Shown here: one piece after another, positions 1 through 64,000 of the stretch
How the letters are laid out: every line of letters begins with the position of its first letter
Position numbering within the stretch: position 1 is the stretch's first letter
Source of the DNA: a candidate division WOR-3 bacterium
GTDB taxonomy: Bacteria > Hydrothermota > Hydrothermia > B15-G9 > WFZT01
Direction of reading: 5' to 3'
Assembly: GCA_027053075.1 (NCBI GenBank)
Contig: JALUEE010000047.1
Coordinates: forward strand, 32,001 to 96,000
DNA: 64,000 nt
The notes under the pieces: model-generated
The model's input: the letters and a program-made list of their open reading frames with translations, nothing else
Told to the model about the DNA's origin: nothing
Database searches by the model: none
Made by a program: the position numbers and the translations under genes

Positions 1-917
1 TTAAATCCACGCGTTCTATCACCTTCGTAAATATAACTCGAATCAAGCACAAATTTACTCGCCGTTCCATCCGTATCATAAAAACCAAGCACAGTAGGTA
101 ACATTGGATTCGAAACGTCATACACGTAAATGCCTCTCGTCCAGTGAGTGACGACACAGTAGTTTCCAAGAACCTTAACGTCCCAGGCATAACTACCAGG
201 GTCATAGCTACCGAGATAGACCGGATTTGTGGGGTCGGCAACATTTAGAGTAACAAGTCCATTTCCGCCATATGCAATATATGCAACTGTGTCTTTAACC
301 CATATTCCGTAGGCGTATGAAGTTCCGAGACTCCAGGAATTTACAAGCGTCGGGTTGGATGGATCAGAAATATTTAGAATTTTTATCCCATTCCCATAAT
401 CGGCAATGTATGCGAGTGTATCCTGGACAAATACTGATAATACTGCATCCACATTGTTACTAAATCTTCCCACCTGAACAGGTGCTGCAGGGTTGGAAAC
501 ATTGTAGATTCCGAGACCATACTCCCTTGCCGCAACGTATAGAAGCGTATCCTCCACCCAGAGACCGAGAACACGCCACGTGGTGTCAGCCGTAACCGTG
601 GCTATCACATGGGCACTATCTACGTTGTGAACATCAGCCACTGAGAAACCAGTGTAAGAATTTGCAATGTAAAGATATCCATTTTGATACTTCAAACCGT
701 GCACAATATCTGGCGTATAAAACCAGTTCAAAACCTGAGGATTGGAGGGCGTTGAAACATCCACTATCAAAACAGCAGCTCCTCCACCAATGTAAAGAGT
801 ATCTCCATGTTTGGCAACCGCCTCAGAAGGCCCCCACAATGCGCGTGATACAAGGTTTAATCCCTGTGCTCCAACAACCCCCACGGTCAGGGTTAGCGCC
901 AACAATAACTTCTTCAT
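1..917 (-). CDS. Secreted LVIVD-repeat beta-propeller protein (runs off left edge of window)
   Basis: Manual translation from ATG at 917 (AGGAGGT RBS upstream): signal peptide MKKLLLALTLTVGVVGA, then repeated LIVDVSTPSNP / LGIYNVSNPAAP / IKILNISDPSNP / LVTLNVADPTNP units; no stop before position 1. Confidence 0.85.
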   Translation of the reverse strand, partial: MKKLLLALTLTVGVVGAQGLNLVSRALWGPSEAVAKHGDTLYIGGGAAVLIVDVSTPSNPQVLNWFYTPDIVHGLKYQNGYLYIANSYTGFSVADVHNVDSAHVIATVTADTTWRVLGLWVEDTLLYVAAREYGLGIYNVSNPAAPVQVGRFSNNVDAVLSVFVQDTLAYIADYGNGIKILNISDPSNPTLVNSWSLGTSYAYGIWVKDTVAYIAYGGNGLVTLNVADPTNPVYLGSYDPGSYAWDVKVLGNYCVVTHWTRGIYVYDVSNPMLPTVLGFYDTDGTASKFVLDSSYIYEGDRTRGF

Positions 918-1138
918 AACTTTACCTCCTTTTTATATCGAGGTGATATTATAACCCTATTCGCTGCGGAGAATAAACCGACAATTAAATAAAAATACAA
1001 GTAAAATGATGATTTATGCACTGACCGGATAAAAATAAAAGTGCCGAAAATTCCAGATTACCGTTAAAAGGGGGCCTCTGCCTCTATCCAGCGTGCGTAA
1101 TGATGAGAGGGAGTTACCTCTCGTCAAAGGCACGGATG

Positions 1139-1987
1139 TCATTTAACAATAAGTATTTTTCTGAAATTTTTCCCCGTCCTTAGCAAATAAAATCCAGATT
1201 TAGGAACTCCCCGGATTCTCCTCCCGGTTATATCAAATAATTCTCCATCCGGAATGGGGATTTTCCCGGCTGAAATTATTGCTTTTTCTTCAATAGATAC
1301 GGAATTTAACGCATTCTCGATAATTTGAATAAACCATCCCCAATCACTTCCCGAATCTGGCAACTCCGATGCAAAATTCGTGCTGTCTCTGTCACTATCC
1401 TCTTCGATTTCTGGGTGAACACCACTTAAGATAACCTTACCGTCCCCGTAATTTAGTTCGATGATAGCAGGTTCATTATTGACATTGTAAATAGCTATGG
1501 TATCAAAATTTCCGCCAGAAAAATATGGGCCTCCGTAGTAGAGGACCCATTCCGTTGAATCCTGCAAATTAATAGATGCCATGTTGTAGCTTGGCCATGG
1601 GGCGATCGAATCAATTGGACCAATAGCCGCTCCACTGTAAAGTGAGAGCGGATAAGAATATGACCTGCCTTCCCAGATCACGGTTCTTGACGCAAAGTAA
1701 GCCCCAGCGCAGATACCAACATAAACTCCACCATTCTGGACGAAACTTCTTATGTGAGAGATACCCGCAGAGTTTATGTTTCGCCTGTAATTGACAGCCC
1801 ATCCTCCGGGGATCACAAGAACGTCGTAAGCATTTAACGGACTGGAATTAATAAAGCTGGCGTTAACAGTATCCACGTAAAAATTATAAAACCTGAACAT
1901 CTGGATCAGGGCAACTTTGCCATCATCCCACACACCTTGACCGGTAAACAACGCCACCCTGAATGCGAGTATCATGAGCAAAAGCAT
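1139..1987 (-). CDS. BPL-N (class I glutamine amidotransferase-like) domain protein with signal peptide and C-terminal sorting-like tail
   Basis: VLVIPGG, YVGICAGAYFA, GVHPE motifs; C-terminal LFDITGRRI...GFYLLR tail. Confidence 0.75.
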   Translation of the reverse strand: MLLLMILAFRVALFTGQGVWDDGKVALIQMFRFYNFYVDTVNASFINSSPLNAYDVLVIPGGWAVNYRRNINSAGISHIRSFVQNGGVYVGICAGAYFASRTVIWEGRSYSYPLSLYSGAAIGPIDSIAPWPSYNMASINLQDSTEWVLYYGGPYFSGGNFDTIAIYNVNNEPAIIELNYGDGKVILSGVHPEIEEDSDRDSTNFASELPDSGSDWGWFIQIIENALNSVSIEEKAIISAGKIPIPDGELFDITGRRIRGVPKSGFYLLRTGKNFRKILIVK

Positions 1988-2644
1988 GTAAAGATTTTAC
2001 AAGCAAAATGTGTCTGAAAGCAAATTACAGATAATTGAGATCAGGGCTCATCAATCTAAGTCGCACTTATTTGTGCAAGTTATTTCTACTCTCTACCATG
2101 CTAAATACTCATTCCAGGGATATGAGCATGAGGTTCTCTCGGGATTATAACATAGACATTCATCTTCTGCTTGCTTGGGTGTAAATCAATAACAACCAGG
2201 AACTTCTCTAAGCATAGTCTCCAGGGAGGTATAGATCGAATCGGAAGACGGGGGAGGATGTCTTATATTTCGCTGATTCTTGCATTTTGGCTTCATGTTC
2301 GCGTTTTGAGCTGTTTCAATACGTCTTTTATGAGTAAAAGGGAATAACACCGTAGGAAGAAATTCTTTAACTTCCTTAATAATTCTCCCGTTTGCGGCCT
2401 GAAAGATGAATCGAAGAGGTTGAAAATTCCCCCATGTTCTGCGCTCATCAGAGTTAGAGCTCTATTTCTGGGTCTTTGTAAACGTCTGGAGGTTCGTATG
2501 TTCCGGGGTCGTCAGAGTTGCCGAGCTTTTCCAGTTGTTTGTCTTGCATGTCGAGAATTTTCTTCTGTTCCCCTGATCGTTGATTATCCTTTTTCCACTT
2601 TCTCTGCAAGCGTTGTCCTGAAAAAAATGGTAATTGGAAAAACT

Positions 2645-2807
2645 GGTGAGCTCCCTCCCTCGCTTGCGAAGCAAACGGGCTCTTTTACGCTCAGAAACGT
2701 TGGTTGGGATAAGTTAGCGCCCCGCATTTCTCGAAATCTCATTCCGTAGAGGTGTTTGGATAAGTTAGCATTCTTCCCCGCCTGCAAAATAAGTAGGGGA
2801 GCTGCCT
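2645..2807 (-). mobile_element. Possible non-autonomous IS200/IS605-like miniature element
   Basis: Minus strand has a subterminal hairpin (CGTTTGC-TTC-GCAAGCG) followed by GGGAGGGAGCTCAC, and a second imperfect hairpin at the other end; internal direct repeat GCTAACTTATCC x2; no ORF. Confidence 0.3.
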
Positions 2808-3043
2808 GAATTAAATCCAGCTCTGCGTCATGAGCACGGGTATTTGTGAGAAAGTGGATTTCTGGGCACTAAGAATTAAATCAAGCTCTGTGACATAAGC
2901 ACCATCCGCGAGAGAAGAGATTACATTCACGACCTTAAAGACAATAGGAATTAAATCCAGCTCTATAACATAGTCACTTAAAAAACAACGCTGAGCTGGT
3001 TTTGAAAGAGCATGAATTAAAATCAGCTCTATAACACAGTCAC
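2808..3043. CRISPR. Degenerate CRISPR-like mini-array, 4 x 30-nt repeats, unrelated to the main array
   Basis: Repeats at 2808, 2873, 2948, 3014 (consensus near GAATTAAATCCAGCTCTATAACATAGTCAC) separated by unique 35, 45 and 36 nt spacers. Confidence 0.55.
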
Positions 3044-3095
3044 CCTCCCGTGGTTTTTTTGGTAGAACCTTTTTCATAGGCTTTTTCATAGTCAC

Positions 3096-3240
3096 CCTCC
3101 CCCACTTGCTCTGCAAGTGGAGGAGTAGTCCAGTTCCCACCTTCGAAACTAAGGAAGTTTCCCTCCCCCACTTGCCCTGCAAGTGGGGGAGGGCAAGGGA
3201 GGGGGCATTCCGCTTGAAAATTTTAAAAACTTAAGACGTT
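3096..3240. repeat. Tandem REP-like hairpins of the dispersed repeat family
   Basis: Two CCCCCACTTGCnCTGCAAGTGG hairpins; 3196-3240 resembles the reverse complement of 23700-23750. Confidence 0.6.
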
Positions 3241-3299
3241 TATCTTCTTCCCCCTTGCGCAAGTAGGAATATTACTAACCTTTAAGTGACCAAAATTAC

Positions 3300-3502
3300 T
3301 CCAACAAGTTTGGAAAAATTTTAAAAAGACACTGACATCGTCAACTACTATTAGTGGAATCCCAATCTTTTTACGACTAAAGTGTTGAAAATTCACGATT
3401 TCAATAAAAATTAAAGAGTTTTACCATCTTAGTGTCTAAATTTTATTTCCCTACCAAAGCAAACTGCTTGCAGAATCAGCCACTTAAATTTATCATATAT
3501 GT
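3300..3502 (+). promoter_or_regulatory. CRISPR leader (AT-rich, non-coding)
   Basis: AT-rich ORF-free stretch abutting the first intact repeat; the degenerate repeat is at the opposite end. Confidence 0.6.
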
Positions 3503-4789
3503 GTTCCGATCCTACCTACGAGGCATGGAAATTATCATCCACCTGAACGTCCCATGAAGCAGAATCAAGTTCCGATCCTACCTACGAGGCATGGAAATGA
3601 AAAATTCGGAATCAATTGCCCTGTAAGTGAATTGTTCCGATCCTACCTACGAGGCATGGAAATATTGGCCTTGTTCCTGCAGAAAACATAAGAGTGTCTT
3701 TGTTCCGATCCTACCTACGAGGCATGGAAATTTGAGATTGAGAAGTAGCCGTCAGTAGTGGAGATAGGTTCCGATCCTACCTACGAGGCATGGAAATTCC
3801 CCATATTCAGCTCGATATAGTTTTTTCAATTCGTTCCGATCCTACCTACGAGGCATGGAAATTACCTCCTTTTATTTTAATTATCCCTAAACCTAACGTT
3901 CCGATCCTACCTACGAGGCATGGAAATGCTTTGACTGATTGAGGTATGTGGAAAGTAAGTAAAGAGTTCCGATCCTACCTACGAGGCATGGAAATTTTTG
4001 TTTATAATCCCTTTCATAACATTTCTCCTCGTTCCGATCCTACCTACGAGGCATGGAAATGCGATCTTCTCAGAGAAATACGGGAACTAAAAGAGGGTTC
4101 CGATCCTACCTACGAGGCATGGAAATGCAAAAGTCCCAGGTAATTGCCCTGGAGAATCCCTTGTTCCGATCCTACCTACGAGGCATGGAAATCTCCGTTG
4201 CCGGCTAATCCGAATGCAAGGGTATTGGTTCCGATCCTACCTACGAGGCATGGAAATTAGATATCGAGAAGATTCTGAGGCTTCCGGTGTATTGTTCCGA
4301 TCCTACCTACGAGGCATGGAAATCATTTCTATTTTCTAACTTGGGTTTCACAAATTTTTCCCGTTCCGATCCTACCTACGAGGCATGGAAATAAACCAAT
4401 ATCACCAAATCCTATATAATCATGACTTTCGTTCCGATCCTACCTACGAGGCATGGAAATGAATAGACTATAAAAGCCCAGCCGTTTTGAGTTGGTGTTC
4501 CGATCCTACCTACGAGGCATGGAAATTATGTTTGGAAACATGAAATAAAATGGTATAAGAGAGTTCCGATCCTACCTACGAGGCATGGAAATCCGGAAGA
4601 CCCAGAAAAGATAAAGGAACTTGATGTAGTTCCGATCCTACCTACGAGGCATGGAAATACGGTTTTATCCACACCGTACACGGAGTTTGACAGGGTTCCG
4701 ATCCTACCTACGAGGCATGGAAACTCCAATCCTCTTTTAAGACAAATACATACGGCAATGTTCCGATCCTACCTACGAGGCAAAAAATT
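3503..4789 (+). CRISPR. CRISPR array, 20 repeats / 19 spacers, repeat GTTCCGATCCTACCTACGAGGCATGGAAAT (30 nt)
   Basis: Repeat starts counted at 3503, 3569, 3634, 3702, 3768, 3833, 3898, 3966, 4031, 4097, 4163, 4228, 4294, 4363, 4431, 4497, 4563, 4629, 4695, 4760 (last degenerate); spacers 35-39 nt. Confidence 0.98.
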
Positions 4790-4868
4790 TGGTCTATCTT
4801 CTCTGACTCATTGACCTTCTGAGATTGCTTTGAAGATAAAAAATTTTGGGATTTTGAAACGTCCTCCA

Positions 4869-4909
4869 CGCGGTTTTGCCCACAAACGAAGTTTGTGGGC
4901 AAAACCGCG
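4869..4909. terminator. Perfect 19-bp stem hairpin with GAA loop downstream of the array
   Basis: CGCGGTTTTGCCCACAAAC-GAA-GTTTGTGGGCAAAACCGCG. Confidence 0.6.
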
Positions 4910-5003
4910 AAAATACATTCACCCCACCATCAAAAACTATCCCTTCCCATCCCTCCACCTCCAATTCTTGTTTGAAAGCTCCCCATTCGTTAGAATTTTC
5001 GAC

Positions 5004-6878
5004 ATGACCCTGAGGAAAAGACTTTCAATCTACACCATAATTCTCGTAGTGGTTTTCATCACTACCGCCACCGGAATCTATTACGTCATCTCCACAAACT
5101 CCCTCAAAAAGGAACTCTTCTCTCAGGGTGAACTCATGGTCCAGCAGAACATCCTTCTACTTGATGACTTCTTTAGTAATGCAAGGAATATCACCGAGGC
5201 TATTGCAGCCAGCGAAAAACTCAAAAACTACCTCCTCAACCCTTCAAAAACCCTGCAACTTTCCCTCGAACAGGAGTTCCTCCAGATTTATAAAAAAATT
5301 GACATTATCCAGGCAATTAGACTCGTGGATACTTCCGGCCACATTCGTGTGTTTATCAAGGAAGGCGAAATCTTATCAGAAAATCCGCGTTACACAAAAA
5401 TCAGCCTTTCTCACAAAAAATTTTTCATAAAAGCGAGGAATTACAAAGGCAAAGGAGTCATTTTCTCTAATATGGAACGCGGAAAACTCCCCAACGAAGA
5501 AACCTTCTGCCCCTCAATGGTTAGATCCATAAAACCCCTCACTCGCAATAATCAAAGAATTGGATACCTTGTCATAAATTTCTGGGGTGACAAAATCGGT
5601 AGTACACTGAATCTAAACAAAGACCCGGAGAGAAAACACTCATTCCTTGTCGAAATCAACCTCAGAGACTCTACAAGGAATGGCATTTTCCTCTACCACT
5701 GGAACAAAAAATACGAATTTGCTAATCAATTCAGAACCGGTTATACATTTCAGGGAATGTACGGCCCCGACCTCTGGCAAAAATTAACATCTCACAAATG
5801 CGGAGTTATGAGATTAAAATCGGGGGATTTCATGTTTTTCGATACATTCTATCCTTACAAAGATTCTCTGCAGGCATGGAAAGTCTGCTCAATCCTCAAC
5901 CATGATCAATTCTTCAAAAGTGTAGTTTACATCAAAAGATTTTACTTTCTCATTGTCCTTGTATCTATCGTTTTTGTAATAATTTTCTCGCACTCTTTCA
6001 GCCGAAAATTTACAAACCCCATCTGGCAAATCCTTGGACAACTCGAGAGAATTGGCAGGGGAGACCTCTCAGGGATAGACCCCATAAAAGGGGATTACGA
6101 AATTGAAATAATCTCAAAAAGCATAAGCAGCATGGTGGAATCCTTAAGAAAATACATTGAGGAACTCCATGACACTCGCAAAAAGCTTGAAATGCTTGAC
6201 AGACTTTCATCTCTGGCTACCCTCTCAGCAGGTCTGGCCCACGAACTCAGCACACCACTTAATTCGATAATATTGATATCCGAAATGCTCGCAGACGAGC
6301 TCGAAGGAGAAAAGAAAGACGACGTTCTGACTATAAAAAATCAGGCAGAAAGATGCATGAAAATAATTCACAGCCTGAGAGAGTTCTCCGCACGCAAACT
6401 CGAAGACGAGCACATTGAACTTATTCGACTTGGGGAAGTAATTAAAAAATTGAAGCCATTACTCGAGTTCTACGCCTCAAAATTTAACTTTGAAGTCAAA
6501 CTTCAGGATACCGGTCTCATCAAAGGTAATCGCATTCAGATTGAGCAACTCATAATAAACCTGGTGATAAATGCGGTGGACGCCCTGAAAAGCACAAAAA
6601 ATGGGGTTATAAGGCTGGAGACATTTAATGAAAACGGACATGTTGTCCTGAAAATTGAGGATAACGGTGAGGGAATTTCCAACGAGCACATAAACAGGAT
6701 TTTCGATCCGTTTTTCACAACAAAGGATGTGGGGAAAGGAACAGGTCTTGGCTTATCTATTGTTCACGGGATCATAAAATCCCACGGTGGGCATATCGAC
6801 GTAAAATCCGAGAAAGGCAGGGGGACTATTTTTATCATAAGATTTCCGGAGGCAAAAAATGAAAATTCTATTAATTGA
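5004..6878 (+). CDS. Membrane sensor histidine kinase (periplasmic sensor, HAMP, HisKA, HATPase)
   Basis: Two TM segments, H-box GLAHELSTPL, N-box NLVINAVDA, G boxes DNGEGI / FDPFFTTK / GTGLGL; start moved to ATG 5004, just before TM1. Confidence 0.92.
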   Translation: MTLRKRLSIYTIILVVVFITTATGIYYVISTNSLKKELFSQGELMVQQNILLLDDFFSNARNITEAIAASEKLKNYLLNPSKTLQLSLEQEFLQIYKKIDIIQAIRLVDTSGHIRVFIKEGEILSENPRYTKISLSHKKFFIKARNYKGKGVIFSNMERGKLPNEETFCPSMVRSIKPLTRNNQRIGYLVINFWGDKIGSTLNLNKDPERKHSFLVEINLRDSTRNGIFLYHWNKKYEFANQFRTGYTFQGMYGPDLWQKLTSHKCGVMRLKSGDFMFFDTFYPYKDSLQAWKVCSILNHDQFFKSVVYIKRFYFLIVLVSIVFVIIFSHSFSRKFTNPIWQILGQLERIGRGDLSGIDPIKGDYEIEIISKSISSMVESLRKYIEELHDTRKKLEMLDRLSSLATLSAGLAHELSTPLNSIILISEMLADELEGEKKDDVLTIKNQAERCMKIIHSLREFSARKLEDEHIELIRLGEVIKKLKPLLEFYASKFNFEVKLQDTGLIKGNRIQIEQLIINLVINAVDALKSTKNGVIRLETFNENGHVVLKIEDNGEGISNEHINRIFDPFFTTKDVGKGTGLGLSIVHGIIKSHGGHIDVKSEKGRGTIFIIRFPEAKNENSIN

Positions 6879-8145
6879 AGACGACGCTGTATTATGCAAA
6901 ACGCTCGCGAAGATCCTGAGAAAGTATCATCACGTGGATGCATTCACAGACTCTCAAAAAGCGCTAAACCACCTTTCGTCCACTACTTATGATGTAGTTC
7001 TAACAGATGTTCGTATGCCTGGAGTCTCTGGCATAGACATTTTACAGCATGTCATGACTCATTCACCTGGCACGCATGTAATTTTATTTACGGGATACGG
7101 GACGGTTGATGAGGCGGTTCGTGCCATAAAAATGGGAGCATACGATTACATTCTGAAACCAATCGATACCACTTATCTCCTTTTGAAGCTTGAAAAGCTT
7201 GAAGAGATGAACTGCGATTTCCTTGCAAAATCTGAAGTCAATCTTGTGTATCAAAGTCAGGCAATGAAGTCCGTCGTGGATATGGCCCTCAAAGTGGCTC
7301 AAACTGATTCCACTGTGCTCCTAACTGGCGAAACCGGCGTGGGGAAAAATCTTGTTGCAAAACTCATTCATCTGAACAGCAAAAGGAAATCGAGGAAATT
7401 CCTCTCGTTTAACTGTGCGAATCTTCAGGAATCTCTCTTCGAGGGAGAATTATTTGGATATCGCAAGGGGGCATTTACGGGCGCAGTGAATGATAAAAAG
7501 GGCATTATCGAGCTTGCTCACAGGGGAACACTGGTGATTGACGAAATAACCGAAATGCCAGTGAACATTCAGGCAAAATTTCTAAAATTCCTCGAGGAAA
7601 AGGCCTTTTTTAAGCTCGGAGATAATGAACAAACCCGGGTTGATGTTAGAATAATTGCTATCACAAACAAAGACATTGAATCAATGGTGAAAAGTGGAAA
7701 GTTCAGGGAAGACCTGTTTTACAGAATAAATGTTTTCAGGATTCATATCCCACCTTTGAGGGATAGGAAAGAAGACATTCCTGTTCTTGCTCGCTATTTT
7801 CTTGATAAATTCAAAGAGATAAATCCAGGAATTACTGGAATTTCCGATGAAGCAATGGAAAAGCTCATGGCCTACGATTACCCCGGGAATGTGCGGGAAC
7901 TCTCAAACATCATTGAAAGGGCGATGATACTTTCGAGAAGTGAGAGGTGGATTCTTCCCCATCACATAACAACTCTTTTTGGCAGACCACAGGTAACGAA
8001 CCTGAGTCTTGATGAGCTAACAAGACGACATATTTTATCGGTACTTCAATTTACCGGAGGGGACAAATCAAAAGCCGCGAAGATACTTGGAATTGACCGC
8101 TCTACCCTGTACAGGAAGCTGAAGGAGTATGGGATAGAGGTATAG
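6859..8145 (+). CDS. Sigma54-dependent response regulator (NtrC/AtoC family)
   Basis: Receiver (IEDD, DVRMP), Walker A GETGVGK, intact GAFTGA, FREDLFYRINV, PGNVREL, C-terminal Fis HTH. Confidence 0.95.
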   Translation: MKILLIEDDAVLCKTLAKILRKYHHVDAFTDSQKALNHLSSTTYDVVLTDVRMPGVSGIDILQHVMTHSPGTHVILFTGYGTVDEAVRAIKMGAYDYILKPIDTTYLLLKLEKLEEMNCDFLAKSEVNLVYQSQAMKSVVDMALKVAQTDSTVLLTGETGVGKNLVAKLIHLNSKRKSRKFLSFNCANLQESLFEGELFGYRKGAFTGAVNDKKGIIELAHRGTLVIDEITEMPVNIQAKFLKFLEEKAFFKLGDNEQTRVDVRIIAITNKDIESMVKSGKFREDLFYRINVFRIHIPPLRDRKEDIPVLARYFLDKFKEINPGITGISDEAMEKLMAYDYPGNVRELSNIIERAMILSRSERWILPHHITTLFGRPQVTNLSLDELTRRHILSVLQFTGGDKSKAAKILGIDRSTLYRKLKEYGIEV

Positions 8146-8165
8146 ATAGTCGGGAGTGACCAATT

Positions 8166-8635
8166 GAGTCTGTTCGAAAGTTCATTCTTTAATATCTACA
8201 TTTGGGAAACAACTGAACCTAAGTTTCCTCTCTCCCACGCAGAGCGTGGGAGAGGGTTTTAAAAGGGTGACACTCCGCTTGAAGATTAGAAGTTTAGGAT
8301 AACGATCTCATGTAGGGTTGAAAAGGGAGTTTGAATACTCATTTTATACGAAAACTTTGAATTATGTTGCCCCTCTCCTTTTATCCTCTCCCCGCAAGTA
8401 TTTATGCGGGGAGAGGAGTATTTTGCGTTTGGAAATATTCGGCTCCCAGGTCGATTTTCGAAGGGCTTTAGGTAGGGGGTTACGTCAGAAACTTTCGAGT
8501 GTTATACTACGATAGAGTCATTAGACAGAAATCCTTAAATTCAATCTTTCATCATTTCCTCCATCCCTGGGAATGAAATGGGCAGGGAGATTCCTCTTTA
8601 AATTCCAGATAAATTGAAATTCTTCGAACACACTT
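8166..8635. mobile_element. MITE with perfect 9-bp target site duplication TGACCAATT
   Basis: Ends GAGTCTGTTCGAA / TTCGAACACACTT; TGACCAATT at 8157-8165 and 8636-8644; internal hairpins shared with 51694-51762. Confidence 0.7.
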
Positions 8636-8731
8636 TGACCAATTAAATTTAGAAATTTTTGCATTGATTATCGAGGCGTTCACTGATTCGGGATTGTTTA
8701 GAACAGAGTGGTAGGGTATGTAGAAACGTTA

Positions 8732-8768
8732 TTGGTGCCGCCGCAAGCTTCGCTTGCGGCGGCACCAA
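8732..8768. terminator. Perfect 17-bp stem hairpin
   Basis: TTGGTGCCGCCGCAAGC-TTC-GCTTGCGGCGGCACCAA. Confidence 0.55.
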
Positions 8769-8944
8769 CAAAAAACGGCATTCCACTCGAATAGAATTTC
8801 TTAAACCCCACAAAAGATATTTTCCCCAACCAAAATCAAACCACCACTGATCAACCTGGTCAGCTCTTTTATCTCCGAAAGTTTAGCCCTTTCAACTAAC
8901 CCAAACTTTATCAGTTGCTTCTTGTGTAGATTGAGATATCTTTT

Positions 8945-8961
8945 TGTTGCATTCTGCGACA
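8945..8961. promoter_or_regulatory. Putative upstream activator sequence for the sigma54 regulator
   Basis: TGT-N11-ACA (TGTTGCATTCTGCGACA) about 70 bp upstream of a -24/-12 promoter. Confidence 0.45.
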
Positions 8962-9030
8962 TAATTGACACCAATCGTCTCATTTTAAGACTGATGGCAT
9001 CCGAAATCCCCTAATTTACTTACAAAGCTG

Positions 9031-9046
9031 TGGCAGAAAAATTGCA
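9031..9046 (+). promoter_or_regulatory. Sigma54 (-24/-12) promoter
   Basis: TGGCAGAAAAATTGCA: exact GG-N10-GC spacing, upstream of the cytochrome RBS and next to an NtrC-family gene. Confidence 0.8.
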
Positions 9047-9077
9047 TCTCACTCTCCGACAAAAGGAGGTGAAGTGT

Positions 9078-10991
9078 ATGAAAAAATTACTGGCCCTGTT
9101 ATTAGTTTTTACCGTGCTACACGGCTATGATGCAAAATCTTCCTGCGTAAAGTGCCATTCCAATAAGGAGCTTCTGAAAAAACTCGGAGCTCCTCAAATG
9201 TACATGGACCCAGCACAGGTCGATAAGGAAGTCAATATGAACGGAGTTCCCAAATGCGTTGACTGTCATCTTGGTAACAATAAAACCATGGACATGAAGA
9301 AAGCCCACAAAGGTATGCTGAAGCCATTCTACGCCGCCATCGGTAAAACCCTTAAATACCAGTATGTTGATCGAAGCGTTACCAACTACGATCGCATACT
9401 TCCAAAAGGGAAGAAAAGATTTAAAGTTCTCATGCGTAAGCCCACCTCTGAGGCAAAAAAGAAATACCACATCAAAAAACTCATGCAACTCTTTTATCAT
9501 GACAGGGACACGGCAACATTTACATTTAACATAAAAATTGCCCAGAAGACCTGCGGAAAATGTCATTCAAAAGAGGTAAATGACTATAAGCACACCTCTA
9601 TGGCACTTTCACTTTATCAAAGGGCATACACGGACTGGACAAAATCACCTCCAGGCCCTCAAAACTGCGGAGTCTGGTTTGCTGACAATTACCAGACAAT
9701 AAAAGGAAAATGTACGAGAGATTACACAGAAAAAATGGCAAAATCAGCTACGAGGGGATGTAACAAGTGTCATACTTCATGTCTTGATTGCCATTATGCT
9801 GGATATAAAAAATCCGTGACAAGCCACAAATTCCTCTCAGAGCCAGAGCCTATGTCATGCTACGGTGGAGGGAGAGGAACCATCTGCCACGCAGGTCCAA
9901 TGGATCGCCGTCGTGGTGCTGGTTATATGAGACAGGAGTTTGCTTTCCCGGTAGGAGAACTCCCAACCGACGTACATAATAAAAATGGTGTCACATGCCT
10001 CGATTGTCACGAGCCTCACAACCATGACTGGGGTCACCTTGCTTCAGCAACTGCACGCAACTCCTGCTCAAAATGTCACGAGGAAATAGTTGATGCTGTT
10101 AAAACCGGCATTCACAAGAATGTTGACTGCACTGCGTGCCACATTCAAAAAGTCGGGGCCTATCAGTTCACATTTTGGGGCCCCGGAATATTTGTTGGCA
10201 TGCCCAACGTTTTTACAAAGCACAAGCAGTATTACGGTGTGAGAAGTATGCCTCTACTCGTCAAACACCCGACGCGTAAAGTCTGGATACCGGTCAAACC
10301 CTATCCTATGGCCGTTATGAACATCTCCGAGGATGTGAAACCCACCGGACTTATGGTAAGGTCTATTCCTGAGGAGAAAATTAAGGGACATCCCGAAGTT
10401 GGAGAGCCTAAATTTTTGAAAGTCAAGCGCTCACCAGACCAGATAAACGACATGTACATAATAACTGGCACGTTTGACGGGCTTAAGAAAAACAATAAAA
10501 TGCTCGCATGGATTCAGATGGATAAGATGTCCCACGCTATCGGAAAGGGTAGATCATGTCAGTCCTGCCACAGCTCTCACGATCAGGTTGCAACAACCTG
10601 GTACACTTATTCCAATATGAAGGATGTACAGAAGAAATTCAGCGGAAGTTATATCGTGAAGGCAACAAAGGACGGCATCACTTTCAGTGGTTTTGAAAAT
10701 CATACACCAATAATTCCAAAGCCGGGAAGAGATGTGGAAGATTTCGCTCCATTTTTAACACTTCCCAACGCCTGGAACGTGAGGGGAATCGACTTCTCCA
10801 TACCGTTTGATGAAAAGAAATACGAAGCAGAGCTAAACAAATACAATATGATTTACGCCGAAATCCACGCACTGAAGCTGAAATATGCAAAGGATGAGGC
10901 CAAACTCGAACAGCTGAATTTGATCAAAGCCATTCTCCCCCACAATCCCGAAAAAGCCCAACAGATGCTGAACGAGATGAAAAAGGGGTGA
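9078..10991 (+). CDS. Periplasmic multiheme cytochrome c (9 CxxCH plus one CX8CH)
   Basis: AGGAGG RBS, signal peptide MKKLLALLLVF; CVKCH, CVDCH, CGKCH, CNKCH, CLDCH x2, CSKCH, CTACH, CQSCH and CYGGGRGTICH. Confidence 0.9.
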   Translation: MKKLLALLLVFTVLHGYDAKSSCVKCHSNKELLKKLGAPQMYMDPAQVDKEVNMNGVPKCVDCHLGNNKTMDMKKAHKGMLKPFYAAIGKTLKYQYVDRSVTNYDRILPKGKKRFKVLMRKPTSEAKKKYHIKKLMQLFYHDRDTATFTFNIKIAQKTCGKCHSKEVNDYKHTSMALSLYQRAYTDWTKSPPGPQNCGVWFADNYQTIKGKCTRDYTEKMAKSATRGCNKCHTSCLDCHYAGYKKSVTSHKFLSEPEPMSCYGGGRGTICHAGPMDRRRGAGYMRQEFAFPVGELPTDVHNKNGVTCLDCHEPHNHDWGHLASATARNSCSKCHEEIVDAVKTGIHKNVDCTACHIQKVGAYQFTFWGPGIFVGMPNVFTKHKQYYGVRSMPLLVKHPTRKVWIPVKPYPMAVMNISEDVKPTGLMVRSIPEEKIKGHPEVGEPKFLKVKRSPDQINDMYIITGTFDGLKKNNKMLAWIQMDKMSHAIGKGRSCQSCHSSHDQVATTWYTYSNMKDVQKKFSGSYIVKATKDGITFSGFENHTPIIPKPGRDVEDFAPFLTLPNAWNVRGIDFSIPFDEKKYEAELNKYNMIYAEIHALKLKYAKDEAKLEQLNLIKAILPHNPEKAQQMLNEMKKG

Positions 10992-11076
10992 AAACGGTGA
11001 GACGTAAGGAACGAATTGTGTTTTTTTATGTCTTGAAAGTTCAACGGGGCTAAAAATCTGATTTAAAGGGGAATAG

Positions 11077-11110
11077 GGGGGCGCCTCCTTCGGAGGCGCC
11101 CCCTAACTTT
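11077..11110 (+). terminator. Intrinsic terminator between convergent cytochrome and cas operons
   Basis: GGGGGCGCCTCC-TTC-GGAGGCGCCCCC followed by T-run. Confidence 0.7.
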
Positions 11111-11171
11111 TTATCGGCATCTCACTGGCTCAAGTTATGGTTTTATTCAATGTGATATCAAACATCTTCAT

Positions 11172-12194
11172 TTAATCAATGACAGGAATATCCATTTCAG
11201 TGACGTCAATTCTCACGAGACTTTTATCACCGGACTGTCTCACATACTCAGCCTGTCTATCTCCCACCACAGCCTCAAGAATCATTGCTGATGATACCAT
11301 CGCGGTCCCACCGGTTATATTAAAACTAATATCGCTATCTTCATAATTTTTGAGATTTTGCAGCAACCTATCTAATTCAATCTTAACGTCTCTGAAATCA
11401 CTGACATCAACAACTCTGGACTTTTCTATGATCAAATCTCCCGTGGTAATTCTTTTTTCGAGATGTGGAATAACCTTCAGAAATTTTTCAAAATCAGCAA
11501 AATGTTCTTTTGCTTTCTCTGATAATATGACAATAACCCCTTCAAGAATGTGATTTTCGTGTATAATTGCTCTCAACGCCGGTGTCCAGTTGCCGGGCAA
11601 GTCTTTTAAAGTTTCCTCTTTAGGTATTGCCGGGTTACCCAGTTGCCGTAATTTTTCTTGAAGAGATTGAATCTGTTCAAAGGGCTCACTGCTGGGCAAA
11701 CTCAGTGCAAAGATAAGAACTTTTCTGGGGAGCGGTTTATCGTGGGCAGGTTTTTCTTTTGGCTCGAACAAACAATTGATGTATAGTAGAGGCAATAAAA
11801 ACAGAAACAAGATTGCCAATATGAATGTCAGAATGTGATGCCAGAGTAAGCCCTTATTGTAATCCGGTGTTAAAACAAGTATCCCTGCATCCCTCACACT
11901 ATCAAATACCCAGGAAATCTGGAATAAAACACTCAGGAAAATCCAGATGGACAGGTATCTATAAATTTTCTTTAACCCTTTTCGCGGTGGCTCTTTTAGA
12001 AAGTTACGAAGGGCATCTGTGAGGCCAATAGATTTGTCCTTATATTTATACATCAAGATGGTTATTGCTGAAATCAAAAGGATAATCAATAAAGTTTGGC
12101 CTAACGCCATAAAGGAGAGTATAAATGGGAAAACGCTTGAAAAGGCCAAAAGTGCAATTATGAACAGTATCTTTAAAAATTCCCTGAAGCTCAA
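11172..12194 (-). CDS. CRISPR-associated membrane effector: about 4 N-terminal TM helices plus C-terminal CARF-like domain (Cam1/Cam2-like)
   Basis: Four hydrophobic segments in aa 1-140; Rossmann-like VLIFALS start and CARF motif-II-like ISFNITGGTAMVSSAM; last gene of the cas operon. Confidence 0.7.
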   Translation of the reverse strand: MSFREFLKILFIIALLAFSSVFPFILSFMALGQTLLIILLISAITILMYKYKDKSIGLTDALRNFLKEPPRKGLKKIYRYLSIWIFLSVLFQISWVFDSVRDAGILVLTPDYNKGLLWHHILTFILAILFLFLLPLLYINCLFEPKEKPAHDKPLPRKVLIFALSLPSSEPFEQIQSLQEKLRQLGNPAIPKEETLKDLPGNWTPALRAIIHENHILEGVIVILSEKAKEHFADFEKFLKVIPHLEKRITTGDLIIEKSRVVDVSDFRDVKIELDRLLQNLKNYEDSDISFNITGGTAMVSSAMILEAVVGDRQAEYVRQSGDKSLVRIDVTEMDIPVID

Positions 12195-12196
12195 TT

Positions 12197-12583
12197 TTAT
12201 ATCCTTCTCATTTCTCTGAACTTTTCTCTGATGCTCTGGAGATTTATTATTTCTGCAACCTCAAATTTTGGAGGGGTAGAATTCGGAACCGGCTTCAATC
12301 TCACTACAGGTGGGAAATATCCCATCAAACCATGAAGTGCTGCAAGGAGGGTGACAGCAATAAAATTAAAGGCTGGTGGAACTATTATAATCGGCCGTGT
12401 CTGCCACTCCTCAGGTGTCAGGTTACACGCCTCAATAAGATCTTTCACCTGCTCCTCAAAAGACTTTTCATTATCAAAAAACACTGGAATCTGCCTTATC
12501 TCCTCAATCTCCTCATCTATCAATTTCCTGATCTGCCCCACCTGCTCCTCAGTTAGTGGATGAGAAAAATTAAGCACGAGCAT
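12197..12583 (-). CDS. csx15: CRISPR-associated protein Csx15 (ring-nuclease-type)
   Basis: N-terminal LNFSHPLT and LHGLMGYFP...EIINLQ motifs typical of Csx15; position in type III operon. Confidence 0.8.
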   Translation of the reverse strand: MLVLNFSHPLTEEQVGQIRKLIDEEIEEIRQIPVFFDNEKSFEEQVKDLIEACNLTPEEWQTRPIIIVPPAFNFIAVTLLAALHGLMGYFPPVVRLKPVPNSTPPKFEVAEIINLQSIREKFREMRRI

Positions 12584-12585
12584 GG

Positions 12586-12713
12586 TTACTTTAAAATTTT
12601 AAACACTCCATATCCCTGATTCCCTTTTGCTCCAACACCTATGTTTTCAAGGGCAAATTCGAGAAATCTTTATCCCAGAATATTGAAAAAGTATCTATAA
12701 AAATAACCTTCCC
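12586..12713 (-). pseudogene. cmr6: 3' remnant of a type III-B cmr6 gene
   Basis: Manual translation: GKVIFIDTF then, in another frame, RFLEFALENIGVGAKGNQGYGVFKILK-stop, both Cmr6-type RAMP motifs; stop 2 nt before the csx15 ATG. Confidence 0.7.
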
Positions 12714-12717
12714 GTTA

Positions 12718-13575
12718 TTATGATTTAATTGGTCGCCATAAACCATTATCCAATATTTCAAAGTAAACATCTTGATCGCTATCCACCTTTGTTCCTGGTT
12801 TCCAAGTCAAGCCTTGTGTATAAATACGCTGTAAGTACCTGCCCTCCAAAACTTCAAAATCTCCTTTAAATTTGAAGTGCGGGTCTGGCATTATATGACC
12901 AAATGCTATATTGGATTTTATGCGTGGATTTGTATGATTCAGTTCCACTTCGTAATCCAAAAAACGAGAAGCTTCCGGATGTTTCACGAGTTCAATATGA
13001 CCAAATCCGTAGCGGGTATCTGCTCCTACCATCAGTTTCTTTATTGAGAAAACTTGGTTTTGAACACTCTCATCGGCAATAAACACATACCCCACCATGA
13101 ACATCTCGGGAGGTGGATAATGGTTACTAATTTGCCAATAAGGTTGAATGCACTCTAATTCGCGAAGTGTCCCTTCCTCAGCACTATCTGATTTGGGATC
13201 AATGGATGTGGAGGGAAACGAATACAGAATTTTTGATTTGAAGTCTCTGTTTGGCTTATCATCATTTGGAGTGTCTTCCCTTTTCCAAACGAGTCCATCA
13301 GAGTATTCTGAATACCACATAGCGTATTCATCGCCAATTTTTTCGGCTGGGAACAGATAGGAAAATCGGACATTTTGTAGCAAATTTTCACCAATCGAAA
13401 TATAATCCGGGAAACTACTTCCTGCCGTATCCCGTGATAACTCGGCTGTTAATGCTCCCCAAATTGTCCTTGCTGGTATGTATAAGCGGGTTCTGTTCAA
13501 AATTCCTGCTGGTGCCGTGCCGATATTTATGGGTGATTTTACCTTCCAGACCCATCGGAACATCTTCCATGCCAT
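12718..13575 (-). CDS. cmr3: Type III-C Cas5-group RAMP (Cmr3-like)
   Basis: SPINIG, RTRLYIPARTIWGALT, VGADTRYGFG glycine loop; terminal position in III-C gene order. Confidence 0.75.
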   Translation of the reverse strand: MAWKMFRWVWKVKSPINIGTAPAGILNRTRLYIPARTIWGALTAELSRDTAGSSFPDYISIGENLLQNVRFSYLFPAEKIGDEYAMWYSEYSDGLVWKREDTPNDDKPNRDFKSKILYSFPSTSIDPKSDSAEEGTLRELECIQPYWQISNHYPPPEMFMVGYVFIADESVQNQVFSIKKLMVGADTRYGFGHIELVKHPEASRFLDYEVELNHTNPRIKSNIAFGHIMPDPHFKFKGDFEVLEGRYLQRIYTQGLTWKPGTKVDSDQDVYFEILDNGLWRPIKS

Positions 13576-13581
13576 AATTTC

Positions 13582-13950
13582 TCACCCCTGTTTGGCCTTC
13601 AAGTGATAACGAGCATACGAGAATGCGGTGCGTAGAAGGTCTCGAGCAAAAAGTAAATCATCTAAATCTTTGGAGTTTGCTAAGAGCTTTATTGCTTCCA
13701 AAATATCGTCCGTAGTATCCAAGCGATTTCCGAAAATGGTCTTGAGAAATTGCAGAGATTCCGATCTAACCTCTTTAGCTACATTGTTATTCTTGGCCTT
13801 GAGATATAGAAACATCGCATACGGGCCTTGCTCTTCCAAAACAGTCAAGGCCTCGTTGACAAGATTTTCATCTATGCCAGAAATCTGGGCTATCTCACGG
13901 CCCAATTCGGCACACTGAATGTCCAAATTTTTCATTTGAGCTTCACTCAC
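13582..13950 (-). CDS. cmr5: Small subunit Cmr5 (Cas11)
   Basis: Small helical protein, ALTVLEEQGPYAMFLYL and YARYHLKA; GTG start at 13950 behind GAGGAGG. Confidence 0.75.
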   Translation of the reverse strand: MSEAQMKNLDIQCAELGREIAQISGIDENLVNEALTVLEEQGPYAMFLYLKAKNNNVAKEVRSESLQFLKTIFGNRLDTTDDILEAIKLLANSKDLDDLLFARDLLRTAFSYARYHLKAKQG

Positions 13951-13978
13951 GGCTTTCCTCCTCGTTTGGTTCAGAGGC

Positions 13979-15010
13979 CTATGACGGATTAGATTGTCTC
14001 TGAGCGGGTTCAACGCAATCAATATCTTGGGTTCCGGGCGATTCATTCTCATGCACAACTTCTACGCGTCCCATGCCTCGAGTGCCCATGCCGCCGATGC
14101 CCAAGTGTTTGAGATAGGGGTGAGCCTGGTGGGTTACCTCATGCACCCTTTCTGGAGAATACATTCGCTGACCACCATCCAGAATGACGCCTATCTCCTG
14201 TCCACCTATTCTAAAATGCTGAGGATTCTTTGCGATAATTTCCCACACCAGGACCGTGGATCGAGGCAGGGCTTCGTAAGAGAAGAGAGCCCTTTCTTCG
14301 GCAGCACCAGTTTCGGGATTGATGGAAACCGAGGTGCGCACTTCCAAATTGCTGTTGACGATGTGGGCGAAGAGGCGGTCAGGCACCAAAGCAAGGCGGT
14401 TTTGGATGTAATCTGGGATACCCAGGCCTTGCAATTTAGTTTTAATATCATTCATTTGGGCACACGCTTGCACAGGCAGCAATAACCAACCCAAGTTAAG
14501 AGGGTTGCCCGAGTTTGATTCAAGGTAAACGGCATTTTCCTCCACCCCCTGCACATTCAAACCTATAAAACGCAAGGTCTGAGGTGCAGTCACCCACATG
14601 GGGCCTTGACGGGTAGCGACAGGGAAGAGCAGCAAATGGACATCAGTAAAGGCGGCCAAGCCTGCAAAACCGCCTTCCTGCCCTGCACCACGGGCGAAAC
14701 CAAAGACAGTGCAAACGGGACAGTCAGGTTGGCGACAATGCCCATGATCCGCATCCAGCCCTAACCCGGCGCAATCGGGGTAAAAAGGTTTATCTCGGTT
14801 CGGAAATTGTGCTGTCCGATTTTCTTCAAAATACATCGCCACATAGGCCCGATACACTCCAGCTAAGCTGGACCCAGGAATTTTAGGCACCTGGGTGACC
14901 GGGTCGCGCACAATAGTCAAATCTACCCGACCGATGCGGGTCCCACCGGTGCCCACATGAATAGGGTCCAGAGCCAGACCAACCTGCAAGAATTTTTTGT
15001 AACTAGACAT
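13979..15010 (-). CDS. cmr4: Cmr4 backbone RAMP (Cas7 group, target RNase)
   Basis: DPIHVGTG, RVDLTIVRD (catalytic Asp position retained), IPGSSLAGV, ALFSYEALP, GIGGMGTRGMG. Confidence 0.92.
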   Translation of the reverse strand: MSSYKKFLQVGLALDPIHVGTGGTRIGRVDLTIVRDPVTQVPKIPGSSLAGVYRAYVAMYFEENRTAQFPNRDKPFYPDCAGLGLDADHGHCRQPDCPVCTVFGFARGAGQEGGFAGLAAFTDVHLLLFPVATRQGPMWVTAPQTLRFIGLNVQGVEENAVYLESNSGNPLNLGWLLLPVQACAQMNDIKTKLQGLGIPDYIQNRLALVPDRLFAHIVNSNLEVRTSVSINPETGAAEERALFSYEALPRSTVLVWEIIAKNPQHFRIGGQEIGVILDGGQRMYSPERVHEVTHQAHPYLKHLGIGGMGTRGMGRVEVVHENESPGTQDIDCVEPAQRQSNPS

Positions 15011-15023
15011 TATTTACCTCCTT

Positions 15024-18000
15024 TCAAACATTTTCTTTAAGGACTATTGTATGCCAATCTATCGCCCATTGGAGTAATCTCTGTTGGGCAGAGTCTATGA
15101 GGGTTTCAAGTGCTGTGCCCCTGACCTCTAAATGGTGCACAAGCATGGCACGGAGAGTATCTTCCCACAAATCTTTTGAAACGGCTCGTTGCCCCTCGGG
15201 TGTTTGCCATTCCTTTTCCAAACGCCCAAGTTCTGTTCTAAATCTCTGAAGAGCCGTTTGGCTTGGGACAACTTTCTTTAATAGGTTCCATATTTCGCGC
15301 ATTTGCTCCCAATCTTCCAAGTAATGTAAATCTGGGTTAGAGAAGCGAGCGGAGGTGCTTCCCATGAAGAGGATGGTTACACGCGCTGTGGATACTTTTA
15401 CACCATCACCTGGACGAAGGTCCGATACATGACGGTAAACACGGCCATCCTTTGGATGGCGAAAATCTCGGGGAAAACGAAGTTGTCGATCCTCAATTAC
15501 CATGTAAGGATAGAACACATCATCTCGCCCATCAGGCATAGCAGTAGGCACTATCTTTAAGATGCTCTTGCCGTCTTCCAGTTTTAAGCGGAGGACTACC
15601 ACACCTGCTTGTCGTTCCACTTCTTCCACCTGCCATGTTTCCTCCTCTCCTTTCAGTTCTTCTTCCATTTTACGTGTTGCTCCGATCACGGCCTGATAGG
15701 GCAACATTCGAGGGAATGCGACCACGCCTATCCGTAAAGGAAGCCGATCCCACACGCGGGAGAAGTGTTCCTTCCACCAGGAAACAGCTATATCCACACA
15801 TTCGGAGGCCGCTTCCAATGGCACCAGCACCCGAAAACGAAGTGGAGAGACTTCTACCGGAATGACCGGGTGATACAAGCTCAAGTGCGCATGAGGCTGA
15901 CGCAGCTCATTCACATGGGTAACAGTCATAGGACGCTCCTGACCAAAGGTATCTTCTTCTTCCAGCCTAATTTGAGCACCCTGAAAGGAACTCGATTGCT
16001 CTTCTGGCCGTAGCAATCTACCCAGATTGGAAGCCGTCACAAAACCTCCCAGGCTACGCACATAGACCAGGCTAATCTGCCGACCTTCCCAACGGCCATT
16101 GTAAAGGGTCAGGTCTCGCCAATCGTTATTGTCGTCTGGAACCAACACCAAGCGTCGGACACGCCAGCAATTTTCGCTGCGAGCCGCTATCTGCCGAAAT
16201 TCCTTCAGCAAGTCATGGAAGAACTCCTCGGCCTCCCGCCAGAAGCGATAGACACGGCCAGGTGAGGGAAGCTTGCGGAAGAGTTGATGCGCAAGCCAAG
16301 CAGCTCGCTGGTCGTCATTCAAGATACCCCATGTAGGTGCATCGGTACGATCCTCTACAATTTTACGGAAAAAAGTTGGCCAGTCATTTTCATACTTGTA
16401 ACCCTCTTGAAGGTTGGCAAGCAATTGGTCGTTTTTATCGAATTTAAAATGCTGTGGATTTTGTGGATCGCGAAACCTTTGTTTTAGCTCGTCAATCAGC
16501 TTATCCATAGAGCCTGTGGGGGCAATAGGATTAGGTTGACCTGAAAGGACCAGGTTAAATCTCACCCACTCCGGTATTGCTTGTACCCGCAGGCTATCCA
16601 CACGGCTGCCATTGAGCCAATCTTCAAGGTCCAGTGAGAATGTTAGCAAAGCCAGGCGGCCGTTGCGGTCAGCCACCTCCTCGAACCAGATGGTGTCGTA
16701 ATCCAGTTGCCCCTGAAGCCATGCATCTCTTCGATGGTGGCGCCGCTCGCGGCATACCGCGCATGGCTTACCCTTGTTGGTGGGATCACCGTTTAGTCGC
16801 ACACGGCAGACGGGACACACATGACCACGCGTCTCTGAAGGAGCCCTCCAATGAACATCCCACTGCTTGTGAACAGGGACGGCCACTACCAGCTTGGACT
16901 CTTTAAGCTCCCTAACAATGGGTACCAATGAACGGGTCGGCTTACTCAGGCGCACAAAGGGCGGGGTTTCCAGTTCCAGATTACGGGCGATTTCTTCTAC
17001 TTGATCTTGGAGCCATCCATTCCATCCTCGGAGCCGGGATGCGAAGTTCTCTTCATCAAACTCAAAATTCGGATCTCTCCGTCTTTGACGTTCCTGTTCT
17101 TCTTCATCGAATCTCTCGCCGGGAAAAGAAAACACGGCCATGCTGCTGTCTCGATAAAGCAAAGAGCCTGCAGCAATGTCCACCTCCACCAATTCAGCTA
17201 CACGACGGAAAAATTCGTCAATGGCACCTTGAGCACCTGTCCAGTCACCAATTTTTACCGCGCGGGCTTCGTAGTGCTCGGTCCCAAGGGCGATAGTGAG
17301 CAGGCGCCAGCGGGTATTGCTTTTGGTAAAATTATTGATAGCCAATTTCTCATCTTTCGATAGGTCATCGAAGGACTTCTCTTTTCCTTTCTTTGTTCTA
17401 AGGTTTATACCCAATTTGGTAGCTATGCTCTTCCAGTTCCAAGGAAAACCCTTATCGAGCAACGCCCCAGCCACCGCGCTCTTAAATAGAGCCGCAGCCA
17501 CATAGGACTGGTCCCACAAGGTAACATCGTTGTTGGGCAAACGCGTCTCGGCTAAGGTGGACATAAAAGCTCTTCGGACAAAAGATTTTTCTCCGATAGC
17601 TCTATTCCGCCAGTCTTGCCAATGAGCTACATCTGACACACCTCTGGTTCCTAAGTCCCGCAACTCCTCCAAAACTCGCCGGATTTCTCCCACCAATTGC
17701 TGCCAGCCCTGTGGAGTCAATAGTTCAGGTGGATTGGCCAGCAGGTTACGCTTTGGGTGGCCCCAAGGTGAGGAAAGCCACATGTGAGGAATGGTTTGCT
17801 TAAGATAATCTGAGGTAGAAGTAGGAAGGTTTTTCTCGACGCCAGAGACAATACCATGTCCTGCTTGGAGTAATCCCAAAAGACCAGGGTTACGTCCTGC
17901 ATGTTGTTCAATAAACGTAGAAAAAGAACCTGGCCATGCATTATTGGGTATTCCACTCCCGTATAGCCGTTTTACCCATTCTAATAAGGTATCCCATGGA

Positions 18001-18182
18001 AAAGGTGGCGTTTCCAAATCATGCCAATGTCGTTCATCGTAGCCGTTGTTCTCGCCACCATGACGGCGTAAAAATTCAATTCGTGCCTTTCCAGCCATGT
18101 GAAACCACCCAATGGCCTCCATTGCTAAGAGTAAAGGGCGATGTTGCCGTAAAGTCTCAGCCGGTGAGAAAGTGCTGCTCAT
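15024..18182 (-). CDS. cas10: Cas10 large subunit, type III-C / Csx11-like, degenerate HD and cyclase motifs
   Basis: ETRLPNNDVTLWDQSY, zinc finger CPVC..CAVC, PSPGRVYRFW; WFHMAGK instead of LHDxGK; no GGDD; ATG 18182 overlaps cmr6 stop (ATGA) with GGAGGT RBS. Confidence 0.88.
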   Translation of the reverse strand: MSSTFSPAETLRQHRPLLLAMEAIGWFHMAGKARIEFLRRHGGENNGYDERHWHDLETPPFPWDTLLEWVKRLYGSGIPNNAWPGSFSTFIEQHAGRNPGLLGLLQAGHGIVSGVEKNLPTSTSDYLKQTIPHMWLSSPWGHPKRNLLANPPELLTPQGWQQLVGEIRRVLEELRDLGTRGVSDVAHWQDWRNRAIGEKSFVRRAFMSTLAETRLPNNDVTLWDQSYVAAALFKSAVAGALLDKGFPWNWKSIATKLGINLRTKKGKEKSFDDLSKDEKLAINNFTKSNTRWRLLTIALGTEHYEARAVKIGDWTGAQGAIDEFFRRVAELVEVDIAAGSLLYRDSSMAVFSFPGERFDEEEQERQRRRDPNFEFDEENFASRLRGWNGWLQDQVEEIARNLELETPPFVRLSKPTRSLVPIVRELKESKLVVAVPVHKQWDVHWRAPSETRGHVCPVCRVRLNGDPTNKGKPCAVCRERRHHRRDAWLQGQLDYDTIWFEEVADRNGRLALLTFSLDLEDWLNGSRVDSLRVQAIPEWVRFNLVLSGQPNPIAPTGSMDKLIDELKQRFRDPQNPQHFKFDKNDQLLANLQEGYKYENDWPTFFRKIVEDRTDAPTWGILNDDQRAAWLAHQLFRKLPSPGRVYRFWREAEEFFHDLLKEFRQIAARSENCWRVRRLVLVPDDNNDWRDLTLYNGRWEGRQISLVYVRSLGGFVTASNLGRLLRPEEQSSSFQGAQIRLEEEDTFGQERPMTVTHVNELRQPHAHLSLYHPVIPVEVSPLRFRVLVPLEAASECVDIAVSWWKEHFSRVWDRLPLRIGVVAFPRMLPYQAVIGATRKMEEELKGEEETWQVEEVERQAGVVVLRLKLEDGKSILKIVPTAMPDGRDDVFYPYMVIEDRQLRFPRDFRHPKDGRVYRHVSDLRPGDGVKVSTARVTILFMGSTSARFSNPDLHYLEDWEQMREIWNLLKKVVPSQTALQRFRTELGRLEKEWQTPEGQRAVSKDLWEDTLRAMLVHHLEVRGTALETLIDSAQQRLLQWAIDWHTIVLKENV

Positions 18183-19198
18183 GGCGTACCTCCTTTGGTT
18201 AGCCAGTTTTGAACTTCCTGCCAGAGTTCGTCGCGAGTATCCTTTTCCACGCTGCCATGAGTTTTGTGGAAAGCGCGCCACTTTTTGATTTCCGCTGTGC
18301 CCCAGCCCACAGTGCGCTTGGCGGAGATCCCATAGGGAGTAAGCAAAGTTTCAATAGCTTCAAGCAGTTTTGGGAGTACATCCACAGGTTTTGCCTCTGG
18401 CTCCATACCGGGCCAGGGCGCGTAAAGTAATGAAAGTGTTCCTTCGGCTCCCTCAACTTCCTCTCTTTCTTGGGTTCCATCAGACTTTTTCTTCACCTGT
18501 ATCGTCCGTCCAGGAACCACTTCATAGTAAATAGGTTGGGTGCCAGCGCGATTGGTACGACTATGTGGGTTGATGACCTCGAAGCCGATCTTGTTGAACC
18601 ACGTGGGGTAGAAGACCAGAGCGCCCTGGTGGAAGTTTTTCTCTTCCTTCTTCTCGTTACCAAAGAGATGCTGAATCCAGTCCGGATCCCACCAGCCATC
18701 TATTTTGCCATTGTGTTGTTCCAGATATTCCATCAGTCCTTCGTGCATTCTACAGGCCCATCGCAGCATGCCTTTACAAGAGGAAGCCGCCATAAATGGC
18801 ACGCCAAAGACCCGGTCTTTACGCACAGGGTTGTCCATCACATGGAAAATTCGGTCATCACGGGAATACCAGGGAGTGAGTAGTTCAAAATCCACCTGAA
18901 GAGCAAGCCAACGATCAGATAATAGCGTGGAAAAGTCAATTTGTAGTCCTGGATACAACTTGACCGGGAATCTCCGAGGCACTTTTCCCATGTATTCCTT
19001 ACGGAGCCTCGTTTTCTCCCGCTCCGCCTGACGTTTTCCCTGTCTGTCATTTGTCTTTTCCGCTTCTAATCGCTTGATTTCAGTCTTCAAGAAGCATTTG
19101 AAAATATGATCGATAAAACCTCCGGCCAGCCTCCAAGCCACCGGAGTGTTTTCCAATGGTTCGCAAGTCTCAAGAAAGATGAAGTAATCCCAAGTCAT
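18179..19198 (-). CDS. cmr6: Cmr6 RAMP
   Basis: PFMAASSCKGMLR, GALVFYPT, EVINPH, PIYYEVVP, GISAKRTVGWG. Confidence 0.88.
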   Translation of the reverse strand: MTWDYFIFLETCEPLENTPVAWRLAGGFIDHIFKCFLKTEIKRLEAEKTNDRQGKRQAEREKTRLRKEYMGKVPRRFPVKLYPGLQIDFSTLLSDRWLALQVDFELLTPWYSRDDRIFHVMDNPVRKDRVFGVPFMAASSCKGMLRWACRMHEGLMEYLEQHNGKIDGWWDPDWIQHLFGNEKKEEKNFHQGALVFYPTWFNKIGFEVINPHSRTNRAGTQPIYYEVVPGRTIQVKKKSDGTQEREEVEGAEGTLSLLYAPWPGMEPEAKPVDVLPKLLEAIETLLTPYGISAKRTVGWGTAEIKKWRAFHKTHGSVEKDTRDELWQEVQNWLTKGGTP

Positions 19199-20421
19199 GA
19201 ATTTTCCTCCTGTTTGAACAATCGTTCCATAATTTGCTCTCCTGTAATGAAATCCTCATTCGGATTAAAGTCCTGCCAAATTTGCCCCAAGCGGCGCTTC
19301 ATTTCTTCAAAATCCACTAAACCCGGCTTCACAAAGCCAAAGGTGCGGCGTGCTTCTTCTGGATGTTCGAAACTGAACACTTTTTTGCTTACCTGTTGAC
19401 TACCCGCAAGCCAGTGATTAACCTCGTTATCTCGCCAGAAGTTCTGCGCTTGGTTCTTCCGCATATTCCTTCCAATGACAAGATTATATGTACTTTTGGT
19501 GAACGATTGCCTTGCCAGATACCGTCCTTTCACGAACCAGAAGTTTTGCAACGAGGCCCAGGCAAAATCTTGGTCGTTAAAGCTCTTTCGCCACCGTTCC
19601 TGTTTTACATATGCTTCTGCTTGCTGCAGAGTGCAGCCAACTCCTTGAGGCCGCTCCTCAACCGTGATGAGCCCGAAATCCTGATGGTGTCTCTTTCCGG
19701 CCCAAGCATTGATCTCCCGAGTTTCATTGTCCCTTCGCACTTTGATTTTGAGAGGTTCACCATGCGGTTTTCCACTAAGGAGGTTTTCAAGGTCAAGAAG
19801 ACGAGTCACCAATGTGCTATCAACTTCCAGGATTACATCGCCTTCTTGTAACTGGAGCCCCCGCCGACTGTGTCGCACTTTTATCTGCCCGCTTGAATCG
19901 TCCAGATCATCGGCGCCAAGATCAGCGATTCCCCATTCATCTGACGGCTTGAACACCGTTTTCCCACCCAAGGCCCCGTATTCGGCAATAAGGTGGATGG
20001 TTGCATCCAGCAGACACCATTCTTCTGGATGAATAGGTCGCAAAGGGATGAAGCGTAGGATAAAAATATTACTCCCGTTGTCGTCATTATCTACCTTGAT
20101 CTGATTTTGGATGACCTTTTTTCCATATTTGTCCACCACCATAAGCCGGAACTTGCGTGCCCAACCAGTGCAACCGAAAAGTTCACAAACCACGCAATGG
20201 TGGCCAGGTTCATGTGGCTGTTTGTTAGGAGCTGGGCAACGAATTTCCGACGCCGTCGGGTCACAAGCCTTCCCACCCAATCCTCGAACTAACACCTCGA
20301 ACCACCAGCGAAGTGAACCCATTATACCGGTCAAGATCGTTCTTTCCCCACGCCTTGAAGCATCCCCTGTGAATATCGGGGTTAGCGCTTTTAACTTCCA
20401 TTCCTCCCATTCTTTACTCAT
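19195..20421 (-). CDS. cmr1: Cmr1 RAMP with PDZ-like insertion
   Basis: LTPIFTGD, GSLRWWFE, CVVCELFGCTG; G-loop GALGGK...DFGLI interrupted by about 80 aa PDZ-like segment. Confidence 0.88.
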   Translation of the reverse strand: MSKEWEEWKLKALTPIFTGDASRRGERTILTGIMGSLRWWFEVLVRGLGGKACDPTASEIRCPAPNKQPHEPGHHCVVCELFGCTGWARKFRLMVVDKYGKKVIQNQIKVDNDDNGSNIFILRFIPLRPIHPEEWCLLDATIHLIAEYGALGGKTVFKPSDEWGIADLGADDLDDSSGQIKVRHSRRGLQLQEGDVILEVDSTLVTRLLDLENLLSGKPHGEPLKIKVRRDNETREINAWAGKRHHQDFGLITVEERPQGVGCTLQQAEAYVKQERWRKSFNDQDFAWASLQNFWFVKGRYLARQSFTKSTYNLVIGRNMRKNQAQNFWRDNEVNHWLAGSQQVSKKVFSFEHPEEARRTFGFVKPGLVDFEEMKRRLGQIWQDFNPNEDFITGEQIMERLFKQEENS

Positions 20422-20543
20422 TAGGATATCTCCATTTTTAAAATAACCTGTAAGGACAAGAGAATAACGGTTTCATCAGGAAATAAGCATTTCGGGTATA
20501 GGGAATCATGGCTGTAGAAATTCAAGAGATAAAAAGTCTCTGT

Positions 20544-20660
20544 GAACCAGAATCTCATTGCGCCTCTTATCGAGGCGGGGCGGAGTTCGGGCTCACCCTC
20601 TGGGTCAGCTCCGCCCATAAACATTGGGGTTAAGACTTTTAGTTTGAAGGTGGTTTTCAT
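20544..20660 (-). pseudogene. cmr1: 5' remnant (39 codons) of a type III-B cmr1
   Basis: MKTTFKLKVLTPMFMGGADP...ELRPASIRGAMRFWF with good RBS, then abruptly non-RAMP sequence. Confidence 0.85.
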
Positions 20661-20697
20661 AGTCCCTCCTTACCCATTCGCAAAGAATGGGATTTTG

Positions 20698-21456
20698 TTA
20701 ATCCTTATTTCTCACCACTTCGATCATGCCGAAGCCCTGGCTGTTTTTGGCTCCCAGGCCCGCATTGTAAGCAAGCATAAACCAGGGCTCGGGCAGGCTT
20801 AATTCATATATTCCTACCCAACCCTTAACAATGACGCCTTTAAACTTCGTTATTATCTCGTTGTGCTTCTTAACCTTTACGGGCTTTATATACCCCTCAA
20901 TTGGTGGGATGTCGTTTTTGGAGAAGTAAGCTTTGGCCTTGCGACGGAGGTTATCAAAGATCAATTCTTCAAATTCTTTCTCGAAGGGACTAAAGTAATA
21001 GGTCTTTCTCTGTCCATCGGACGTGTATAAAGTTCGATAAACTGTTATCGGAGAGATTGCTTTAATTTTCATAGGTCCCGAGAGTTTGAAAGGTCTCTCA
21101 ACCTCAATTGATACGAGATTGCATTTAGCTGAGCCGATTCTTACCACCCCTTCCTTAACCAGTGTAGCTGCGAAAGATTCGAGAATCTCAATATCAACAG
21201 ATGAAATCTTAAACCAAACTCGCCCCTCAAAAATCAGCTTTTTGCTTATCGGATCATACCTTCTATTTTCACCGAAGAGTCTTGAGAAGGTGTATAACTT
21301 GAATCTTCTCTTTCCAAATTGGTAGCCTTCATCATGTACCCATTCAGCGAGCTTCTCTTTGATGTTGTTGAGGATAAAACTCTGGATGATGTGGTTGTAA
21401 TTGACGGAGATTCTAAGGATTCCGTTCTCTGGCTCAAATTTTACAATTAATCTCAA
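20698..21456 (-). CDS. cas6: CRISPR-associated endoribonuclease Cas6
   Basis: HDEGY...FKLYTFS, SPITVY, C-terminal GLGAKNSQGFG. Confidence 0.95.
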   Translation of the reverse strand: MRLIVKFEPENGILRISVNYNHIIQSFILNNIKEKLAEWVHDEGYQFGKRRFKLYTFSRLFGENRRYDPISKKLIFEGRVWFKISSVDIEILESFAATLVKEGVVRIGSAKCNLVSIEVERPFKLSGPMKIKAISPITVYRTLYTSDGQRKTYYFSPFEKEFEELIFDNLRRKAKAYFSKNDIPPIEGYIKPVKVKKHNEIITKFKGVIVKGWVGIYELSLPEPWFMLAYNAGLGAKNSQGFGMIEVVRNKD

Positions 21457-21798
21457 AACATCCTCCTACTTGAAACCTATTTTAATAGTTCGTTAACCGT
21501 ACTTGCAAGTAGCAGGATGACATCGTTGTGAAAAGTTATAAATTGCTGGTTTTGTAGAGATTCTCCATGCGCACGAAGTGGGGGAAAATTTATCAATATA
21601 TTTCAAAGCTTAGCGCTTTATAGTGATCGATAATTCCTATTATTCAAACAAGTTTGATAACGAGTGGACTTTTATGCAAGAAGGCGAATATAATTTCAGT
21701 TTGAAATTGTGTTGGGTAAAGGATGCTTTGAATGTAAACTTACCCTTCATAAGCGTGTATAGGAAAAAATCCCGCGCTGCGGGATAGGAGGTTGTCAG

Positions 21799-23451
21799 AT
21801 GAAAAAATTGTTGCCGGTAATATTATTGGTGAGTACACTATGGAGTTACAAATATGCAGTGGTAATAAAGGGGTCAACTTACAGCAACGATCCTGGGTGG
21901 AGGGCAGTTGCGGACACGCTCATAAATAGACATAACGGCAGGCTTTTTACATGGACATCAAGGGTAACCGATGTGCAGGATTCGTTGAGTGCCTACATGC
22001 CTGATTACATTGCCTTTATTGCCAGACCGGTTATTGAACTGAACGCAAATTTTGTCAGAACCGTATCCACAATGACAAGGGAATTGGACGATGACCCCTA
22101 CGGAGATGCTATCTGGGGAATTGTAACAGGATTTTATGCGGATGATGCCATTCGTGCAGTGACAGTTGATAGTTTAAGAGTAAAAAGCCTTCTCGGTGGG
22201 TTTATCGGCTATACCGGACTTGTCCATCAATCCATTACCACCTCAGTCTCCCAGCATCACAGAATTGTATTTACTTTTCCTGATAGGGCCGTAATTGATA
22301 CTGTTGCAAGTGACCTGTGTCCCACGGACAGAACATATATGCTTGCAGGATATTTGAATAACGGATTCAACGATTCATTACCGGGTCATCCACGCATTGA
22401 GGGACCTGTGGATATGTTTGTAACTTCAGGGCATGCCAATGTAGATGTCTGGCAATTGCATTATCCTGATCCGGACGATGAAGGATACTTCCGGTCAAGA
22501 TTCCCTGGCCAGCTTTATGGTGCTCCCCACAGTGGAGCAGATACTTTAATAAATTCTACCAATCCCAAAGTCTATTATGCCCCGGGGAATTGTTTGATAG
22601 CAAATCCAAGTATGTATGACAACATGGTTTATGCCTGGTTCCACACGGGCGGGGCAATCCAGATGATAGGCTACATAGTGGTAACATGGTATGGATACAT
22701 GGGATGGGGAGTTGGATCATATTTCTTTCAATCTCAGGGAGACTATACCCTTCAGGAATCATTTTTCGCCAACAATCAGTCCCTTGTTTATGATTTACTC
22801 CACGGTACTCCGGGCACTGATTCATCGGGTCTGGCTTATGATAAGGACGCAGTGGTAATATATGGCGATCCTGCGCAACCTGTGAGACTTTATCCGGTAA
22901 GATCACCCCTCTACTCTCAGAGTTTAACTGTCCGTCACGGTTCAACAAGAGATACTTTCGAATACAGAATTACGGTTAATTACGACAGCACCGCTTTAAG
23001 CAGACATCCTATTGGATTCCTGCCCTACAGGATTGACAGCGTCCAAATATTAGAAACTAACGCTGTTGATGCCGTTGTAACAGATAACTTTGTGATGCTG
23101 CACTGCTGGCATTCGGGAATGCAAAGACTGAGTGCGGGTGATCAGAGGTACGTAATATTTACCGGTAAACGAATACCCACACAGGTACAGGAGACACCGG
23201 AACCTGTTCAAATTGATTTCCCTTCAATGGTTACGGGTGAATACTTAACCATTAGATTCGGAAACGTTAGTCAGGGACCCTGGCAACTCAGTGTGTACGG
23301 GTTAGATGGACGTAAAATCCTTAGTCAAAGGTTATTACCCAATAGTGGCACTCGCTTCACTTTGCCATGGAACCTGCCCGCTGGAGTTTACTTTGTGAGG
23401 ATTTACTCAAACACTACAGGAGTGATGAAAAGGGTAATAGTTGTTAGGTAA
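21799..23451 (+). CDS. Secreted protein with peptidase C25 (gingipain)-like His/Cys motifs and C-terminal sorting domain
   Basis: Signal peptide; TSGHA and PGNCLI motifs, IYGDPA; tail VYGLDGR...LPAGVYFVRI. Confidence 0.55.
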   Translation: MKKLLPVILLVSTLWSYKYAVVIKGSTYSNDPGWRAVADTLINRHNGRLFTWTSRVTDVQDSLSAYMPDYIAFIARPVIELNANFVRTVSTMTRELDDDPYGDAIWGIVTGFYADDAIRAVTVDSLRVKSLLGGFIGYTGLVHQSITTSVSQHHRIVFTFPDRAVIDTVASDLCPTDRTYMLAGYLNNGFNDSLPGHPRIEGPVDMFVTSGHANVDVWQLHYPDPDDEGYFRSRFPGQLYGAPHSGADTLINSTNPKVYYAPGNCLIANPSMYDNMVYAWFHTGGAIQMIGYIVVTWYGYMGWGVGSYFFQSQGDYTLQESFFANNQSLVYDLLHGTPGTDSSGLAYDKDAVVIYGDPAQPVRLYPVRSPLYSQSLTVRHGSTRDTFEYRITVNYDSTALSRHPIGFLPYRIDSVQILETNAVDAVVTDNFVMLHCWHSGMQRLSAGDQRYVIFTGKRIPTQVQETPEPVQIDFPSMVTGEYLTIRFGNVSQGPWQLSVYGLDGRKILSQRLLPNSGTRFTLPWNLPAGVYFVRIYSNTTGVMKRVIVVR

Positions 23452-23466
23452 CAGGTTATGAAGATG

Positions 23467-24104
23467 GGACCTGTTCGAAAATTTCTTATTGGGCATTAAA
23501 TCTTATTGATATCTTTCACCATTCTCCCCTAACCCCTCCTTCCTCAAGGGAGGAGGGGAATTTGGACTTGCAATGAGCTAAACGTGATAGATGCAGGGTC
23601 AAAAGGGGATCGTCTTGCGAAAGGATTTTCTAACCAACAAAGATATCCACAGAATCTTCCTCTCACCACGTAAATACTTGCGGGGATAGGATTGAGGTGA
23701 GGGGCAACAACTTAATTTTTCAAGATTTCAAGTGGAATGCCCCCTCCCTGAATCCCTCCCCCGCGCATCGCGCGGGGGAGGGGTGCCTTTATGTGTATGC
23801 TACACAAGATTCGCTCGTGAGGGAATGACACTTGCCACATAGACGGAGTTTCAGCTTCCCTGAGTAAATTTTCTTGTGTAGAGAGAAATCAGGGGAGAAT
23901 GGGAAAAATTAACTATCTTTAGGTCGTCTAATAGAGCGATATTCCTAAACATGCATAAAATACCAATAAATTTATCCATTCCACCCCACCCCTCCCTTCC
24001 AAAGGAAGGGAGGGAGTTTTGCTACTTGTCGTGCCTGGAGAAAGTTGTTTAACATCACTTCCATACGCTACATAATAGCAAGGGGGACATTTTTGAACAG
24101 GCTC
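23467..24104. repeat. Composite hairpin-rich MITE/REP-like cluster
   Basis: Ends CCTGTTCGAAAA / TTTTGAACAGGCTC; modules such as CCATTCTCCCCTnnCCCCTCCTTCCTnnnGnAGGAGGGG recur at about 26490 and 44763. Confidence 0.7.
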
Positions 24105-24241
24105 ATCCTGTATGGCAAACTCTTAGGGATAGCTTCCGATTCTTTTCTACTTCGAAATTTCAAACCCTGCTTGACATTCTTCCCTCTCTTATTCCATCAA
24201 CAGGGAAAAGAAACTTTCATAAATTCAAGTTTCTGACCCTA

Positions 24242-26272
24242 TCAGCTTACTTTTGTGCCGGGTGGAACTTCTTTGTCTGGATGCAGAAGTACTACGTTGC
24301 CGTCCTTGTCCACAGCGGCAAGTATCATTCCCTGTGAAAGTATGCCCCTTATTTTCCTTGGCTCTAAATTGGCAAGAACCGGGAGCTCCTTACCCACAAC
24401 ATCCTCAGGACTGTAAAACTTAGCAATTCCGGCCACGAGGGTTATGACTTTATCCCCGAGGTCAACCTTGAGCTTCAAAAGCCTGTCCGCTCCCTCTACC
24501 TTTTCCGCTTCAAGGATTTTCCCGATTCTAATATCCAACTTTGCAAACTCATCATACGAAATCTTTTTCTCTTCCACCTCTTTCTCCTCCTTCTGTGGCT
24601 CAGGCTTTTTGAGCCTTGACTTCAATTTGTTTACCTCGGCTTCTATCTTTTCATCAGAGATTTTCCTGTACAGAATCTCTATCTCACCAAGCTCAAGTCC
24701 CGCTGGCAAATCCAGCTTCCCAGCATCCTCCCACGTAAGCCTGTCTTTAATATTCAGCATCTGCCTTATCTTTTGAGCCCCAAATGGGATAAATGGCTCC
24801 GCAAGAACGGACAGGGTTTTCACCAGCGAAGCGCACAGGTAAAGGGTTCTTGCCGTCTCCTCAGCATCGGTTTTCCTTGTTACCCAGGGTTTCTTGTAGT
24901 CAAAATATCTGTTGGCAAGGTTGGAGAGGTCGAGAACCTCACGCAAGGCCTTCCTCATTTCAAATTTTTCAAGGAGTGCCCCCACTTTCCCGGGTGCCTC
25001 TTCGATAGCTTTAATGACCTCAAGGTCCATATCTTTGAAATTCTTTGCCTCAGGAATTCTGCCACCGAGGTAATTCTTGATAAAGCTCAGGGTTCTATTC
25101 ACAAAATTGCCGAAATTATCCGCGAGCTCCGAATTCACCCTCTGCTGAAATTCATAAAAATTAAAATCCGAATCCTTGTATTCAGGAAGTGAAAATGCCA
25201 GTCCGAATCTCACATAATCGGGGCCAAACGCATCCACAAACTCGGGAATCCAGATTGCCCAGCCCCGGGAGGTTGAAATCTTGTCTCCCATCAAGTTCAT
25301 GAACTCGTTGGCCGGGACGTTATCCGGGAGCACAAAGTCACCGTGTGCCATAAGCATGGCAGGCCACACGATGGCATGGAAGACAATGTTATCCTTCCCT
25401 ATGAAATGGATGAGCCTGGTTTTGGGGTCAAGCCAGTAATCCTTCCATTTGTTGGGCTGACCAATCTTTTCGGCCCATTCCTTTGTGGAAGAAATGTAGC
25501 CGATGGGGGCATCAAACCACACGTAGAGCACCTTCCCTTTGGCTTCAGGCAGGGGAACCGGCACACCCCACTCAAGGTCACGGGTAATGGCACGGTCTTT
25601 GAGTCCCTCCTTAATCCAGCCGAGGGCTGTGTTTTTAACGTTTTCCTTCCAGTCTTTTGACTCGAGCCATTTTCTTAAAGGCTCAGCAAATGCGGAGAGT
25701 TTGAAATAGTAGTGATAGGTCTTTTTAATTACAGGAGTGGTTCCACAGATGGCACATTTGGGATCAATGAGCTCCGTGGGCTCAAGCCATCTGCCGCATT
25801 TCTCACATTGATCACCCCGAGCATGGGGGTAACCGCAATACGGACAGGTTCCAACAACATACCTATCCGGCAGGAATCTTTTACATTTTGGGCAGTAAAA
25901 TTGCTCGATGTCCTTTTTGTAAATGTAACCCTTCTCATAGATTCTCAGGAAAAAGTCCTGTGAGGTTTTATAATGCACGGGTTTTGTGGTTCTTGAAAAA
26001 TTATCAAAAGAAATGCCTAATTTATCGAAGCTGTTTTTGATGTCTTTGTAGTAGTAGTCAACCAATTCTTTTGGAGTTATGCCCTGCTTTTCGGCCGCGA
26101 TAGTAATTGCAACTCCGTGCTCGTCTGTGCCGCAGATATAGACAACGTCGTCGCCTTTGAGTCTCTTATATCTAACATAGATGTCAGCGGGGAGATAGGC
26201 CCCGGCAATATGACCAATGTGAAGGGGACCATTGGCATAGGGTAAAGCGCTTGTAACGAGTAATTTTTCCAT
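24242..26272 (-). CDS. metG: Methionine--tRNA ligase with C-terminal tRNA-binding domain
   Basis: ALPYANGPLHIGH, zinc knuckles, YVWFDAPIGY, GKDNIVFH, KISTS. Confidence 0.98.
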   Translation of the reverse strand: MEKLLVTSALPYANGPLHIGHIAGAYLPADIYVRYKRLKGDDVVYICGTDEHGVAITIAAEKQGITPKELVDYYYKDIKNSFDKLGISFDNFSRTTKPVHYKTSQDFFLRIYEKGYIYKKDIEQFYCPKCKRFLPDRYVVGTCPYCGYPHARGDQCEKCGRWLEPTELIDPKCAICGTTPVIKKTYHYYFKLSAFAEPLRKWLESKDWKENVKNTALGWIKEGLKDRAITRDLEWGVPVPLPEAKGKVLYVWFDAPIGYISSTKEWAEKIGQPNKWKDYWLDPKTRLIHFIGKDNIVFHAIVWPAMLMAHGDFVLPDNVPANEFMNLMGDKISTSRGWAIWIPEFVDAFGPDYVRFGLAFSLPEYKDSDFNFYEFQQRVNSELADNFGNFVNRTLSFIKNYLGGRIPEAKNFKDMDLEVIKAIEEAPGKVGALLEKFEMRKALREVLDLSNLANRYFDYKKPWVTRKTDAEETARTLYLCASLVKTLSVLAEPFIPFGAQKIRQMLNIKDRLTWEDAGKLDLPAGLELGEIEILYRKISDEKIEAEVNKLKSRLKKPEPQKEEKEVEEKKISYDEFAKLDIRIGKILEAEKVEGADRLLKLKVDLGDKVITLVAGIAKFYSPEDVVGKELPVLANLEPRKIRGILSQGMILAAVDKDGNVVLLHPDKEVPPGTKVS

Positions 26273-26329
26273 TTGACCACTCCTTTGGGGGTTAATTATA
26301 GCTTTTAAGCGAGGTTATTTCAATTGAGT

Positions 26330-26620
26330 GGGACCCACTCGAAAATGTTATCCCACCTTTTTGTTACGCACGTAGTGCACTGGGACCTTTTCAAGAAATC
26401 CAGAGATATTTCACCATCCCTTCCTTGGGAAAGGGATGGCCGGGGTGGAATGGGTGGCCAACAAAATTTCAGAATTATCCATTTGTCCCCATTCTCCCCT
26501 GACCCCTCCTTCCTGAGGAAGGAGGGGAAATTCCGGGATTGATTTATGGAACGTATGCTTGTTGATAAAACGGTAGGATAATCTCGCGGTCTTGTATGGG
26601 AAGGAAATTTTTTGAGGGGG
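26330..26620. repeat. Dispersed intergenic repeat module
   Basis: Shares two hairpin modules with 23467-24104 and 44655-44815. Confidence 0.6.
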
Positions 26621-26635
26621 TTTATTTTAGAGGGG

Positions 26636-26662
26636 GGGGCGCGCCGCGAAGCGGCGCGCCCC
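26636..26662 (-). terminator. Hairpin downstream of argG
   Basis: GGGGCGCGCCGC-GAA-GCGGCGCGCCCC. Confidence 0.55.
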
Positions 26663-26699
26663 ACTCAAAAAATCTATCCTTGAAAGGAGGCAGTGCGGG

Positions 26700-27878
26700 C
26701 TAATTCTCGTAAAGCACCAGTTCAAGACCAAAAATCTTTATAAATCCCTCTGATGCCTTATGGTCAAATTTATCTCCTTCACTGTAGGTCGCAAGCTCCT
26801 TCCTGTAAATCGCTTTGGGTGATTTGCGACCCACAATCTGCATGCTTCCTTTATAAAACTTCAACCTCACGGTGCCTGTTACATGCTCCTGAGTCTTCTC
26901 CATAAAGGCATCAAGCGCCTCCTTCATGGGCGAGAACCATTTCCCGAAATAAACAAGCCGGGCATAATAGTTTGATAGATTCTGCTTCAGGAAAATCAAA
27001 TCCTTTGGCAATGTTAGAAATTCCAGAGCTTTGTGAGCCTCGATGAGACTCAGGGCTCCCGGGGCTTCGTAAACCTCTCTTGACTTAATTCCCACAAGTC
27101 TGCTTTCAATATGATCAATTCTACCATATCCATTCTCACCACCCACTTTGTTCAGGTATTCGATAATCTCCAGGAATGACTTTTTCTCACTGTTTATCCC
27201 AACAGGCACACCTTTTTCAAATTCTACTTCAACATAAGTGGGCTCATCTGGGGCCTTTTCAGGGGCGACAGTCATCAGGAATGCGTCCTCCGGGGGTTCG
27301 ACGTACGGGTCTTCAAGGACTCCCGCTTCAATGGACCTACCCCAGATATTGAAGTCTATGGAATACGGGCTCTTTTTAGTCACTGGAATAGGGACACCCT
27401 TCTCTTTTGCATAGTCAATGAGCTCATCACGTGAAAATTGCCACTCTCTTATGGGAGCTATGACCTTTAGGTGTGGAGCGAGGATATTGAAGGAAACATC
27501 AAACCTCACCTGATCATTTCCCTTTCCTGTGCATCCATGCGCAACTGCCACAGCATTTTCCTTTTCTGCAACTTCGACAAGAGTTTTTGCAATCAGTGGA
27601 CGGGAAAGTGAGCTTATAAGGGGATAAACCCCTTCATAAAGGGCATTTGCCTTGAGCGCTGGTAGAACATACTCGTTGACAAATTCTTCCTTTTTATCAA
27701 AGACATAAACTTTTTTAGCACCGATCTTGTAGGCTTTCTCTTTTATCTCCTCAAGGTCTTCACCCTGCCCAACGTCTATTGTGACGGCAATCACACCGTA
27801 CCCGTACTTGTCCTGAATCCATTTGATGGCTGTTGAGGTATCGAGACCTCCTGAGTATGCAAGCACTACATCACCCAT
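26700..27878 (-). CDS. argG: Argininosuccinate synthase
   Basis: LAYSGGLDTS, HGCTGKGNDQVRF, GIKSREVYEAP. Confidence 0.98.
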   Translation of the reverse strand: MGDVVLAYSGGLDTSTAIKWIQDKYGYGVIAVTIDVGQGEDLEEIKEKAYKIGAKKVYVFDKKEEFVNEYVLPALKANALYEGVYPLISSLSRPLIAKTLVEVAEKENAVAVAHGCTGKGNDQVRFDVSFNILAPHLKVIAPIREWQFSRDELIDYAKEKGVPIPVTKKSPYSIDFNIWGRSIEAGVLEDPYVEPPEDAFLMTVAPEKAPDEPTYVEVEFEKGVPVGINSEKKSFLEIIEYLNKVGGENGYGRIDHIESRLVGIKSREVYEAPGALSLIEAHKALEFLTLPKDLIFLKQNLSNYYARLVYFGKWFSPMKEALDAFMEKTQEHVTGTVRLKFYKGSMQIVGRKSPKAIYRKELATYSEGDKFDHKASEGFIKIFGLELVLYEN

Positions 27879-28651
27879 GTATAACTCCTCCTTATCGTAG
27901 TTCCTTTTTCCATGTGGATTATCTGATTTTTTATGGACCCCGCACCGGTCCAGTTGATGATGTGAACAAACTCTGTGCCAAGCAAAAGTGAAGTTCTGGC
28001 GGCCTCCAACTTTGGAATCATGCCACCGGTTATGAAATCTGACTTTGCGATTTTTTCAATTTCATGAAGGGTGATTGTGTCTATAACCTCTCCTTTATCG
28101 TCAATGATACCCGGGACATCTGTGATGAGGAATAGATGATCTGCATTCACCGTCCCCGCTATGTGGGAAGCAACCGTGTCCGCGTTGATATTCAAAGAAT
28201 TGCCAAAGGGGTCTGTTCCCACAGGTGCGACAACAGGAACGTAGCCTGCTTTGAGGATGTTTTCAAGGATTGCGGTGTTTAAGCGTCTTATTTTCCCAAC
28301 AAAGCCAAGCTCCGGATTTAGGATGTCTGCTTCAATGAAGTTCCCATCCTTTCCGGAGATACCAATTGCCGAGACTCCTGCCTCCTGAAGAGATGCGACG
28401 AGTCTCTTATTTACTGTGCCGCATAAAACCATTTCAACAACTTTTAGAACTTCCTCAGTTGTGACACGTAGTCCGTTGACAAATTTTGTTTCCACACCGA
28501 GCTTGTCGAGCATCTGGGTAATTTCATTGCCTCCACCGTGAACCACTATGACCTGGTGCCCGTAATGAACAAGTTCAGCGATTTCCTCCGCTATAGGGAG
28601 GAAATTAGCCCGTTTTGTCATTTTGCCTGACACTTTTATTACTATTTTCAT
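27866..28651 (-). CDS. argB: Acetylglutamate kinase
   Basis: VVHGGG, GLRVT, NINADTVA, GGMIPK. Confidence 0.96.
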   Translation of the reverse strand: MKIVIKVSGKMTKRANFLPIAEEIAELVHYGHQVIVVHGGGNEITQMLDKLGVETKFVNGLRVTTEEVLKVVEMVLCGTVNKRLVASLQEAGVSAIGISGKDGNFIEADILNPELGFVGKIRRLNTAILENILKAGYVPVVAPVGTDPFGNSLNINADTVASHIAGTVNADHLFLITDVPGIIDDKGEVIDTITLHEIEKIAKSDFITGGMIPKLEAARTSLLLGTEFVHIINWTGAGSIKNQIIHMEKGTTIRRSYTWVM

Positions 28652-29643
28652 ACTTCTATGCCTCCTAAAGGTAGCCCTTTTGTTTCGTTAAAGCCAAACA
28701 TAATATTCATGTTTTGAATCGCCTGCCCTGCTGCCCCTTTGATGAGATTATCTATAACAGAGACAATAACAGCGGTCTCTTTGTCCTCGAAAACCGAGAT
28801 GAAGATGTTGTTTGAATAAACCACGTCTTTTAATGAGACCTGCTTTTCGCTGAAGACTTTCACAAAGGGTTTATCGGAATAAAACTCCTGCAGGGCATCG
28901 TAAATACTGAAGTCCCCGGTTTTTGTAACGTAGATTGTGGAAAGAATTCCACGTGATAGGGGCAGGAGACCGGCAGAGAATGTGATGTCTTTACCTGTTA
29001 TCTCCTCCATCTCCCCAACGTGCCTGTGGACTTTCCCCACAGAATATTCGAAGAAGTTTTCGTTGACTGATATAAAGTGAGTATTTGAATTGCAGGATTT
29101 GCCTGCACCTGAGACACCTGATTTGGCATCTACAATAACCCTTTGATCAATGAGATTTGCAATGGGCAGGATGGGGATAATAACACTCGTCGGATAGCAT
29201 CCGGGATTTCCTACAATCTCTGCATTTTTAATCTGATCAGAGAATAACTCCGGGATGCCATAAATGGCTTTTGAGAGGTATGAGGTAGCCGGATGTTGCA
29301 TTTTATACCATTTTTCGTAGGTCTGTGGTTTTTTGAAACGGGAGTCACCGGAGAGGTCTATCACCTTCACACCGTTATTCAGGAATTTCTCGGCAAATTT
29401 TGCGGATTTCCCGTGAGGGAGAGCGAGGAAGACAATGTCAATGTCGGTAAAATTAAGTGCCTCAACATGGGAGATGAACGGGAATTTGTATTCGTGCAAG
29501 CCCGGGAATAAGAAGTCTATACTTTCAGACCTGTGCTCATCTGAGGTGGCAAAAACTACGTCCGTTGCGTAATGGTTTTGAAGCAGACGAAGGAGCTCGA
29601 TGCCGGTGAAGCCGGAACCTCCGACAACTCCTGCCTTCACCAT
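28648..29643 (-). CDS. argC: N-acetyl-gamma-glutamyl-phosphate reductase
   Basis: GGSGFTG, NPGCYPT, SGVSGAG, DNLIKGAAGQAIQNMN. Confidence 0.97.
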   Translation of the reverse strand: MVKAGVVGGSGFTGIELLRLLQNHYATDVVFATSDEHRSESIDFLFPGLHEYKFPFISHVEALNFTDIDIVFLALPHGKSAKFAEKFLNNGVKVIDLSGDSRFKKPQTYEKWYKMQHPATSYLSKAIYGIPELFSDQIKNAEIVGNPGCYPTSVIIPILPIANLIDQRVIVDAKSGVSGAGKSCNSNTHFISVNENFFEYSVGKVHRHVGEMEEITGKDITFSAGLLPLSRGILSTIYVTKTGDFSIYDALQEFYSDKPFVKVFSEKQVSLKDVVYSNNIFISVFEDKETAVIVSVIDNLIKGAAGQAIQNMNIMFGFNETKGLPLGGIEV

Positions 29644-29827
29644 CCTTTTGCCTCCGTATTGAAAATTTTTACAAAAATATACCTCTCCATTCTTCTTACT
29701 CCTTCCCGGGATTCTTTTTCACTTGATCCCGGATATTACAAAGGTCTTCTATAAGGGAATCTAACTGGTGAGCTGCTTTGAATCTTCAGGGTATGAGATT
29801 TTATTGTCTCATATTTTTTCATTTTTG

Positions 29828-29863
29828 TTGCATAAGTATACGAATTTGGTTATGGCATGTCAA
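29828..29863 (-). promoter_or_regulatory. Sigma70 promoter of arg operon with overlapping ARG-box-like site
   Basis: TTGACA-17-TATACT on minus strand; imperfect palindrome TTGCATAAGTATACGAA over the -10. Confidence 0.65.
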
Positions 29864-30200
29864 GGGCTGGGGGGTAACATCTTCATGAGTCCTTTCAAAA
29901 TTTCTCCCGCGCGAATTAATGGAGTGTACTATTTTCTTTGATTCCACGCTAAAAAATATCTTCCTTTCCGTGTAAATTTGTTGGAGATCACATTTTATGT
30001 TCGCTGCTCTCACAAACACTAATTGCGTGGATGCCATGCTATTTTTTCCACTCTTCCCCGGCTGCTCCCTTGGGGATAAAGAAGAGAAAATAGCCCAGTC
30101 TTGTCGGCAGTATGTGGAAACTTGCCGAAAGTGGCGAAGAGAATTTCCGGTTTTTGAGCAGTTTTTCAGAAAAAATCCTGAACAAATACAGAAGGGAATT

Positions 30201-30665
30201 TCAGGATTGCTCACACTCTTTCTTTTTCAAATATAGGCTGCGGCTTTTTCTAATGAGATAGAGGGAAATTACAAGCGCGACCACAACTGTGAGCGATATA
30301 ATCGTCTCATATTCGTATATTTTCACCTTTTGCATCGTGAGTTCCTCAACAGAGTGTGCCCCGATTATAAGTATTTTCCTCACTCCTGAAATGATTCCAA
30401 TGAAAAGGAAGGGCTCTACAGTAAGAGAGCGGGATTTCAGATAATTTAACACAAGCCAGATAATCTCGAGCAAAATGAGGATGAGGAGAATATCTTCCAA
30501 TACCCTCAGGGTGAGGTGCACGACTGACTGGTGTAGCAAAAGACCATCAAAAAAGTTATAGAAGGCATACGCAAAAATAACGATGGAAATTATTATGAGG
30601 AAGGCGGAGATGCCAGTATAAACAATATCATCAAACGTCTCTAAAATACCAATGATTTTTCTCAT
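30201..30665 (-). CDS. PsiE-family membrane protein
   Basis: 4 TM helices, LLEII...EPFLFIGIISGVRKILI; start set at ATG 30665, 7 nt after TATAAT. Confidence 0.8.
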   Translation of the reverse strand: MRKIIGILETFDDIVYTGISAFLIIISIVIFAYAFYNFFDGLLLHQSVVHLTLRVLEDILLILILLEIIWLVLNYLKSRSLTVEPFLFIGIISGVRKILIIGAHSVEELTMQKVKIYEYETIISLTVVVALVISLYLIRKSRSLYLKKKECEQS

Positions 30666-30751
30666 CGTAAGAATTATAAAATTTCGTACCACTCATGTAA
30701 ACGCTTCTTGACTAAAAGAGGGGATAGGTGTTATAAATAAAACTCAAACTT

Positions 30752-30823
30752 GCGGGCGTAGCTCAGAGGGAGAGCATCAGCTTCCCAAGCTGAGGGTCGC
30801 GGGTTCGAATCCCGTCGCCCGCT
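30752..30823 (+). tRNA. tRNA-Gly (CCC)
   Basis: GCGGGCG acceptor stem, TCAGC-TTCCCAA-GCTGA anticodon arm, GGTTCGAATCCC T-arm; CCA not encoded. Confidence 0.97.
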
Positions 30824-30829
30824 CTTATT

Positions 30830-32851
30830 TTGAAAATGATATTTTTTGCCCTTCTTATTTCTCTTTCAACATCCCCTAAACTCGTTAACTCCATAGTCAC
30901 CCGAAATTGGCCTGCAATCTACAACTCTGCCACCACTGATAAGCCCGATGATAGGTTCTTTTTCGTGGTTTCTCTCTTACGCATGAGAAAGTACGATATT
31001 CTCTATCAGTACTATTCCACGAGGATGCATAAACTCTCAAAACCCGAATTCTTCGCTTTTCTTTACTCCTTATACAATATACCTTCAGCAGACAGTATGT
31101 TTTACCGGCTGATTGAAGAAGGACTGACCTTTTATCCTGATTTGGGCGATTTCCTCCTATTTCTCAGGATCAGTAAGAATATCTCCAAGCAGAAGACAAA
31201 GGAGGTTCTCATTGATCTGAGGATTTTAAGGAAGAAATATCCTCGAAGCTACTTCCTTGAATCGTCTATAATGAGCATCCTGAGGTACCTTTATTCCAAC
31301 TCAGCCCACAAAGAGTATAAAAAGGTTTACACAGGTTACAGTAAGTTTTTGAAATACTACAGTGACCGGGCAGAAGCCCTCTACTATCTTGCAATGATTT
31401 CAAGAGCATCAGGAGACAAGAAAGGGTTACGTCGAATTTCGGATATTCTCATAACGAGGTACTACAAATCCCCGTTTTCCTACCGGGTAATAAGATTCGC
31501 ATCAAAAAAATATGTGTTTTATAAAGGGCTCTCTGCGTTCTACAGCGGAAAATACAAAACTGCTATCAAATACCTGAGAAAAACAAGGCTCGCGAAGAAA
31601 TATCATTATCTAACAATCAGCTACTATCGGGCTGGATACTTTTCCAGATTGATAAAGTTGTATAAAAAGGGAAGGGTTCCCGATTCTCTCATTTACTATG
31701 TGGGACTGGCATATGAGAAGAAGAAAAAATATGAAGATGCGGTTAAATTCCTGTTAAAAACCTTAAGGGCCAGGTCCCGGTATGCCGGCAATGCAGCTTA
31801 TGAGCTCTCGTTTATCTTTGTCAATAACCCCCGTGTTTTCAAAAAATGGGAAGGAAAACTTCCGCTGGTCATACACAACGCAGATTATTTAATGAGAATG
31901 GGGCTTGTTTACATGGTCTCCGGTAAAAGGCAGAGAGCCCAGGCGTTCTTTGAGAAAGTTCTCACCCTGAACGATAGATTTGCAAGTTCCCAGGCCCTTT
32001 ACTGGCTTTACAGAATGTCAGGCATCGGAGCTTATCGGGACTTCCTCTTAAGAGAGCACCCTTTTTCCTATTTTGCATGGATAACAAACGGTAATAAAGT
32101 ACTTGCACCTGTTGATTCTGTGGTGGGCAGGTTACTCCAGAATAATGGAAATTTCTTTCTAAAAAGTCCAAAGTTCTGGAATCGCTTCCACACCTTTGCT
32201 TTCCTTGGGCTGAATAATTATGCACTTCGGGAGCTAAGAAAATGTTCGGCAAATCTTCGGGAGTGTGTGGAATTTTCATATCTTACAGGGGAAGACAACC
32301 TAACTGTGGAGATTTTCAGAAGATTCATAGGGCTTGAACGCAAAAAGAAGGGTCTGGTTTTTGGATACCCACTTGCGTACTGGTATTATATTCAGGGGGA
32401 GGCTTCGGAGCCTTTCTTGTTTGTTTCACTCCTCCGTGAAGAAAGTCATTTCAACCATATGGCGGTATCGCCGGCCGGAGCCATAGGTATTGCTCAGCTT
32501 ATGCCATTCACAGCTGCAAAACTTTTAGGTAGACGAGTGAAAAGGGATGAGTTACTCGATCCTTATTTCAATATAAGACTTGGGGCAAGATATCTAAACT
32601 CTTTAATTGAAAAATACAACGGCCGTCTGATTTTTGCCCTTGCCGCCTACAATGCCGGTCCAAAAAGGGTGGATGCCTGGATAAAAAAGTATTCCCAATC
32701 CGGCATCGCGGAGGACCCTTACCTCTTTGTGGAATTTATCCCATTTCGGGAAACAAGAAATTACGTTCGAAGAATAATGAAGGACTACAGGCTTTATAAG
32801 CGACTTTATAACTCATACCAAAAAGAATTGCTTGACCGTCAGGCTTCGTAG
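30830..32851 (+). CDS. Soluble lytic transglycosylase (Slt70-like, TPR-like repeats plus SLT domain)
   Basis: REESHF, SPAGAIGIAQLMP, ALAAYNAG, ETRNYV; start could be ATG 30836. Confidence 0.9.
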   Translation: MKMIFFALLISLSTSPKLVNSIVTRNWPAIYNSATTDKPDDRFFFVVSLLRMRKYDILYQYYSTRMHKLSKPEFFAFLYSLYNIPSADSMFYRLIEEGLTFYPDLGDFLLFLRISKNISKQKTKEVLIDLRILRKKYPRSYFLESSIMSILRYLYSNSAHKEYKKVYTGYSKFLKYYSDRAEALYYLAMISRASGDKKGLRRISDILITRYYKSPFSYRVIRFASKKYVFYKGLSAFYSGKYKTAIKYLRKTRLAKKYHYLTISYYRAGYFSRLIKLYKKGRVPDSLIYYVGLAYEKKKKYEDAVKFLLKTLRARSRYAGNAAYELSFIFVNNPRVFKKWEGKLPLVIHNADYLMRMGLVYMVSGKRQRAQAFFEKVLTLNDRFASSQALYWLYRMSGIGAYRDFLLREHPFSYFAWITNGNKVLAPVDSVVGRLLQNNGNFFLKSPKFWNRFHTFAFLGLNNYALRELRKCSANLRECVEFSYLTGEDNLTVEIFRRFIGLERKKKGLVFGYPLAYWYYIQGEASEPFLFVSLLREESHFNHMAVSPAGAIGIAQLMPFTAAKLLGRRVKRDELLDPYFNIRLGARYLNSLIEKYNGRLIFALAAYNAGPKRVDAWIKKYSQSGIAEDPYLFVEFIPFRETRNYVRRIMKDYRLYKRLYNSYQKELLDRQAS

Positions 32852-32867
32852 TTATACCCTTAAAAAT

Positions 32868-33218
32868 ATGCAGGTGGAAAAACTCTACTGGAAAATATCA
32901 GAGGTAGCGGAGATTGTGGGGGTTCGTCCTGAGCAGCTTCGGTACTGGGAAAAAGAGCATGGACTCTTGCATCCTTTGAGGAAGGGGGGCAAGAGAAGGT
33001 ATACGCGGAAAGATATTCAGATCGCCCTGATGATAAAGGCTCTTCAGGACAATGGGGAAGACCTGAGAAGGATCAGTTATCAGCTCAGACACCATAATAA
33101 TTCGGAATTTTTTAACAAGGCTTTAAAAACCTTTTTAAAGTCAATCCAGCAGGATGTCAGGAAACTTCTTGAGGAAGTGAGAAAAATCAAGCGGGAATTG
33201 GAAGAGGGGTATAATTGA
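32868..33218 (+). CDS. MerR-family transcriptional regulator
   Basis: ISEVAEIVGV...LRYWEKE...GGKRRYT. Confidence 0.85.
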   Translation: MQVEKLYWKISEVAEIVGVRPEQLRYWEKEHGLLHPLRKGGKRRYTRKDIQIALMIKALQDNGEDLRRISYQLRHHNNSEFFNKALKTFLKSIQQDVRKLLEEVRKIKRELEEGYN

Positions 33219-33958
33219 AATACATTATTCTGGGCGCAATACAGGGATTAACTGAATTTCTCCCCATATCGTCATCCGGGCATCTCGTGGTATTTGAGCA
33301 TTTTCTCAACGTTCATTTTCCGGGCATTACCTTTGAGGTATTCTTGCACCTTGCCACCCTCACTGCTGTGGTTATATATCTGTGGAAGGACGTTATAGAT
33401 ATTTTTCATTTCAGAAAATACTCCTTCTGGGAACAGCCAATAGTTTTAATCATAATTGGAACCATTCCAGCAGGCATAGTGGGACTTTTGTTTAATGACA
33501 GGATAGAAACATTTTTCGTGACCATAAAATGGGTGAGATATTTCTTCATCTTGAATAGTTTCATCTTGCTCACATCCATGTGGTCAAAGGGGGGACGCGA
33601 GAAAATAACCCCCTGGGATGCTCTTCTAATTGGAATCGGTCAATCTCTTGCGATTTTACCGGGTATCTCGCGCTCTGGCACTACTATAACAGTTGCGTTG
33701 CTTCTTGGCATAGCACCGAGGAAGGCCTTTTCATTTTCCTTCCTTCTATCTCTTGCTGCCATATCCGGTGCCGCAGTGCTAAAGCTTAAGGGGATTGAAC
33801 ACTTTGCTCTAACGACAGGCTATCTTACAGGATTTATCTCAGCCTTAATTTTTGGTCTAATTGCTATAATCGTGCTGAAAAGAGTCGTGCTTGTCAGGAA
33901 ACTCCATTACTTCGGATATTACACCCTTGCACTGGGAATAATTCTTTTATTCTTTTAG
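33215..33958 (+). CDS. uppP: Undecaprenyl-diphosphate phosphatase
   Basis: QGLTEFLPISSSGH, PGISRSGTT. Confidence 0.96.
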   Translation: MKYIILGAIQGLTEFLPISSSGHLVVFEHFLNVHFPGITFEVFLHLATLTAVVIYLWKDVIDIFHFRKYSFWEQPIVLIIIGTIPAGIVGLLFNDRIETFFVTIKWVRYFFILNSFILLTSMWSKGGREKITPWDALLIGIGQSLAILPGISRSGTTITVALLLGIAPRKAFSFSFLLSLAAISGAAVLKLKGIEHFALTTGYLTGFISALIFGLIAIIVLKRVVLVRKLHYFGYYTLALGIILLFF

Positions 33959-34219
33959 GAGTGATCACTGGGGGCCTATCTCCATATCTATTCCTGCGTA
34001 AATTGTGGTAAGTCCATGTTTCCACGCTAACCTCGATGTTCATCTGGATGTGTAAAAATTTTTAAAGAAGCCCGGGTATATTTCTAAAAGTGGAAATCAC
34101 AACAATCGTGATTCAAATTAATTGAAGGCCAGTTGGGTTTTCATCGAACTTTGTCTGATTTAACATTAAGACTAAAACTGGAAAATGGCGGAATAAAAGA
34201 GATAAATTGGCCTTTTCAC

Positions 34220-34248
34220 TTGATATTACTTTTGAAAGATTTTATACT
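34220..34248 (+). promoter_or_regulatory. Sigma70 promoter of ferredoxin
   Basis: TTGATA-17-TATACT upstream of AGGAGG RBS. Confidence 0.6.
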
Positions 34249-34281
34249 TCTCATACTAAAACTCAAGAAGGAGGATAGAAA

Positions 34282-34494
34282 ATGGGACTCAAAGTAACAA
34301 TTGATCCAGATCTTTGTGTGGGAGATTCCATCTGTGTGGACCTCGTACCTGACGTATTTGAAATGGGCGATGATGGTATCGCTTATGTGAAGCAGGGCAT
34401 GGAGTGCACAGGCGACAGAGAGGATGTGCAGGACGCAGCAGATCAGTGCCCCAGCGGAGCAATCATAATCGAAGAGTCAGAAGATTGTAAGTAA
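34282..34494 (+). CDS. Monocluster ferredoxin (CxxDxxC...CP)
   Basis: CVGDSIC...PDVFEM...CPSGAI; strong RBS; downstream terminator. Confidence 0.9.
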   Translation: MGLKVTIDPDLCVGDSICVDLVPDVFEMGDDGIAYVKQGMECTGDREDVQDAADQCPSGAIIIEESEDCK

Positions 34495-34519
34495 GAATAA
34501 ATGTGGTTAATTTGATTAT

Positions 34520-34556
34520 GGGGGCGATGGCGAAGCCATCGCCCCCCATTTTTTTC
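34520..34556 (+). terminator. Intrinsic terminator
   Basis: GGGGGCGATGGC-GAA-GCCATCGCCCCC plus T-run. Confidence 0.8.
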
Positions 34557-34561
34557 TTCTA

Positions 34562-34798
34562 AAAAATGGCCGCAGGAGACCTGTACAGTGGATCAGAAGA
34601 GTCAAGACCCTGCCACATGTATGGCATACTCTTACCGTCGTGATAAAAGGCCAAAGGATTCAGGGATTCCTGGATGGAAAGAAATATATAGACTTTAGAG
34701 CTCGTTCTCCCATTTCAGGCAAAATTGGACTGTGGTCAAAGGCAGATTCTTATGTGTATTTCGACGATTTCACCGTGGAGACTGAAGAAGGTAAATAG
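34562..34798 (+). pseudogene. Start-less C-terminal fragment of a DUF1080-like (concanavalin-fold) protein
   Basis: Manual translation: WHTLTVVIKGQRIQGFLDGK...GKIGLWSKADSYVYFDDFTV-stop; begins right after a terminator without the N-terminal half. Confidence 0.65.
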
Positions 34799-34803
34799 AA
34801 ACT

Positions 34804-36504
34804 CTACTCAAAGTATCGTTCGATAATCTTCTTCGCAATGGGAGCAACGTGGCTGCCGTGCTCACCGTGCTCCACTACAACGGTGACGACTATCTGTGGA
34901 TCGTCATATGGGGCAAAGGCTGTAAATAATGCGTGATCCTTTCCGTGCGGATTCTGGGATGTTCCTGTTTTACCGGCAAAAATCACCTTATCTGAGCGTG
35001 AGGCATAGGCAGTCCCACCCGGTTTATTGACCACCATCCACATGCCCTTTTTGATAACGTGAAAAACCGATGAATCCACTTTCCATCGCAAAGTATCCCC
35101 AGGAATATAGTCTGCATCCTCAACGCTCTTTAAAACATGTGGGCGTGGCAAAACTCCATTACTGGCAATGAGGGCTGTCAGTGTGGCAATTTTTAGTGGA
35201 GTTAAAAGAATCTCTCCCTGTCCAATGGCGAGATTCAGGACATTTCCCGGTCCGAAACCGTTGGCACCGTACCTTTCTTTGTACCAGCTACTGTCAGGCA
35301 CAAAGCTGGGAATCTCTCCCGGTAGGTCTATACCGACCTTCCCTCCTATCCCGTACTTTTTTAGCATTTTCAGGAATCTTCCAAATCCTATTCTCAAGCC
35401 CAGCTGGTAGAAATACACATCACATGAGTGCTGAATCGCCTGGGGAAGATTGAGAGAGCCGTGACCGGGTTTAAACCAGCATGACCAGACCCTCCTTCCG
35501 AATCTGTAGTACCCCGGGCAGCTGAAGACCGTGTTTTCACTAACAGCACCAGCTTCGAGGGCGAACATGGCGGATACAGGCTTAAATGTCGAGCCCGGCG
35601 GATACAGACCTGATATTGCTCTATCAAGCAATGGTTTTGTCTTATCAGACACAAGCTTCTGCCAGAGTTTGTAGGAAATCCCGGCCGAAAGCTGGTTGGC
35701 ATCAAAGGATGGTTTTGAATAGAGGGCAAGAATACCACCTGTTTTAATGTTTAAAACAACAACCGCCCCGGCACCGTAATCTTTCATCAGGGAATCTATG
35801 TACAGTTCAAGCGGGGCATCAATGGTGAGTGTAATGTCTTTACCATCAACTGGCTTGATGGGTGGTATTGGGTCCTCTTTGATTAGCTGACCTGTAACGT
35901 CCACCATAAAATACCGGGTACCAAATTTGCCCCTCAAAAATCGGTTGTAGAATTTTTCCACACCGCGCTTTCCGATTGTCTCTCCAACCTTCAGCGTACT
36001 ATCCCTCTCGATCTCCGTCTGTGTAACCTCTCCAGTGTATCCCGTAACATGGGCCAGCACCCTGGGATAGTGATAATACCTCACCGGAATAGTCCCCACC
36101 ACGAAGTAGGGGAACCTGTCTCTTTCCTCTTCGAGCCTGGTGATTTCTTTAAAATCAAGGTCTTTTATAACAGGATATTGCAGTAACTTCCGGTAGAGAC
36201 TGTCTACATTGGTTTTTAGTCCGATTATTTCGAGGAGGTTCTTTAGCTCCGATTTTTTAAGACCATTTTTGAGAATATAAACTGCGAACCCTGGCCGCCA
36301 ATCTGCGAGAACCACTCCATTTCTGTCGAGAATTCGACCTCTTTTGTAAGGAATTCTGATGGACTTGAGGAAATTCTTTTGAGCCCAGCTTGTAAATTCC
36401 TCATGTCTTACAATCTGGATATCGTACAATCGGCCGAGGAGAACAAAAAACACAAAGATCACAAGCGAGAAAACGATGAGCCTTCTTATCTTTTCTGTAC
36501 CCAT
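34804..36504 (-). CDS. mrdA: Penicillin-binding protein 2
   Basis: PGSTFK, SCD, KTGT motifs; follows mreBCD. Confidence 0.95.
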   Translation of the reverse strand: MGTEKIRRLIVFSLVIFVFFVLLGRLYDIQIVRHEEFTSWAQKNFLKSIRIPYKRGRILDRNGVVLADWRPGFAVYILKNGLKKSELKNLLEIIGLKTNVDSLYRKLLQYPVIKDLDFKEITRLEEERDRFPYFVVGTIPVRYYHYPRVLAHVTGYTGEVTQTEIERDSTLKVGETIGKRGVEKFYNRFLRGKFGTRYFMVDVTGQLIKEDPIPPIKPVDGKDITLTIDAPLELYIDSLMKDYGAGAVVVLNIKTGGILALYSKPSFDANQLSAGISYKLWQKLVSDKTKPLLDRAISGLYPPGSTFKPVSAMFALEAGAVSENTVFSCPGYYRFGRRVWSCWFKPGHGSLNLPQAIQHSCDVYFYQLGLRIGFGRFLKMLKKYGIGGKVGIDLPGEIPSFVPDSSWYKERYGANGFGPGNVLNLAIGQGEILLTPLKIATLTALIASNGVLPRPHVLKSVEDADYIPGDTLRWKVDSSVFHVIKKGMWMVVNKPGGTAYASRSDKVIFAGKTGTSQNPHGKDHALFTAFAPYDDPQIVVTVVVEHGEHGSHVAPIAKKIIERYFE

Positions 36505-36917
36505 AATTCGACCAGAACCGAAAAGATAACCGTCAATAGGATCGCCCTGAAGTACAAGAGCGAGAGAGCAAGACCATTGACATAAAGGTAAACAGCGTAA
36601 TAAACAACGATGCTCACAGTGAATAGAATAATCTTGGGCAGGACCAGGGCAATATTTACAAAGTTACGATAAATGATGAAAATGAGTCCAAAAAGTGTGA
36701 AAGTGAATGGAGATACCCAGGGAATATCCAGATACAATCCATCTCTTAAAATACCAGCTGTAAGGGCGAGCGGACCAACATAATCATCAGCAATGTGCAA
36801 AATCAGGGGTAGTAGAAAAATTAAAACCGGGTCTGGCAGCCAGATATACGTTACTTTGGCCCTTATGGCCGATGAGACCAGCAAAAGTATAAGCAGTGTC
36901 CATTTTTTCGCGTTCAT
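36486..36917 (-). CDS. mreD: Rod shape-determining protein MreD (divergent)
   Basis: Hydrophobic, PD...GILRD motif, between mreC and mrdA. Confidence 0.7.
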   Translation of the reverse strand: MNAKKWTLLILLLVSSAIRAKVTYIWLPDPVLIFLLPLILHIADDYVGPLALTAGILRDGLYLDIPWVSPFTFTLFGLIFIIYRNFVNIALVLPKIILFTVSIVVYYAVYLYVNGLALSLLYFRAILLTVIFSVLVELWVQKR

Positions 36918-37627
36918 TTCACAATCCCGAATATGCCTGTTGATGAAAAATCCCAGAAGGGTCTGACTTTAATCCTGAAGAAAAACTGGTCCTCGGAGGA
37001 ATTTTTTACCTCATCAACAACTCCTGCAGGAATTCCACCTTTTATTATGCCAATGCCTGATGTAATGAGAGTATCACCTTCTCTTACATCTGCCCATTTG
37101 GGGACATACAAAAGATGGGGAGTGCTACCACCTGCAAGCACTCCGAGCACACCGCTCCTCTTGTCCGCAACTCCCACCCTGAAATTCTCGTTATAGAGGC
37201 TCATCACAAAAGAGAGCCTGTCAGTTGTATAGTAAACCTTTCCAACCAGATTTCCTCTGTAAACAACGGGTAAGCCATATCTGACACCTGAATTTTTCCC
37301 CTTATCGAGCGTAATTTTTTGCACCTTTCCAAAGGGGTCAAAATAAAGCGCCTTGGCGAGGATATAGGTGGTATCAAGTCCGTTTTTCCAGATTCCATAA
37401 AGCCTTTTTCTCTTCTCTTCACTCAGCTCTCCCATGGAAAGGAGCAAGAGCTCATTAAGCTTCTCATACTGTGAGCGCATGAATGTCAATTCTTCCACAA
37501 ACTTCTCGGCCTTCAAAACCGGGATATAGACCGAGTCCGCAAGGATTGTGTGGAAAATAGTTTTAATAGGTTTGATGAAGAACAAAAGGGAAACGAGCAG
37601 GTAAATCAGGTAACTTTTTTTCATCAA
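36914..37627 (-). CDS. mreC: Rod shape-determining protein MreC
   Basis: ITLDKG...GLPVV...LVGKV, GDTLITSG. Confidence 0.88.
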   Translation of the reverse strand: MMKKSYLIYLLVSLLFFIKPIKTIFHTILADSVYIPVLKAEKFVEELTFMRSQYEKLNELLLLSMGELSEEKRKRLYGIWKNGLDTTYILAKALYFDPFGKVQKITLDKGKNSGVRYGLPVVYRGNLVGKVYYTTDRLSFVMSLYNENFRVGVADKRSGVLGVLAGGSTPHLLYVPKWADVREGDTLITSGIGIIKGGIPAGVVDEVKNSSEDQFFFRIKVRPFWDFSSTGIFGIVK

Positions 37628-38676
37628 ATAGAAATGAGTTTATGTGGTTTCAATAGGACCTTCTCATATTTCTCCAGGTTTTCAAGGATTTTACCTGCAC
37701 CCAGTGCAACGCAATCCAGTGGATTGTCCACTGTTTTAACGTAGAGGTTGGTCTCCTCCCTGATCAGCTCATCAAGCCCCTTGATAAGTGAGCCACCACC
37801 TGTCAGGTAGATTCCGCGATCAATAATATCCGAAACCAATTCTGGTGGCGTTTTCTCAAGTGCATTTTTAACCGCATCTACAATCTGGTTCACCGGGCTC
37901 TTTAAGGCCTCTCTAATCTCGGCTGATGAAATTTCGATAGTTTTCGGATTTCCTGAAACAAGATCGCGTCCCTTGACCTCCATTTTGGTCTCCTCGATCA
38001 GTGGGAAAACGTTTCCTATCTCTTTTTTCACATTTTCTGCCGTTTGTTCACCAATGATGACACGGTACTTTTCACGGACATAGTTGATAATCGCCTCATC
38101 CATCTCATCACCAGCGATACGGATGGATGTGTTTGTAACTATTCCAGAAAGGGCGATCACAGCGATTTCCGTGGTCCCCCCGCCAATGTCCACAATCATA
38201 TTACCTGTGGGCTCATCAATGGGTAGCCCGATTCCCACGGCCGCTGCAACAGGCTCGGACACGAGAAGCACCTCTCTTGCCCCCGCATTTTCAGCAGAAT
38301 CTTTAACTGCGCGACGCTCCACCTCTGTAATTCCAGATGGGACAGCAATCAAAACCTTGGGCCTGATAATAAGGTTTTTCTTAAGCACCCTTGTTAGCAT
38401 GCTATAGAGCATTTCCTGAACAAGTTCGAAGTCCGCAATTACCCCGTCCTTCATGGGTCTTTTGGCAAGGATGTTGCCAGGGGTCTTTCCAAGCATCCTT
38501 TTTGCCTCTTCTCCAATAGCAAGCGCCTTTCCTGTAGTCTTATCCACAGCAACGACTGAAGGCTCCCTTAAAACTATTCCTCTGCCTTTAACGTAAATCA
38601 GGGTGTGCGCGGTCCCGAGGTCAACGGCCACCTCACTCCCCCAGCCTTTGAAAATCTTTGAAAACAGTCCGCTCAT
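37624..38676 (-). CDS. mreB: Actin-like MreB
   Basis: DLGTA, EPSVVA, DIGGGTTE, LTGGG. Confidence 0.98.
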   Translation of the reverse strand: MSGLFSKIFKGWGSEVAVDLGTAHTLIYVKGRGIVLREPSVVAVDKTTGKALAIGEEAKRMLGKTPGNILAKRPMKDGVIADFELVQEMLYSMLTRVLKKNLIIRPKVLIAVPSGITEVERRAVKDSAENAGAREVLLVSEPVAAAVGIGLPIDEPTGNMIVDIGGGTTEIAVIALSGIVTNTSIRIAGDEMDEAIINYVREKYRVIIGEQTAENVKKEIGNVFPLIEETKMEVKGRDLVSGNPKTIEISSAEIREALKSPVNQIVDAVKNALEKTPPELVSDIIDRGIYLTGGGSLIKGLDELIREETNLYVKTVDNPLDCVALGAGKILENLEKYEKVLLKPHKLISI

Positions 38677-41210
38677 TTCTTTAGCTCCTCTTTGAGTTTG
38701 TAAATTAATTCTAAAGCTTCACGGGGTGAAAGCGTATCCGGGTCCACCCCTTTCAATATCTCCACTATTCTTGATTCCTTCTCACTCTCCTCACGCTTGA
38801 AGATATCAAGCTGAAGGGTCTCTTCGCGTGCCTTTACTTTAAGGGATTTTCTTCCCTTTTCAAGGTCTTTTAGAATCTCCTTTGCACGCCTGATCACAGG
38901 CCCCGGAATCCCAGCCAGCTTCGCCACATGAATTCCATAACTTCTATCGGATTCACCAGGAATAAGCTTCCTCAAGAAGATTATCTCGTCGCCCCATTCT
39001 TTTACAGCAATGGTAAAGTTTCTCACACCTTTGAGTTTTCTCCCCAGAATGGAAAGTTCGTGATAATGTGTGGCAAAAAGTGTTTTCGCACCCACAAAAT
39101 CTGCGATGTATTCAACAACTGCCCACGCTATTGCGAGTCCATCGAATGTGGATGTGCCGCGGCCCACCTCGTCAAGAATAATGAGACTCCTGTTTGTGGC
39201 ATTATGGAGTATCTGGGCTGTTTCTATCATCTCGGCCATGAATGTGGAAATTCCGCGCGCAAGGTCGTCAGAGGCCCCAATTCGGGAGAAAACCCTGTCC
39301 ACAAGCCCAATCTTTGCACTCGCAGCCGGGACAAATGACCCGATGTGTGCCATTATCGTGATAATCGCCACCTGCCTCAGGTAGGTTGATTTTCCGGACA
39401 TATTGGGTCCAGTGATGATAAAAACCCGGTTTTCGGAGAGGTCCATAAATGTGTCATTCGGGACAAATGTCTCGCCCTTAAGCCCCACTTCCACTATGGG
39501 ATGCCTTCCATCCTTAATCTCAATTCTGCCATCTTCTTTTATTTCTGGCATAACATAACGTCTCTTAATGGCCACGTCTGCAAGCGATGTTATGAGGTCA
39601 ATTTCCGCAATTTTTTCTGCAATTCTCTTTATCTCAAAGGATTTCTCAAGCACTCGCTGGCGAAGCTGTTTCACGATCTCATTTTCCAGTCTGATCGACC
39701 GCTCCTCTGCTCCGAGAATCTTATCCTCTAATTCCTTCAACTCCTCGGTTATAAACCTCTCTGCATTGGTGAGTGTCTGCTTTCTGATGTAATCCTGCGG
39801 TACAAGATGGAGATTGGATTTAGTGACCTCGATGTAGTAACCAAAAACTGAATTATAGCCAATCCTCAGGTTCTGAATACCGGTTCGCGCCCTCTCGCGT
39901 CGTTCGAGCTCAAGGAGTTTATCCTTACCGTGCCTGCTTATGTCTCTTAATTCATCGAGTTCGGGATTCACCCCATCCCTCACAACCCCGCCGAGATTGA
40001 AATTCACCGGTGGATCGTCAACAATGGTCCTGAGTATTTCCCTGTCGATTCCCTCAATATCCGGAAATGTGACAAGTTCTTTCCATTCTTCATATTCACC
40101 AAGAAGGGCCTCAAGCTGTGGCACAAAGGATAAAGATTTTGCAAAGCGAACGAGCTCGCGTGGATTTGTCTTGTTGGCCGAAATCCGCCCAAGTTGCCTT
40201 TCAATATCAGAAATGTCTGATAAAACCTCCTGGATTTTCTTAAGGAGCGACTGATTTTGAACAAGATGATTAACGCGAGTGAGTCTTACTAAAATATCTC
40301 CTTTGGAGAGGAATGGAGATAGAAGAGACTCTTTTAATCTCCTTGAGCCCATGGGGGTTTTGCAGTGGTCAAGAACCTCAAACAGGGTCAATCCTTCAGT
40401 ATCCGGCCTGATCTTTTCAACAATCTCGAGGTTTTTAATGGTCTGGGGGTCGATGTACATGAAGTTTGAAAGCCTGAGTTTTTTAATTCCCCTGATGTGC
40501 TCAAGCATCCCGGGTTTCTTCTCGCGCAGGTATGAAACAAGAGCCCCGGCAGCCCTCACTGCAAACTCTGAATCCTCAAGCTCAAATGCATCCAGCCTCG
40601 AGGTATTGAAAAAGGACTTAATTTCATCACGTGCTTTGAAAAGGTCAAACTCATATGGGTCTCGCGATGTCAGATTCTCAAGTGGCAGTTCCATTTCTTC
40701 CTCTACCAGTACCTCAGTTGCACCAATTCTTTCAAGCTCTGTAAGCGCACGCTCAAGGTTATCTTCAAAAACGAAAAAATCGCCTGTCGTGATGTCACAG
40801 TAAGCGACTCCAGCCCTCTCTTTATCCGTGTAAAGTGCAGCAATGTAGTTGTGTGATTTATCCTCAAGAAGTGTAGGTGAGAATACGGTGCCCGGAGTTA
40901 TTATCTCGACCACTTTACGTTCCATTAATCCAGAGTTGTTCTCTCCAACCTGCTCGCATATAGCTACTTTATAGCCTTTTTGAAGGAGTTTAGAAATATA
41001 TCCATCGGCTGCTTTTGCCGGGATACCTGCAAGGGGAACCCTTATACCCTTTCCCATGGGCTTGGAGGTGAGAGCAATACCAAGAATCTTTGAGGCTATC
41101 TTTGCATCTTCGTAGAAAAATTCGTAGAAATCGCCCATTCTAAAGAGCAAAAGCTCGTCCTTATGCTCTGCCTTTATCTTCTTGTACTGATTTAAAATGG
41201 GTGTTGACAT
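38673..41210 (-). CDS. mutS: DNA mismatch repair protein MutS
   Basis: MSTP..QY, GDFYEFF, GPNMSGKS, DEVGRGTS, ATHYHEL. Confidence 0.97.
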   Translation of the reverse strand: MSTPILNQYKKIKAEHKDELLLFRMGDFYEFFYEDAKIASKILGIALTSKPMGKGIRVPLAGIPAKAADGYISKLLQKGYKVAICEQVGENNSGLMERKVVEIITPGTVFSPTLLEDKSHNYIAALYTDKERAGVAYCDITTGDFFVFEDNLERALTELERIGATEVLVEEEMELPLENLTSRDPYEFDLFKARDEIKSFFNTSRLDAFELEDSEFAVRAAGALVSYLREKKPGMLEHIRGIKKLRLSNFMYIDPQTIKNLEIVEKIRPDTEGLTLFEVLDHCKTPMGSRRLKESLLSPFLSKGDILVRLTRVNHLVQNQSLLKKIQEVLSDISDIERQLGRISANKTNPRELVRFAKSLSFVPQLEALLGEYEEWKELVTFPDIEGIDREILRTIVDDPPVNFNLGGVVRDGVNPELDELRDISRHGKDKLLELERRERARTGIQNLRIGYNSVFGYYIEVTKSNLHLVPQDYIRKQTLTNAERFITEELKELEDKILGAEERSIRLENEIVKQLRQRVLEKSFEIKRIAEKIAEIDLITSLADVAIKRRYVMPEIKEDGRIEIKDGRHPIVEVGLKGETFVPNDTFMDLSENRVFIITGPNMSGKSTYLRQVAIITIMAHIGSFVPAASAKIGLVDRVFSRIGASDDLARGISTFMAEMIETAQILHNATNRSLIILDEVGRGTSTFDGLAIAWAVVEYIADFVGAKTLFATHYHELSILGRKLKGVRNFTIAVKEWGDEIIFLRKLIPGESDRSYGIHVAKLAGIPGPVIRRAKEILKDLEKGRKSLKVKAREETLQLDIFKREESEKESRIVEILKGVDPDTLSPREALELIYKLKEELKK

Positions 41211-41215
41211 GCGGG

Positions 41216-41731
41216 CTATATTCTCACAACCCTTCGAATTAAGTGTCGGTAGATTAAGTATATACCCAAAATTATCCAAATGTAACCCAAAATCCTGACA
41301 CCGAGAAGGACTTTAGGATTTAAATTATCTGTCAGGACAAGAACAAATGTATTTGGTGAGACCTTAAAACGCTCAACCACTTTTTTGTATCGGGGAATTC
41401 TTTTAAGGTAGGTATAATACCCCTCGTAATCATCGGCCCACCCAAGATTTCCGGACGGTATACTGTTATTAATGTCTGCTATTAAAAGGTTGTCGAATTC
41501 ATCCGTTCTATAAAATGTAAGTTTAAAAACAAACAGTATCCTGTAGGAAATCGAGTCCCTGTCACCGGGGGTGAGATTTGCAGAAACCAGCTTCCCGACA
41601 TACTGTTCATTCGGGAAGAACATTCGAACCTCACTATCACCGTGACGAAAAACCCTGATTGCTCTGAGTGTGTAAATGCCTATGTAAATGAAAACGATAC
41701 CGAGGAGGATGTAAAGGATTCTTTTAAACAA
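41216..41731 (-). CDS. Hypothetical membrane protein (N- and C-terminal TM)
   Basis: 171-aa ORF tightly packed in the operon. Confidence 0.6.
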   Translation of the reverse strand: MFKRILYILLGIVFIYIGIYTLRAIRVFRHGDSEVRMFFPNEQYVGKLVSANLTPGDRDSISYRILFVFKLTFYRTDEFDNLLIADINNSIPSGNLGWADDYEGYYTYLKRIPRYKKVVERFKVSPNTFVLVLTDNLNPKVLLGVRILGYIWIILGIYLIYRHLIRRVVRI

Positions 41732-41734
41732 TCT

Positions 41735-42250
41735 CTATTTCTCCCTGGAGAGTGCTTCTACAACCACAAGAGGCACGTCAGCGTCAATTTGCTCACCTGG
41801 TGAGGCATTGACCTCTTTCACTACTCCGTCAAAATCTGCAGTAAACTCATTCTCCATCTTCATGGATTCCACAATAATCAATCCCTGACCCTCTTTTACC
41901 TTATCATCGGGCTTCACAAGTACCTTCACCACCTTTCCGGGCATGGGAGATGTAACAAACTGGACTCCTTCCTCTTTTTTAACAGCTCCACTGGCACTAT
42001 ATTCTTCAGTCTTTTCGCTTAGAATGTAGGCCTGGCCGTCCATCCAGACGTAAAATTTCTCCCTGTCTTTTGCAATATAAACAGTCATTTTACGGCCATC
42101 TTCGAAGAATAAAACATAAACGTGCGGCTGAACCCGCCTGTAGGTGAATTTAAGCTCTGTGCCATTCACCGAAATTTTACGAAGTTCTCCCTCTGTATCA
42201 AAAGTTACGTTAAACTCCTCCTTACCCAAAACGTAAGTGGTCTCTTTCAT
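41735..42250 (-). CDS. Biotin carboxyl carrier protein subunit
   Basis: SPMPGKV...ESMKME biotinylation motif; ATG overlaps upstream stop. Confidence 0.9.
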   Translation of the reverse strand: MKETTYVLGKEEFNVTFDTEGELRKISVNGTELKFTYRRVQPHVYVLFFEDGRKMTVYIAKDREKFYVWMDGQAYILSEKTEEYSASGAVKKEEGVQFVTSPMPGKVVKVLVKPDDKVKEGQGLIIVESMKMENEFTADFDGVVKEVNASPGEQIDADVPLVVVEALSREK

Positions 42251-43746
42251 TTCACAATCCTCCAGTTGCCCACAACGAGCCATGGATCAAAGACCTTTTC
42301 CCTTCCATCTGAGGTAATCTTAATCGAAGGAGCGGCCGTCTCCTCATTGGCCTCAATAGCAGCAAAGATCTCTGGTGGAACATCACTTTTTGGCTTCCAT
42401 CCCAGCATGTGGTCAGGAATAAATGTCGTGAATGTGTTCCCCTTGATAAATTCAGGATGCTCGAGGATATCGATAAGGTAGGGGATATTGGTTTTAATGC
42501 CCAAAATTACGTAGTTTTTGAGGGCCTCTATCATACGCCTTCTTGCCTCTTCACGATCACGCCCCCACACAATAAGCTTGGAGAGTATGGGGTCGTAATA
42601 AGGAGGCACTTCTACCCCCGAGTATATACCAGAGTCAACCCTTATTCCCGGTCCTGCTGGCTCACTGACAAAAATGATTTTACCCGGTGAAGGCATGAAA
42701 TCCTTTTCCGGGTCTTCTGCATAAATTCGGCACTCAATTGCATGTCCATGCTGTGAAAGCTCTTCCTGTTTGAATGAAAGTGGATTGCCTTCAGCAATAT
42801 TTATCTGCTCCTTCACAAGGTCTCTACATGTTACCATCTCAGTAATTGGGTGTTCCACCTGAATTCTTGTATTTACCTCAAGGAAGTAAAAATTCCCGTG
42901 CTTATCAAAAAGAAATTCTACCGTGCCGGCACTCTCGTAGCCCACGGTCTTGGCAACCCTGATGGCAGTCTCCCCCATTTCCATCCTCTTCTCCATTGTA
43001 AGGGCACCCGAGGGTGTTTCCTCAATGATCTTCTGGTGCCTCCTCTGAATGGAGCATTCTCTTTCAAAAAGGTGCACATAGTTTCCAAACTTGTCTCCAA
43101 GTATCTGGATTTCTATGTGCCTCGGATTCTCGATGTATTTCTCGATATAAACGGATTCGTCTCCAAATGCAGATTTTGCCTCCCTCTGAGCGGCACTGAT
43201 GGCAGCTTCGAGCTTATCAGGAGAATAAACGATTCTCATGCCCTTTCCACCGCCACCGGCAGCAGCTTTTATCATTACTGGATACCCTATCTTTTCGGCC
43301 TCTTTTTTGTACTCTTCCATGGAGAGCCCGGTGGCGAGCATTCCTGGAATGAGAGGGACTCCCGCATCCACAAGTTTCTGTCGGCTTTCAACCTTATTTC
43401 CAAGTAACCTGATGGTTTCAGGCTTGGGTCCGATGAAAATCAGGCCAGCATCCAGCACAGCCTGAGCAAACTCCGGATTTTCTGCAAGAAAACCGTATCC
43501 GGGATGAATGGCATCCGCCTTGTGCTTCTTTGCGGCACTTATAATTTTTTCAATGTCCAGATAGCTTTTTAAAGGTTCTGGAGGACCAATATACTCCACC
43601 TCATCAGCGTGAATCACGTGGAGGGCATCCTTATCTGCATCAGAATATACGGCTATAGAAATAATACCCAGCTCTTTTAATGCCCTGATTATCCTAACTG
43701 CAATTTCTCCCCTGTTTGCTACGAGGACTTTCTTTATTTTTGCCAT
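42247..43746 (-). CDS. Biotin carboxylase subunit (methylcrotonyl/acyl-CoA carboxylase)
   Basis: ANRGEIA, HPGYGFLAEN, GGGGKGMR, EVNTRIQVEH. Confidence 0.95.
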   Translation of the reverse strand: MAKIKKVLVANRGEIAVRIIRALKELGIISIAVYSDADKDALHVIHADEVEYIGPPEPLKSYLDIEKIISAAKKHKADAIHPGYGFLAENPEFAQAVLDAGLIFIGPKPETIRLLGNKVESRQKLVDAGVPLIPGMLATGLSMEEYKKEAEKIGYPVMIKAAAGGGGKGMRIVYSPDKLEAAISAAQREAKSAFGDESVYIEKYIENPRHIEIQILGDKFGNYVHLFERECSIQRRHQKIIEETPSGALTMEKRMEMGETAIRVAKTVGYESAGTVEFLFDKHGNFYFLEVNTRIQVEHPITEMVTCRDLVKEQINIAEGNPLSFKQEELSQHGHAIECRIYAEDPEKDFMPSPGKIIFVSEPAGPGIRVDSGIYSGVEVPPYYDPILSKLIVWGRDREEARRRMIEALKNYVILGIKTNIPYLIDILEHPEFIKGNTFTTFIPDHMLGWKPKSDVPPEIFAAIEANEETAAPSIKITSDGREKVFDPWLVVGNWRIVK

Positions 43747-44510
43747 CTGGGTCTCCTTTTTTCAAAAAATGCGTTCATTCCTTCCTGCCCCTCCTTCGAA
43801 ACCCTTATTCGGGCTATAACTTCTGATGTGTAGGGAATGGCATCTTTCAAAGACAGTTCCTGGATATTTCTGACGAGTTCCTTACAGACTCTCTGTGCAT
43901 GAGGGGAGGATTTTTTGAGCTCTGAAATAAGCTCTTCACCCCGCTGAAAAAGCTCGTTGTCTTCAACCACCTCATTTAGAAGACCGTATTTGAGAGCTTC
44001 CTCTGCCGTTACCCTTTTACCTGTGAGACAGAGTTCCTTGAGATTTCGCTCCCCCATTCTTTTTAGCAGATAAGGAGAGATGACAGCAGGAACAAGCCCG
44101 AGGGTAACTTCCGTAAGGCCAAATTTCGCCCGTTTGACGGAGATTGCAAAATCTGTGGCAGCGATAAGGCCAACTCCACCGCCAAAGGCATGTCCGTTGA
44201 CAAGAGCAATTGTGGGTGATGGAAAGGTATAAATCTCGTAAAGGAGATATCCGAGCTCAAGTGAGTCCTGGTAATTTTCCTCAAAAGAAAAGTTCTTCAT
44301 TCGTTTCATCCAGTTGAGGTCTGCACCGGCAGAGAAAGACTTTCCTTCACCTGTGAGAACAAGTACCCGGGGTGATGCTTCCCTGCCGCGGGCAAGGGCC
44401 TCGTGGAGTTCCTTTATCATGAGGTCGTTGAAGGCGTTGTGGATTTCCGGGCGGTTTAAAGTTATCCAGAGGACATCGTCTTTTATCTGGTATTTAATGG
44501 TTTCAAACAT
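43734..44510 (-). CDS. Enoyl-CoA hydratase, likely methylglutaconyl-CoA hydratase (LiuC-like)
   Basis: FSAGADL, GGGVGL, EVTLGLVPAVISPY; next to carboxylase genes. Confidence 0.85.
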   Translation of the reverse strand: MFETIKYQIKDDVLWITLNRPEIHNAFNDLMIKELHEALARGREASPRVLVLTGEGKSFSAGADLNWMKRMKNFSFEENYQDSLELGYLLYEIYTFPSPTIALVNGHAFGGGVGLIAATDFAISVKRAKFGLTEVTLGLVPAVISPYLLKRMGERNLKELCLTGKRVTAEEALKYGLLNEVVEDNELFQRGEELISELKKSSPHAQRVCKELVRNIQELSLKDAIPYTSEVIARIRVSKEGQEGMNAFFEKRRPRWQK

Positions 44511-44654
44511 CCTGCCTTATTTTAAATTCCCACCCTTTATTTTTCAACCAAGGCAGAGCATGCCTGAAAATGTTACCACGCAGAGTAAAAAACTTCCCAA
44601 AGTCAAGTGTACATGATTTTTCTACTCGGCGAAAGGATCCGCTTGAACAACAAT

Positions 44655-44815
44655 AACACTCCCTCCCTTCCTTTGGAAGGGAGGGTTGGGGTGGAATGGG
44701 AAAATAAGGTTCCAAACATTTTCAGAATTTTCGCTGTTTTAAATATGGGAAGACGTAAATCCCCATTCTCCCCTGGCCCCTCCTTCCTCAGAGGAAGGAG
44801 GGGGAAAATTCCGTA
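44655..44815. repeat. Dispersed intergenic repeat module
   Basis: CCCTCCCTTCCTTTGGAAGGGAGGG and CCCCTCCTTCCTCAGAGGAAGGAGGGG hairpins, also at about 23990, 23535, 26500. Confidence 0.65.
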
Positions 44816-45036
44816 ATTAGTCCACGACAGGGATTGTGAGTAGATACTAAGGGGGACAACGTTGTTACCAAAGTCCAGTTTTTCTCGAAACAGGCTTTCC
44901 AAGGCAGAGCATGCCATAAATTGTGCTTTCCGTCTTATGGTTTGAATAGAGTTATATTTTGGACGGAACATTTTTCGAAAGGTAAAGCTTACGTTTTATT
45001 ATTGAAGGTTTTGGGCATAAATGCTACAATATAACC

Positions 45037-47640
45037 GTGCTTATTTTCAAAATTTTAGCGTATATCTTCATCACCCAGCAGCCAGGAGCAATAGAGGGGC
45101 ACGTTTACGATGCAGTAAGCGGTCAGGGATTACCATATGCAAACGTCATAATCGAAGGCACAAAATTAGGTGCCGCCACCGATGTTAATGGATTCTACAC
45201 CATCATTAATGTTCCTCCCGGTAAATATCGGGTAAAAGCCTCCATTCTTGGCTACAAAGAAAAGACCGTTGAGGTAACACTGGGTCCTGGTGAAATCAAA
45301 AAGGTTGATTTTTATCTCCCCGAAGCTATTGTTCGGCTAAAAAAAGAGGTCGTGGTGGTTGGCAAAAAGCCTTTGATAGAGAAGGAGGTCTCATCAACCA
45401 AGACTATCATTGAAAGGAAAGACCTCGAGGCCATGACTGTGGAAAATGTGAGAGAAGTTCTACAGAAGCAGGCTGGCGTTAGTGGACTCGGCACAGACAT
45501 TCACATTCGTGGTTCACGAAGCAACGAGATGACAATGTATGTTGATGGAGTGCCCATAAAAGACCCACTATCGGGAAACGCTTTTGGCCTGTACCTTCCC
45601 ACAAGGTTTCTGAAGAGCTACGAGGTTATTTTTGGTGGTATAAGTGCCGAGTATGGAAACGTCACAGCAGGTGTCATCCGTGCTGAAATTAGAGAGGGCA
45701 CGAGCAGATTTCATTTTGGCGTATCCCACAAAAGGGACAACTTTGGATTTTTAAACTATTTTGGTTACGATGAGTATGGTTTCTACTTTGAGGGACCAGT
45801 AAGGCTTAAAAAAATCCGAAATATCAGATATTTTGCCTCTTTTAACTCCTCTTTTTCAAACACATATCTCCCCCACACCCATGATCTTTACAGCAGTGTG
45901 TATGGCACAGATAAACTTTCACCAAAGGAAGAAAATAACCTCGCCGGGGTCATAAAAGTTACCTGGAAACCGCGGGAGAATTTCAAGCTCTTTTACAATT
46001 TTACAAAGTCAGTGGAAATAAATCAGGGATATTTTTATTCTCTCGCTGATTATCCTTTTGCTCATGGATTCCCCACGAAATACATGTATTACCTTGACCA
46101 CTATCCAGTTTTCACCCGCGATGCCAATGAGTCAGTCCTCGGTGTTCACTACGTACCCAATCTGAGAAACATCATTGACATGCGTATAGCGAGATTCTTC
46201 ACCAATTTCCACCTTGACGTGCAGGGGAAAAAGTGGAACAAATACGTGGCTCTGGGTGATTTTGACCCGCCTTATGGCTATTATGACCACGGTGATGCAC
46301 CCTATTGGCATGACCACTATGCCGAATCCTATGTTCTGAGACTCGATTTTACCCGCCAGCAGACACCTGTATGGCGGATGAAAACAGGATTTTTAATGAA
46401 CTATTCCAATGTTCAGTGGATCGATATTCAGTATCCCTGGCTTGCTGGACCCTCTGGTCTGGGTTTGAACTACGATATTTACAAGGCCCACACGACAAGG
46501 GGCGGGATTTATATTCAAAACAATATCCATTTTGCGGGTATGATAGCTGCGCTGGGGATGAGGCTCGACTTCTGGGTTCCCGGTAATTACATTGAGAAAG
46601 GCGTCAAAAAGGCCCTTTCCAGAATTGATATTCATCCCACAGTCAAGGCTCAGTATGAAAGTTATCTCTCATCCATGAAACTTCCGTTCACGCATTATCA
46701 TTTTAAGGCTCATCTAAACCCGAGGATCGGAGTTTCCTTCCCTGTCACCGAGAGAACAAAATTCCACTTTTCCTACACCCATTCATCGAAGATTCCGGAT
46801 TTCAAATACGTCTATTCCAAGCTTGGAAGGAGAGCTACCTCGACTTACACCCTTGTGGGTAATCCCAATCTCAAGCCGACTGTTACGGTACAGTATGAAC
46901 TCGGACTCGAGCACCTTTTGACTGAAAGGGTAAAGTTCAGTTCTGTGGCCTATTACAAAGACATTTTCAACTACCCCACTGCTGTGCGGGTACCCGGTAT
47001 TCCACCAAATCCAGACTTCTGGATGTATCTCAACTCGGATTACGCACGTGCTTTTGGACTTGAGAATGGAGTTCGTGGAGACATCACAGACCACATCTCT
47101 GCATCTGTAACTTTGACTCTTTCACAGGCCACAGGAAAGGCCTCCACCTCTGAGGATGTCTACTGGCGTAGAGGCGAGGAAAGTCTCAAGGAGTGGCACC
47201 TTAAGTGGTCACGACCATTTAAATTATTCGCAAATATAACTTACCGGACACATCGAACTCCGGTGACTTTGTGGAGGATAAGGATTCCGAGTAACTTCAT
47301 GTTTTCTATCTCCTGGTCTCTCCAGTCAGGTGTTAGATACACACCGGTGGATAGCCTTGGAAACAGAGGTAGTTTTAATTCTAAACTTGGTCCCATGTGG
47401 AATAGAGTTGACATAAAAATTCGTAAATATTTCAGGACGCGCGCCGGCAGATTTAAAATTGAACTCGAGGGCAAGAATATCTTTAATTCGAAACTGGTTC
47501 GTTACGTAAATCCGCTAACAGGAAGAGCTTATGAGCCAGGTGATCCCATACCACGCGGGTTCAAGGAGATTGACCTCAACACACCCGCAAGGTTTATGGC
47601 ACCGAGAGAGATTAAATTGGGGGTATCTTACGAATGGTGA
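45037..47640 (+). CDS. TonB-dependent receptor with carboxypeptidase-regulatory-like N-domain
   Basis: GLPYANV..EGT..GAATD, HIRGSR, YVDG plug, GNPNLKP, C-terminal aromatic residue. Confidence 0.9.
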   Translation: MLIFKILAYIFITQQPGAIEGHVYDAVSGQGLPYANVIIEGTKLGAATDVNGFYTIINVPPGKYRVKASILGYKEKTVEVTLGPGEIKKVDFYLPEAIVRLKKEVVVVGKKPLIEKEVSSTKTIIERKDLEAMTVENVREVLQKQAGVSGLGTDIHIRGSRSNEMTMYVDGVPIKDPLSGNAFGLYLPTRFLKSYEVIFGGISAEYGNVTAGVIRAEIREGTSRFHFGVSHKRDNFGFLNYFGYDEYGFYFEGPVRLKKIRNIRYFASFNSSFSNTYLPHTHDLYSSVYGTDKLSPKEENNLAGVIKVTWKPRENFKLFYNFTKSVEINQGYFYSLADYPFAHGFPTKYMYYLDHYPVFTRDANESVLGVHYVPNLRNIIDMRIARFFTNFHLDVQGKKWNKYVALGDFDPPYGYYDHGDAPYWHDHYAESYVLRLDFTRQQTPVWRMKTGFLMNYSNVQWIDIQYPWLAGPSGLGLNYDIYKAHTTRGGIYIQNNIHFAGMIAALGMRLDFWVPGNYIEKGVKKALSRIDIHPTVKAQYESYLSSMKLPFTHYHFKAHLNPRIGVSFPVTERTKFHFSYTHSSKIPDFKYVYSKLGRRATSTYTLVGNPNLKPTVTVQYELGLEHLLTERVKFSSVAYYKDIFNYPTAVRVPGIPPNPDFWMYLNSDYARAFGLENGVRGDITDHISASVTLTLSQATGKASTSEDVYWRRGEESLKEWHLKWSRPFKLFANITYRTHRTPVTLWRIRIPSNFMFSISWSLQSGVRYTPVDSLGNRGSFNSKLGPMWNRVDIKIRKYFRTRAGRFKIELEGKNIFNSKLVRYVNPLTGRAYEPGDPIPRGFKEIDLNTPARFMAPREIKLGVSYEW

Positions 47641-48578
47641 AAAAATTGTTTTTAATCCTTATACTCGCATCTGGCCTTATGGCTGATGGTATATTTGAAA
47701 GTCTTGGGGGACAAAAAGTTGGAACGACCTCTATGGTTTTCCTGAAGATAGGAATCGGCACAAGAGCTACTGGTATGGGAGGAACCTTCGTGGGTGTGGC
47801 CGATGACCCATCCACGTTTTTCTGGAATCCAGGTGGTGTACCAAATCTTGGAAATTCCGCCTACGTTTCCTTTACGGCTTTACCCGACAACGTAAACATG
47901 ACATTTATCTCGGCCTCCAGGAATCTTGGCCTCTGGGGATACGCAGGAGTATTTTTAATTGGGCTTGATGCCGGATACATGGAGGAGACCGACGAGTACC
48001 ATCCCTTTGGGACTGGCCGGTACTTTCACTTCGGTGACTATCTTCTTGGTGTGAACTACTCTAAAAAAGTCACGGATAGATTTTCTTTTGGGATGAATGT
48101 AAAAGGTTTCATGGAGGAGTTTTATGGTCTGAAATCCTATGGATTCGCAATGGATATGGGGACTTTTTATCTGGTGGGTTACAGGGATATAAGGATTGGG
48201 GTGTCCCTTTCAAATCTCGGGCCGGATATCAAACCCGGTGGAGACGGAGAAAATTACCTGAGTTTCCCTGTCCCGATCGTGTATAGAATGGGGGTATCTG
48301 GATTGATTTTAAACAATTTGAGGGGCTCTTTTGAGCTCGACAAGCCTTCTGATAATGTTGAAACCCTGAAAATGGGAGCAGAATTTATTGTGAATAAGAA
48401 CGTCTCTCTTTACAGTGGAATGAAGCTTAATGCCCGCCAACCTCAGGGAAAGTTACCAATTGCCGGACTTTCGTTTGGCTTTGATGCACATCTTAAAATG
48501 TTTAAACTGGGCTATTCTGCCTCAGATATGGGAGTTCTTGGAGTAGTTCACAGATTTTCACTGGAAGTTCAGAAATGA
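47634..48578 (+). CDS. PorV/PorQ-family outer membrane protein
   Basis: FLKIGIGTRATGMG...FWNPGG...HRFSL. Confidence 0.82.
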   Translation: MVKKLFLILILASGLMADGIFESLGGQKVGTTSMVFLKIGIGTRATGMGGTFVGVADDPSTFFWNPGGVPNLGNSAYVSFTALPDNVNMTFISASRNLGLWGYAGVFLIGLDAGYMEETDEYHPFGTGRYFHFGDYLLGVNYSKKVTDRFSFGMNVKGFMEEFYGLKSYGFAMDMGTFYLVGYRDIRIGVSLSNLGPDIKPGGDGENYLSFPVPIVYRMGVSGLILNNLRGSFELDKPSDNVETLKMGAEFIVNKNVSLYSGMKLNARQPQGKLPIAGLSFGFDAHLKMFKLGYSASDMGVLGVVHRFSLEVQK

Positions 48579-49483
48579 AAAAATTCTTGCTTATAGGCAT
48601 AATCATATTGCTTGCGGGATGCGGTAAAAAGTATCCAATACCACCGGAGCCAACGACTGGTGGGCTTCCGCCTCTTGGAAGTTATGTGCAGGATGTTAAC
48701 TGGCCGGGAAGCAGTATAAATTTCCATGATATAAAGGATGTAATCGTAGGAAAAGACGGATTTATCTATGTCTTAGATGGAGAGACTGCTTACAGACTCT
48801 TAATCACGGGAGAGGTGGTTGGTCAGATAAATATTCCTCCCCGAATGGAGGCAATGGCGCAGGATGACCAGCGTAATTTATATTTCGCGGGGATGGATTC
48901 AAGTGTCTACAGATATTCGAGAAGCGGGGTGTGGGATACAATAAGAGTGCCAGATTCACTTGCGAATATTACCGGCATAACTGTTGGTGAGCAAATAGTT
49001 GTTTCGGACACTTTAAAAGACCTCGTTATCGCATTTTTGCCTGATTCTGCAATTGATACAGTGGCGGTGTTTGGAAGCGGAGCTCTGTTTGTGGATAATC
49101 CACTCGATCTATGGCTTGACCCTATGGATAGGGTTCTTACTGTCTCTTACAACCACAACTGGGTTGAGGCCTTCCCTCTGGATAGCTTGCAGCCATTTTT
49201 ACACCTTGGAGGAGACAATCCAGAAGGGGATACCACAGAGGGGACATTCCGGATGCCTGTTGATGTTGTATCCGATGATTCGTCCTACATTTACGTGGCA
49301 GATAGTTTCAGGGTCCAGAAGTTTGATTTTGCGGGAAATTTTGTAACTGATGTTAGATTTGAAGATTTGAGACCCATCTCTGTGGCTGTTACAGATGATG
49401 GTAAATATCTAATTGTGGCATTCAGGGACCAGCTATACAAATTCGAGCGCTTCGACGGCCTTCAGCAGGGTGGAGGAAGCTAA
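48575..49483 (+). CDS. NHL-repeat beta-propeller lipoprotein
   Basis: Lipobox LAGC; FRMPVDV...IYVADS.RVQKFD. Confidence 0.75.
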   Translation: MKKFLLIGIIILLAGCGKKYPIPPEPTTGGLPPLGSYVQDVNWPGSSINFHDIKDVIVGKDGFIYVLDGETAYRLLITGEVVGQINIPPRMEAMAQDDQRNLYFAGMDSSVYRYSRSGVWDTIRVPDSLANITGITVGEQIVVSDTLKDLVIAFLPDSAIDTVAVFGSGALFVDNPLDLWLDPMDRVLTVSYNHNWVEAFPLDSLQPFLHLGGDNPEGDTTEGTFRMPVDVVSDDSSYIYVADSFRVQKFDFAGNFVTDVRFEDLRPISVAVTDDGKYLIVAFRDQLYKFERFDGLQQGGGS

Positions 49484-49645
49484 AGACAATAAACCCAAAT
49501 TGGGCTCCACAAAATCAAAACTATCACACAATGTGTCAAGATTAAACAATAGCACTGCCCGGTACTTACAAATCAAGACACCTTCAAGCTTGTTTAAAAA
49601 ATCTTAAATTTTAGTAAACTCCAATGGCCCTTTTTAATCTCACTT

Positions 49646-49769
49646 GAGCCTGTTCGAAAAATTACAAAACCTTTGAATTTTAATGAAAAATTTGCCCCCC
49701 ACCTTATTCCTCCCCCCACGCACTTTGTGCGTGGGGGGAGGATAGGAGGGGGAATTTTCGAACGAGCTC
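49646..49769. mobile_element. 124-bp MITE with terminal inverted repeats and 9-bp TSD
   Basis: GAGCCTGTTCGAAAA / TTTTCGAACGAGCTC; flanks ATCTCACTT / ACCTCACTT; near-identical inverted copies at 52085-52188 and 60500-60612. Confidence 0.8.
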
Positions 49770-50020
49770 ACCTCACTTATAACCGAAGGTCAGTTGGTAA
49801 CTTCCATTCCTTCCTCAGGGGAAGGTGGGGATCTCAATACCTGTTATATCCTAATTTTTAACGAATCCATCAATTTTCTTCTCACTCTATTAACCTCTGC
49901 GAAAGGATAACCAGGGTGTGATATTTTCAGATAGGCTTTTACCCCCTTGACAATTTTCGAGATATAAACGAATATTTGAATAGACAAATATATCATGAAC
50001 CTTAAAAAGGAGGTGTAATT

Positions 50021-50344
50021 ATGTGGCAAGATTGGGTCAATGTCATACTTGGTATCTGGCTTATTATTGCAGGGTTTATACCCTCAATCACAGCCAGTAA
50101 GGGCGCATCTCTCTGGAACGACCTGATTGTGGGAATCATCGTCCTGATCCTTGCGGCGTGGGTTGCGAAATCCAGATGGCCTGAGTGGATCAATGTAATC
50201 CTTGGTATCTGGTTAATTATTGCGGCCTTCATCCCTTCCATAGTGGCAAGCAAATCCGGGAACATGTGGAATGACATCATTGTCGGTATTCTGATCGTGA
50301 TCTTCGGAATCTGGGCAGCACTGATGAAACCGTCGCAGGCGTAA
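50021..50344 (+). CDS. SPW-repeat-like small membrane protein
   Basis: Two copies of W.NVILGIWLIIA.FIPSI...WND.IVGI; AGGAGG RBS. Confidence 0.8.
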   Translation: MWQDWVNVILGIWLIIAGFIPSITASKGASLWNDLIVGIIVLILAAWVAKSRWPEWINVILGIWLIIAAFIPSIVASKSGNMWNDIIVGILIVIFGIWAALMKPSQA

Positions 50345-50354
50345 TAGAAAACCG

Positions 50355-50381
50355 GTGGGGGCGAGCGAAGCTCGCCCCCAC
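50355..50381 (+). terminator. Hairpin after SPW gene
   Basis: GTGGGGGCGAGC-GAA-GCTCGCCCCCAC. Confidence 0.5.
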
Positions 50382-50396
50382 TCAAAAATCTCAAAA

Positions 50397-50696
50397 ATGA
50401 AAGGAATAACATACACCGAAGATCAAAAAACAATTGAGCTTTACACCAAAGCCCTCGGGCAAATAACAAGATTAAAGATTCTCAAATTTATAGCAAGGGA
50501 GTACAAATCAGTTAATGAAATTTCAAAGGAACTTGGACTTTCCCATTCTGTTTGTTCTGCCCACCTTGGTGTCCTCTGGAGGGCGGGGTTGGTTAAGAAA
50601 AGAAGAGTAAAGAATTTTTCCTACTACAAATTCAATCCTGAAAAGCTACAAGAGATTCAGGAGGCTATCCGAGAATTTATAATGGGGGAAGGTTAA
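50397..50696 (+). CDS. ArsR/SmtB-family transcriptional regulator
   Basis: KALGQITRLKIL, SVNEI, SAHLGVL..AGLV. Confidence 0.82.
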   Translation: MKGITYTEDQKTIELYTKALGQITRLKILKFIAREYKSVNEISKELGLSHSVCSAHLGVLWRAGLVKKRRVKNFSYYKFNPEKLQEIQEAIREFIMGEG

Positions 50697-50769
50697 CCCT
50701 CAGCTAATTCCTAATATATTTTCTTTGTAACTTGACAAAAATGGGGGATTGTGGTTTTATGATTTTAAA

Positions 50770-50798
50770 TGGGGGCGAGGCCTTCGGCCTCGCCCCCA
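50770..50798. terminator. Hairpin between convergent arsR-like gene and slyD
   Basis: TGGGGGCGAGGCC-TTC-GGCCTCGCCCCCA. Confidence 0.65.
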
Positions 50799-50808
50799 AA
50801 TTTATTCT

Positions 50809-51279
50809 TTACTGATGAACGTGTCCGTGCTCGATCTCTTCTGGTGTAGCGTCTCTTACATCCACAACCTTAACATGAAAATGCAGGGTCTCACCTGCAA
50901 GCGGATGATTGAAATCAACAACTACAGATTCGTCTTTGATCTCTTTGATATAGAATGGGACACTGTGACCCTCTCCAAAATCCGCATAGAATTTCATCCC
51001 GACTTCAATGGGATTATCTCCAAAAGCAGATTTTGGAATCTCCTGAATGGCATTCTCGTCAATTTTACCGTAAGCATCTTCAGGAGGTATTGTTATATCC
51101 TTCTCTTCGCCAACTTCCATGCCTTCCATGCCCTTTTCAAGGCCTGGAATGAGCTGTCCAGCTCCGTGGAGATAAACAATAGGGTCACCCGTATTGTCAT
51201 CTACCACCTCTCCTGAGTCGAGCTTGAGCGTGTACTCAAGGCTCACTACCTTATTTTTTTCGACTTTCTTGTCTGACAT
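50809..51279 (-). CDS. slyD: FKBP-type peptidyl-prolyl isomerase SlyD (short tail)
   Basis: LIPGLE, PEDAYG, VDFNHPLAGETL, EEIEHGHVH. Confidence 0.92.
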   Translation of the reverse strand: MSDKKVEKNKVVSLEYTLKLDSGEVVDDNTGDPIVYLHGAGQLIPGLEKGMEGMEVGEEKDITIPPEDAYGKIDENAIQEIPKSAFGDNPIEVGMKFYADFGEGHSVPFYIKEIKDESVVVDFNHPLAGETLHFHVKVVDVRDATPEEIEHGHVHQ

Positions 51280-51350
51280 TACAAACTCCTCCTTAAATAA
51301 AAGTTACCCCCTGACTATAATCCCACCTCTGTTAAAAGTCAAATCACAGA

Positions 51351-51472
51351 GAGCTTGTTCGAAAAAATTAAAAAGTTATTAGATTTATAAAATGAATTTC
51401 CCCACCTTTCTCCTTTCCCCACGCACGAAATGCGTGGGGGAAGTTGGGAAGGGGGAATTTCCAAACACTCTC
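51351..51472. mobile_element. 122-bp MITE with 9-bp TSD
   Basis: GAGCTTGTTCGAAA / TTTCCAAACACTCTC ends; flanks AATCACAGA / TATCACAGA; central CCCCACGCA..TGCGTGGGG hairpin. Confidence 0.65.
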
Positions 51473-52084
51473 TATCACAGAGCATCCTGCACAAAAATTA
51501 GGTCTTCATATAATCTTGATTTGTGGGGCGAGAAATATAAATTTTCCCGGCTACCAAAACACTACCTGGGATACAGAGAAATGACATTTCGATTGAAAAA
51601 TTTAAAATAAAAGCCTCCGCCGGATTTTACCTGCAAATTGGGAGAAAGGGACCTATGAATTTTTGATGAAAATTTAAATGAAGCCCCTCTCCTGTATCCT
51701 CTCCCCGCAAACAAATTTATGCGGGGAGAGGATCATTTTGCGTTTGAAAATATTCGAACAGGTTAAGGCCAAACTAACACAGAGAGAAGAACACATCCCT
51801 CTTGGAAATCAAAAATCTAAATTTCCTACCAAGTCCAAGTATCTTTAATTCCCCCCTCCTATCCCTGACGTCACCCACGAATTTCTGGATAATAACACCT
51901 TATCCCTTGCCACGTCTTCAAAAAGGTGTACTACGCTCAATATTTGAACACTCTCTTTATACGGTATAAACGAATATATCCTTTCGGTAAAATTGCTGAT
52001 TTAGTGCGAAAAATCGAATTTCTCGCCCAGATTGCATTGTATAAATATACATGGCAAGCAAAAACATGGGTGATGTCAGGTCAG

Positions 52085-52188
52085 CCTCCTATCCTCCCCC
52101 CACGCACTTCGTGCGTGGGGGGAGGAATAAGGTGGGGGGCAAATTTTTCATTGAAAATCAAAGGTTTTGAAATTTTTCGAACAGGCTC
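52085..52188. repeat. MITE family copy (inverted relative to 49646)
   Basis: Near-identical reverse complement of 49646-49749. Confidence 0.8.
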
Positions 52189-52233
52189 GTATCTTTATGG
52201 TCTTTTGCGTCGGATGGAATTAAAATTTTGGGT

Positions 52234-52710
52234 ATGAAAAGAGAATATCCGGAAATGCCCATCGTATCTGTTGGAGGTCTCGTTGTAATGGGTAACATGT
52301 TTCTTCTCACAAAAAGAGCGAAAGAACCGCTGAAAGATGTTTGGACTTTACCGGGTGGTGCCGTAGAGTTGGGTGAGAGACTTCCGGACGCTATAGTTCG
52401 TGAAATTAAAGAAGAGTGCCAGATTCAGGCACGGCCAATTGGAATTATTGAAGTGTTTGAGCAAATTTTTAGAGACGATAAAGGGAGAGTCAAATTTCAC
52501 TATGTAATTGTGGATTTCCTCCTCGAATACGAAAGTGGAATAGCAAAGGCCTCATCGGACACCGCCGAGCTAAAATGGCTCACATTGGAAGAGCTTGGAA
52601 AATATAATCCTCCGGCAAGGGCAGTCAGTGTAATAAAGCGTGGTCTTGAGGTTTATAAAAAGCTCAGGGCTCAACCTGAGGCAATTTTACCGTTAATAAA
52701 AACCGACTGA
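52234..52710 (+). CDS. NUDIX hydrolase
   Basis: Nudix box GGAVELGE...AIVREIKEE. Confidence 0.92.
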   Translation: MKREYPEMPIVSVGGLVVMGNMFLLTKRAKEPLKDVWTLPGGAVELGERLPDAIVREIKEECQIQARPIGIIEVFEQIFRDDKGRVKFHYVIVDFLLEYESGIAKASSDTAELKWLTLEELGKYNPPARAVSVIKRGLEVYKKLRAQPEAILPLIKTD

Positions 52711-54107
52711 ATTTTGAATTCTGGTGAGGCCCTATCAAGGACCACAAAGTCCGCAACATAGCCGTCTTTCAGCGCCCCCTTAAGGTCCTCCTCAAAGGAA
52801 AAATAAGCACCGGCAGTTGTATAAAGACGCAGAGCCTCTTCAAAACTGATAGGATCAATGGGATGATAGAGAGCCCCTCTAATCCCGTACTGAGGTGACG
52901 GTGGCATGGCATCAGAGCCGAAGGCAACTTTTATGCCAAGTGACAACATTTTTTTAAATGGATTATTGAGCTTCCAGAGTCTATCGCCGAGATACTCACG
53001 GTACATTCCATCCTCCCCTCCCCATCTTTCCACAAAATTAGGCTGGGATGATATCAAAATCCCCATGCTCTTTGCAAGTTTCAGGTCCACCTCTTCTGGA
53101 AACTCAAAATGCTCAATCCTGTGCCTTAAATAGTTCCCGCCTTCGAGGGCATTTTTAAAGGCTTCAAGAGATGTTCTTATTGCCCGGGTACCGATAGCAT
53201 GAATAAGGAGCTGAATGCCATTTTCCTGAGCTCTTTTAATAAGATTCTCAAGTTCTTCTCGTGTCTTCAAAAGTTTTCCACTGTGTTTCTCCCCTACGTA
53301 ATTTTCGAAAAAGGCAGCAGTTTTCCCGCCAACCGAGCCATCTGTAAAAATTTTAACTCCACCTATTCGCAAGACCGTGTTGCCAAACCCACTTCGTATA
53401 CCAAGCTTTATCAGGTTTTCAAGGTCATTTTCATAAAAGTTAAAATAGACACGAATCTTTAGGAGTCCTGCATCGTTGAGCTCTTCATAGGCGCGAAATG
53501 CCGTTACATTGCCAAACTCGTGAACTGAAGTAATCCCCAGGTCTATCATCTCCTCCTGGGCTGTGAGAATTGCAAGTTTAATTTCCTCAAATTCTGGTGG
53601 AAAGTATTCGTTGATTTTCAGAGGAACTTCCTCAAGGAGCAGACCGGATTTTGAATCAACGCCCGGAGTTTTTCGGGGCAAAAGCTTTAGTGCGGCTGAG
53701 TTGGCAATCGCAATGTGGCCACATACTCGCCTCAAAATCACAGGGGTGTCACCGGTAACGTTATCCATATCTTTTTTTGTTATAAATCTTTTCTCATCCC
53801 ATGTGCTCTGGTCAAATTCTTCGAAAATAATTGGGGGCCTGTAGTTGCCACTTTTTACAACGGCTTCAATAAATTCAAGAGCGTCTTTAATGCTCTTCGT
53901 TTCCTTCAAGTTTGGCCTCGATATAAAAAGCCCATACTGCCATAGATGTGTGTGTGCATCAATAAATCCCGGGATCACCACGTCGAATACTTTCGCATCA
54001 CCAGGCAGGGTTTCACTTCTCTCCAGCAATCCGTGATTAATTGTGAAACCTACGTCATCAACAAATTTGCCGTCTATGAATGCCTTTTTTGCAATAAAAG
54101 CTTTCAT
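52671..54107 (-). CDS. Amidohydrolase family 3 (YtcJ-like)
   Basis: PGFIDAHTH, KIFTDGS, HAIG, RHRIEH, FGSDA. Confidence 0.9.
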   Translation of the reverse strand: MKAFIAKKAFIDGKFVDDVGFTINHGLLERSETLPGDAKVFDVVIPGFIDAHTHLWQYGLFISRPNLKETKSIKDALEFIEAVVKSGNYRPPIIFEEFDQSTWDEKRFITKKDMDNVTGDTPVILRRVCGHIAIANSAALKLLPRKTPGVDSKSGLLLEEVPLKINEYFPPEFEEIKLAILTAQEEMIDLGITSVHEFGNVTAFRAYEELNDAGLLKIRVYFNFYENDLENLIKLGIRSGFGNTVLRIGGVKIFTDGSVGGKTAAFFENYVGEKHSGKLLKTREELENLIKRAQENGIQLLIHAIGTRAIRTSLEAFKNALEGGNYLRHRIEHFEFPEEVDLKLAKSMGILISSQPNFVERWGGEDGMYREYLGDRLWKLNNPFKKMLSLGIKVAFGSDAMPPSPQYGIRGALYHPIDPISFEEALRLYTTAGAYFSFEEDLKGALKDGYVADFVVLDRASPEFKIQSVFINGKIASG

Positions 54108-54901
54108 CCTGAAAGGTAGTTTATGGGGTTAACTGGCTTTCCATTTTTCCAGATTTCATAGTGCAAATGGGGACCCGTGGAGAGGCCAGTATTTCCAACA
54201 AGTCCGATAAGATCACCTTTTTTCACGATGTCACCGGGTTTGACAAGCACCTTAGAAAGGTGGCCATAAACGGTTTTATAAATGTCTCCATGTGAAATAA
54301 CGACCATGTTGCCAAATCTTTTGCTGTAGGTGACTTTTACAACGATTCCATTTGCAGGCGAGATTATGGGAGTTCCGGTCTGGGCAGCTATGTCAACTCC
54401 TCTGTGAGAGGCCGTGAAGCCCCTCGTAATGTAGCCTTTTACAGGCATTCCATAAGGGGTGTAAACATTTGCCTTCTCAGCCTTAATAATTTCCTGCTCG
54501 ACAGGATTTGTAGCCTTAACATCCACTGTATTGGCTTTTTGCGCCTTCTTTGAAGGTTTTGAGTTAATCTTTGCGGCCAGCTTTTCGATGTCAAAGGGCG
54601 GTGGCGCGTTTTGCACACCGAGCATGTTTTCCACCTTCTTCCGAAATTGTGACAATTCCTCCAGTTTTTTCTCGAGAACCACTACCTTTTCATTCTCTTC
54701 CCTGAGCCTTTTGTTTTCATTAATTAAGGCGTGCAATCTCCGTTCGGTTTTGACATATCTGTAGTGAGTGTAAAAAGCGGCACCAACAATGATGAGAATC
54801 ACTATTCCGGTGACAATAAAAAGTTTCATCAACCATGAGGGAATAAAACGGTTGATGACCTTATTTTTGGACACAATTATTATTTCGTAACCCTTTTTCA
54901 T
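54104..54901 (-). CDS. M23 family peptidase
   Basis: HRGVD, YGHL, STGPHLHYE. Confidence 0.92.
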   Translation of the reverse strand: MKKGYEIIIVSKNKVINRFIPSWLMKLFIVTGIVILIIVGAAFYTHYRYVKTERRLHALINENKRLREENEKVVVLEKKLEELSQFRKKVENMLGVQNAPPPFDIEKLAAKINSKPSKKAQKANTVDVKATNPVEQEIIKAEKANVYTPYGMPVKGYITRGFTASHRGVDIAAQTGTPIISPANGIVVKVTYSKRFGNMVVISHGDIYKTVYGHLSKVLVKPGDIVKKGDLIGLVGNTGLSTGPHLHYEIWKNGKPVNPINYLSG

Positions 54902-54933
54902 TGCTTAAATGGTAATTTGGGCAGAGGGAACGT

Positions 54934-55869
54934 TCAAAGAATTTTCTTACGGTAGCCCCTTAGAAATTCCTCCGCCTTCATAATTCTTTTCCCCTGAGGC
55001 TGTATCTCGAGTATTTCAACCATAAAATCGAGGGCCTCTACAAGCAGTCTACCCCCTGAGACGTGCATTTTGCCTGGCTCTCCCCCCTGCTCTTCTGCCA
55101 CTTTTGCCCTGATGAGCTTCGCCATCAGAGGACCAAATTGATCCTTCGCACCGGGCCTGGTGGAGAGTGCATTTATCTTACACTTTACTTTTTCTGCTTT
55201 ATCATCCCAGCTGATCCAGAGCTCTTCGCGCATAATCTTTTTCGCATAGCTTGGCTCGCCGGACTGGGGCACCGGTTTCAGCTCTCCACTCAATATCCGC
55301 GGTATACTTGAGAGAGTAAGATGAGCACCAACCCTGGCAAGTCTCTCCATAAGTTCCGTCTTAATCTCCGTATCTCCGATCTCGACTTTTTCCTGGGAGA
55401 TGATGGGACCGGTATCAAGTCCCTCGTCCATTACCATCAAGCTTACTCCTGTTTCTTTCTGGCAATCCATCATGGCGCGCTCGATGGGTGCGGCACCGCG
55501 GTACCTGGGCAAAAGCGATGGATGGATGTTTAGCGGATATATATCAGGTAATTCAAGCAGTTTTTTTCTTAAAATTTTTCCATAATCTGCGAGAATTATA
55601 AAATGAGGCATATATCTTCTGAGAGTGTCAATAAAAGCTTCGTCGTTGGGATTCTCTGGCTGGAAAACATCAATACCCGCATCTCTGGCAATGATTTTAA
55701 CTTCCGGGTCCTTTAATTTTCTTCCCCTACCCTTGGGTCGTGGTGGGAGCGTGACCACGGCCTTAAAAGGCAAGCCGTGTGACAGAAGCTCCTTGAAAAC
55801 GAGGGTTGCAAAGTCACCGGAGCCGAAAAAGATGAAGTTTAGCCCATGGAATGGCGCTGTTGACTCCAT
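54934..55869 (-). CDS. fmt: Methionyl-tRNA formyltransferase
   Basis: NIHPSLLPRYRGAAPI, LDTGP; next to def. Confidence 0.95.
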   Translation of the reverse strand: MESTAPFHGLNFIFFGSGDFATLVFKELLSHGLPFKAVVTLPPRPKGRGRKLKDPEVKIIARDAGIDVFQPENPNDEAFIDTLRRYMPHFIILADYGKILRKKLLELPDIYPLNIHPSLLPRYRGAAPIERAMMDCQKETGVSLMVMDEGLDTGPIISQEKVEIGDTEIKTELMERLARVGAHLTLSSIPRILSGELKPVPQSGEPSYAKKIMREELWISWDDKAEKVKCKINALSTRPGAKDQFGPLMAKLIRAKVAEEQGGEPGKMHVSGGRLLVEALDFMVEILEIQPQGKRIMKAEEFLRGYRKKIL

Positions 55870-56369
55870 TCTCTTAGAAGTTCTACCCGTTCCTCTGGCG
55901 GGAGATGATCAATGAAGAGTACACCATCAAGGTGGTCAAGCTCATGTTGAATAACTCTCGCAAAGAGCTCATCTGCCTCAAATTCCCTTTCTACAAGCTT
56001 TTTTCGCCTCAGGATCAGGGTCTTCACAACAATTTTCCTGGGTCTCGTCACATTGGCATACAATCCAGGAATTGAAAGGCACCCTTCTTCAAATTCACTC
56101 TCTCCATAGGTTTCGACAATCTGCGGGTTTATAAAAACCATGGGCTTTTTGGCAATTTCGAGGTATTCGGCATCCACCACAAATAAACGGATGGATTTTC
56201 CGACCTGAGGAGCGGCAAGGCCAATACCATTGGCCATCTTCATGGTAACTTCCATCTTCCTGGCCAGATTGATAATTTCATCATTGAGGTCTTCGATGGG
56301 CCTGGCCTTTTCCCGAAGGACCTTATCTCCCAGGATTCTAATGGGTAAAACGTCTTTCTTCTCACTCAT
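55839..56369 (-). CDS. def: Peptide deformylase
   Basis: GIGLAAPQ, EGCLS, QHELDHLDG. Confidence 0.97.
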   Translation of the reverse strand: MSEKKDVLPIRILGDKVLREKARPIEDLNDEIINLARKMEVTMKMANGIGLAAPQVGKSIRLFVVDAEYLEIAKKPMVFINPQIVETYGESEFEEGCLSIPGLYANVTRPRKIVVKTLILRRKKLVEREFEADELFARVIQHELDHLDGVLFIDHLPPEERVELLREWSQQRHSMG

Positions 56370-56728
56370 TTCTTCTCATCAGCCTTCTTCTTTTCTTCGG
56401 TTTCAGGATTTAAAACACCTCTGATGGCTGACTTATCCACCTTTATCACAGTGTTTTGTGCTACTTTAAGGCTAACTACGTTGTTATCAATTTTTTGCAC
56501 TGTTCCGATTATTCCGCCGCTGGTAATCACGCGATCGCCCTTTTTAAGGGCATTTAGCATAGCCTTCCTCTTTTTCTCCGCCCTCGACTGTGGATAAATG
56601 AGAAGAAGGTAAAAGATCACAAAAATGAAGATGAGTGGCAGAAGGGCCTTCATCAGGTCACCGCCACTCTGTTGTTGCTGCGCCATTAATGGAGCTGCCA
56701 TTATAAAAATTAGACTTAGTTTTTTCAT
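56366..56728 (-). CDS. yajC: Preprotein translocase subunit YajC
   Basis: FYLLLIYPQ, LKKGDRVITSGGIIG. Confidence 0.93.
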   Translation of the reverse strand: MKKLSLIFIMAAPLMAQQQQSGGDLMKALLPLIFIFVIFYLLLIYPQSRAEKKRKAMLNALKKGDRVITSGGIIGTVQKIDNNVVSLKVAQNTVIKVDKSAIRGVLNPETEEKKKADEKK

Positions 56729-56742
56729 ATCTCCTCTCCTTT

Positions 56743-59532
56743 TTAAAATTCCTGTCCTATTGTTAAAGTCTGGAGCCAGCCTCCTGTAAAGCTCCTTAAA
56801 TCTGTAGGTCTTGCAACATTGTACATCAACGTGCCTATACCGAGATTAAGCCTTATGCTGAAGCCGATATCGGCTTTAAGGTCGTTTAGTTTAAAGCCCC
56901 CCTCATCACTTGTGAAGGGCTGGAATTGCTTCGAATTCTGCCACGCAGCTCCAAAGTCCATAAACAGGGCTCCCCTGATCATATCGAGCTCAATGGGCAG
57001 TGGAAATGACATTTTTAGCACATCTATAAAAGGCACTCTCAGCTCAAAGTTGGTGAGGAAAACGTGCGTTCCGTAAAAGCTATAGTAATCGTACCCACGC
57101 AGTGTCCCGGGACCACCGAGATAAAAGTAAAGAGGATTCTTTCCAGAAGATGCTCCATAGACGACCCTCGTGGCGAAAGTTGACCTTCGGGTAATTCTCA
57201 AGTAATTTCTGAAGTCCAGAAAGGCAAGCTGGTAACCCTGAGTTTTGTGGTAAACATTATCGTATTCCAGATGATATCTGGTGCCTGAAAGTGGTCCAAG
57301 ATAAGTGTATAGTGCGTTATCAAATGTAAAACCAAGATAAGCATTGAGTGGCCAGATAGTTCCCCAGTCAACAGGGTAATCGTAGGGATAAAGGTAGTGA
57401 TAATAGTAGATTCTCTCCAATCCCAGCCCGGCCTCCAATCTTTTAAACTTGTCAAATGGATACTGAATCTCCCCCATCAATCCATTTGTCTTGAAAATAT
57501 AAAACTCCGAGTTTGAAATCACCGAATAGCTCCAGTACTGGTAAAAGGAGAGACCAAGGTCAGTTCTTTTTGGAAGATAGAGATAGTCAAGCTCAAAATC
57601 TGAGTTGGATATGTCTTTTGTAAGGTCTGAGTAGAAAATAAACCTGTTGTCCCCGAGCTCATCGGATATGGAAATGGCAAACATACCGTTGAGGCCAAAT
57701 CCTGTTGAATACTGAACAACACCGGTGACCCAGTCGGCGGTAAAATATACCTTGTAATTTTCCTCTTCAGCAGAGTTTACCGTGCTCAAATCTATTTTCT
57801 TAAACGGTACCTCGCTCAACGTAACAGATTCAAGAGAATCAAGAGGGTCTTTTAACACAAATATATCCCACCCGTTGTTCCACAAAAGAGAGAAGGTGAG
57901 CTTGTCGTGTTTTTTGGACCAGTCTGGTGTTTTGATCCCGGTTATGTAATTTGTGACAAGCTGGGTCTGGCCGGTTTTCAAGTTGTACAAAACGAGGTTA
58001 AAGGAATTGTTATGATTGGCAACAAATGTTATTAGCGTATCATCCACAAATTGAGGAAAGGATATATTCCCATAGTAGGGCGTTAATTTAGAGATTTTCC
58101 CATCATGGTAAACGAAAACGGCATAACTGCCGTAGTAGAAGTTGGCGCTATCAGATATATTGTTTCTGTCAGATACAAAGATTATTTCCTTCCCGTCGGG
58201 AGAGAAATCCGGGTCATGGTCGTCAAACCTATCGTCCATTAATTTCTCCATGCTATCGCTTGTGAGGTCATAAACGTAGATGTCAGACTTGCCATCCATT
58301 AGCCCCGTAAAGACGAGTTTTTTACCATCCGGTGACCATCTGGGTTTATAAATGGCATCGAGTCCTGTTTTAATGGTTCTCTCTATCTTTTTGTTGTAGA
58401 CATTCAGGATGTGGATGACATCGCCTTTTGTAGAACGGGCTGAAAATACAATTCTGGTGCCATCCGGTGAAAAATCGAGGCCCGGCTTCAGAAGATGAAT
58501 GTTTTCGAGGGAAGGTGTCTTCTCAGCTGTGAGGAGTTTTCTAATCCTTTTACCGGTTGCGACTGAATAGAGGTAAATGCTCGAATAGCCTCCCCTATCA
58601 GACACCGCAGCAACCAGGCTCCCATCAGGAGAGATTGTAGAAGCGATGTTAAAATAGCTCCCCTCATCTTCGTGATGGGTGATCTGCTTACCCCTCCAGG
58701 GAATTTCGATATTTTTCACGTCAGGGTAGTAAAGCTTCTTCAAATAGAGCATAAACTGCCGATCAAATTCCTTTAGTGGCATATTAAAGGTCTTTTTAAC
58801 CGCACTCTCGAGACTTCCATTGAATTTTATAGAGTGGAAGAACTGGCCTATCTTTTTCTGGCCAAACATATCATTTATAAATCTGTAAATTGCCTGTCCT
58901 TCTTTGTAGTCAATATATCCGTACACATTGCTCAGTTTCTCGATGGTCAGAATTTTATCGTTAATCACAAGGTCTTTTATGTATATATCTGCTTCTTTAT
59001 CCCATCCCTGAGAGAGGTATTCGGCCATGCCCTCCATTACCCATAAGGGTATGCGAAAGGATGAGGCTGTAGAAATAGGACTTTTCATACCTTTAAAAAG
59101 AATGTTGTACTGAAAAACGTGCACAAGCTCGTGGGCGAGCACGTGACGAAAATCATCATAAGAGCCTGTAAATGGAACCACAACTCGATTTTTAAAGACC
59201 TCGGTGAATCCTCCAACTCCTTCCTCAATCAAACTGAGAATTACATTGGTCTGCTCAAAATCGTTCTGACATCTGTAAATGATGACAGGAGTTTTATCCT
59301 CTATATTGACTTTAAGGATGCCCTCGTATTTTTTGAAATATTCTTCGAGAACTGCTCCTGCAAACCGGGCGAGGTGCTCCTCTCCCTCGTAGTTGTAAAT
59401 TTTAAAGTGCCTGGTTTCCAGCACCTTCCAGTGGAAATTCTTGTACTGTACTTTGTTTTTGCCAAAGTTATAGTATTGAGAGGAAAGGAAGCTGAAACTC
59501 AGTAAAAGAAGGGGGAAAAGTTTCTTTGACAT
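56743..59532 (-). CDS. Peptidase MA-like / PD40 beta-propeller / Omp85 (BamA/TamA) barrel fusion protein
   Basis: HELVH...EGMAEY; SPDG repeats; LGGPGTLRGY, ELRVP, FMDFG; terminal Phe. Confidence 0.8.
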   Translation of the reverse strand: MSKKLFPLLLLSFSFLSSQYYNFGKNKVQYKNFHWKVLETRHFKIYNYEGEEHLARFAGAVLEEYFKKYEGILKVNIEDKTPVIIYRCQNDFEQTNVILSLIEEGVGGFTEVFKNRVVVPFTGSYDDFRHVLAHELVHVFQYNILFKGMKSPISTASSFRIPLWVMEGMAEYLSQGWDKEADIYIKDLVINDKILTIEKLSNVYGYIDYKEGQAIYRFINDMFGQKKIGQFFHSIKFNGSLESAVKKTFNMPLKEFDRQFMLYLKKLYYPDVKNIEIPWRGKQITHHEDEGSYFNIASTISPDGSLVAAVSDRGGYSSIYLYSVATGKRIRKLLTAEKTPSLENIHLLKPGLDFSPDGTRIVFSARSTKGDVIHILNVYNKKIERTIKTGLDAIYKPRWSPDGKKLVFTGLMDGKSDIYVYDLTSDSMEKLMDDRFDDHDPDFSPDGKEIIFVSDRNNISDSANFYYGSYAVFVYHDGKISKLTPYYGNISFPQFVDDTLITFVANHNNSFNLVLYNLKTGQTQLVTNYITGIKTPDWSKKHDKLTFSLLWNNGWDIFVLKDPLDSLESVTLSEVPFKKIDLSTVNSAEEENYKVYFTADWVTGVVQYSTGFGLNGMFAISISDELGDNRFIFYSDLTKDISNSDFELDYLYLPKRTDLGLSFYQYWSYSVISNSEFYIFKTNGLMGEIQYPFDKFKRLEAGLGLERIYYYHYLYPYDYPVDWGTIWPLNAYLGFTFDNALYTYLGPLSGTRYHLEYDNVYHKTQGYQLAFLDFRNYLRITRRSTFATRVVYGASSGKNPLYFYLGGPGTLRGYDYYSFYGTHVFLTNFELRVPFIDVLKMSFPLPIELDMIRGALFMDFGAAWQNSKQFQPFTSDEGGFKLNDLKADIGFSIRLNLGIGTLMYNVARPTDLRSFTGGWLQTLTIGQEF

Positions 59533-59533
59533 A

Positions 59534-60442
59534 TTAATCGTACAGAGCAGTATCAGGGATTATGTATTTGATGGGGTTAACGGGTCTGCCCATGACGCGA
59601 ACTTCATAATGGAGGTGAGGGCCAGTTGAGCGGCCCGTATTCCCTACATAGCCTATGATCTGGCCTCTCCGGACAAACTGGCCCTGTCGCACGGCCGCAC
59701 GGCTACAATGACCATACCTTGTGGTAACTCCATAACCGTGGTCAATCTCAATCATCAATCCGTAACCTCGAACCCATCTTACGGTTTTAACAATGCCATC
59801 CGCAGGTGCCACAATTGGTGTGCCAACAGGGGCAGAAATATCTATTCCATCATGATGCTTGATCTTACCTGTGAAGGGGTCGCGTCTAAAACCAAATGGG
59901 GATGTTAGGATTCCACTTGTTGGATAAATAGAAGGGGTATGCTTTCTCAATCTCTCGTCTCGGGCAAGCTTGGTGTGAATACGAGATAGGCTCTTCAGCT
60001 CAAAATCGGAATATTTGAGCATCCTGTTTAACTCGGTATCAATATTGAAAAGTTCTTTATCGAGTGTATCCTTTGGAATATCAAGATTACCACCGATACC
60101 CATCTGTTTCTGGGCAGGTGGAATAAGAGGGAGTTCCGCCACGGTCCTGATCTTGTTGTCCCATTCGTAAATAGAATCAATCCTGTGCTGGATCATGGCC
60201 ACCTTTGTCTTCATGGCATTGAGTGCCTGCTTGAGCTTCGCATTCTCCGCCTCAAGCTTAACCTGTTTATGGTAATCTACCTCAAACTTTACGTATCTGT
60301 AAGTAGCATAGCTAACAGCACCAAACAACAGGACAAGACCTGCGAGAAATAGCTTGATTTTGGCTGTTGTAAACTTGATTTCACGTGGTAAAGAATGGGA
60401 ATCCTGTGGTATGATTTTTATGTCGTATTTCACTCTTTTCAT
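59534..60442 (-). CDS. M23 family peptidase
   Basis: HDGID, RYGH, STGPHLHYE. Confidence 0.92.
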   Translation of the reverse strand: MKRVKYDIKIIPQDSHSLPREIKFTTAKIKLFLAGLVLLFGAVSYATYRYVKFEVDYHKQVKLEAENAKLKQALNAMKTKVAMIQHRIDSIYEWDNKIRTVAELPLIPPAQKQMGIGGNLDIPKDTLDKELFNIDTELNRMLKYSDFELKSLSRIHTKLARDERLRKHTPSIYPTSGILTSPFGFRRDPFTGKIKHHDGIDISAPVGTPIVAPADGIVKTVRWVRGYGLMIEIDHGYGVTTRYGHCSRAAVRQGQFVRRGQIIGYVGNTGRSTGPHLHYEVRVMGRPVNPIKYIIPDTALYD

Positions 60443-60461
60443 GGCGGAAAACTCAACCTTT

Positions 60462-60490
60462 AATATAAATTCGCGAATTTATAATGTCAA
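60462..60490 (-). promoter_or_regulatory. Sigma70 promoter with perfect 20-bp palindrome in the spacer
   Basis: TTGACA-17-TATATT; TATAAATTCGCGAATTTATA at 60464-60483. Confidence 0.65.
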
Positions 60491-60499
60491 GCAACGATT

Positions 60500-60612
60500 G
60501 AGCTTATTCCCCCACCTTTTCCTCCCCCACTCACAAAGTGAGTGGGGGAGGAAAAGGTGGGGGCAAATTTTTCATTGAAAATCAAAGGTTTTGAAATTTT
60601 TCGGACAGGCTC
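60500..60612. mobile_element. 113-bp MITE with perfect 10-bp TSD AGCAACGATT
   Basis: TSD at 60490-60499 and 60613-60622; right end TTTTCGGACAGGCTC; homologous to 52085-52188. Confidence 0.8.
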
Positions 60613-60844
60613 AGCAACGATTGGGGGTGAATGGAAATTGTTATCCACTTACTGGTCTCCTTCACCCACTTTGTGGGTATAGGACAAAACTTTCGAGAGG
60701 AATTTCCTTCAAAAGCCGACAATTTTTCTCAGCAATGAGTTAGAACCGAATGTGTCGAAAGGAAATACACATACCGTTTCCAAAAAGAGCAGTTCATCCA
60801 TAATCATGTTGCTCTGACGGGGAATTTGGATAAAAATTAAATGC

Positions 60845-63800
60845 ATGTCGCTTAAAGATTTTTATCCTATAAATCAGGGGCGTATATTTAACATCCATGG
60901 CATCATCTTCCATATCCCCGAGGATATAGTGAGTGCCTGGGACGTGGGGAAGATGCCCACAGTTGACGATATCGGGATAAGGATTCCCTGGAAAGTTGAG
61001 CTTCCCAAAAAAGAGAGATTTGAATACTTTGTAGTTATCGGTGCCAATGGGGGCTGGCCCCTTTCCCACCAGGCACGACTCCTTGTAAGATTCGATGATA
61101 AATACCGAAGACTCCCCATTTCTCCCATAAATAGACACTTTGCTCTTTTTGGTGAGATGCAGTATCGAGGACTCTGGATTCAGGCTGTGCCCGTGGGATT
61201 TGCATTTAAAGAGTTAGAAATTATAGGTCTTCAGGCAGAGCCAAACATGGGGCTACTTGCCGGAGTATTGGTCAGAAAACTACCTGAATTCAAAGAAAAG
61301 TTCGTGGAGAATTTTTTCAAAACGAGGAGTTTCTACTGTGCAGGGGATGTAAAGCCCATAACAATGGAAAAAATAGGTGTAGGTAGATGGGCAGCTGAGA
61401 TTGAGGTCCCAGATGCTGAACACGCAGAGCTCGAAATCGGGGTGGTATCAAAGAGTTCGGGTATCCTCTTGATAGATGGAAACTTGACCGGAGCAGTCAT
61501 TGATGGCACTGCGGGCTATCAGGCCATTGAGCCCGGAAAGAGGCATTTTGTTGAGGTAGAGGTTGAAGGTGAGGTCATAAAGGCCTCTTTGGTCATTTAT
61601 CCCGATGGTTACCTCAAAGAGCTTGAGAGATGGGCAGAGAGAAGGCTTAAATATATGCTGAAGGGTGTGCCTCGTACTCCGATAATCAGGCTTATCTCCC
61701 AATCTCACATAGATGTCGCATGGCTCTGGACCAAGGCAGAGACGAGAAAGAAGATAGCACGAACCGTTTCGCGCGGCATAGAGATCGCCCGGAGATTCCA
61801 CGAGTTTCCATTCGTTCAAAGCTCCCCGGGTATGATTAACTGGATCAAGCACGATTACCCCAAAACATTTTCAACGTTAAAGAAAGCTACAGAGGAGAAA
61901 TTTTTCGAGCCGGTTGGGGCAATGTGGGTGGAGCCAGATGTGAATATTCCCTCAGGAGAATCGCTGGTCAGGCAGATTGAATATGGTCTCAAATTCTGGA
62001 AGGAGGAATTTGGCACGAAGGTTAGTGTTGACTGGCTTCTGGATTCTTTCGGCTATCCCTGGACACTGCCAATGATATACAAAAAATTTGGCATAAAGGC
62101 GATGATGACGGCAAAGCTCACGTGGTTTGACACCAACCGGTTCCCATTTGACGTTTTCAGGTGGAGGGCACCAGACGGCTCAGAGGTCATCGTCCAGCAT
62201 GCGAGATTGTGCCAGTACGGGCTTGGCAAATGCTTTGCCGAATTTGACAGCTTCTGCGAAGATTATATCATCCACAATCCACTTGACCCCGAGCTTGCGG
62301 GTAAGATTTTTGACGATTCATTTGAATTTGAAGAAAGGGAGGAGATTCCTGAGGCTGAGCCCCCTGCTATGATTCTCTTTGGAGAGAGTGATGGTGGCGG
62401 AGGCCCAACCCTCGAGCAGGCAATGGTGAGTAAAAAGGCCATTGCAACAGGAAGGTTTACGGGTGGTGGTGCAAAGGAATACTTTGATGAGCTATGGGAA
62501 AGATTCCGTGATTTACTTCCTGTCTGGAATGACGAGATTTATCTTGAAACCCACAGAGGAATTTACAGCCGCGGCAGAGAGGTCAAAGACCTTCTCAAAA
62601 AGAACGAAATCGAGGCCTACAGGGCTGAGGTAGCGCTTGCCATGGCTGGAATAACGGACTTTCAGGATGAGCTCGATGCTGCATGGAAAAAGCTTTTAAT
62701 CAATCATTTTCACGATATTGCCTGTGCCACTGATTCGCGGGAAGCGTACGATGAATCTGTTGAAGAATTGAAAGAGACTCTTGATACATTTAAGTTTGTT
62801 GAAAAACAGGCCATCGGCCATTTGAGAGGTGGAAGGTTGGGGGTGCTCAACTATCTCCCCTGGGAGCGCACTGAGCCTGTGAAAATTGGTGGGAAATTGA
62901 AGTACGTGAAAGTTCCTCCTCTATCTGTCGGTAAAGGCGAGCCCGTTGAGCCACCACCGGACTTTGATTTTGAGCTCGGTTTCAAGGAATGGAAGATTCA
63001 TTCGATTTTATACCGCGGTCGCGAGCTTCTACGGGCACCTCTTGAGTTTGAGCTTTTCCGGGATGAGCACAAAGGAGCTTGGACATGGAATATTGACCCT
63101 GAGTATGAGCTCAATCCCCTGGCCGTGGAATTTGTTAATCTGAATGTGCACAAGGAGCAGAATAGGATTGTCTATCGCTACTCTTACAAGCTCGGCCAGG
63201 ATTCGCGCGGTATGATTATTATTACAAATGTAAAGGGTAGAAAATGGCTTGACCTCGATATAGTGCTCGATTGGCATGAGGACTTTACCATTCTTAAATT
63301 AGGATTTCCCTTTAATATCGAGTCAGAAGGGGCCAATTGTGGCATTCCTTATGGGATCAAATTCAGACCCTTCAAGCCAACCTCCAGCCTTCAGCGTGCG
63401 AAGTGGGAAGTGCCTGTCAAACGTTTCGCAGATGTTAGTGATGGTAAGTTTGGGGTTTCCATTTTTACATTTTCCAACTATGGATTTGATTTCAAGAAGG
63501 GCTATCCACGGGTAACGCTTGTGAGAACTGCCCCTGTTTGGCCATACCCGGAGCTTGACTATGGTGAGATTCGAATGAAGTTTGCCATCTATCCGCATGA
63601 GGGGGATTATGTACAGGGCGACGTGGAAAGGACTTACCGTGAATTTATCCACCCACTGCGAGAAATATTCTACCGTGAAGACATCTCCCTGCTTGAGGTA
63701 TCACCCTCACCATTGGTAAGTGATTCCATTCGTTTGATGGGGGATGGTCAGGTGGAGGTACGTCTTTTTAATCCATCGAGCAAAAGTATCGAGGCAAGAG

Positions 63801-63883
63801 TTTCGACGCAGGAAATGGAGAGGGAAACGCGTGTAAGGGGATATAGCCTTACTGAAGTTTACATCAAAAACCCGCAGTTATAA
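60845..63883 (+). CDS. Glycoside hydrolase family 38 (alpha-mannosidase-like)
   Basis: SHIDVAWLW, WVEPD.NIPSGESLVRQ, LDSFG, GESDGGGGP, YLETHRG, HFHDI. Confidence 0.9.
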   Translation: MSLKDFYPINQGRIFNIHGIIFHIPEDIVSAWDVGKMPTVDDIGIRIPWKVELPKKERFEYFVVIGANGGWPLSHQARLLVRFDDKYRRLPISPINRHFALFGEMQYRGLWIQAVPVGFAFKELEIIGLQAEPNMGLLAGVLVRKLPEFKEKFVENFFKTRSFYCAGDVKPITMEKIGVGRWAAEIEVPDAEHAELEIGVVSKSSGILLIDGNLTGAVIDGTAGYQAIEPGKRHFVEVEVEGEVIKASLVIYPDGYLKELERWAERRLKYMLKGVPRTPIIRLISQSHIDVAWLWTKAETRKKIARTVSRGIEIARRFHEFPFVQSSPGMINWIKHDYPKTFSTLKKATEEKFFEPVGAMWVEPDVNIPSGESLVRQIEYGLKFWKEEFGTKVSVDWLLDSFGYPWTLPMIYKKFGIKAMMTAKLTWFDTNRFPFDVFRWRAPDGSEVIVQHARLCQYGLGKCFAEFDSFCEDYIIHNPLDPELAGKIFDDSFEFEEREEIPEAEPPAMILFGESDGGGGPTLEQAMVSKKAIATGRFTGGGAKEYFDELWERFRDLLPVWNDEIYLETHRGIYSRGREVKDLLKKNEIEAYRAEVALAMAGITDFQDELDAAWKKLLINHFHDIACATDSREAYDESVEELKETLDTFKFVEKQAIGHLRGGRLGVLNYLPWERTEPVKIGGKLKYVKVPPLSVGKGEPVEPPPDFDFELGFKEWKIHSILYRGRELLRAPLEFELFRDEHKGAWTWNIDPEYELNPLAVEFVNLNVHKEQNRIVYRYSYKLGQDSRGMIIITNVKGRKWLDLDIVLDWHEDFTILKLGFPFNIESEGANCGIPYGIKFRPFKPTSSLQRAKWEVPVKRFADVSDGKFGVSIFTFSNYGFDFKKGYPRVTLVRTAPVWPYPELDYGEIRMKFAIYPHEGDYVQGDVERTYREFIHPLREIFYREDISLLEVSPSPLVSDSIRLMGDGQVEVRLFNPSSKSIEARVSTQEMERETRVRGYSLTEVYIKNPQL

Positions 63884-64000
63884 TTTCGACCTGAAGTTGT
63901 AAAGCTTGATTCCTTGATGGTATTTAATATGCGTTGTAAAATTTTATCGATGATTTTTAATAAATAGTTCTTTGAATCAAAAATTCTCAAGGAGGCATAA

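Follow-up and report, generated by a model that had tools for sequence, protein, structure and literature searches.

In subtype III-C, the palm of Cas10 has been reported to be inactive, no effectors are known and ring nucleases are very few (PMC11229360, PMC12409355, PMC12669027), and an HD motif is present in about half of these systems (PMC11229360). Cam1 of Nitrosococcus halophilus, a membrane effector with a single membrane helix and a pore-lining Asp17 (PMC10808066), was classed as CARF8 in a published supplement (PMC12669027), and ring nucleases of the Csx15 family have been described as CsCsx15, HaCsx15 and CliCsx15 (10.64898/2026.10.26.761840, PMC13148439). Csx15 has also been reported to cleave CBASS signals. 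Action in trans has been proposed for Csx15 (10.64898/2026.10.26.761840) and for effector-less type III loci (PMC11229360). In type II Panoptes, an mCpol is paired with a CARF-TM effector that is toxic when its signal is absent (PMC13577387). In this study, which was based on a window of 64,000 nucleotides (the whole stretch of DNA that was analysed), a csx15 gene and a gene for a CARF protein with a membrane part (TM-CARF) were found behind a III-C core. We consider it probable that the two genes once formed the downstream part of a III-B operon that made its own signal, that the core of this older operon was swapped for a III-C core without GGDD, and that the two genes are now idle. The features of the locus are as follows.

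11172..12194, minus strand: TM-CARF gene, 340 aa (PADLOC, AlphaFold model, fold search, family-conserved residues kept)
12197..12583, minus strand: csx15 ring nuclease gene, 128 aa (NF040560, PDB 9teu, H8/R119/R123/R126)
12586..12666, minus strand: 3' stub of a III-B cmr6, last 26 codons and stop (identity to III-B Cmr6)
12675..12713, minus strand: probably another remnant of this cmr6 (weak 13-residue match)
12718..13575, minus strand: III-C cmr3 (Cas5) (PADLOC Cmr3, E 7e-73)
13582..13953, minus strand: III-C cmr5 (Cas11), start approximate (PADLOC Cmr5 III-C, E 1e-29; 63% to G023)
13979..15010, minus strand: III-C cmr4 (Cas7) (TIGR02580 over cut-off)
15024..18182, minus strand: Csx11-type Cas10 of III-C, 1052 aa (TIGR02682 over cut-off; model and Foldseek matches to Cas10)
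18179..19198, minus strand: III-C cmr6 (PADLOC Cmr6, E 2e-62)
19195..20421, minus strand: III-C cmr1 with an inserted PDZ-like domain (TIGR01894 over cut-off; Pfam PDZ_2, E 1e-7)
20544..20660, minus strand: 5' stub of a III-B cmr1, 39 codons (identity to the III-B Cmr1 of G006)
20698..21456, minus strand: cas6, the first gene of the operon (TIGR01877 over cut-off)
3503..4792, no strand assigned: CRISPR array, 20 repeats, about 6.4 kb past the operon end

According to PADLOC and the family profiles, the core is complete, and its order, cmr1-cmr6-cas10-cmr4-cmr5-cmr3, is the same in the relatives G023, G026 and G031. In its gene set, gene order and a palm without GGDD, the locus resembles III-C systems with a Csx11-type Cas10 (TIGR02682), and the Cas10 homologs, at 57-81%, come from Ammonifex, Rhodothermus, Thermus and Chloroflexus. 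It differs within III-C in the HD motif of Cas10, which reads HM, and in the PDZ insert of Cmr1; unlike III-C in published surveys, where such genes are absent or rare, it is followed by csx15 and TM-CARF. The position that we take to be the RNase motif of the III-C Cmr4 (Cas7) carries Asp. The GC content is 48-52% in cmr1, cmr6, cas10 and cmr4 and 38-42% in cas6, csx15 and TM-CARF, which speaks for a replaced core, with cmr5 (44%) and cmr3 (41%) falling outside this contrast. Scans for promoters and terminators gave results at chance level, and no RNA data carrying the locus were listed among the sequencing runs. The Cas10 protein exceeded the TIGR02682 (Csx11) cut-off (285 bits, cut-off 249) and matched PADLOC Cas10c with an E value of 6e-115. 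As the first-pass annotation had stated, GGDD does not occur anywhere in it, the sole near-motif being an unrelated KGEE, and the motif was found in none of the 120 listed Cas10 homologs, query included. The predicted palm hairpin reads SPLR and has no acidic residue clade-wide; it was located in the model and by an hhalign anchor between two Cas10 alignments that was weak, covering 35 columns only (probability 68). In the HD nuclease motif, HM is present in at least 89 of the 91 aligned clade members, and other histidines are conserved, so that the domain may still be active.

On one side of the III-C genes lies the start of a III-B cmr1, 39 codons long, and on the other the terminal codons of a III-B cmr6. 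The cmr1 stub is identical to the III-B Cmr1 of G006 at 34 of 38 residues (score 182, shuffle maximum 39), the gene for which sits between cas6 and a GGDD Cas10 in that genome; here, the open reading frame continues into unrelated sequence and stops at the start of the III-C cmr1. The cmr6 stub, which lies in the 134-base gap between cmr3 and csx15 and is no longer joined to its own reading frame, matches the III-B Cmr6 of G011 (20/24 identical), G001 (19/23) and G006 (18/24), with scores of 96-109 against shuffle maxima of 36-47, compared with only 8-11 identities to III-C Cmr6. A second scrap resembles residues 215-228 of Cmr6 in G011 and G001, a weak match with scores of 45 and 38 that were given no shuffle control; in an intact cmr6, its place is about 65 codons upstream of the stub, so that an internal deletion of cmr6 is probable. 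In G009, a stub of this cmr1 (88.5% over 87 nt) stands ahead of a different core, which suggests that cores were repeatedly exchanged at such sites. A contig of the independent run X2 also carries this III-C core with the cmr1 stub, at about 9% divergence; the arrangement thus occurs more than once and may be old, which counts against an idle leftover. The sequence stems from a metagenome assembly, and related organisms with other cores occur in the same run, which would be compatible with the junction being an assembly chimera of two strains. This is extremely unlikely, since a single contig from the separately assembled run X1, from which this DNA may itself stem, spans 10353-14413 with 0 differences, showing that the cmr3-csx15 junction was not created by misassembly, and a simple mis-join would not leave stubs that are truncated and internally deleted. 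Another X1 contig, which joins 12574 to 20544, was considered as a hidden second locus and rejected; its loose end translates like the Csx15 of G009 (judged by eye), and it more likely belongs to another organism. The pattern in runs X4 and X10, with cover on the flanks and on csx15/TM-CARF but thin or empty bins over most of the core, fits strains with another core; it is uncounted, and absent cover proves nothing. A narrow literature search returned almost no published match for module replacement with orphaned ancillary genes.

Both genes behind the core are open and lie 2 bases apart, in line with the first-pass annotation of a csx15 and a four-helix TM-CARF gene. The Csx15 protein was well over the NF040560 cut-off (166.9 vs 35 bits) and matched PDB 9teu with an E value of 2e-19. 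Its H8, R119, R123 and R126 agree with the numbers quoted for CsCsx15, a comparison made by residue number and not by alignment to the CsCsx15 sequence. By family it is a ring nuclease, an activity that is predicted here; it differs from the described Csx15 systems in that a source of cyclic oligoadenylate (cOA) was not found in the genome searched. The TM-CARF protein matched PADLOC CARF_2M (E 1e-23) and, over residues 14-324, CARF8--CARF_TM (PDLC01944; E 1e-18), both being profiles without a curated cut-off. Its AlphaFold model (pLDDT 94) has four long N-terminal helices, the third of which is only moderately hydrophobic, and a C-terminal domain that superposes on the CARF domains of Can2 (Z 14.0, rmsd 2.1, 126 aligned) and Cam1 (Z 11.1, rmsd 2.4, 115 aligned), which bears out the earlier assignment of this domain as CARF. 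The protein is therefore predicted to be a cOA-gated membrane effector of the CARF8/Cam1-like group. It is similar to Cam1 in its N-terminal membrane part and C-terminal CARF domain, its CARF8 profile match and its structural match to 8t64/8t65. Unlike Cam1, it has four N-terminal helices in the model, shares 13% identity over the structural match and belongs to a family most members of which lack the TGGxK lysine. Helix 3 contains D98, a position with D or E in 73 of the 90 homologs, and this residue could have a role like that of Asp17 in Cam1. The homodimer prediction for TM-CARF scored 0.31, below the mark of 0.42, and carries no weight in either direction. A PDB sequence search with an alignment of close TM-CARF homologs gave nothing meaningful, the Cam1 chains being without a match, and a scan of viral contigs found no relatives. 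The TGGTA motif (residues 294-298) had been taken as a hint of altered ligand binding. This reading was rejected because the motif is the family norm: of 90 aligned homologs, 43 have S at position 298, 27 have A and 14 have K, and lysine-less orthologs share an operon with a GGDD Cas10 in G009 and G083.

The genome search with TM-CARF gave 28 matches, 15 of which were dropped as weak and CARF-only (E above 1e-14, about 100 profile positions), which left 13 including this genome. Among the 12 other genomes with a strong match, a GGDD Cas10 was found in seven, four of which have it and TM-CARF on one contig, and TM-CARF stood beside a Csx11 Cas10 in none. A GGDD Cas10 was undetected in the remaining five (G005, G018, G024, G081 and G082), and only the G024 copy of TM-CARF is broken, which counts against our reading. 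The nearest ortholog with visible context is that of G009 (50%; tree support 88/88, not starred), in an operon that consists of cmr1-cas10(HD, GGDD)-cmr3-4-5-6, two CARF nucleases, csx15 and TM-CARF. In G001, the ortholog directly follows cmr4-cmr5-cmr6, and in L138 it follows Csx1-HEPN and csx15. The present locus shares cas6, the cmr1 5' end, the cmr6 3' end, csx15 and TM-CARF with the III-B loci of G009, G006, G001 and G083, which differ in that a GGDD Cas10 is retained, often together with additional CARF effectors. The closest III-C core that was fetched, that of G023 (Cas10 67%), lies between cas6 and type I genes and is not accompanied by csx15 or CARF genes. The association of TM-CARF/csx15 with III-C loci that had been raised at first pass did not recur, as neither gene was present in the III-C loci that were fetched from 14 other Csx11 genomes and one plasmid, about half of which end at contig ends, at least 0.8 kb downstream of cmr3 being visible in six genomes and the plasmid. 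That the pair are orphans of a displaced III-B module, one of three explanations offered by the first-pass annotation, is strongly supported by the stubs and the ortholog contexts.

Another of the three, a non-canonical signal or direct activation, found no support. It holds that the pair is kept to serve the III-C complex, either through a non-canonical messenger made by its Cas10 or through direct contact of the complex with TM-CARF. The genes look co-transcribable and intact, the arrangement recurs in run X2, the Cas10 clade is well conserved, with D518 of the first palm strand kept at 90% or more, and G082 carries an intact TM-CARF and, elsewhere, a III-C Cas10. However, the predicted catalytic hairpin lacks an acidic residue, the other III-C loci examined lack the pair, the stubs show that it was inherited from a III-B core, and motifs without the lysine are found next to a GGDD Cas10 as well. 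It is quite improbable, then, that the III-C complex adopted the inherited pair, whether through a messenger from a remodelled palm site or through direct contact; if true, subtype III-C would gain its first signalling output. A still less probable reading is that the input of the TM-CARF family is cyclase-independent or non-CRISPR, i.e., a Panoptes-like or CBASS-type nucleotide. It would explain the stand-alone copies in G081 and G082, and it draws on the pairing of CARF-TM effectors with mCpol and on the cleavage of CBASS signals by Csx15. TM-CARF indeed resembles the type II Panoptes effector in its CARF domain joined to a membrane part, but its neighbours are csx15 and cmr3, mCpol is absent, and neither PF18182 (mCpol) nor SMODS had a match in the genome. 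An effector that is toxic without its cyclase would also be a misfit beside a broad ring nuclease where no cyclase was detected, and the in-locus neighbours of the orthologs are mostly cA4-type genes (Csx1, Csx3, CARF-PD-DExK).

A GGDD-intact cas10 elsewhere in the genome, considered at first pass, was not found in the assembly, which is 95.4% complete in 114 contigs, and neither was an mCpol or a CBASS synthase. TIGR02577, TIGR02578, PF22335 and our own Cas10 and palm profiles gave 0 matches, the 12 GGDD strings in six frames were all outside a Cas10 context, and no canonical III-B/III-A subunits, Csx1, Card1 or Csx3-like genes were found elsewhere in the genome. Searches for SAVED, for which control genomes were also without a match, and for A4, which had no control of its own (A4 matched in another search), were empty and say little alone. 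Activity in trans, the last of the three explanations, is thus without a source in the assembly. Under it, the pair would have the same origin, and a GGDD Cas10 in unassembled DNA would make cOA that opens TM-CARF and is cleared by Csx15. The fragmented assembly leaves room for this: contig C99 holds a second III-C fragment that is cut at both ends, which means that cas genes are missing from the assembly, and contig C57 has an array at its end. Moreover, both genes are intact, the genus relatives G001 and G003 have three palm-2 matches each, and action in trans has been proposed in the publications cited above. However, the searches were empty and the C99 genes are closest to III-C modules with a Csx11-type Cas10, so we regard this reading as unlikely.

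No relaxed selection or decay was seen in either gene, and the conserved residues are kept, which counts against an idle pair. In comparisons with relatives from the genus and order, pS was 0.79-0.86 and pN 0.16-0.35; as the synonymous sites are saturated, dN/dS reveals long-term constraint only, and the relaxation that had been envisaged at first pass was not seen. In the comparison with a copy of 94% identity, the polarised substitutions were split 8 vs 7, with 7 further ones unpolarised. In run X2, position 12300 carries a 2-base insertion on one contig and a second contig skips 451 bases (11755 to 12207), which may represent decay in a sister lineage.

The displaced III-B operon would have consisted of cas6, cmr1, cas10 (GGDD), cmr3, cmr4, cmr5, cmr6, csx15 and TM-CARF. 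Upon recognition of target RNA, it would have synthesised cyclic oligoadenylate, probably cA4, a ligand suggested by the cA4-type neighbours of the orthologs. The signal-bound CARF domain would then have caused the helices to open or disturb the membrane, as in Cam1, and Csx15 would have degraded or sequestered the signal. A III-C cassette presumably replaced the stretch from codon 39 of the old cmr1 up to the last third of the former cmr6, and the resident complex would act through RNA cleavage by Cmr4. In the present strain, csx15 and TM-CARF are probably idle for lack of a signal. The locus would thus be a fossil of CRISPR module exchange in which both breakpoints are readable. It indicates that a Cas10 does not necessarily serve the effector next to it, which calls for caution in guilt-by-association screens. 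It also adds a clade of four-helix, lysine-less TM-CARF proteins, the natural partner of which may be obtained from a III-B operon of the G009 type.

The operon is encoded on the minus strand in the order cas6, a short ORF, cmr1, cmr6, cas10, cmr4, cmr5, cmr3, csx15 and TM-CARF, and its genes overlap or lie at most 37 bases apart, the one larger gap being the 134 bases that separate cmr3 from csx15.

Features of the window (coordinates, strand, description)
3503-4792, CRISPR array of 20 repeats
11172-12194, minus, TM-CARF, 340-aa membrane protein
12197-12583, minus, csx15
15024-18182, minus, cas10, Csx11-type
20421-20660, minus, short ORF after cas6
20698-21456, minus, cas6

Four 36-base degenerate repeats, 65-75 bases apart, adjoin the main array (2802-3043). 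A multi-heme cytochrome c gene (9030-10991) is convergent with the operon, and a strong hairpin (11076-11104) lies between the two. The window Cmr1 (19195-20421) carries a PDZ-like insert at about residues 190-238 (Pfam PDZ_2, E 1e-7); the Cmr1 homolog of the relative G023 is 65 residues shorter.

The III-C genes are bracketed by remnants of a III-B core. The ORF after cas6 starts with 39 codons of III-B cmr1 (34/38 identical to the Cmr1 of G006, which is flanked by cas6 and a GGDD Cas10), while the spacer ahead of csx15 retains the 3' end of a III-B cmr6, its final 26 codons, with identities of 20/24 to G011 and 19/23 to G001 but only 8-11 to four III-C Cmr6 proteins. In run X10, two contigs depart from the window at 20544, where the cmr1 stub ends, and their loose letters, by eye, carry on a Cmr1 frame, which is a weak hint. 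A weak 13-residue scrap adjoining the latter stub suggests an internal deletion in the old cmr6. The GC content is 48-52% in four of the six III-C genes, cmr5 and cmr3 being the exceptions, whereas it is 38-42% in cas6, csx15 and TM-CARF. The closest III-C core among those fetched, that of G023 (Cas10 67%, Cmr4 74%), is flanked by cas6 and type I genes. The relative G009 also has a stub of this cmr1 (L011:5196-5282), here ahead of a different, complete III-B core that bears GGDD, with two CARF nucleases, csx15 and a TM-CARF ortholog downstream of it; this suggests that cores have been exchanged more than once at a site led by cas6. The proposal of the first-pass annotation that csx15 and TM-CARF are orphans of a displaced III-B module is strongly supported by the two stubs and by the G009 ortholog in a GGDD operon.

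Other layouts were also observed. In G009, cas6 and the cmr1 stub are separated by two unrelated genes, one for a secreted protein and one for an ABC permease. Four relatives (L062, L064, L065 and L066) have their III-C core embedded in a set of type I genes; in one of them, G031, it lies between cas8b and cas7. A Thermus thermophilus plasmid (L156, NZ_AP024271.1) carries a 68% identical III-C core with an interrupted cmr1 region and cas10, and two annotated transposases within the cmr1-cmr6 stretch.

The window Cas10 exceeds the cut-off of TIGR02682 (Csx11-type), and its predicted structure resembles the Cas10 fold. GGDD is absent from it and from all 120 listed homologs (120 of 681 found). 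A predicted hairpin (residues 774-788) reads SPLR and lies about 35 residues ahead of the stretch that hhalign anchored to the strand following GGDD in active Cas10s; this hairpin would occupy the GGDD position. At the HD motif, at least 89 of the 91 clade members aligned have HM; H54, H109, E116 and K117 are invariant in the clade alignment and H28 and H94 nearly so, and this region (residues 28-117) may possibly be a remodelled histidine-rich metal site rather than a dead domain.

In the proposed ancestral operon, a GGDD Cas10 would have made cOA, probably cA4 given the Csx1, Csx3 and CARF-PD-DExK genes found next to orthologs; TM-CARF would have bound it and disturbed the membrane, and Csx15 would have cleared it. 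With the III-C core in place, target RNA would be cleaved by Cmr4 and no signal would be made, so csx15 and TM-CARF are probably idle.

Both proteins have recognisable parts. Csx15 exceeds its family profile cut-off and has H8, R119, R123 and R126 (matched to CsCsx15 by residue number), the positions given for the catalytic residues of CsCsx15 (10.64898/2026.10.26.761840). In TM-CARF, four helices at the N-terminus precede a CARF domain, and the protein matches profiles of CARF8, which a published supplement equates with the cA4-binding Cam1 group (PMC12669027). Cam1 differs in helix number, and a sequence search gave no match between the two. The usual CARF motif is TGGxK, and the TGGTA of the window had been taken as a hint of altered ligand binding. 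In a 90-sequence alignment of the family, 14 members have K at the last position, 43 have S and 27 have A; lysine-less copies share an operon with a GGDD Cas10 in G009 and G083, and an identical TGGTA occurs in G001 behind III-B cmr4-5-6. TGGTA therefore does not point to an altered ligand in this protein.

The TM-CARF profile matched in 28 of 272 genomes of the phylum, of which 13 strong matches (the window's genome, G000, included) were kept and 15 weak, CARF-only ones dropped. Among the other 12 genomes, a GGDD Cas10 lies on the same contig in four (G009, G083, G029, G078) and on a different one in three (G001, G033, G040), the TM-CARFs of G029, G078 and G033 belonging to a more distant, lysine-bearing clade. 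None was detected in G005, G018, G024, G081 and G082; the G005 and G018 loci end at contig ends, and the G024 gene has five stops. An input from outside CRISPR seems very improbable. According to one survey, Csx15 is found in the absence of any type III locus in 25% of genomes (PMC12409355). Stand-alone TM-CARF genes distant from any Cas10 (L144, L145 and L147, from G082, G081 and G024) are solitary, beside csx3 or stop-broken, and tail-to-tail pairs of different TM-CARF genes (~360 and ~265 aa) occur in G018 (L014:5178-7073) and G040 (L015/L016).

A non-canonical signal from the III-C complex, also suggested initially, is improbable. Published surveys describe some Csx1 clusters as occasionally linked to III-C (PMC6546367), III-C loci as having no cyclase sites or known effectors and HD in half (PMC11229360), and ring nucleases as very few there (PMC12409355). 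Csx11 was found in 15 of the 272 genomes. TM-CARF lies beside a Csx11 Cas10 in 0/12 other genomes, and csx15, TM-CARF, Csx1-like, Csx3-like and CARF-nuclease queries gave no match in the fetched III-C loci of the 14 other Csx11 genomes and the Thermus plasmid, at least 0.8 kb past cmr3 being visible in only six genomes and the plasmid. The genomes compared are related to one another and do not count as independent.

A GGDD-intact cas10 acting in trans was not found in G000 (2.44 Mb, 114 contigs, 95.4% complete): profile searches gave no match to TIGR02577, TIGR02578, PF22335, mCpol, SMODS, Card1-CARF or Csx1, and six-frame searches with purpose-built Cas10 and palm profiles were likewise empty. 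The genome has a type I-B locus (C30:497-8306; cas8b, 7, 5, 3, 4, 1, 2) and a second CRISPR array on contig C57. No cas6 was seen next to the I-B genes, and tblastn found only the cas6 of the window. Contig C99 (2236 bases) holds a cmr4-cmr5-cmr3 fragment closest to III-C modules; both of its ends are truncated, which means that the assembly lacks some cas genes, the Cas10 of this fragment among them. That an unassembled locus serves the pair is accordingly conceivable, if rather unlikely.

Two results count against the idle reading. Relaxed selection, considered earlier as a sign of decay, was not seen in csx15 or TM-CARF; substitutions relative to the 94%-identical copy P0001 number 8 to 7, with 7 unpolarised. 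The stubs too differ from intact orthologs mainly at third codon positions (by eye), and intactness alone is therefore no proof of present function. The second result is an 8.1-kb contig of run X2, from another study, in which this III-C core and the cmr1 stub recur with ~9% of letters differing (578/6577); the arrangement has thus existed in several lineages. These observations could be squared with idle genes if the III-C cassette transfers between strains by recombination in common flanks, whereby recently functional III-B backgrounds would repeatedly supply the stubs, csx15 and TM-CARF. A mis-join is scarcely credible as the source of the arrangement. A narrow literature search found no publication on the four-helix TM-CARF clade or such a core swap. 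The csx15/TM-CARF feature is genuine and consists of known parts, and it is explained mainly by module exchange.

Follow-up and report, generated by a model that had tools for sequence, protein, structure and literature searches.

A type III-C CRISPR-Cas effector module appears to have replaced, in place, about 7 kb of a resident III-B operon, from codon 39 of cmr1 to the last third of cmr6, in the stretch of DNA analyzed here (64,000 nucleotides from a candidate division WOR-3 bacterium, referred to as the window). We put the probability of this reading, including the inferred steps of the exchange and the predicted function of the resulting complex, at roughly 0.78. An earlier note made from the sequence alone had proposed such a swap, and the proposal is supported by the findings that a single III-B family accounts for both remnants, that cas6 belongs with the resident lineage, and that the relatives of the cassette lie in unrelated phyla. 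The gene order is also as given there, running on the minus strand as cas6, a cmr1 stub, cmr1, cmr6, cas10, cmr4, cmr5, cmr3, a cmr6 remnant, csx15, and a gene for a membrane-anchored CARF protein (TM-CARF); features below lie on that strand unless stated otherwise. We take as established the remnants, their III-B family, the subtype and unusual composition of the cassette, the occurrence of the junctions in assemblies besides this one, and the loss of both the HD and the GGDD motif.

At the left junction, cas6 is followed by a 39-codon 5' stub of the resident III-B cmr1 (20660 to 20544), which has its own ribosome-binding site (AGGAGG upstream) and scores 38.1 bits on TIGR01894 (cutoff, 28.65). 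Its identification as a cmr1 start held up, but the end proposed for it at position 20544 did not: the frame runs on for 40 unrelated codons through a 123-bp linker of 34% GC (20421 to 20543) and closes with a TAATG in which the stop overlaps the start of the new cmr1, giving an open reading frame of 79 amino acids. The stub is 100% identical to the N termini of two full-length Cmr1 proteins (P0002 and P0003) and 79 to 95% identical to the cmr1 genes at the head of III-B operons in five genomes (G003, G006, G010, G058, and G060), and the junction-spanning 79-amino-acid frame occurs in three other assemblies at 94 to 95% identity. The linker had no blastn or tblastx match in the fetched loci and was covered by no P0001 match outside the cluster with the identical junction; a resemblance to the later part of Cmr1, noticed by eye, was not borne out. 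In strains with the same left junction, Cmr1 is only 76 to 78% identical to that of the window, which suggests that the swap was not recent. A promoter scan of positions 20300 to 21900 returned 6 sites, versus 2.9 ± 1.8 in shuffled sequences, which is not an informative excess.

At the right junction lies a 3' remnant of the resident III-B cmr6 (12586 to 12713), corresponding to the last third of the gene and 75 to 83% identical to Cmr6 of the resident family. The earlier note was right about the gene but took the remnant for a single frame; GKVIF (from 12713 to 12663) and LEFAL through the stop (12663 to 12586) are in different frames. These two pieces lie 50 bp apart, versus 231 to 264 bp in four of the five intact relatives that could be measured, and the remnant thus lacks about 190 bp internally (range, ~180 to 215 bp). 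The first piece scored 8.0 bits on the III-B Cmr6 profile, above all of 20,000 random genomic peptides, and the second scored 37.7 bits, versus 2.8 bits on the III-C Cmr6 profile. A search for a target site duplication returned one direct repeat of 10 bp, with copies at 20449 and 12709, and such a repeat is expected in 8% of shuffles. The cmr6 remnant in sequencing run X2 is longer than that of the window.

The III-B origin claimed for both scars was confirmed, as both trace to one III-B family that is intact in relatives in the order cas6-cmr1-cas10-cmr3-cmr4-cmr5-cmr6. The window cas6 (20698 to 21456; TIGR01877, 127 bits) is the resident gene, grouping in the tree (support, 100/99) with the same-genus cas6 genes that precede cmr1 of this III-B family; related cas6 genes precede III-B modules in G003 and L079 and the III-C module in the window. 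A tblastn search of the assembly returned this cas6 alone. Neither III-B cas10, cmr3, cmr4, and cmr5 nor any other Cmr2-type Cas10 left a match in the assembly, which is 95% complete. In both sequences checked, the Cas10 of the lost III-B family carries the HD and GGDD motifs.

The inner set was correctly called III-C. Its Cas10 scored 285 bits on TIGR02682 (Csx11; cutoff, 249), PADLOC returned Cas10c at 6e-115 together with a III-C Cmr5, and other Csx11 loci show the same order, cmr1-cmr6-cas10-cmr4-cmr5-cmr3. The set is complete, with open frames for Cmr1, Cmr3, Cmr4, Cmr5, and Cmr6 and with the III-C small subunit. It comprises cmr1 (19195 to 20421; PF03787 over cutoff) with an inserted PDZ domain at about residues 165 to 243 (PF13180 over cutoff, alignment, structure model, and fold search), cmr6 (18179 to 19198; PADLOC Cmr6, 2e-62), cas10 (15024 to 18182; 1,052 amino acids from an ATG at 18182), cmr4 (13979 to 15010; TIGR02580, 113 bits, and alignment to 4w8w), cmr5 (13582 to 13947; PADLOC III-C Cmr5, 1e-29), for which sequence context indicates a GTG start near 13947, and cmr3 (12718 to 13575; PADLOC Cmr3, 7e-73). 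The structure model of Cas10 matched the Cas10 chains of III-A and III-B complexes. The GC richness that had been noted by eye is real for the cassette overall (48.6% versus 43.9 ± 1.7%), a value matched by none of the 890 segments of 7.7 kb taken from the genome, but does not extend over its whole length: the excess ends near 13950, covering cmr1 to cmr4, and cmr5 and cmr3 are at 41% GC. In codon usage, cmr1, cmr6, cas10, cmr4, and cmr5 fall in the lowest 1% of 1,299 genome open reading frames, and csx15 stands at the 99th percentile. Since cmr5 and cmr3 are not GC rich and cmr3 is only 37 to 46% identical to its homologs, the cassette is itself a mosaic. Its nearest relatives are in unrelated phyla, and identity rankings and composition point to a foreign origin; trees of Cas10, Cmr4, and Cmr3 left the window copy without a resolved placement and indicated no donor, and a search of viral contigs returned no relative of the window Cas10. 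The III-C clade to which the cassette belongs is widespread, is without both Cas10 motifs, and often has a PDZ domain in Cmr1.

The position of the HD motif is occupied by H28-M29 in the window Cas10, and HM is found there in 22 of 24 full-length rows of its clade, with HD in 46 of 83 more distant rows. The GGDD motif aligns to SPLR at residues 779 to 782, in a weak profile match (40% hhalign probability), none of ten listed cyclase motif variants occurs in the protein, and no cyclase motif stands at the aligned site among the rows listed of the Cas10 alignment. A sequence search for a solved relative of this Cas10 returned none. In Cmr4, D30 aligns with the aspartate that is residue 26 of Pyrococcus furiosus Cmr4, which we take to be catalytic. 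Beyond the cmr6 remnant, both signaling genes are intact: csx15 (12197 to 12583; NF040560, 167 bits), of a family of cA4-binding ring nucleases or sponges, and TM-CARF (11172 to 12194; 340 amino acids; PADLOC CARF_2M, 1e-23), with N-terminal hydrophobic helices and a C-terminal CARF domain by hydropathy and alignment. All their frames are open and 94 to 100% identical to those of cluster members, and an alignment of Csx15 with 10 homologs showed two substitutions private to the window protein, both outside the invariant columns. TM-CARF had no sequence match to a solved Cam1 structure at an E value of ≤1, and its putative Cam1 membership is by architecture.

Because the lost Cas10 carried both motifs and the incoming one carries neither, the III-C complex probably only cuts RNA, and TM-CARF and Csx15 are probably orphaned, with no local signal. 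The earlier description as a chimeric system is thus apt in part; the swap removes the cyclase and probably leaves an effector beside orphaned ancillary genes. It is also possible, although we consider it rather unlikely, that the two genes are not orphans and receive cA4 in trans from a missing Cas10 or from a noncanonical site in the III-C Cas10; this would concern function and leave the history unchanged. Their intactness here and in near relatives fits such a role, as do the similar depths of the cassette and of TM-CARF and csx15 pieces in run X2 and the proposal of trans-acting ring nucleases (10.1101/2024.09.24.614671). An unassembled cyclase may be present, given the 95% completeness of the assembly and the occurrence in it of another III-C piece that is cut (C99). 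However, the profiles TIGR02577, TIGR02578, PF22335, and PF18144 had no match in the assembly (positive controls worked), no other Cas10 or SMODS cyclase was found there, the aligned Cas10 site holds no cyclase motif among the rows listed, III-C loci are reported to lack cyclase sites (PMC11229360), and the cluster members with intact genes may stem from strains that still have III-B.

We hypothesize that the first joins of the in-place replacement were illegitimate, because no transposase or integrase gene was found among the open reading frames scanned and no att-like end was seen. A left join that kept the stub frame open to the new start codon would have been favored because the resident start could then hand ribosomes to the cassette, and cas6 would have been retained because it is the sole cas6, on which the arrays and a separate type I system presumably depend. 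After the swap, the cmr6 remnant may have shed its approximately 190 bp, and the stub may now double as a homology arm in exchanges between related strains. Host Cas6 is predicted to supply CRISPR RNAs to the III-C complex, which would cut target RNA through Cmr4, make no cyclic oligoadenylate, and cut no DNA, leaving TM-CARF and Csx15 without a local signal.

The same end state could have been reached without a single replacement if III-C had been inserted inside the III-B operon and separate outward deletions had then left the remnants. The later internal deletion in the cmr6 remnant shows that erosion does occur at this locus, and decayed cmr1 starts without a replacing module are found at two loci (L146 and L195). 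We nevertheless judge this course distinctly unlikely, since III-B cas10, cmr3, cmr4, and cmr5 left no trace in the assembly, the right join and the cmr3 stop codon are no more than a few bases apart, and a contig of run X2 tracks the window both across the left junction and into the first cmr6 piece (to 12689), so that both joins are common to a lineage with about 9% divergence. The two courses, replacement in one step and insertion with later deletions, are thereby distinguished in part but not completely.

The genome, from a hydrothermal-vent microbe, is a metagenome bin (95% complete, 3.55% contamination), and one contig of run X1 links both flanks around other sequence, as might be seen if the locus were an assembly chimera of two organisms. 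That origin is hardly credible, as a 4,061-bp X1 unitig spans the right junction (10800 to 14413) with no mismatch, an 8,109-bp contig from run X2, of another study, bridges the left junction, and three other assemblies hold the 79-amino-acid junction frame. The odd X1 contig, which joins 12574 to 20544, was first taken as a III-B allele of the same species and then dropped; its csx15 match is 41 bases long, beyond which it resembles, by eye, a Csx15 of the G009 type, and it looks like a relative's locus. A derivation of the remnants from duplicated and then decayed copies of the cassette cmr1 and cmr6 is equally implausible: both are Cas7-family RAMP sequences weakly like the cassette genes (the stub is 46% identical to the inner cmr1), but the complete identity of the stub to III-B-type Cmr1 and the profile scores of the second cmr6 piece refute it, unless the family assignment of P0002 and P0003 is wrong.

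Exchange of effectors beside cas6 has already been described, and the window is a well-preserved case. Koonin and Makarova (2019; PMC6452270) describe effector modules exchanged in situ beside "attractor" genes such as cas6, and, as here, cas6 and arrays stay while effectors change across subtypes, with type III named as especially prone. Their account draws on the gene content of related genomes, whereas in the window the two breakpoints can be read to the base and the downstream signaling genes were left behind. Such exchange is usually inferred from trees; with both breakpoints and intact preswap alleles in close relatives, the mechanism is open to study. Horizontally acquired type III-B modules of Marinomonas, which use type I CRISPR RNAs (Silas et al. 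2017; PMC5576922), are a parallel in that a mobile interference module of type III lies next to the cas6 of a host that also has a type I system; that module is III-B between direct repeats, whereas the one in the window is III-C and replaces another module. The Csx11-type Cas10, the III-C Cmr5, and the absence of a cyclase motif agree with subtype III-C as described (MTH326-like; Csx11, TIGR02682; PMC3973734), and the window copy additionally lacks the HD motif, which is missing in about half of III-C according to PMC11229360. III-C loci are described as without known effectors and with very few ring nucleases (PMC11229360; 10.1101/2024.09.24.614671); the PDZ domain in Cmr1 and the neighboring TM-CARF and Csx15 are unlike reported III-C loci. 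Cam1 is a TM-CARF protein activated by cA4 (PMC11229360), and Csx15 is treated in PMC13148439; the window pair resembles them in a Csx15 over the family cutoff and in the arrangement of helices and CARF domain. With a cyclase-less Cas10 beside intact cA4-pathway genes, the locus appears to catch a step before the loss of signaling genes. Our literature search found no study of a III-C complex with both Cas10 motifs absent and a PDZ domain in Cmr1, and the locus makes it possible to ask directly whether RNA cleavage by itself is worth keeping.

Stubs of cmr1 were present in three further loci, in one case in the reverse direction. With the window counted, the stub frame reaches the next start codon at all four loci, and neither of the other two frames does so at any of them. 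This suggests that translational coupling of the stub and the next gene has been selected, in a read-through comparison that was framed after the data had been seen and covers these four loci. Surveys for stubs were run on N-terminal profiles because TIGR01894 missed the stub at locus L042. An unselected survey that covered 301 genomes from one other phylum returned 70 matches, with no pair within 600 bp in the table, and none of 27 full-length cmr1 starts in the 30 loci fetched had a stub; a second survey, of 18 genomes from another phylum, returned 2 matches (from the table only). In two proteins (P0307 and P0308), the N terminus seen in the stub is followed by other tails. We offer as a tentative idea, more doubtful than probable, that the 5' end of cmr1 serves repeatedly as a docking site for whole type III effector modules, at which frame-keeping joins would be selected and the stub would then act as a homology arm, so that one population might cycle between a signaling III-B, a second III-B, and a III-C without Cas10 sites and with a PDZ-bearing Cmr1, its cA4 effectors being toggled by cassette exchange.

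The window also holds a CRISPR array on the plus strand (3503 to 4790), with 20 repeats of 30 bp and 19 spacers of 35 to 39 bp, and none of the spacers matched the genome other than in the array itself. The repeat ends in ATGGAAAT in the window and in ATGGAAAC in G023, which has the same cassette.

On the minus strand of the window, cas6 (21456-20698) is followed by a 39-codon cmr1 5' stub (20660-20544), a type III-C cassette composed of cmr1, cmr6, cas10, cmr4, cmr5, and cmr3 (20421-12718), a cmr6 3' remnant lying in two frames (12713-12586), csx15, and a TM-CARF gene. ORF and profile annotation bore out this order, which had been read by eye in an earlier note, and the 39 residues of the stub next to cas6 passed the TIGR01894 cutoff. 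The cassette had also been described as more GC rich than its flanks. That is true overall, as its 48.6% GC makes it the richest 7.7 kb of the genome (0 of 890 windows equal it), but not for cmr5 and cmr3, which have only 41%. Five of the six cassette genes are within the lowest 1% of 1299 long genome ORFs in codon usage; cmr3 is at the 4th percentile, TM-CARF at the 11th, cas6 at the 13th, and csx15 at the 99th. The cmr5-cmr3 end (12718-13950), with 41% GC and divergence above that of the rest of the cassette, probably derives from a separate, earlier exchange. A 10-bp direct repeat lies close to both cassette ends (20449 and 12709, minus strand; chance, 8%).

Both remnants are of III-B origin, as had been supposed. 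The first piece of the cmr6 remnant scored 8.0 bits on a III-B Cmr6 profile built from five proteins, higher than any of 20,000 random genomic peptides; the second scored 37.7 bits, versus 2.8 on a III-C profile built from eight. What had been taken for a single cmr6 fragment is, however, split between frames, and its internal gap is shortened to 50 bp, compared with 231 to 264 bp in four of five relatives (the gap of the fifth could not be parsed). Among 14 longer proteins retrieved with the stub ORF, two (P0002 and P0003) agree with the 39 stub codons at 100% identity and then run on into a complete Cmr1. Stub-type Cmr1 is found directly downstream of cas6 in genomes G003 (same genus; 86%), G006 (89%), G058, and G060, and in the last three it precedes cas10-cmr3-cmr4-cmr5-cmr6, an intact III-B operon; G010 has the same cmr1-led order as far as the contig end. 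The second remnant piece is 75 to 83% identical to Cmr6 of those operons, of G011, and of G001, a member of the same genus in which the III-B-family Cmr6 gene is followed by TM-CARF. Since the stub and the remnant match the operons of the same relatives, the two scars indicate a single III-B family.

The family of the scars and the Cas6 tree support the earlier proposal that the effector module was swapped while cas6 and the ancillary genes were kept. Separate phylogenies of flank and cassette succeeded on one side: in a tree of 17 proteins, the window's Cas6 grouped with P0024 and those of G003 and locus L079 (support, 100/99), and cas6 of the latter two stands before a lost-family III-B cmr1, but the Cas10, Cmr4, and Cmr3 trees left the window's copy unplaced. 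Judged from the G006 coordinates, the exchange removed about 7 kb and brought in 7.8 kb. We put the probability that the III-C module replaced a III-B module in place at roughly 0.8; it is improbable that the III-C module was inserted first and the III-B module then eroded. The start of csx15 lies 2 nt beyond the old cmr6 stop (12586-12583) with no obvious ribosome-binding site, and csx15 may have lost translational coupling through the swap.

An assembly error is ruled out by metagenome contigs confirming both junctions and by recurrence of the stub-linker ORF. A unitig from X1, a hydrothermal-vent metagenome that is the best-matching run and possibly the source of the assembly, spans 10800-14413, including the right junction, with zero mismatches; the left junction was absent among the matches listed for X1. 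The left junction is bridged by a contig from run X2, which belongs to a different study; the contig aligns piecewise from 12689 to 20670 at ~91%. This contig extends 214 letters beyond 12689, which, judging from lengths, would fit a cmr6 remnant without the deletion. Loose ends of X2 and of a further run, X10, at 12663 and 20544 continue by translation as intact cmr6 and cmr1. The 79-amino-acid stub-plus-linker ORF occurs in three other assemblies (94 to 95%), in two of which its contig is the same size as one with a PDZ-bearing Cmr1 (2576 and 9485 bases), suggesting the same stub-cassette arrangement there.

Relatives of the cassette are found in three genomes of the same class but other families (G023, G022, and G017) and in nine named genomes belonging to other groups (Cas10, 60 to 79%). 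The closest Cas10 relative (L037, 9902-13087) is broken across several frames, and no cas6 match or array was found next to the cassette in L037, L038, or L039. Other III-C loci of this class (L153, L155, and L163) have long cmr1 frames or a cmr1-to-cmr6 start distance of 1.5 to 3.5 kb. The cassette Cmr1 carries an inserted PDZ domain (19690-19930, minus strand) that scores above the PF13180 cutoff and whose predicted structure matches HtrA/DegQ PDZ domains. By hand count, PF13180 is present in 52 of the best 120 Cmr1 homologs; a literature search for PDZ together with Cmr1 yielded nothing related.

Three other loci have a cmr1 5' stub before a different cmr1. In G009 (L011, 7166-7330), a 43-codon stub of the window stub's family precedes a different III-B module; in metagenome contig L076 (789-1031), a III-C-type stub stands ahead of a cmr1 from the family that the window has lost, the opposite direction to that in the window; and in L042 (280-399), a III-C-type stub precedes a PDZ cassette. 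Of the 69 full-length RAMP starts whose upstream context was available, a set that is biased and counts the window itself, 4 thus have a stub before them; in an unselected sample of 301 genomes, none of the 27 full-length starts in the 30 loci covered has one. In all four loci, only one of the three frames, that of the stub, continues without a stop to 15 nt or less from the next start codon, and in three loci this frame ends in a TAATG or ATGA overlap. By a criterion set post hoc, this pattern is expected by chance in 1 in 81 cases with real linkers and at 5e-4 with shuffled ones. The N-termini of P0002 and P0003 are identical (65 residues by BLASTP, 75 by eye), with ~27% likeness beyond. Among five short proteins retrieved with the stub ORF, P0307 joins a window-type start to a G009-type tail, and P0308 and P0310 have other tails. 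Across P0002, P0003, P0307, P0308, and P0310, the same N-terminus runs into at least four other sequences. At the sequence level this suggests that the Cmr1 N-terminus is a recombination hot spot. We envisage a variable slot whose left anchor would be cas6 and the cmr1 start, at which a homologous donor would yield a chimeric full-length cmr1, a distant donor would leave a stub behind, and in-frame joins would be retained.

Both III-B-family Cas10 proteins checked contain HD and GGDD. The incoming III-C Cas10, whose predicted structure (pLDDT, 94) matches Cas10 chains, has H28-M29 at the HD position, and SPLR aligns to GGDD (40% probability, with the flanking strand/helix pattern agreeing). 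The Cas10 rows compared comprised the 100 of 150 matches of sufficient length and 7 more from loci; the HD position reads HM in 22 of the 24 close full-length rows and HD in 46 of the 83 distant ones. The cassette Cmr4 retains the Asp that corresponds in alignment to residue 26 of Pyrococcus furiosus Cmr4, a residue that we take to be catalytic. A profile search of the assembly gave no match to TIGR02577, TIGR02578, PF22335, or PF18144. Both csx15 and TM-CARF are intact, and on the simplest reading they are likely orphaned signaling genes; the main result against this is that neither shows decay. III-C is classed as cyclase inactivated in PMC12669027, where loss of cOA in III-G and III-H is tied to loss of CARF genes. 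According to PMC11229360, III-C loci lack cyclase sites and known effectors, with HD in half, whereas the window's cassette adjoins intact csx15 and TM-CARF. Csx15 is treated in 10.1101/2024.09.24.614671 and PMC13148439.

PMC6452270 describes how effector modules are exchanged in situ next to cas6, also across subtypes, with type III especially prone, and related cases appear in PMC3973734 and PMC5576922; the window's event is therefore of a known kind. What stands out is a scar on each side of the cassette, read-through stubs that recur, and a Cas10 with neither motif. Among the titles listed in literature searches for module exchange with remnants, none concerned gene-stub scars, and a search for III-C complexes since 2022 yielded no paper.

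The assembly also holds a type I module with cas1, cas2, and cas8-cas7-cas5-cas3-cas4 (C30, 494-8306; names other than cas1 assigned by eye and order), of which the latter set is 63 to 70% identical to that of G060. No cas6 lies beside it, and by tblastn the window's cas6 is the only one in the assembly. Of two CRISPR arrays, the second has 8 repeats at a contig end (C57, 3429-3958). The type I set, the arrays, and the single cas6 would explain why cas6 was retained. A second, different III-C piece, cmr4-cmr5-cmr3, is cut by the ends of contig C99 (2236 bp) and is 57 to 69% identical to that of the same-genus G004. In the window, a two-component pair and a multiheme cytochrome (4830-10991, plus strand) lie between the array and the cas genes, and four degenerate 30-nt direct repeats spaced 65 to 75 nt apart (2808-3043), ~460 bp ahead of the array, are possibly an old array. 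A GC-rich intergenic palindrome family, presumably REP-like, occurs in many copies (3092-3229, 23511-24020, 26431-26532, 44654-44806, 49645-52188, and 60509-60613).
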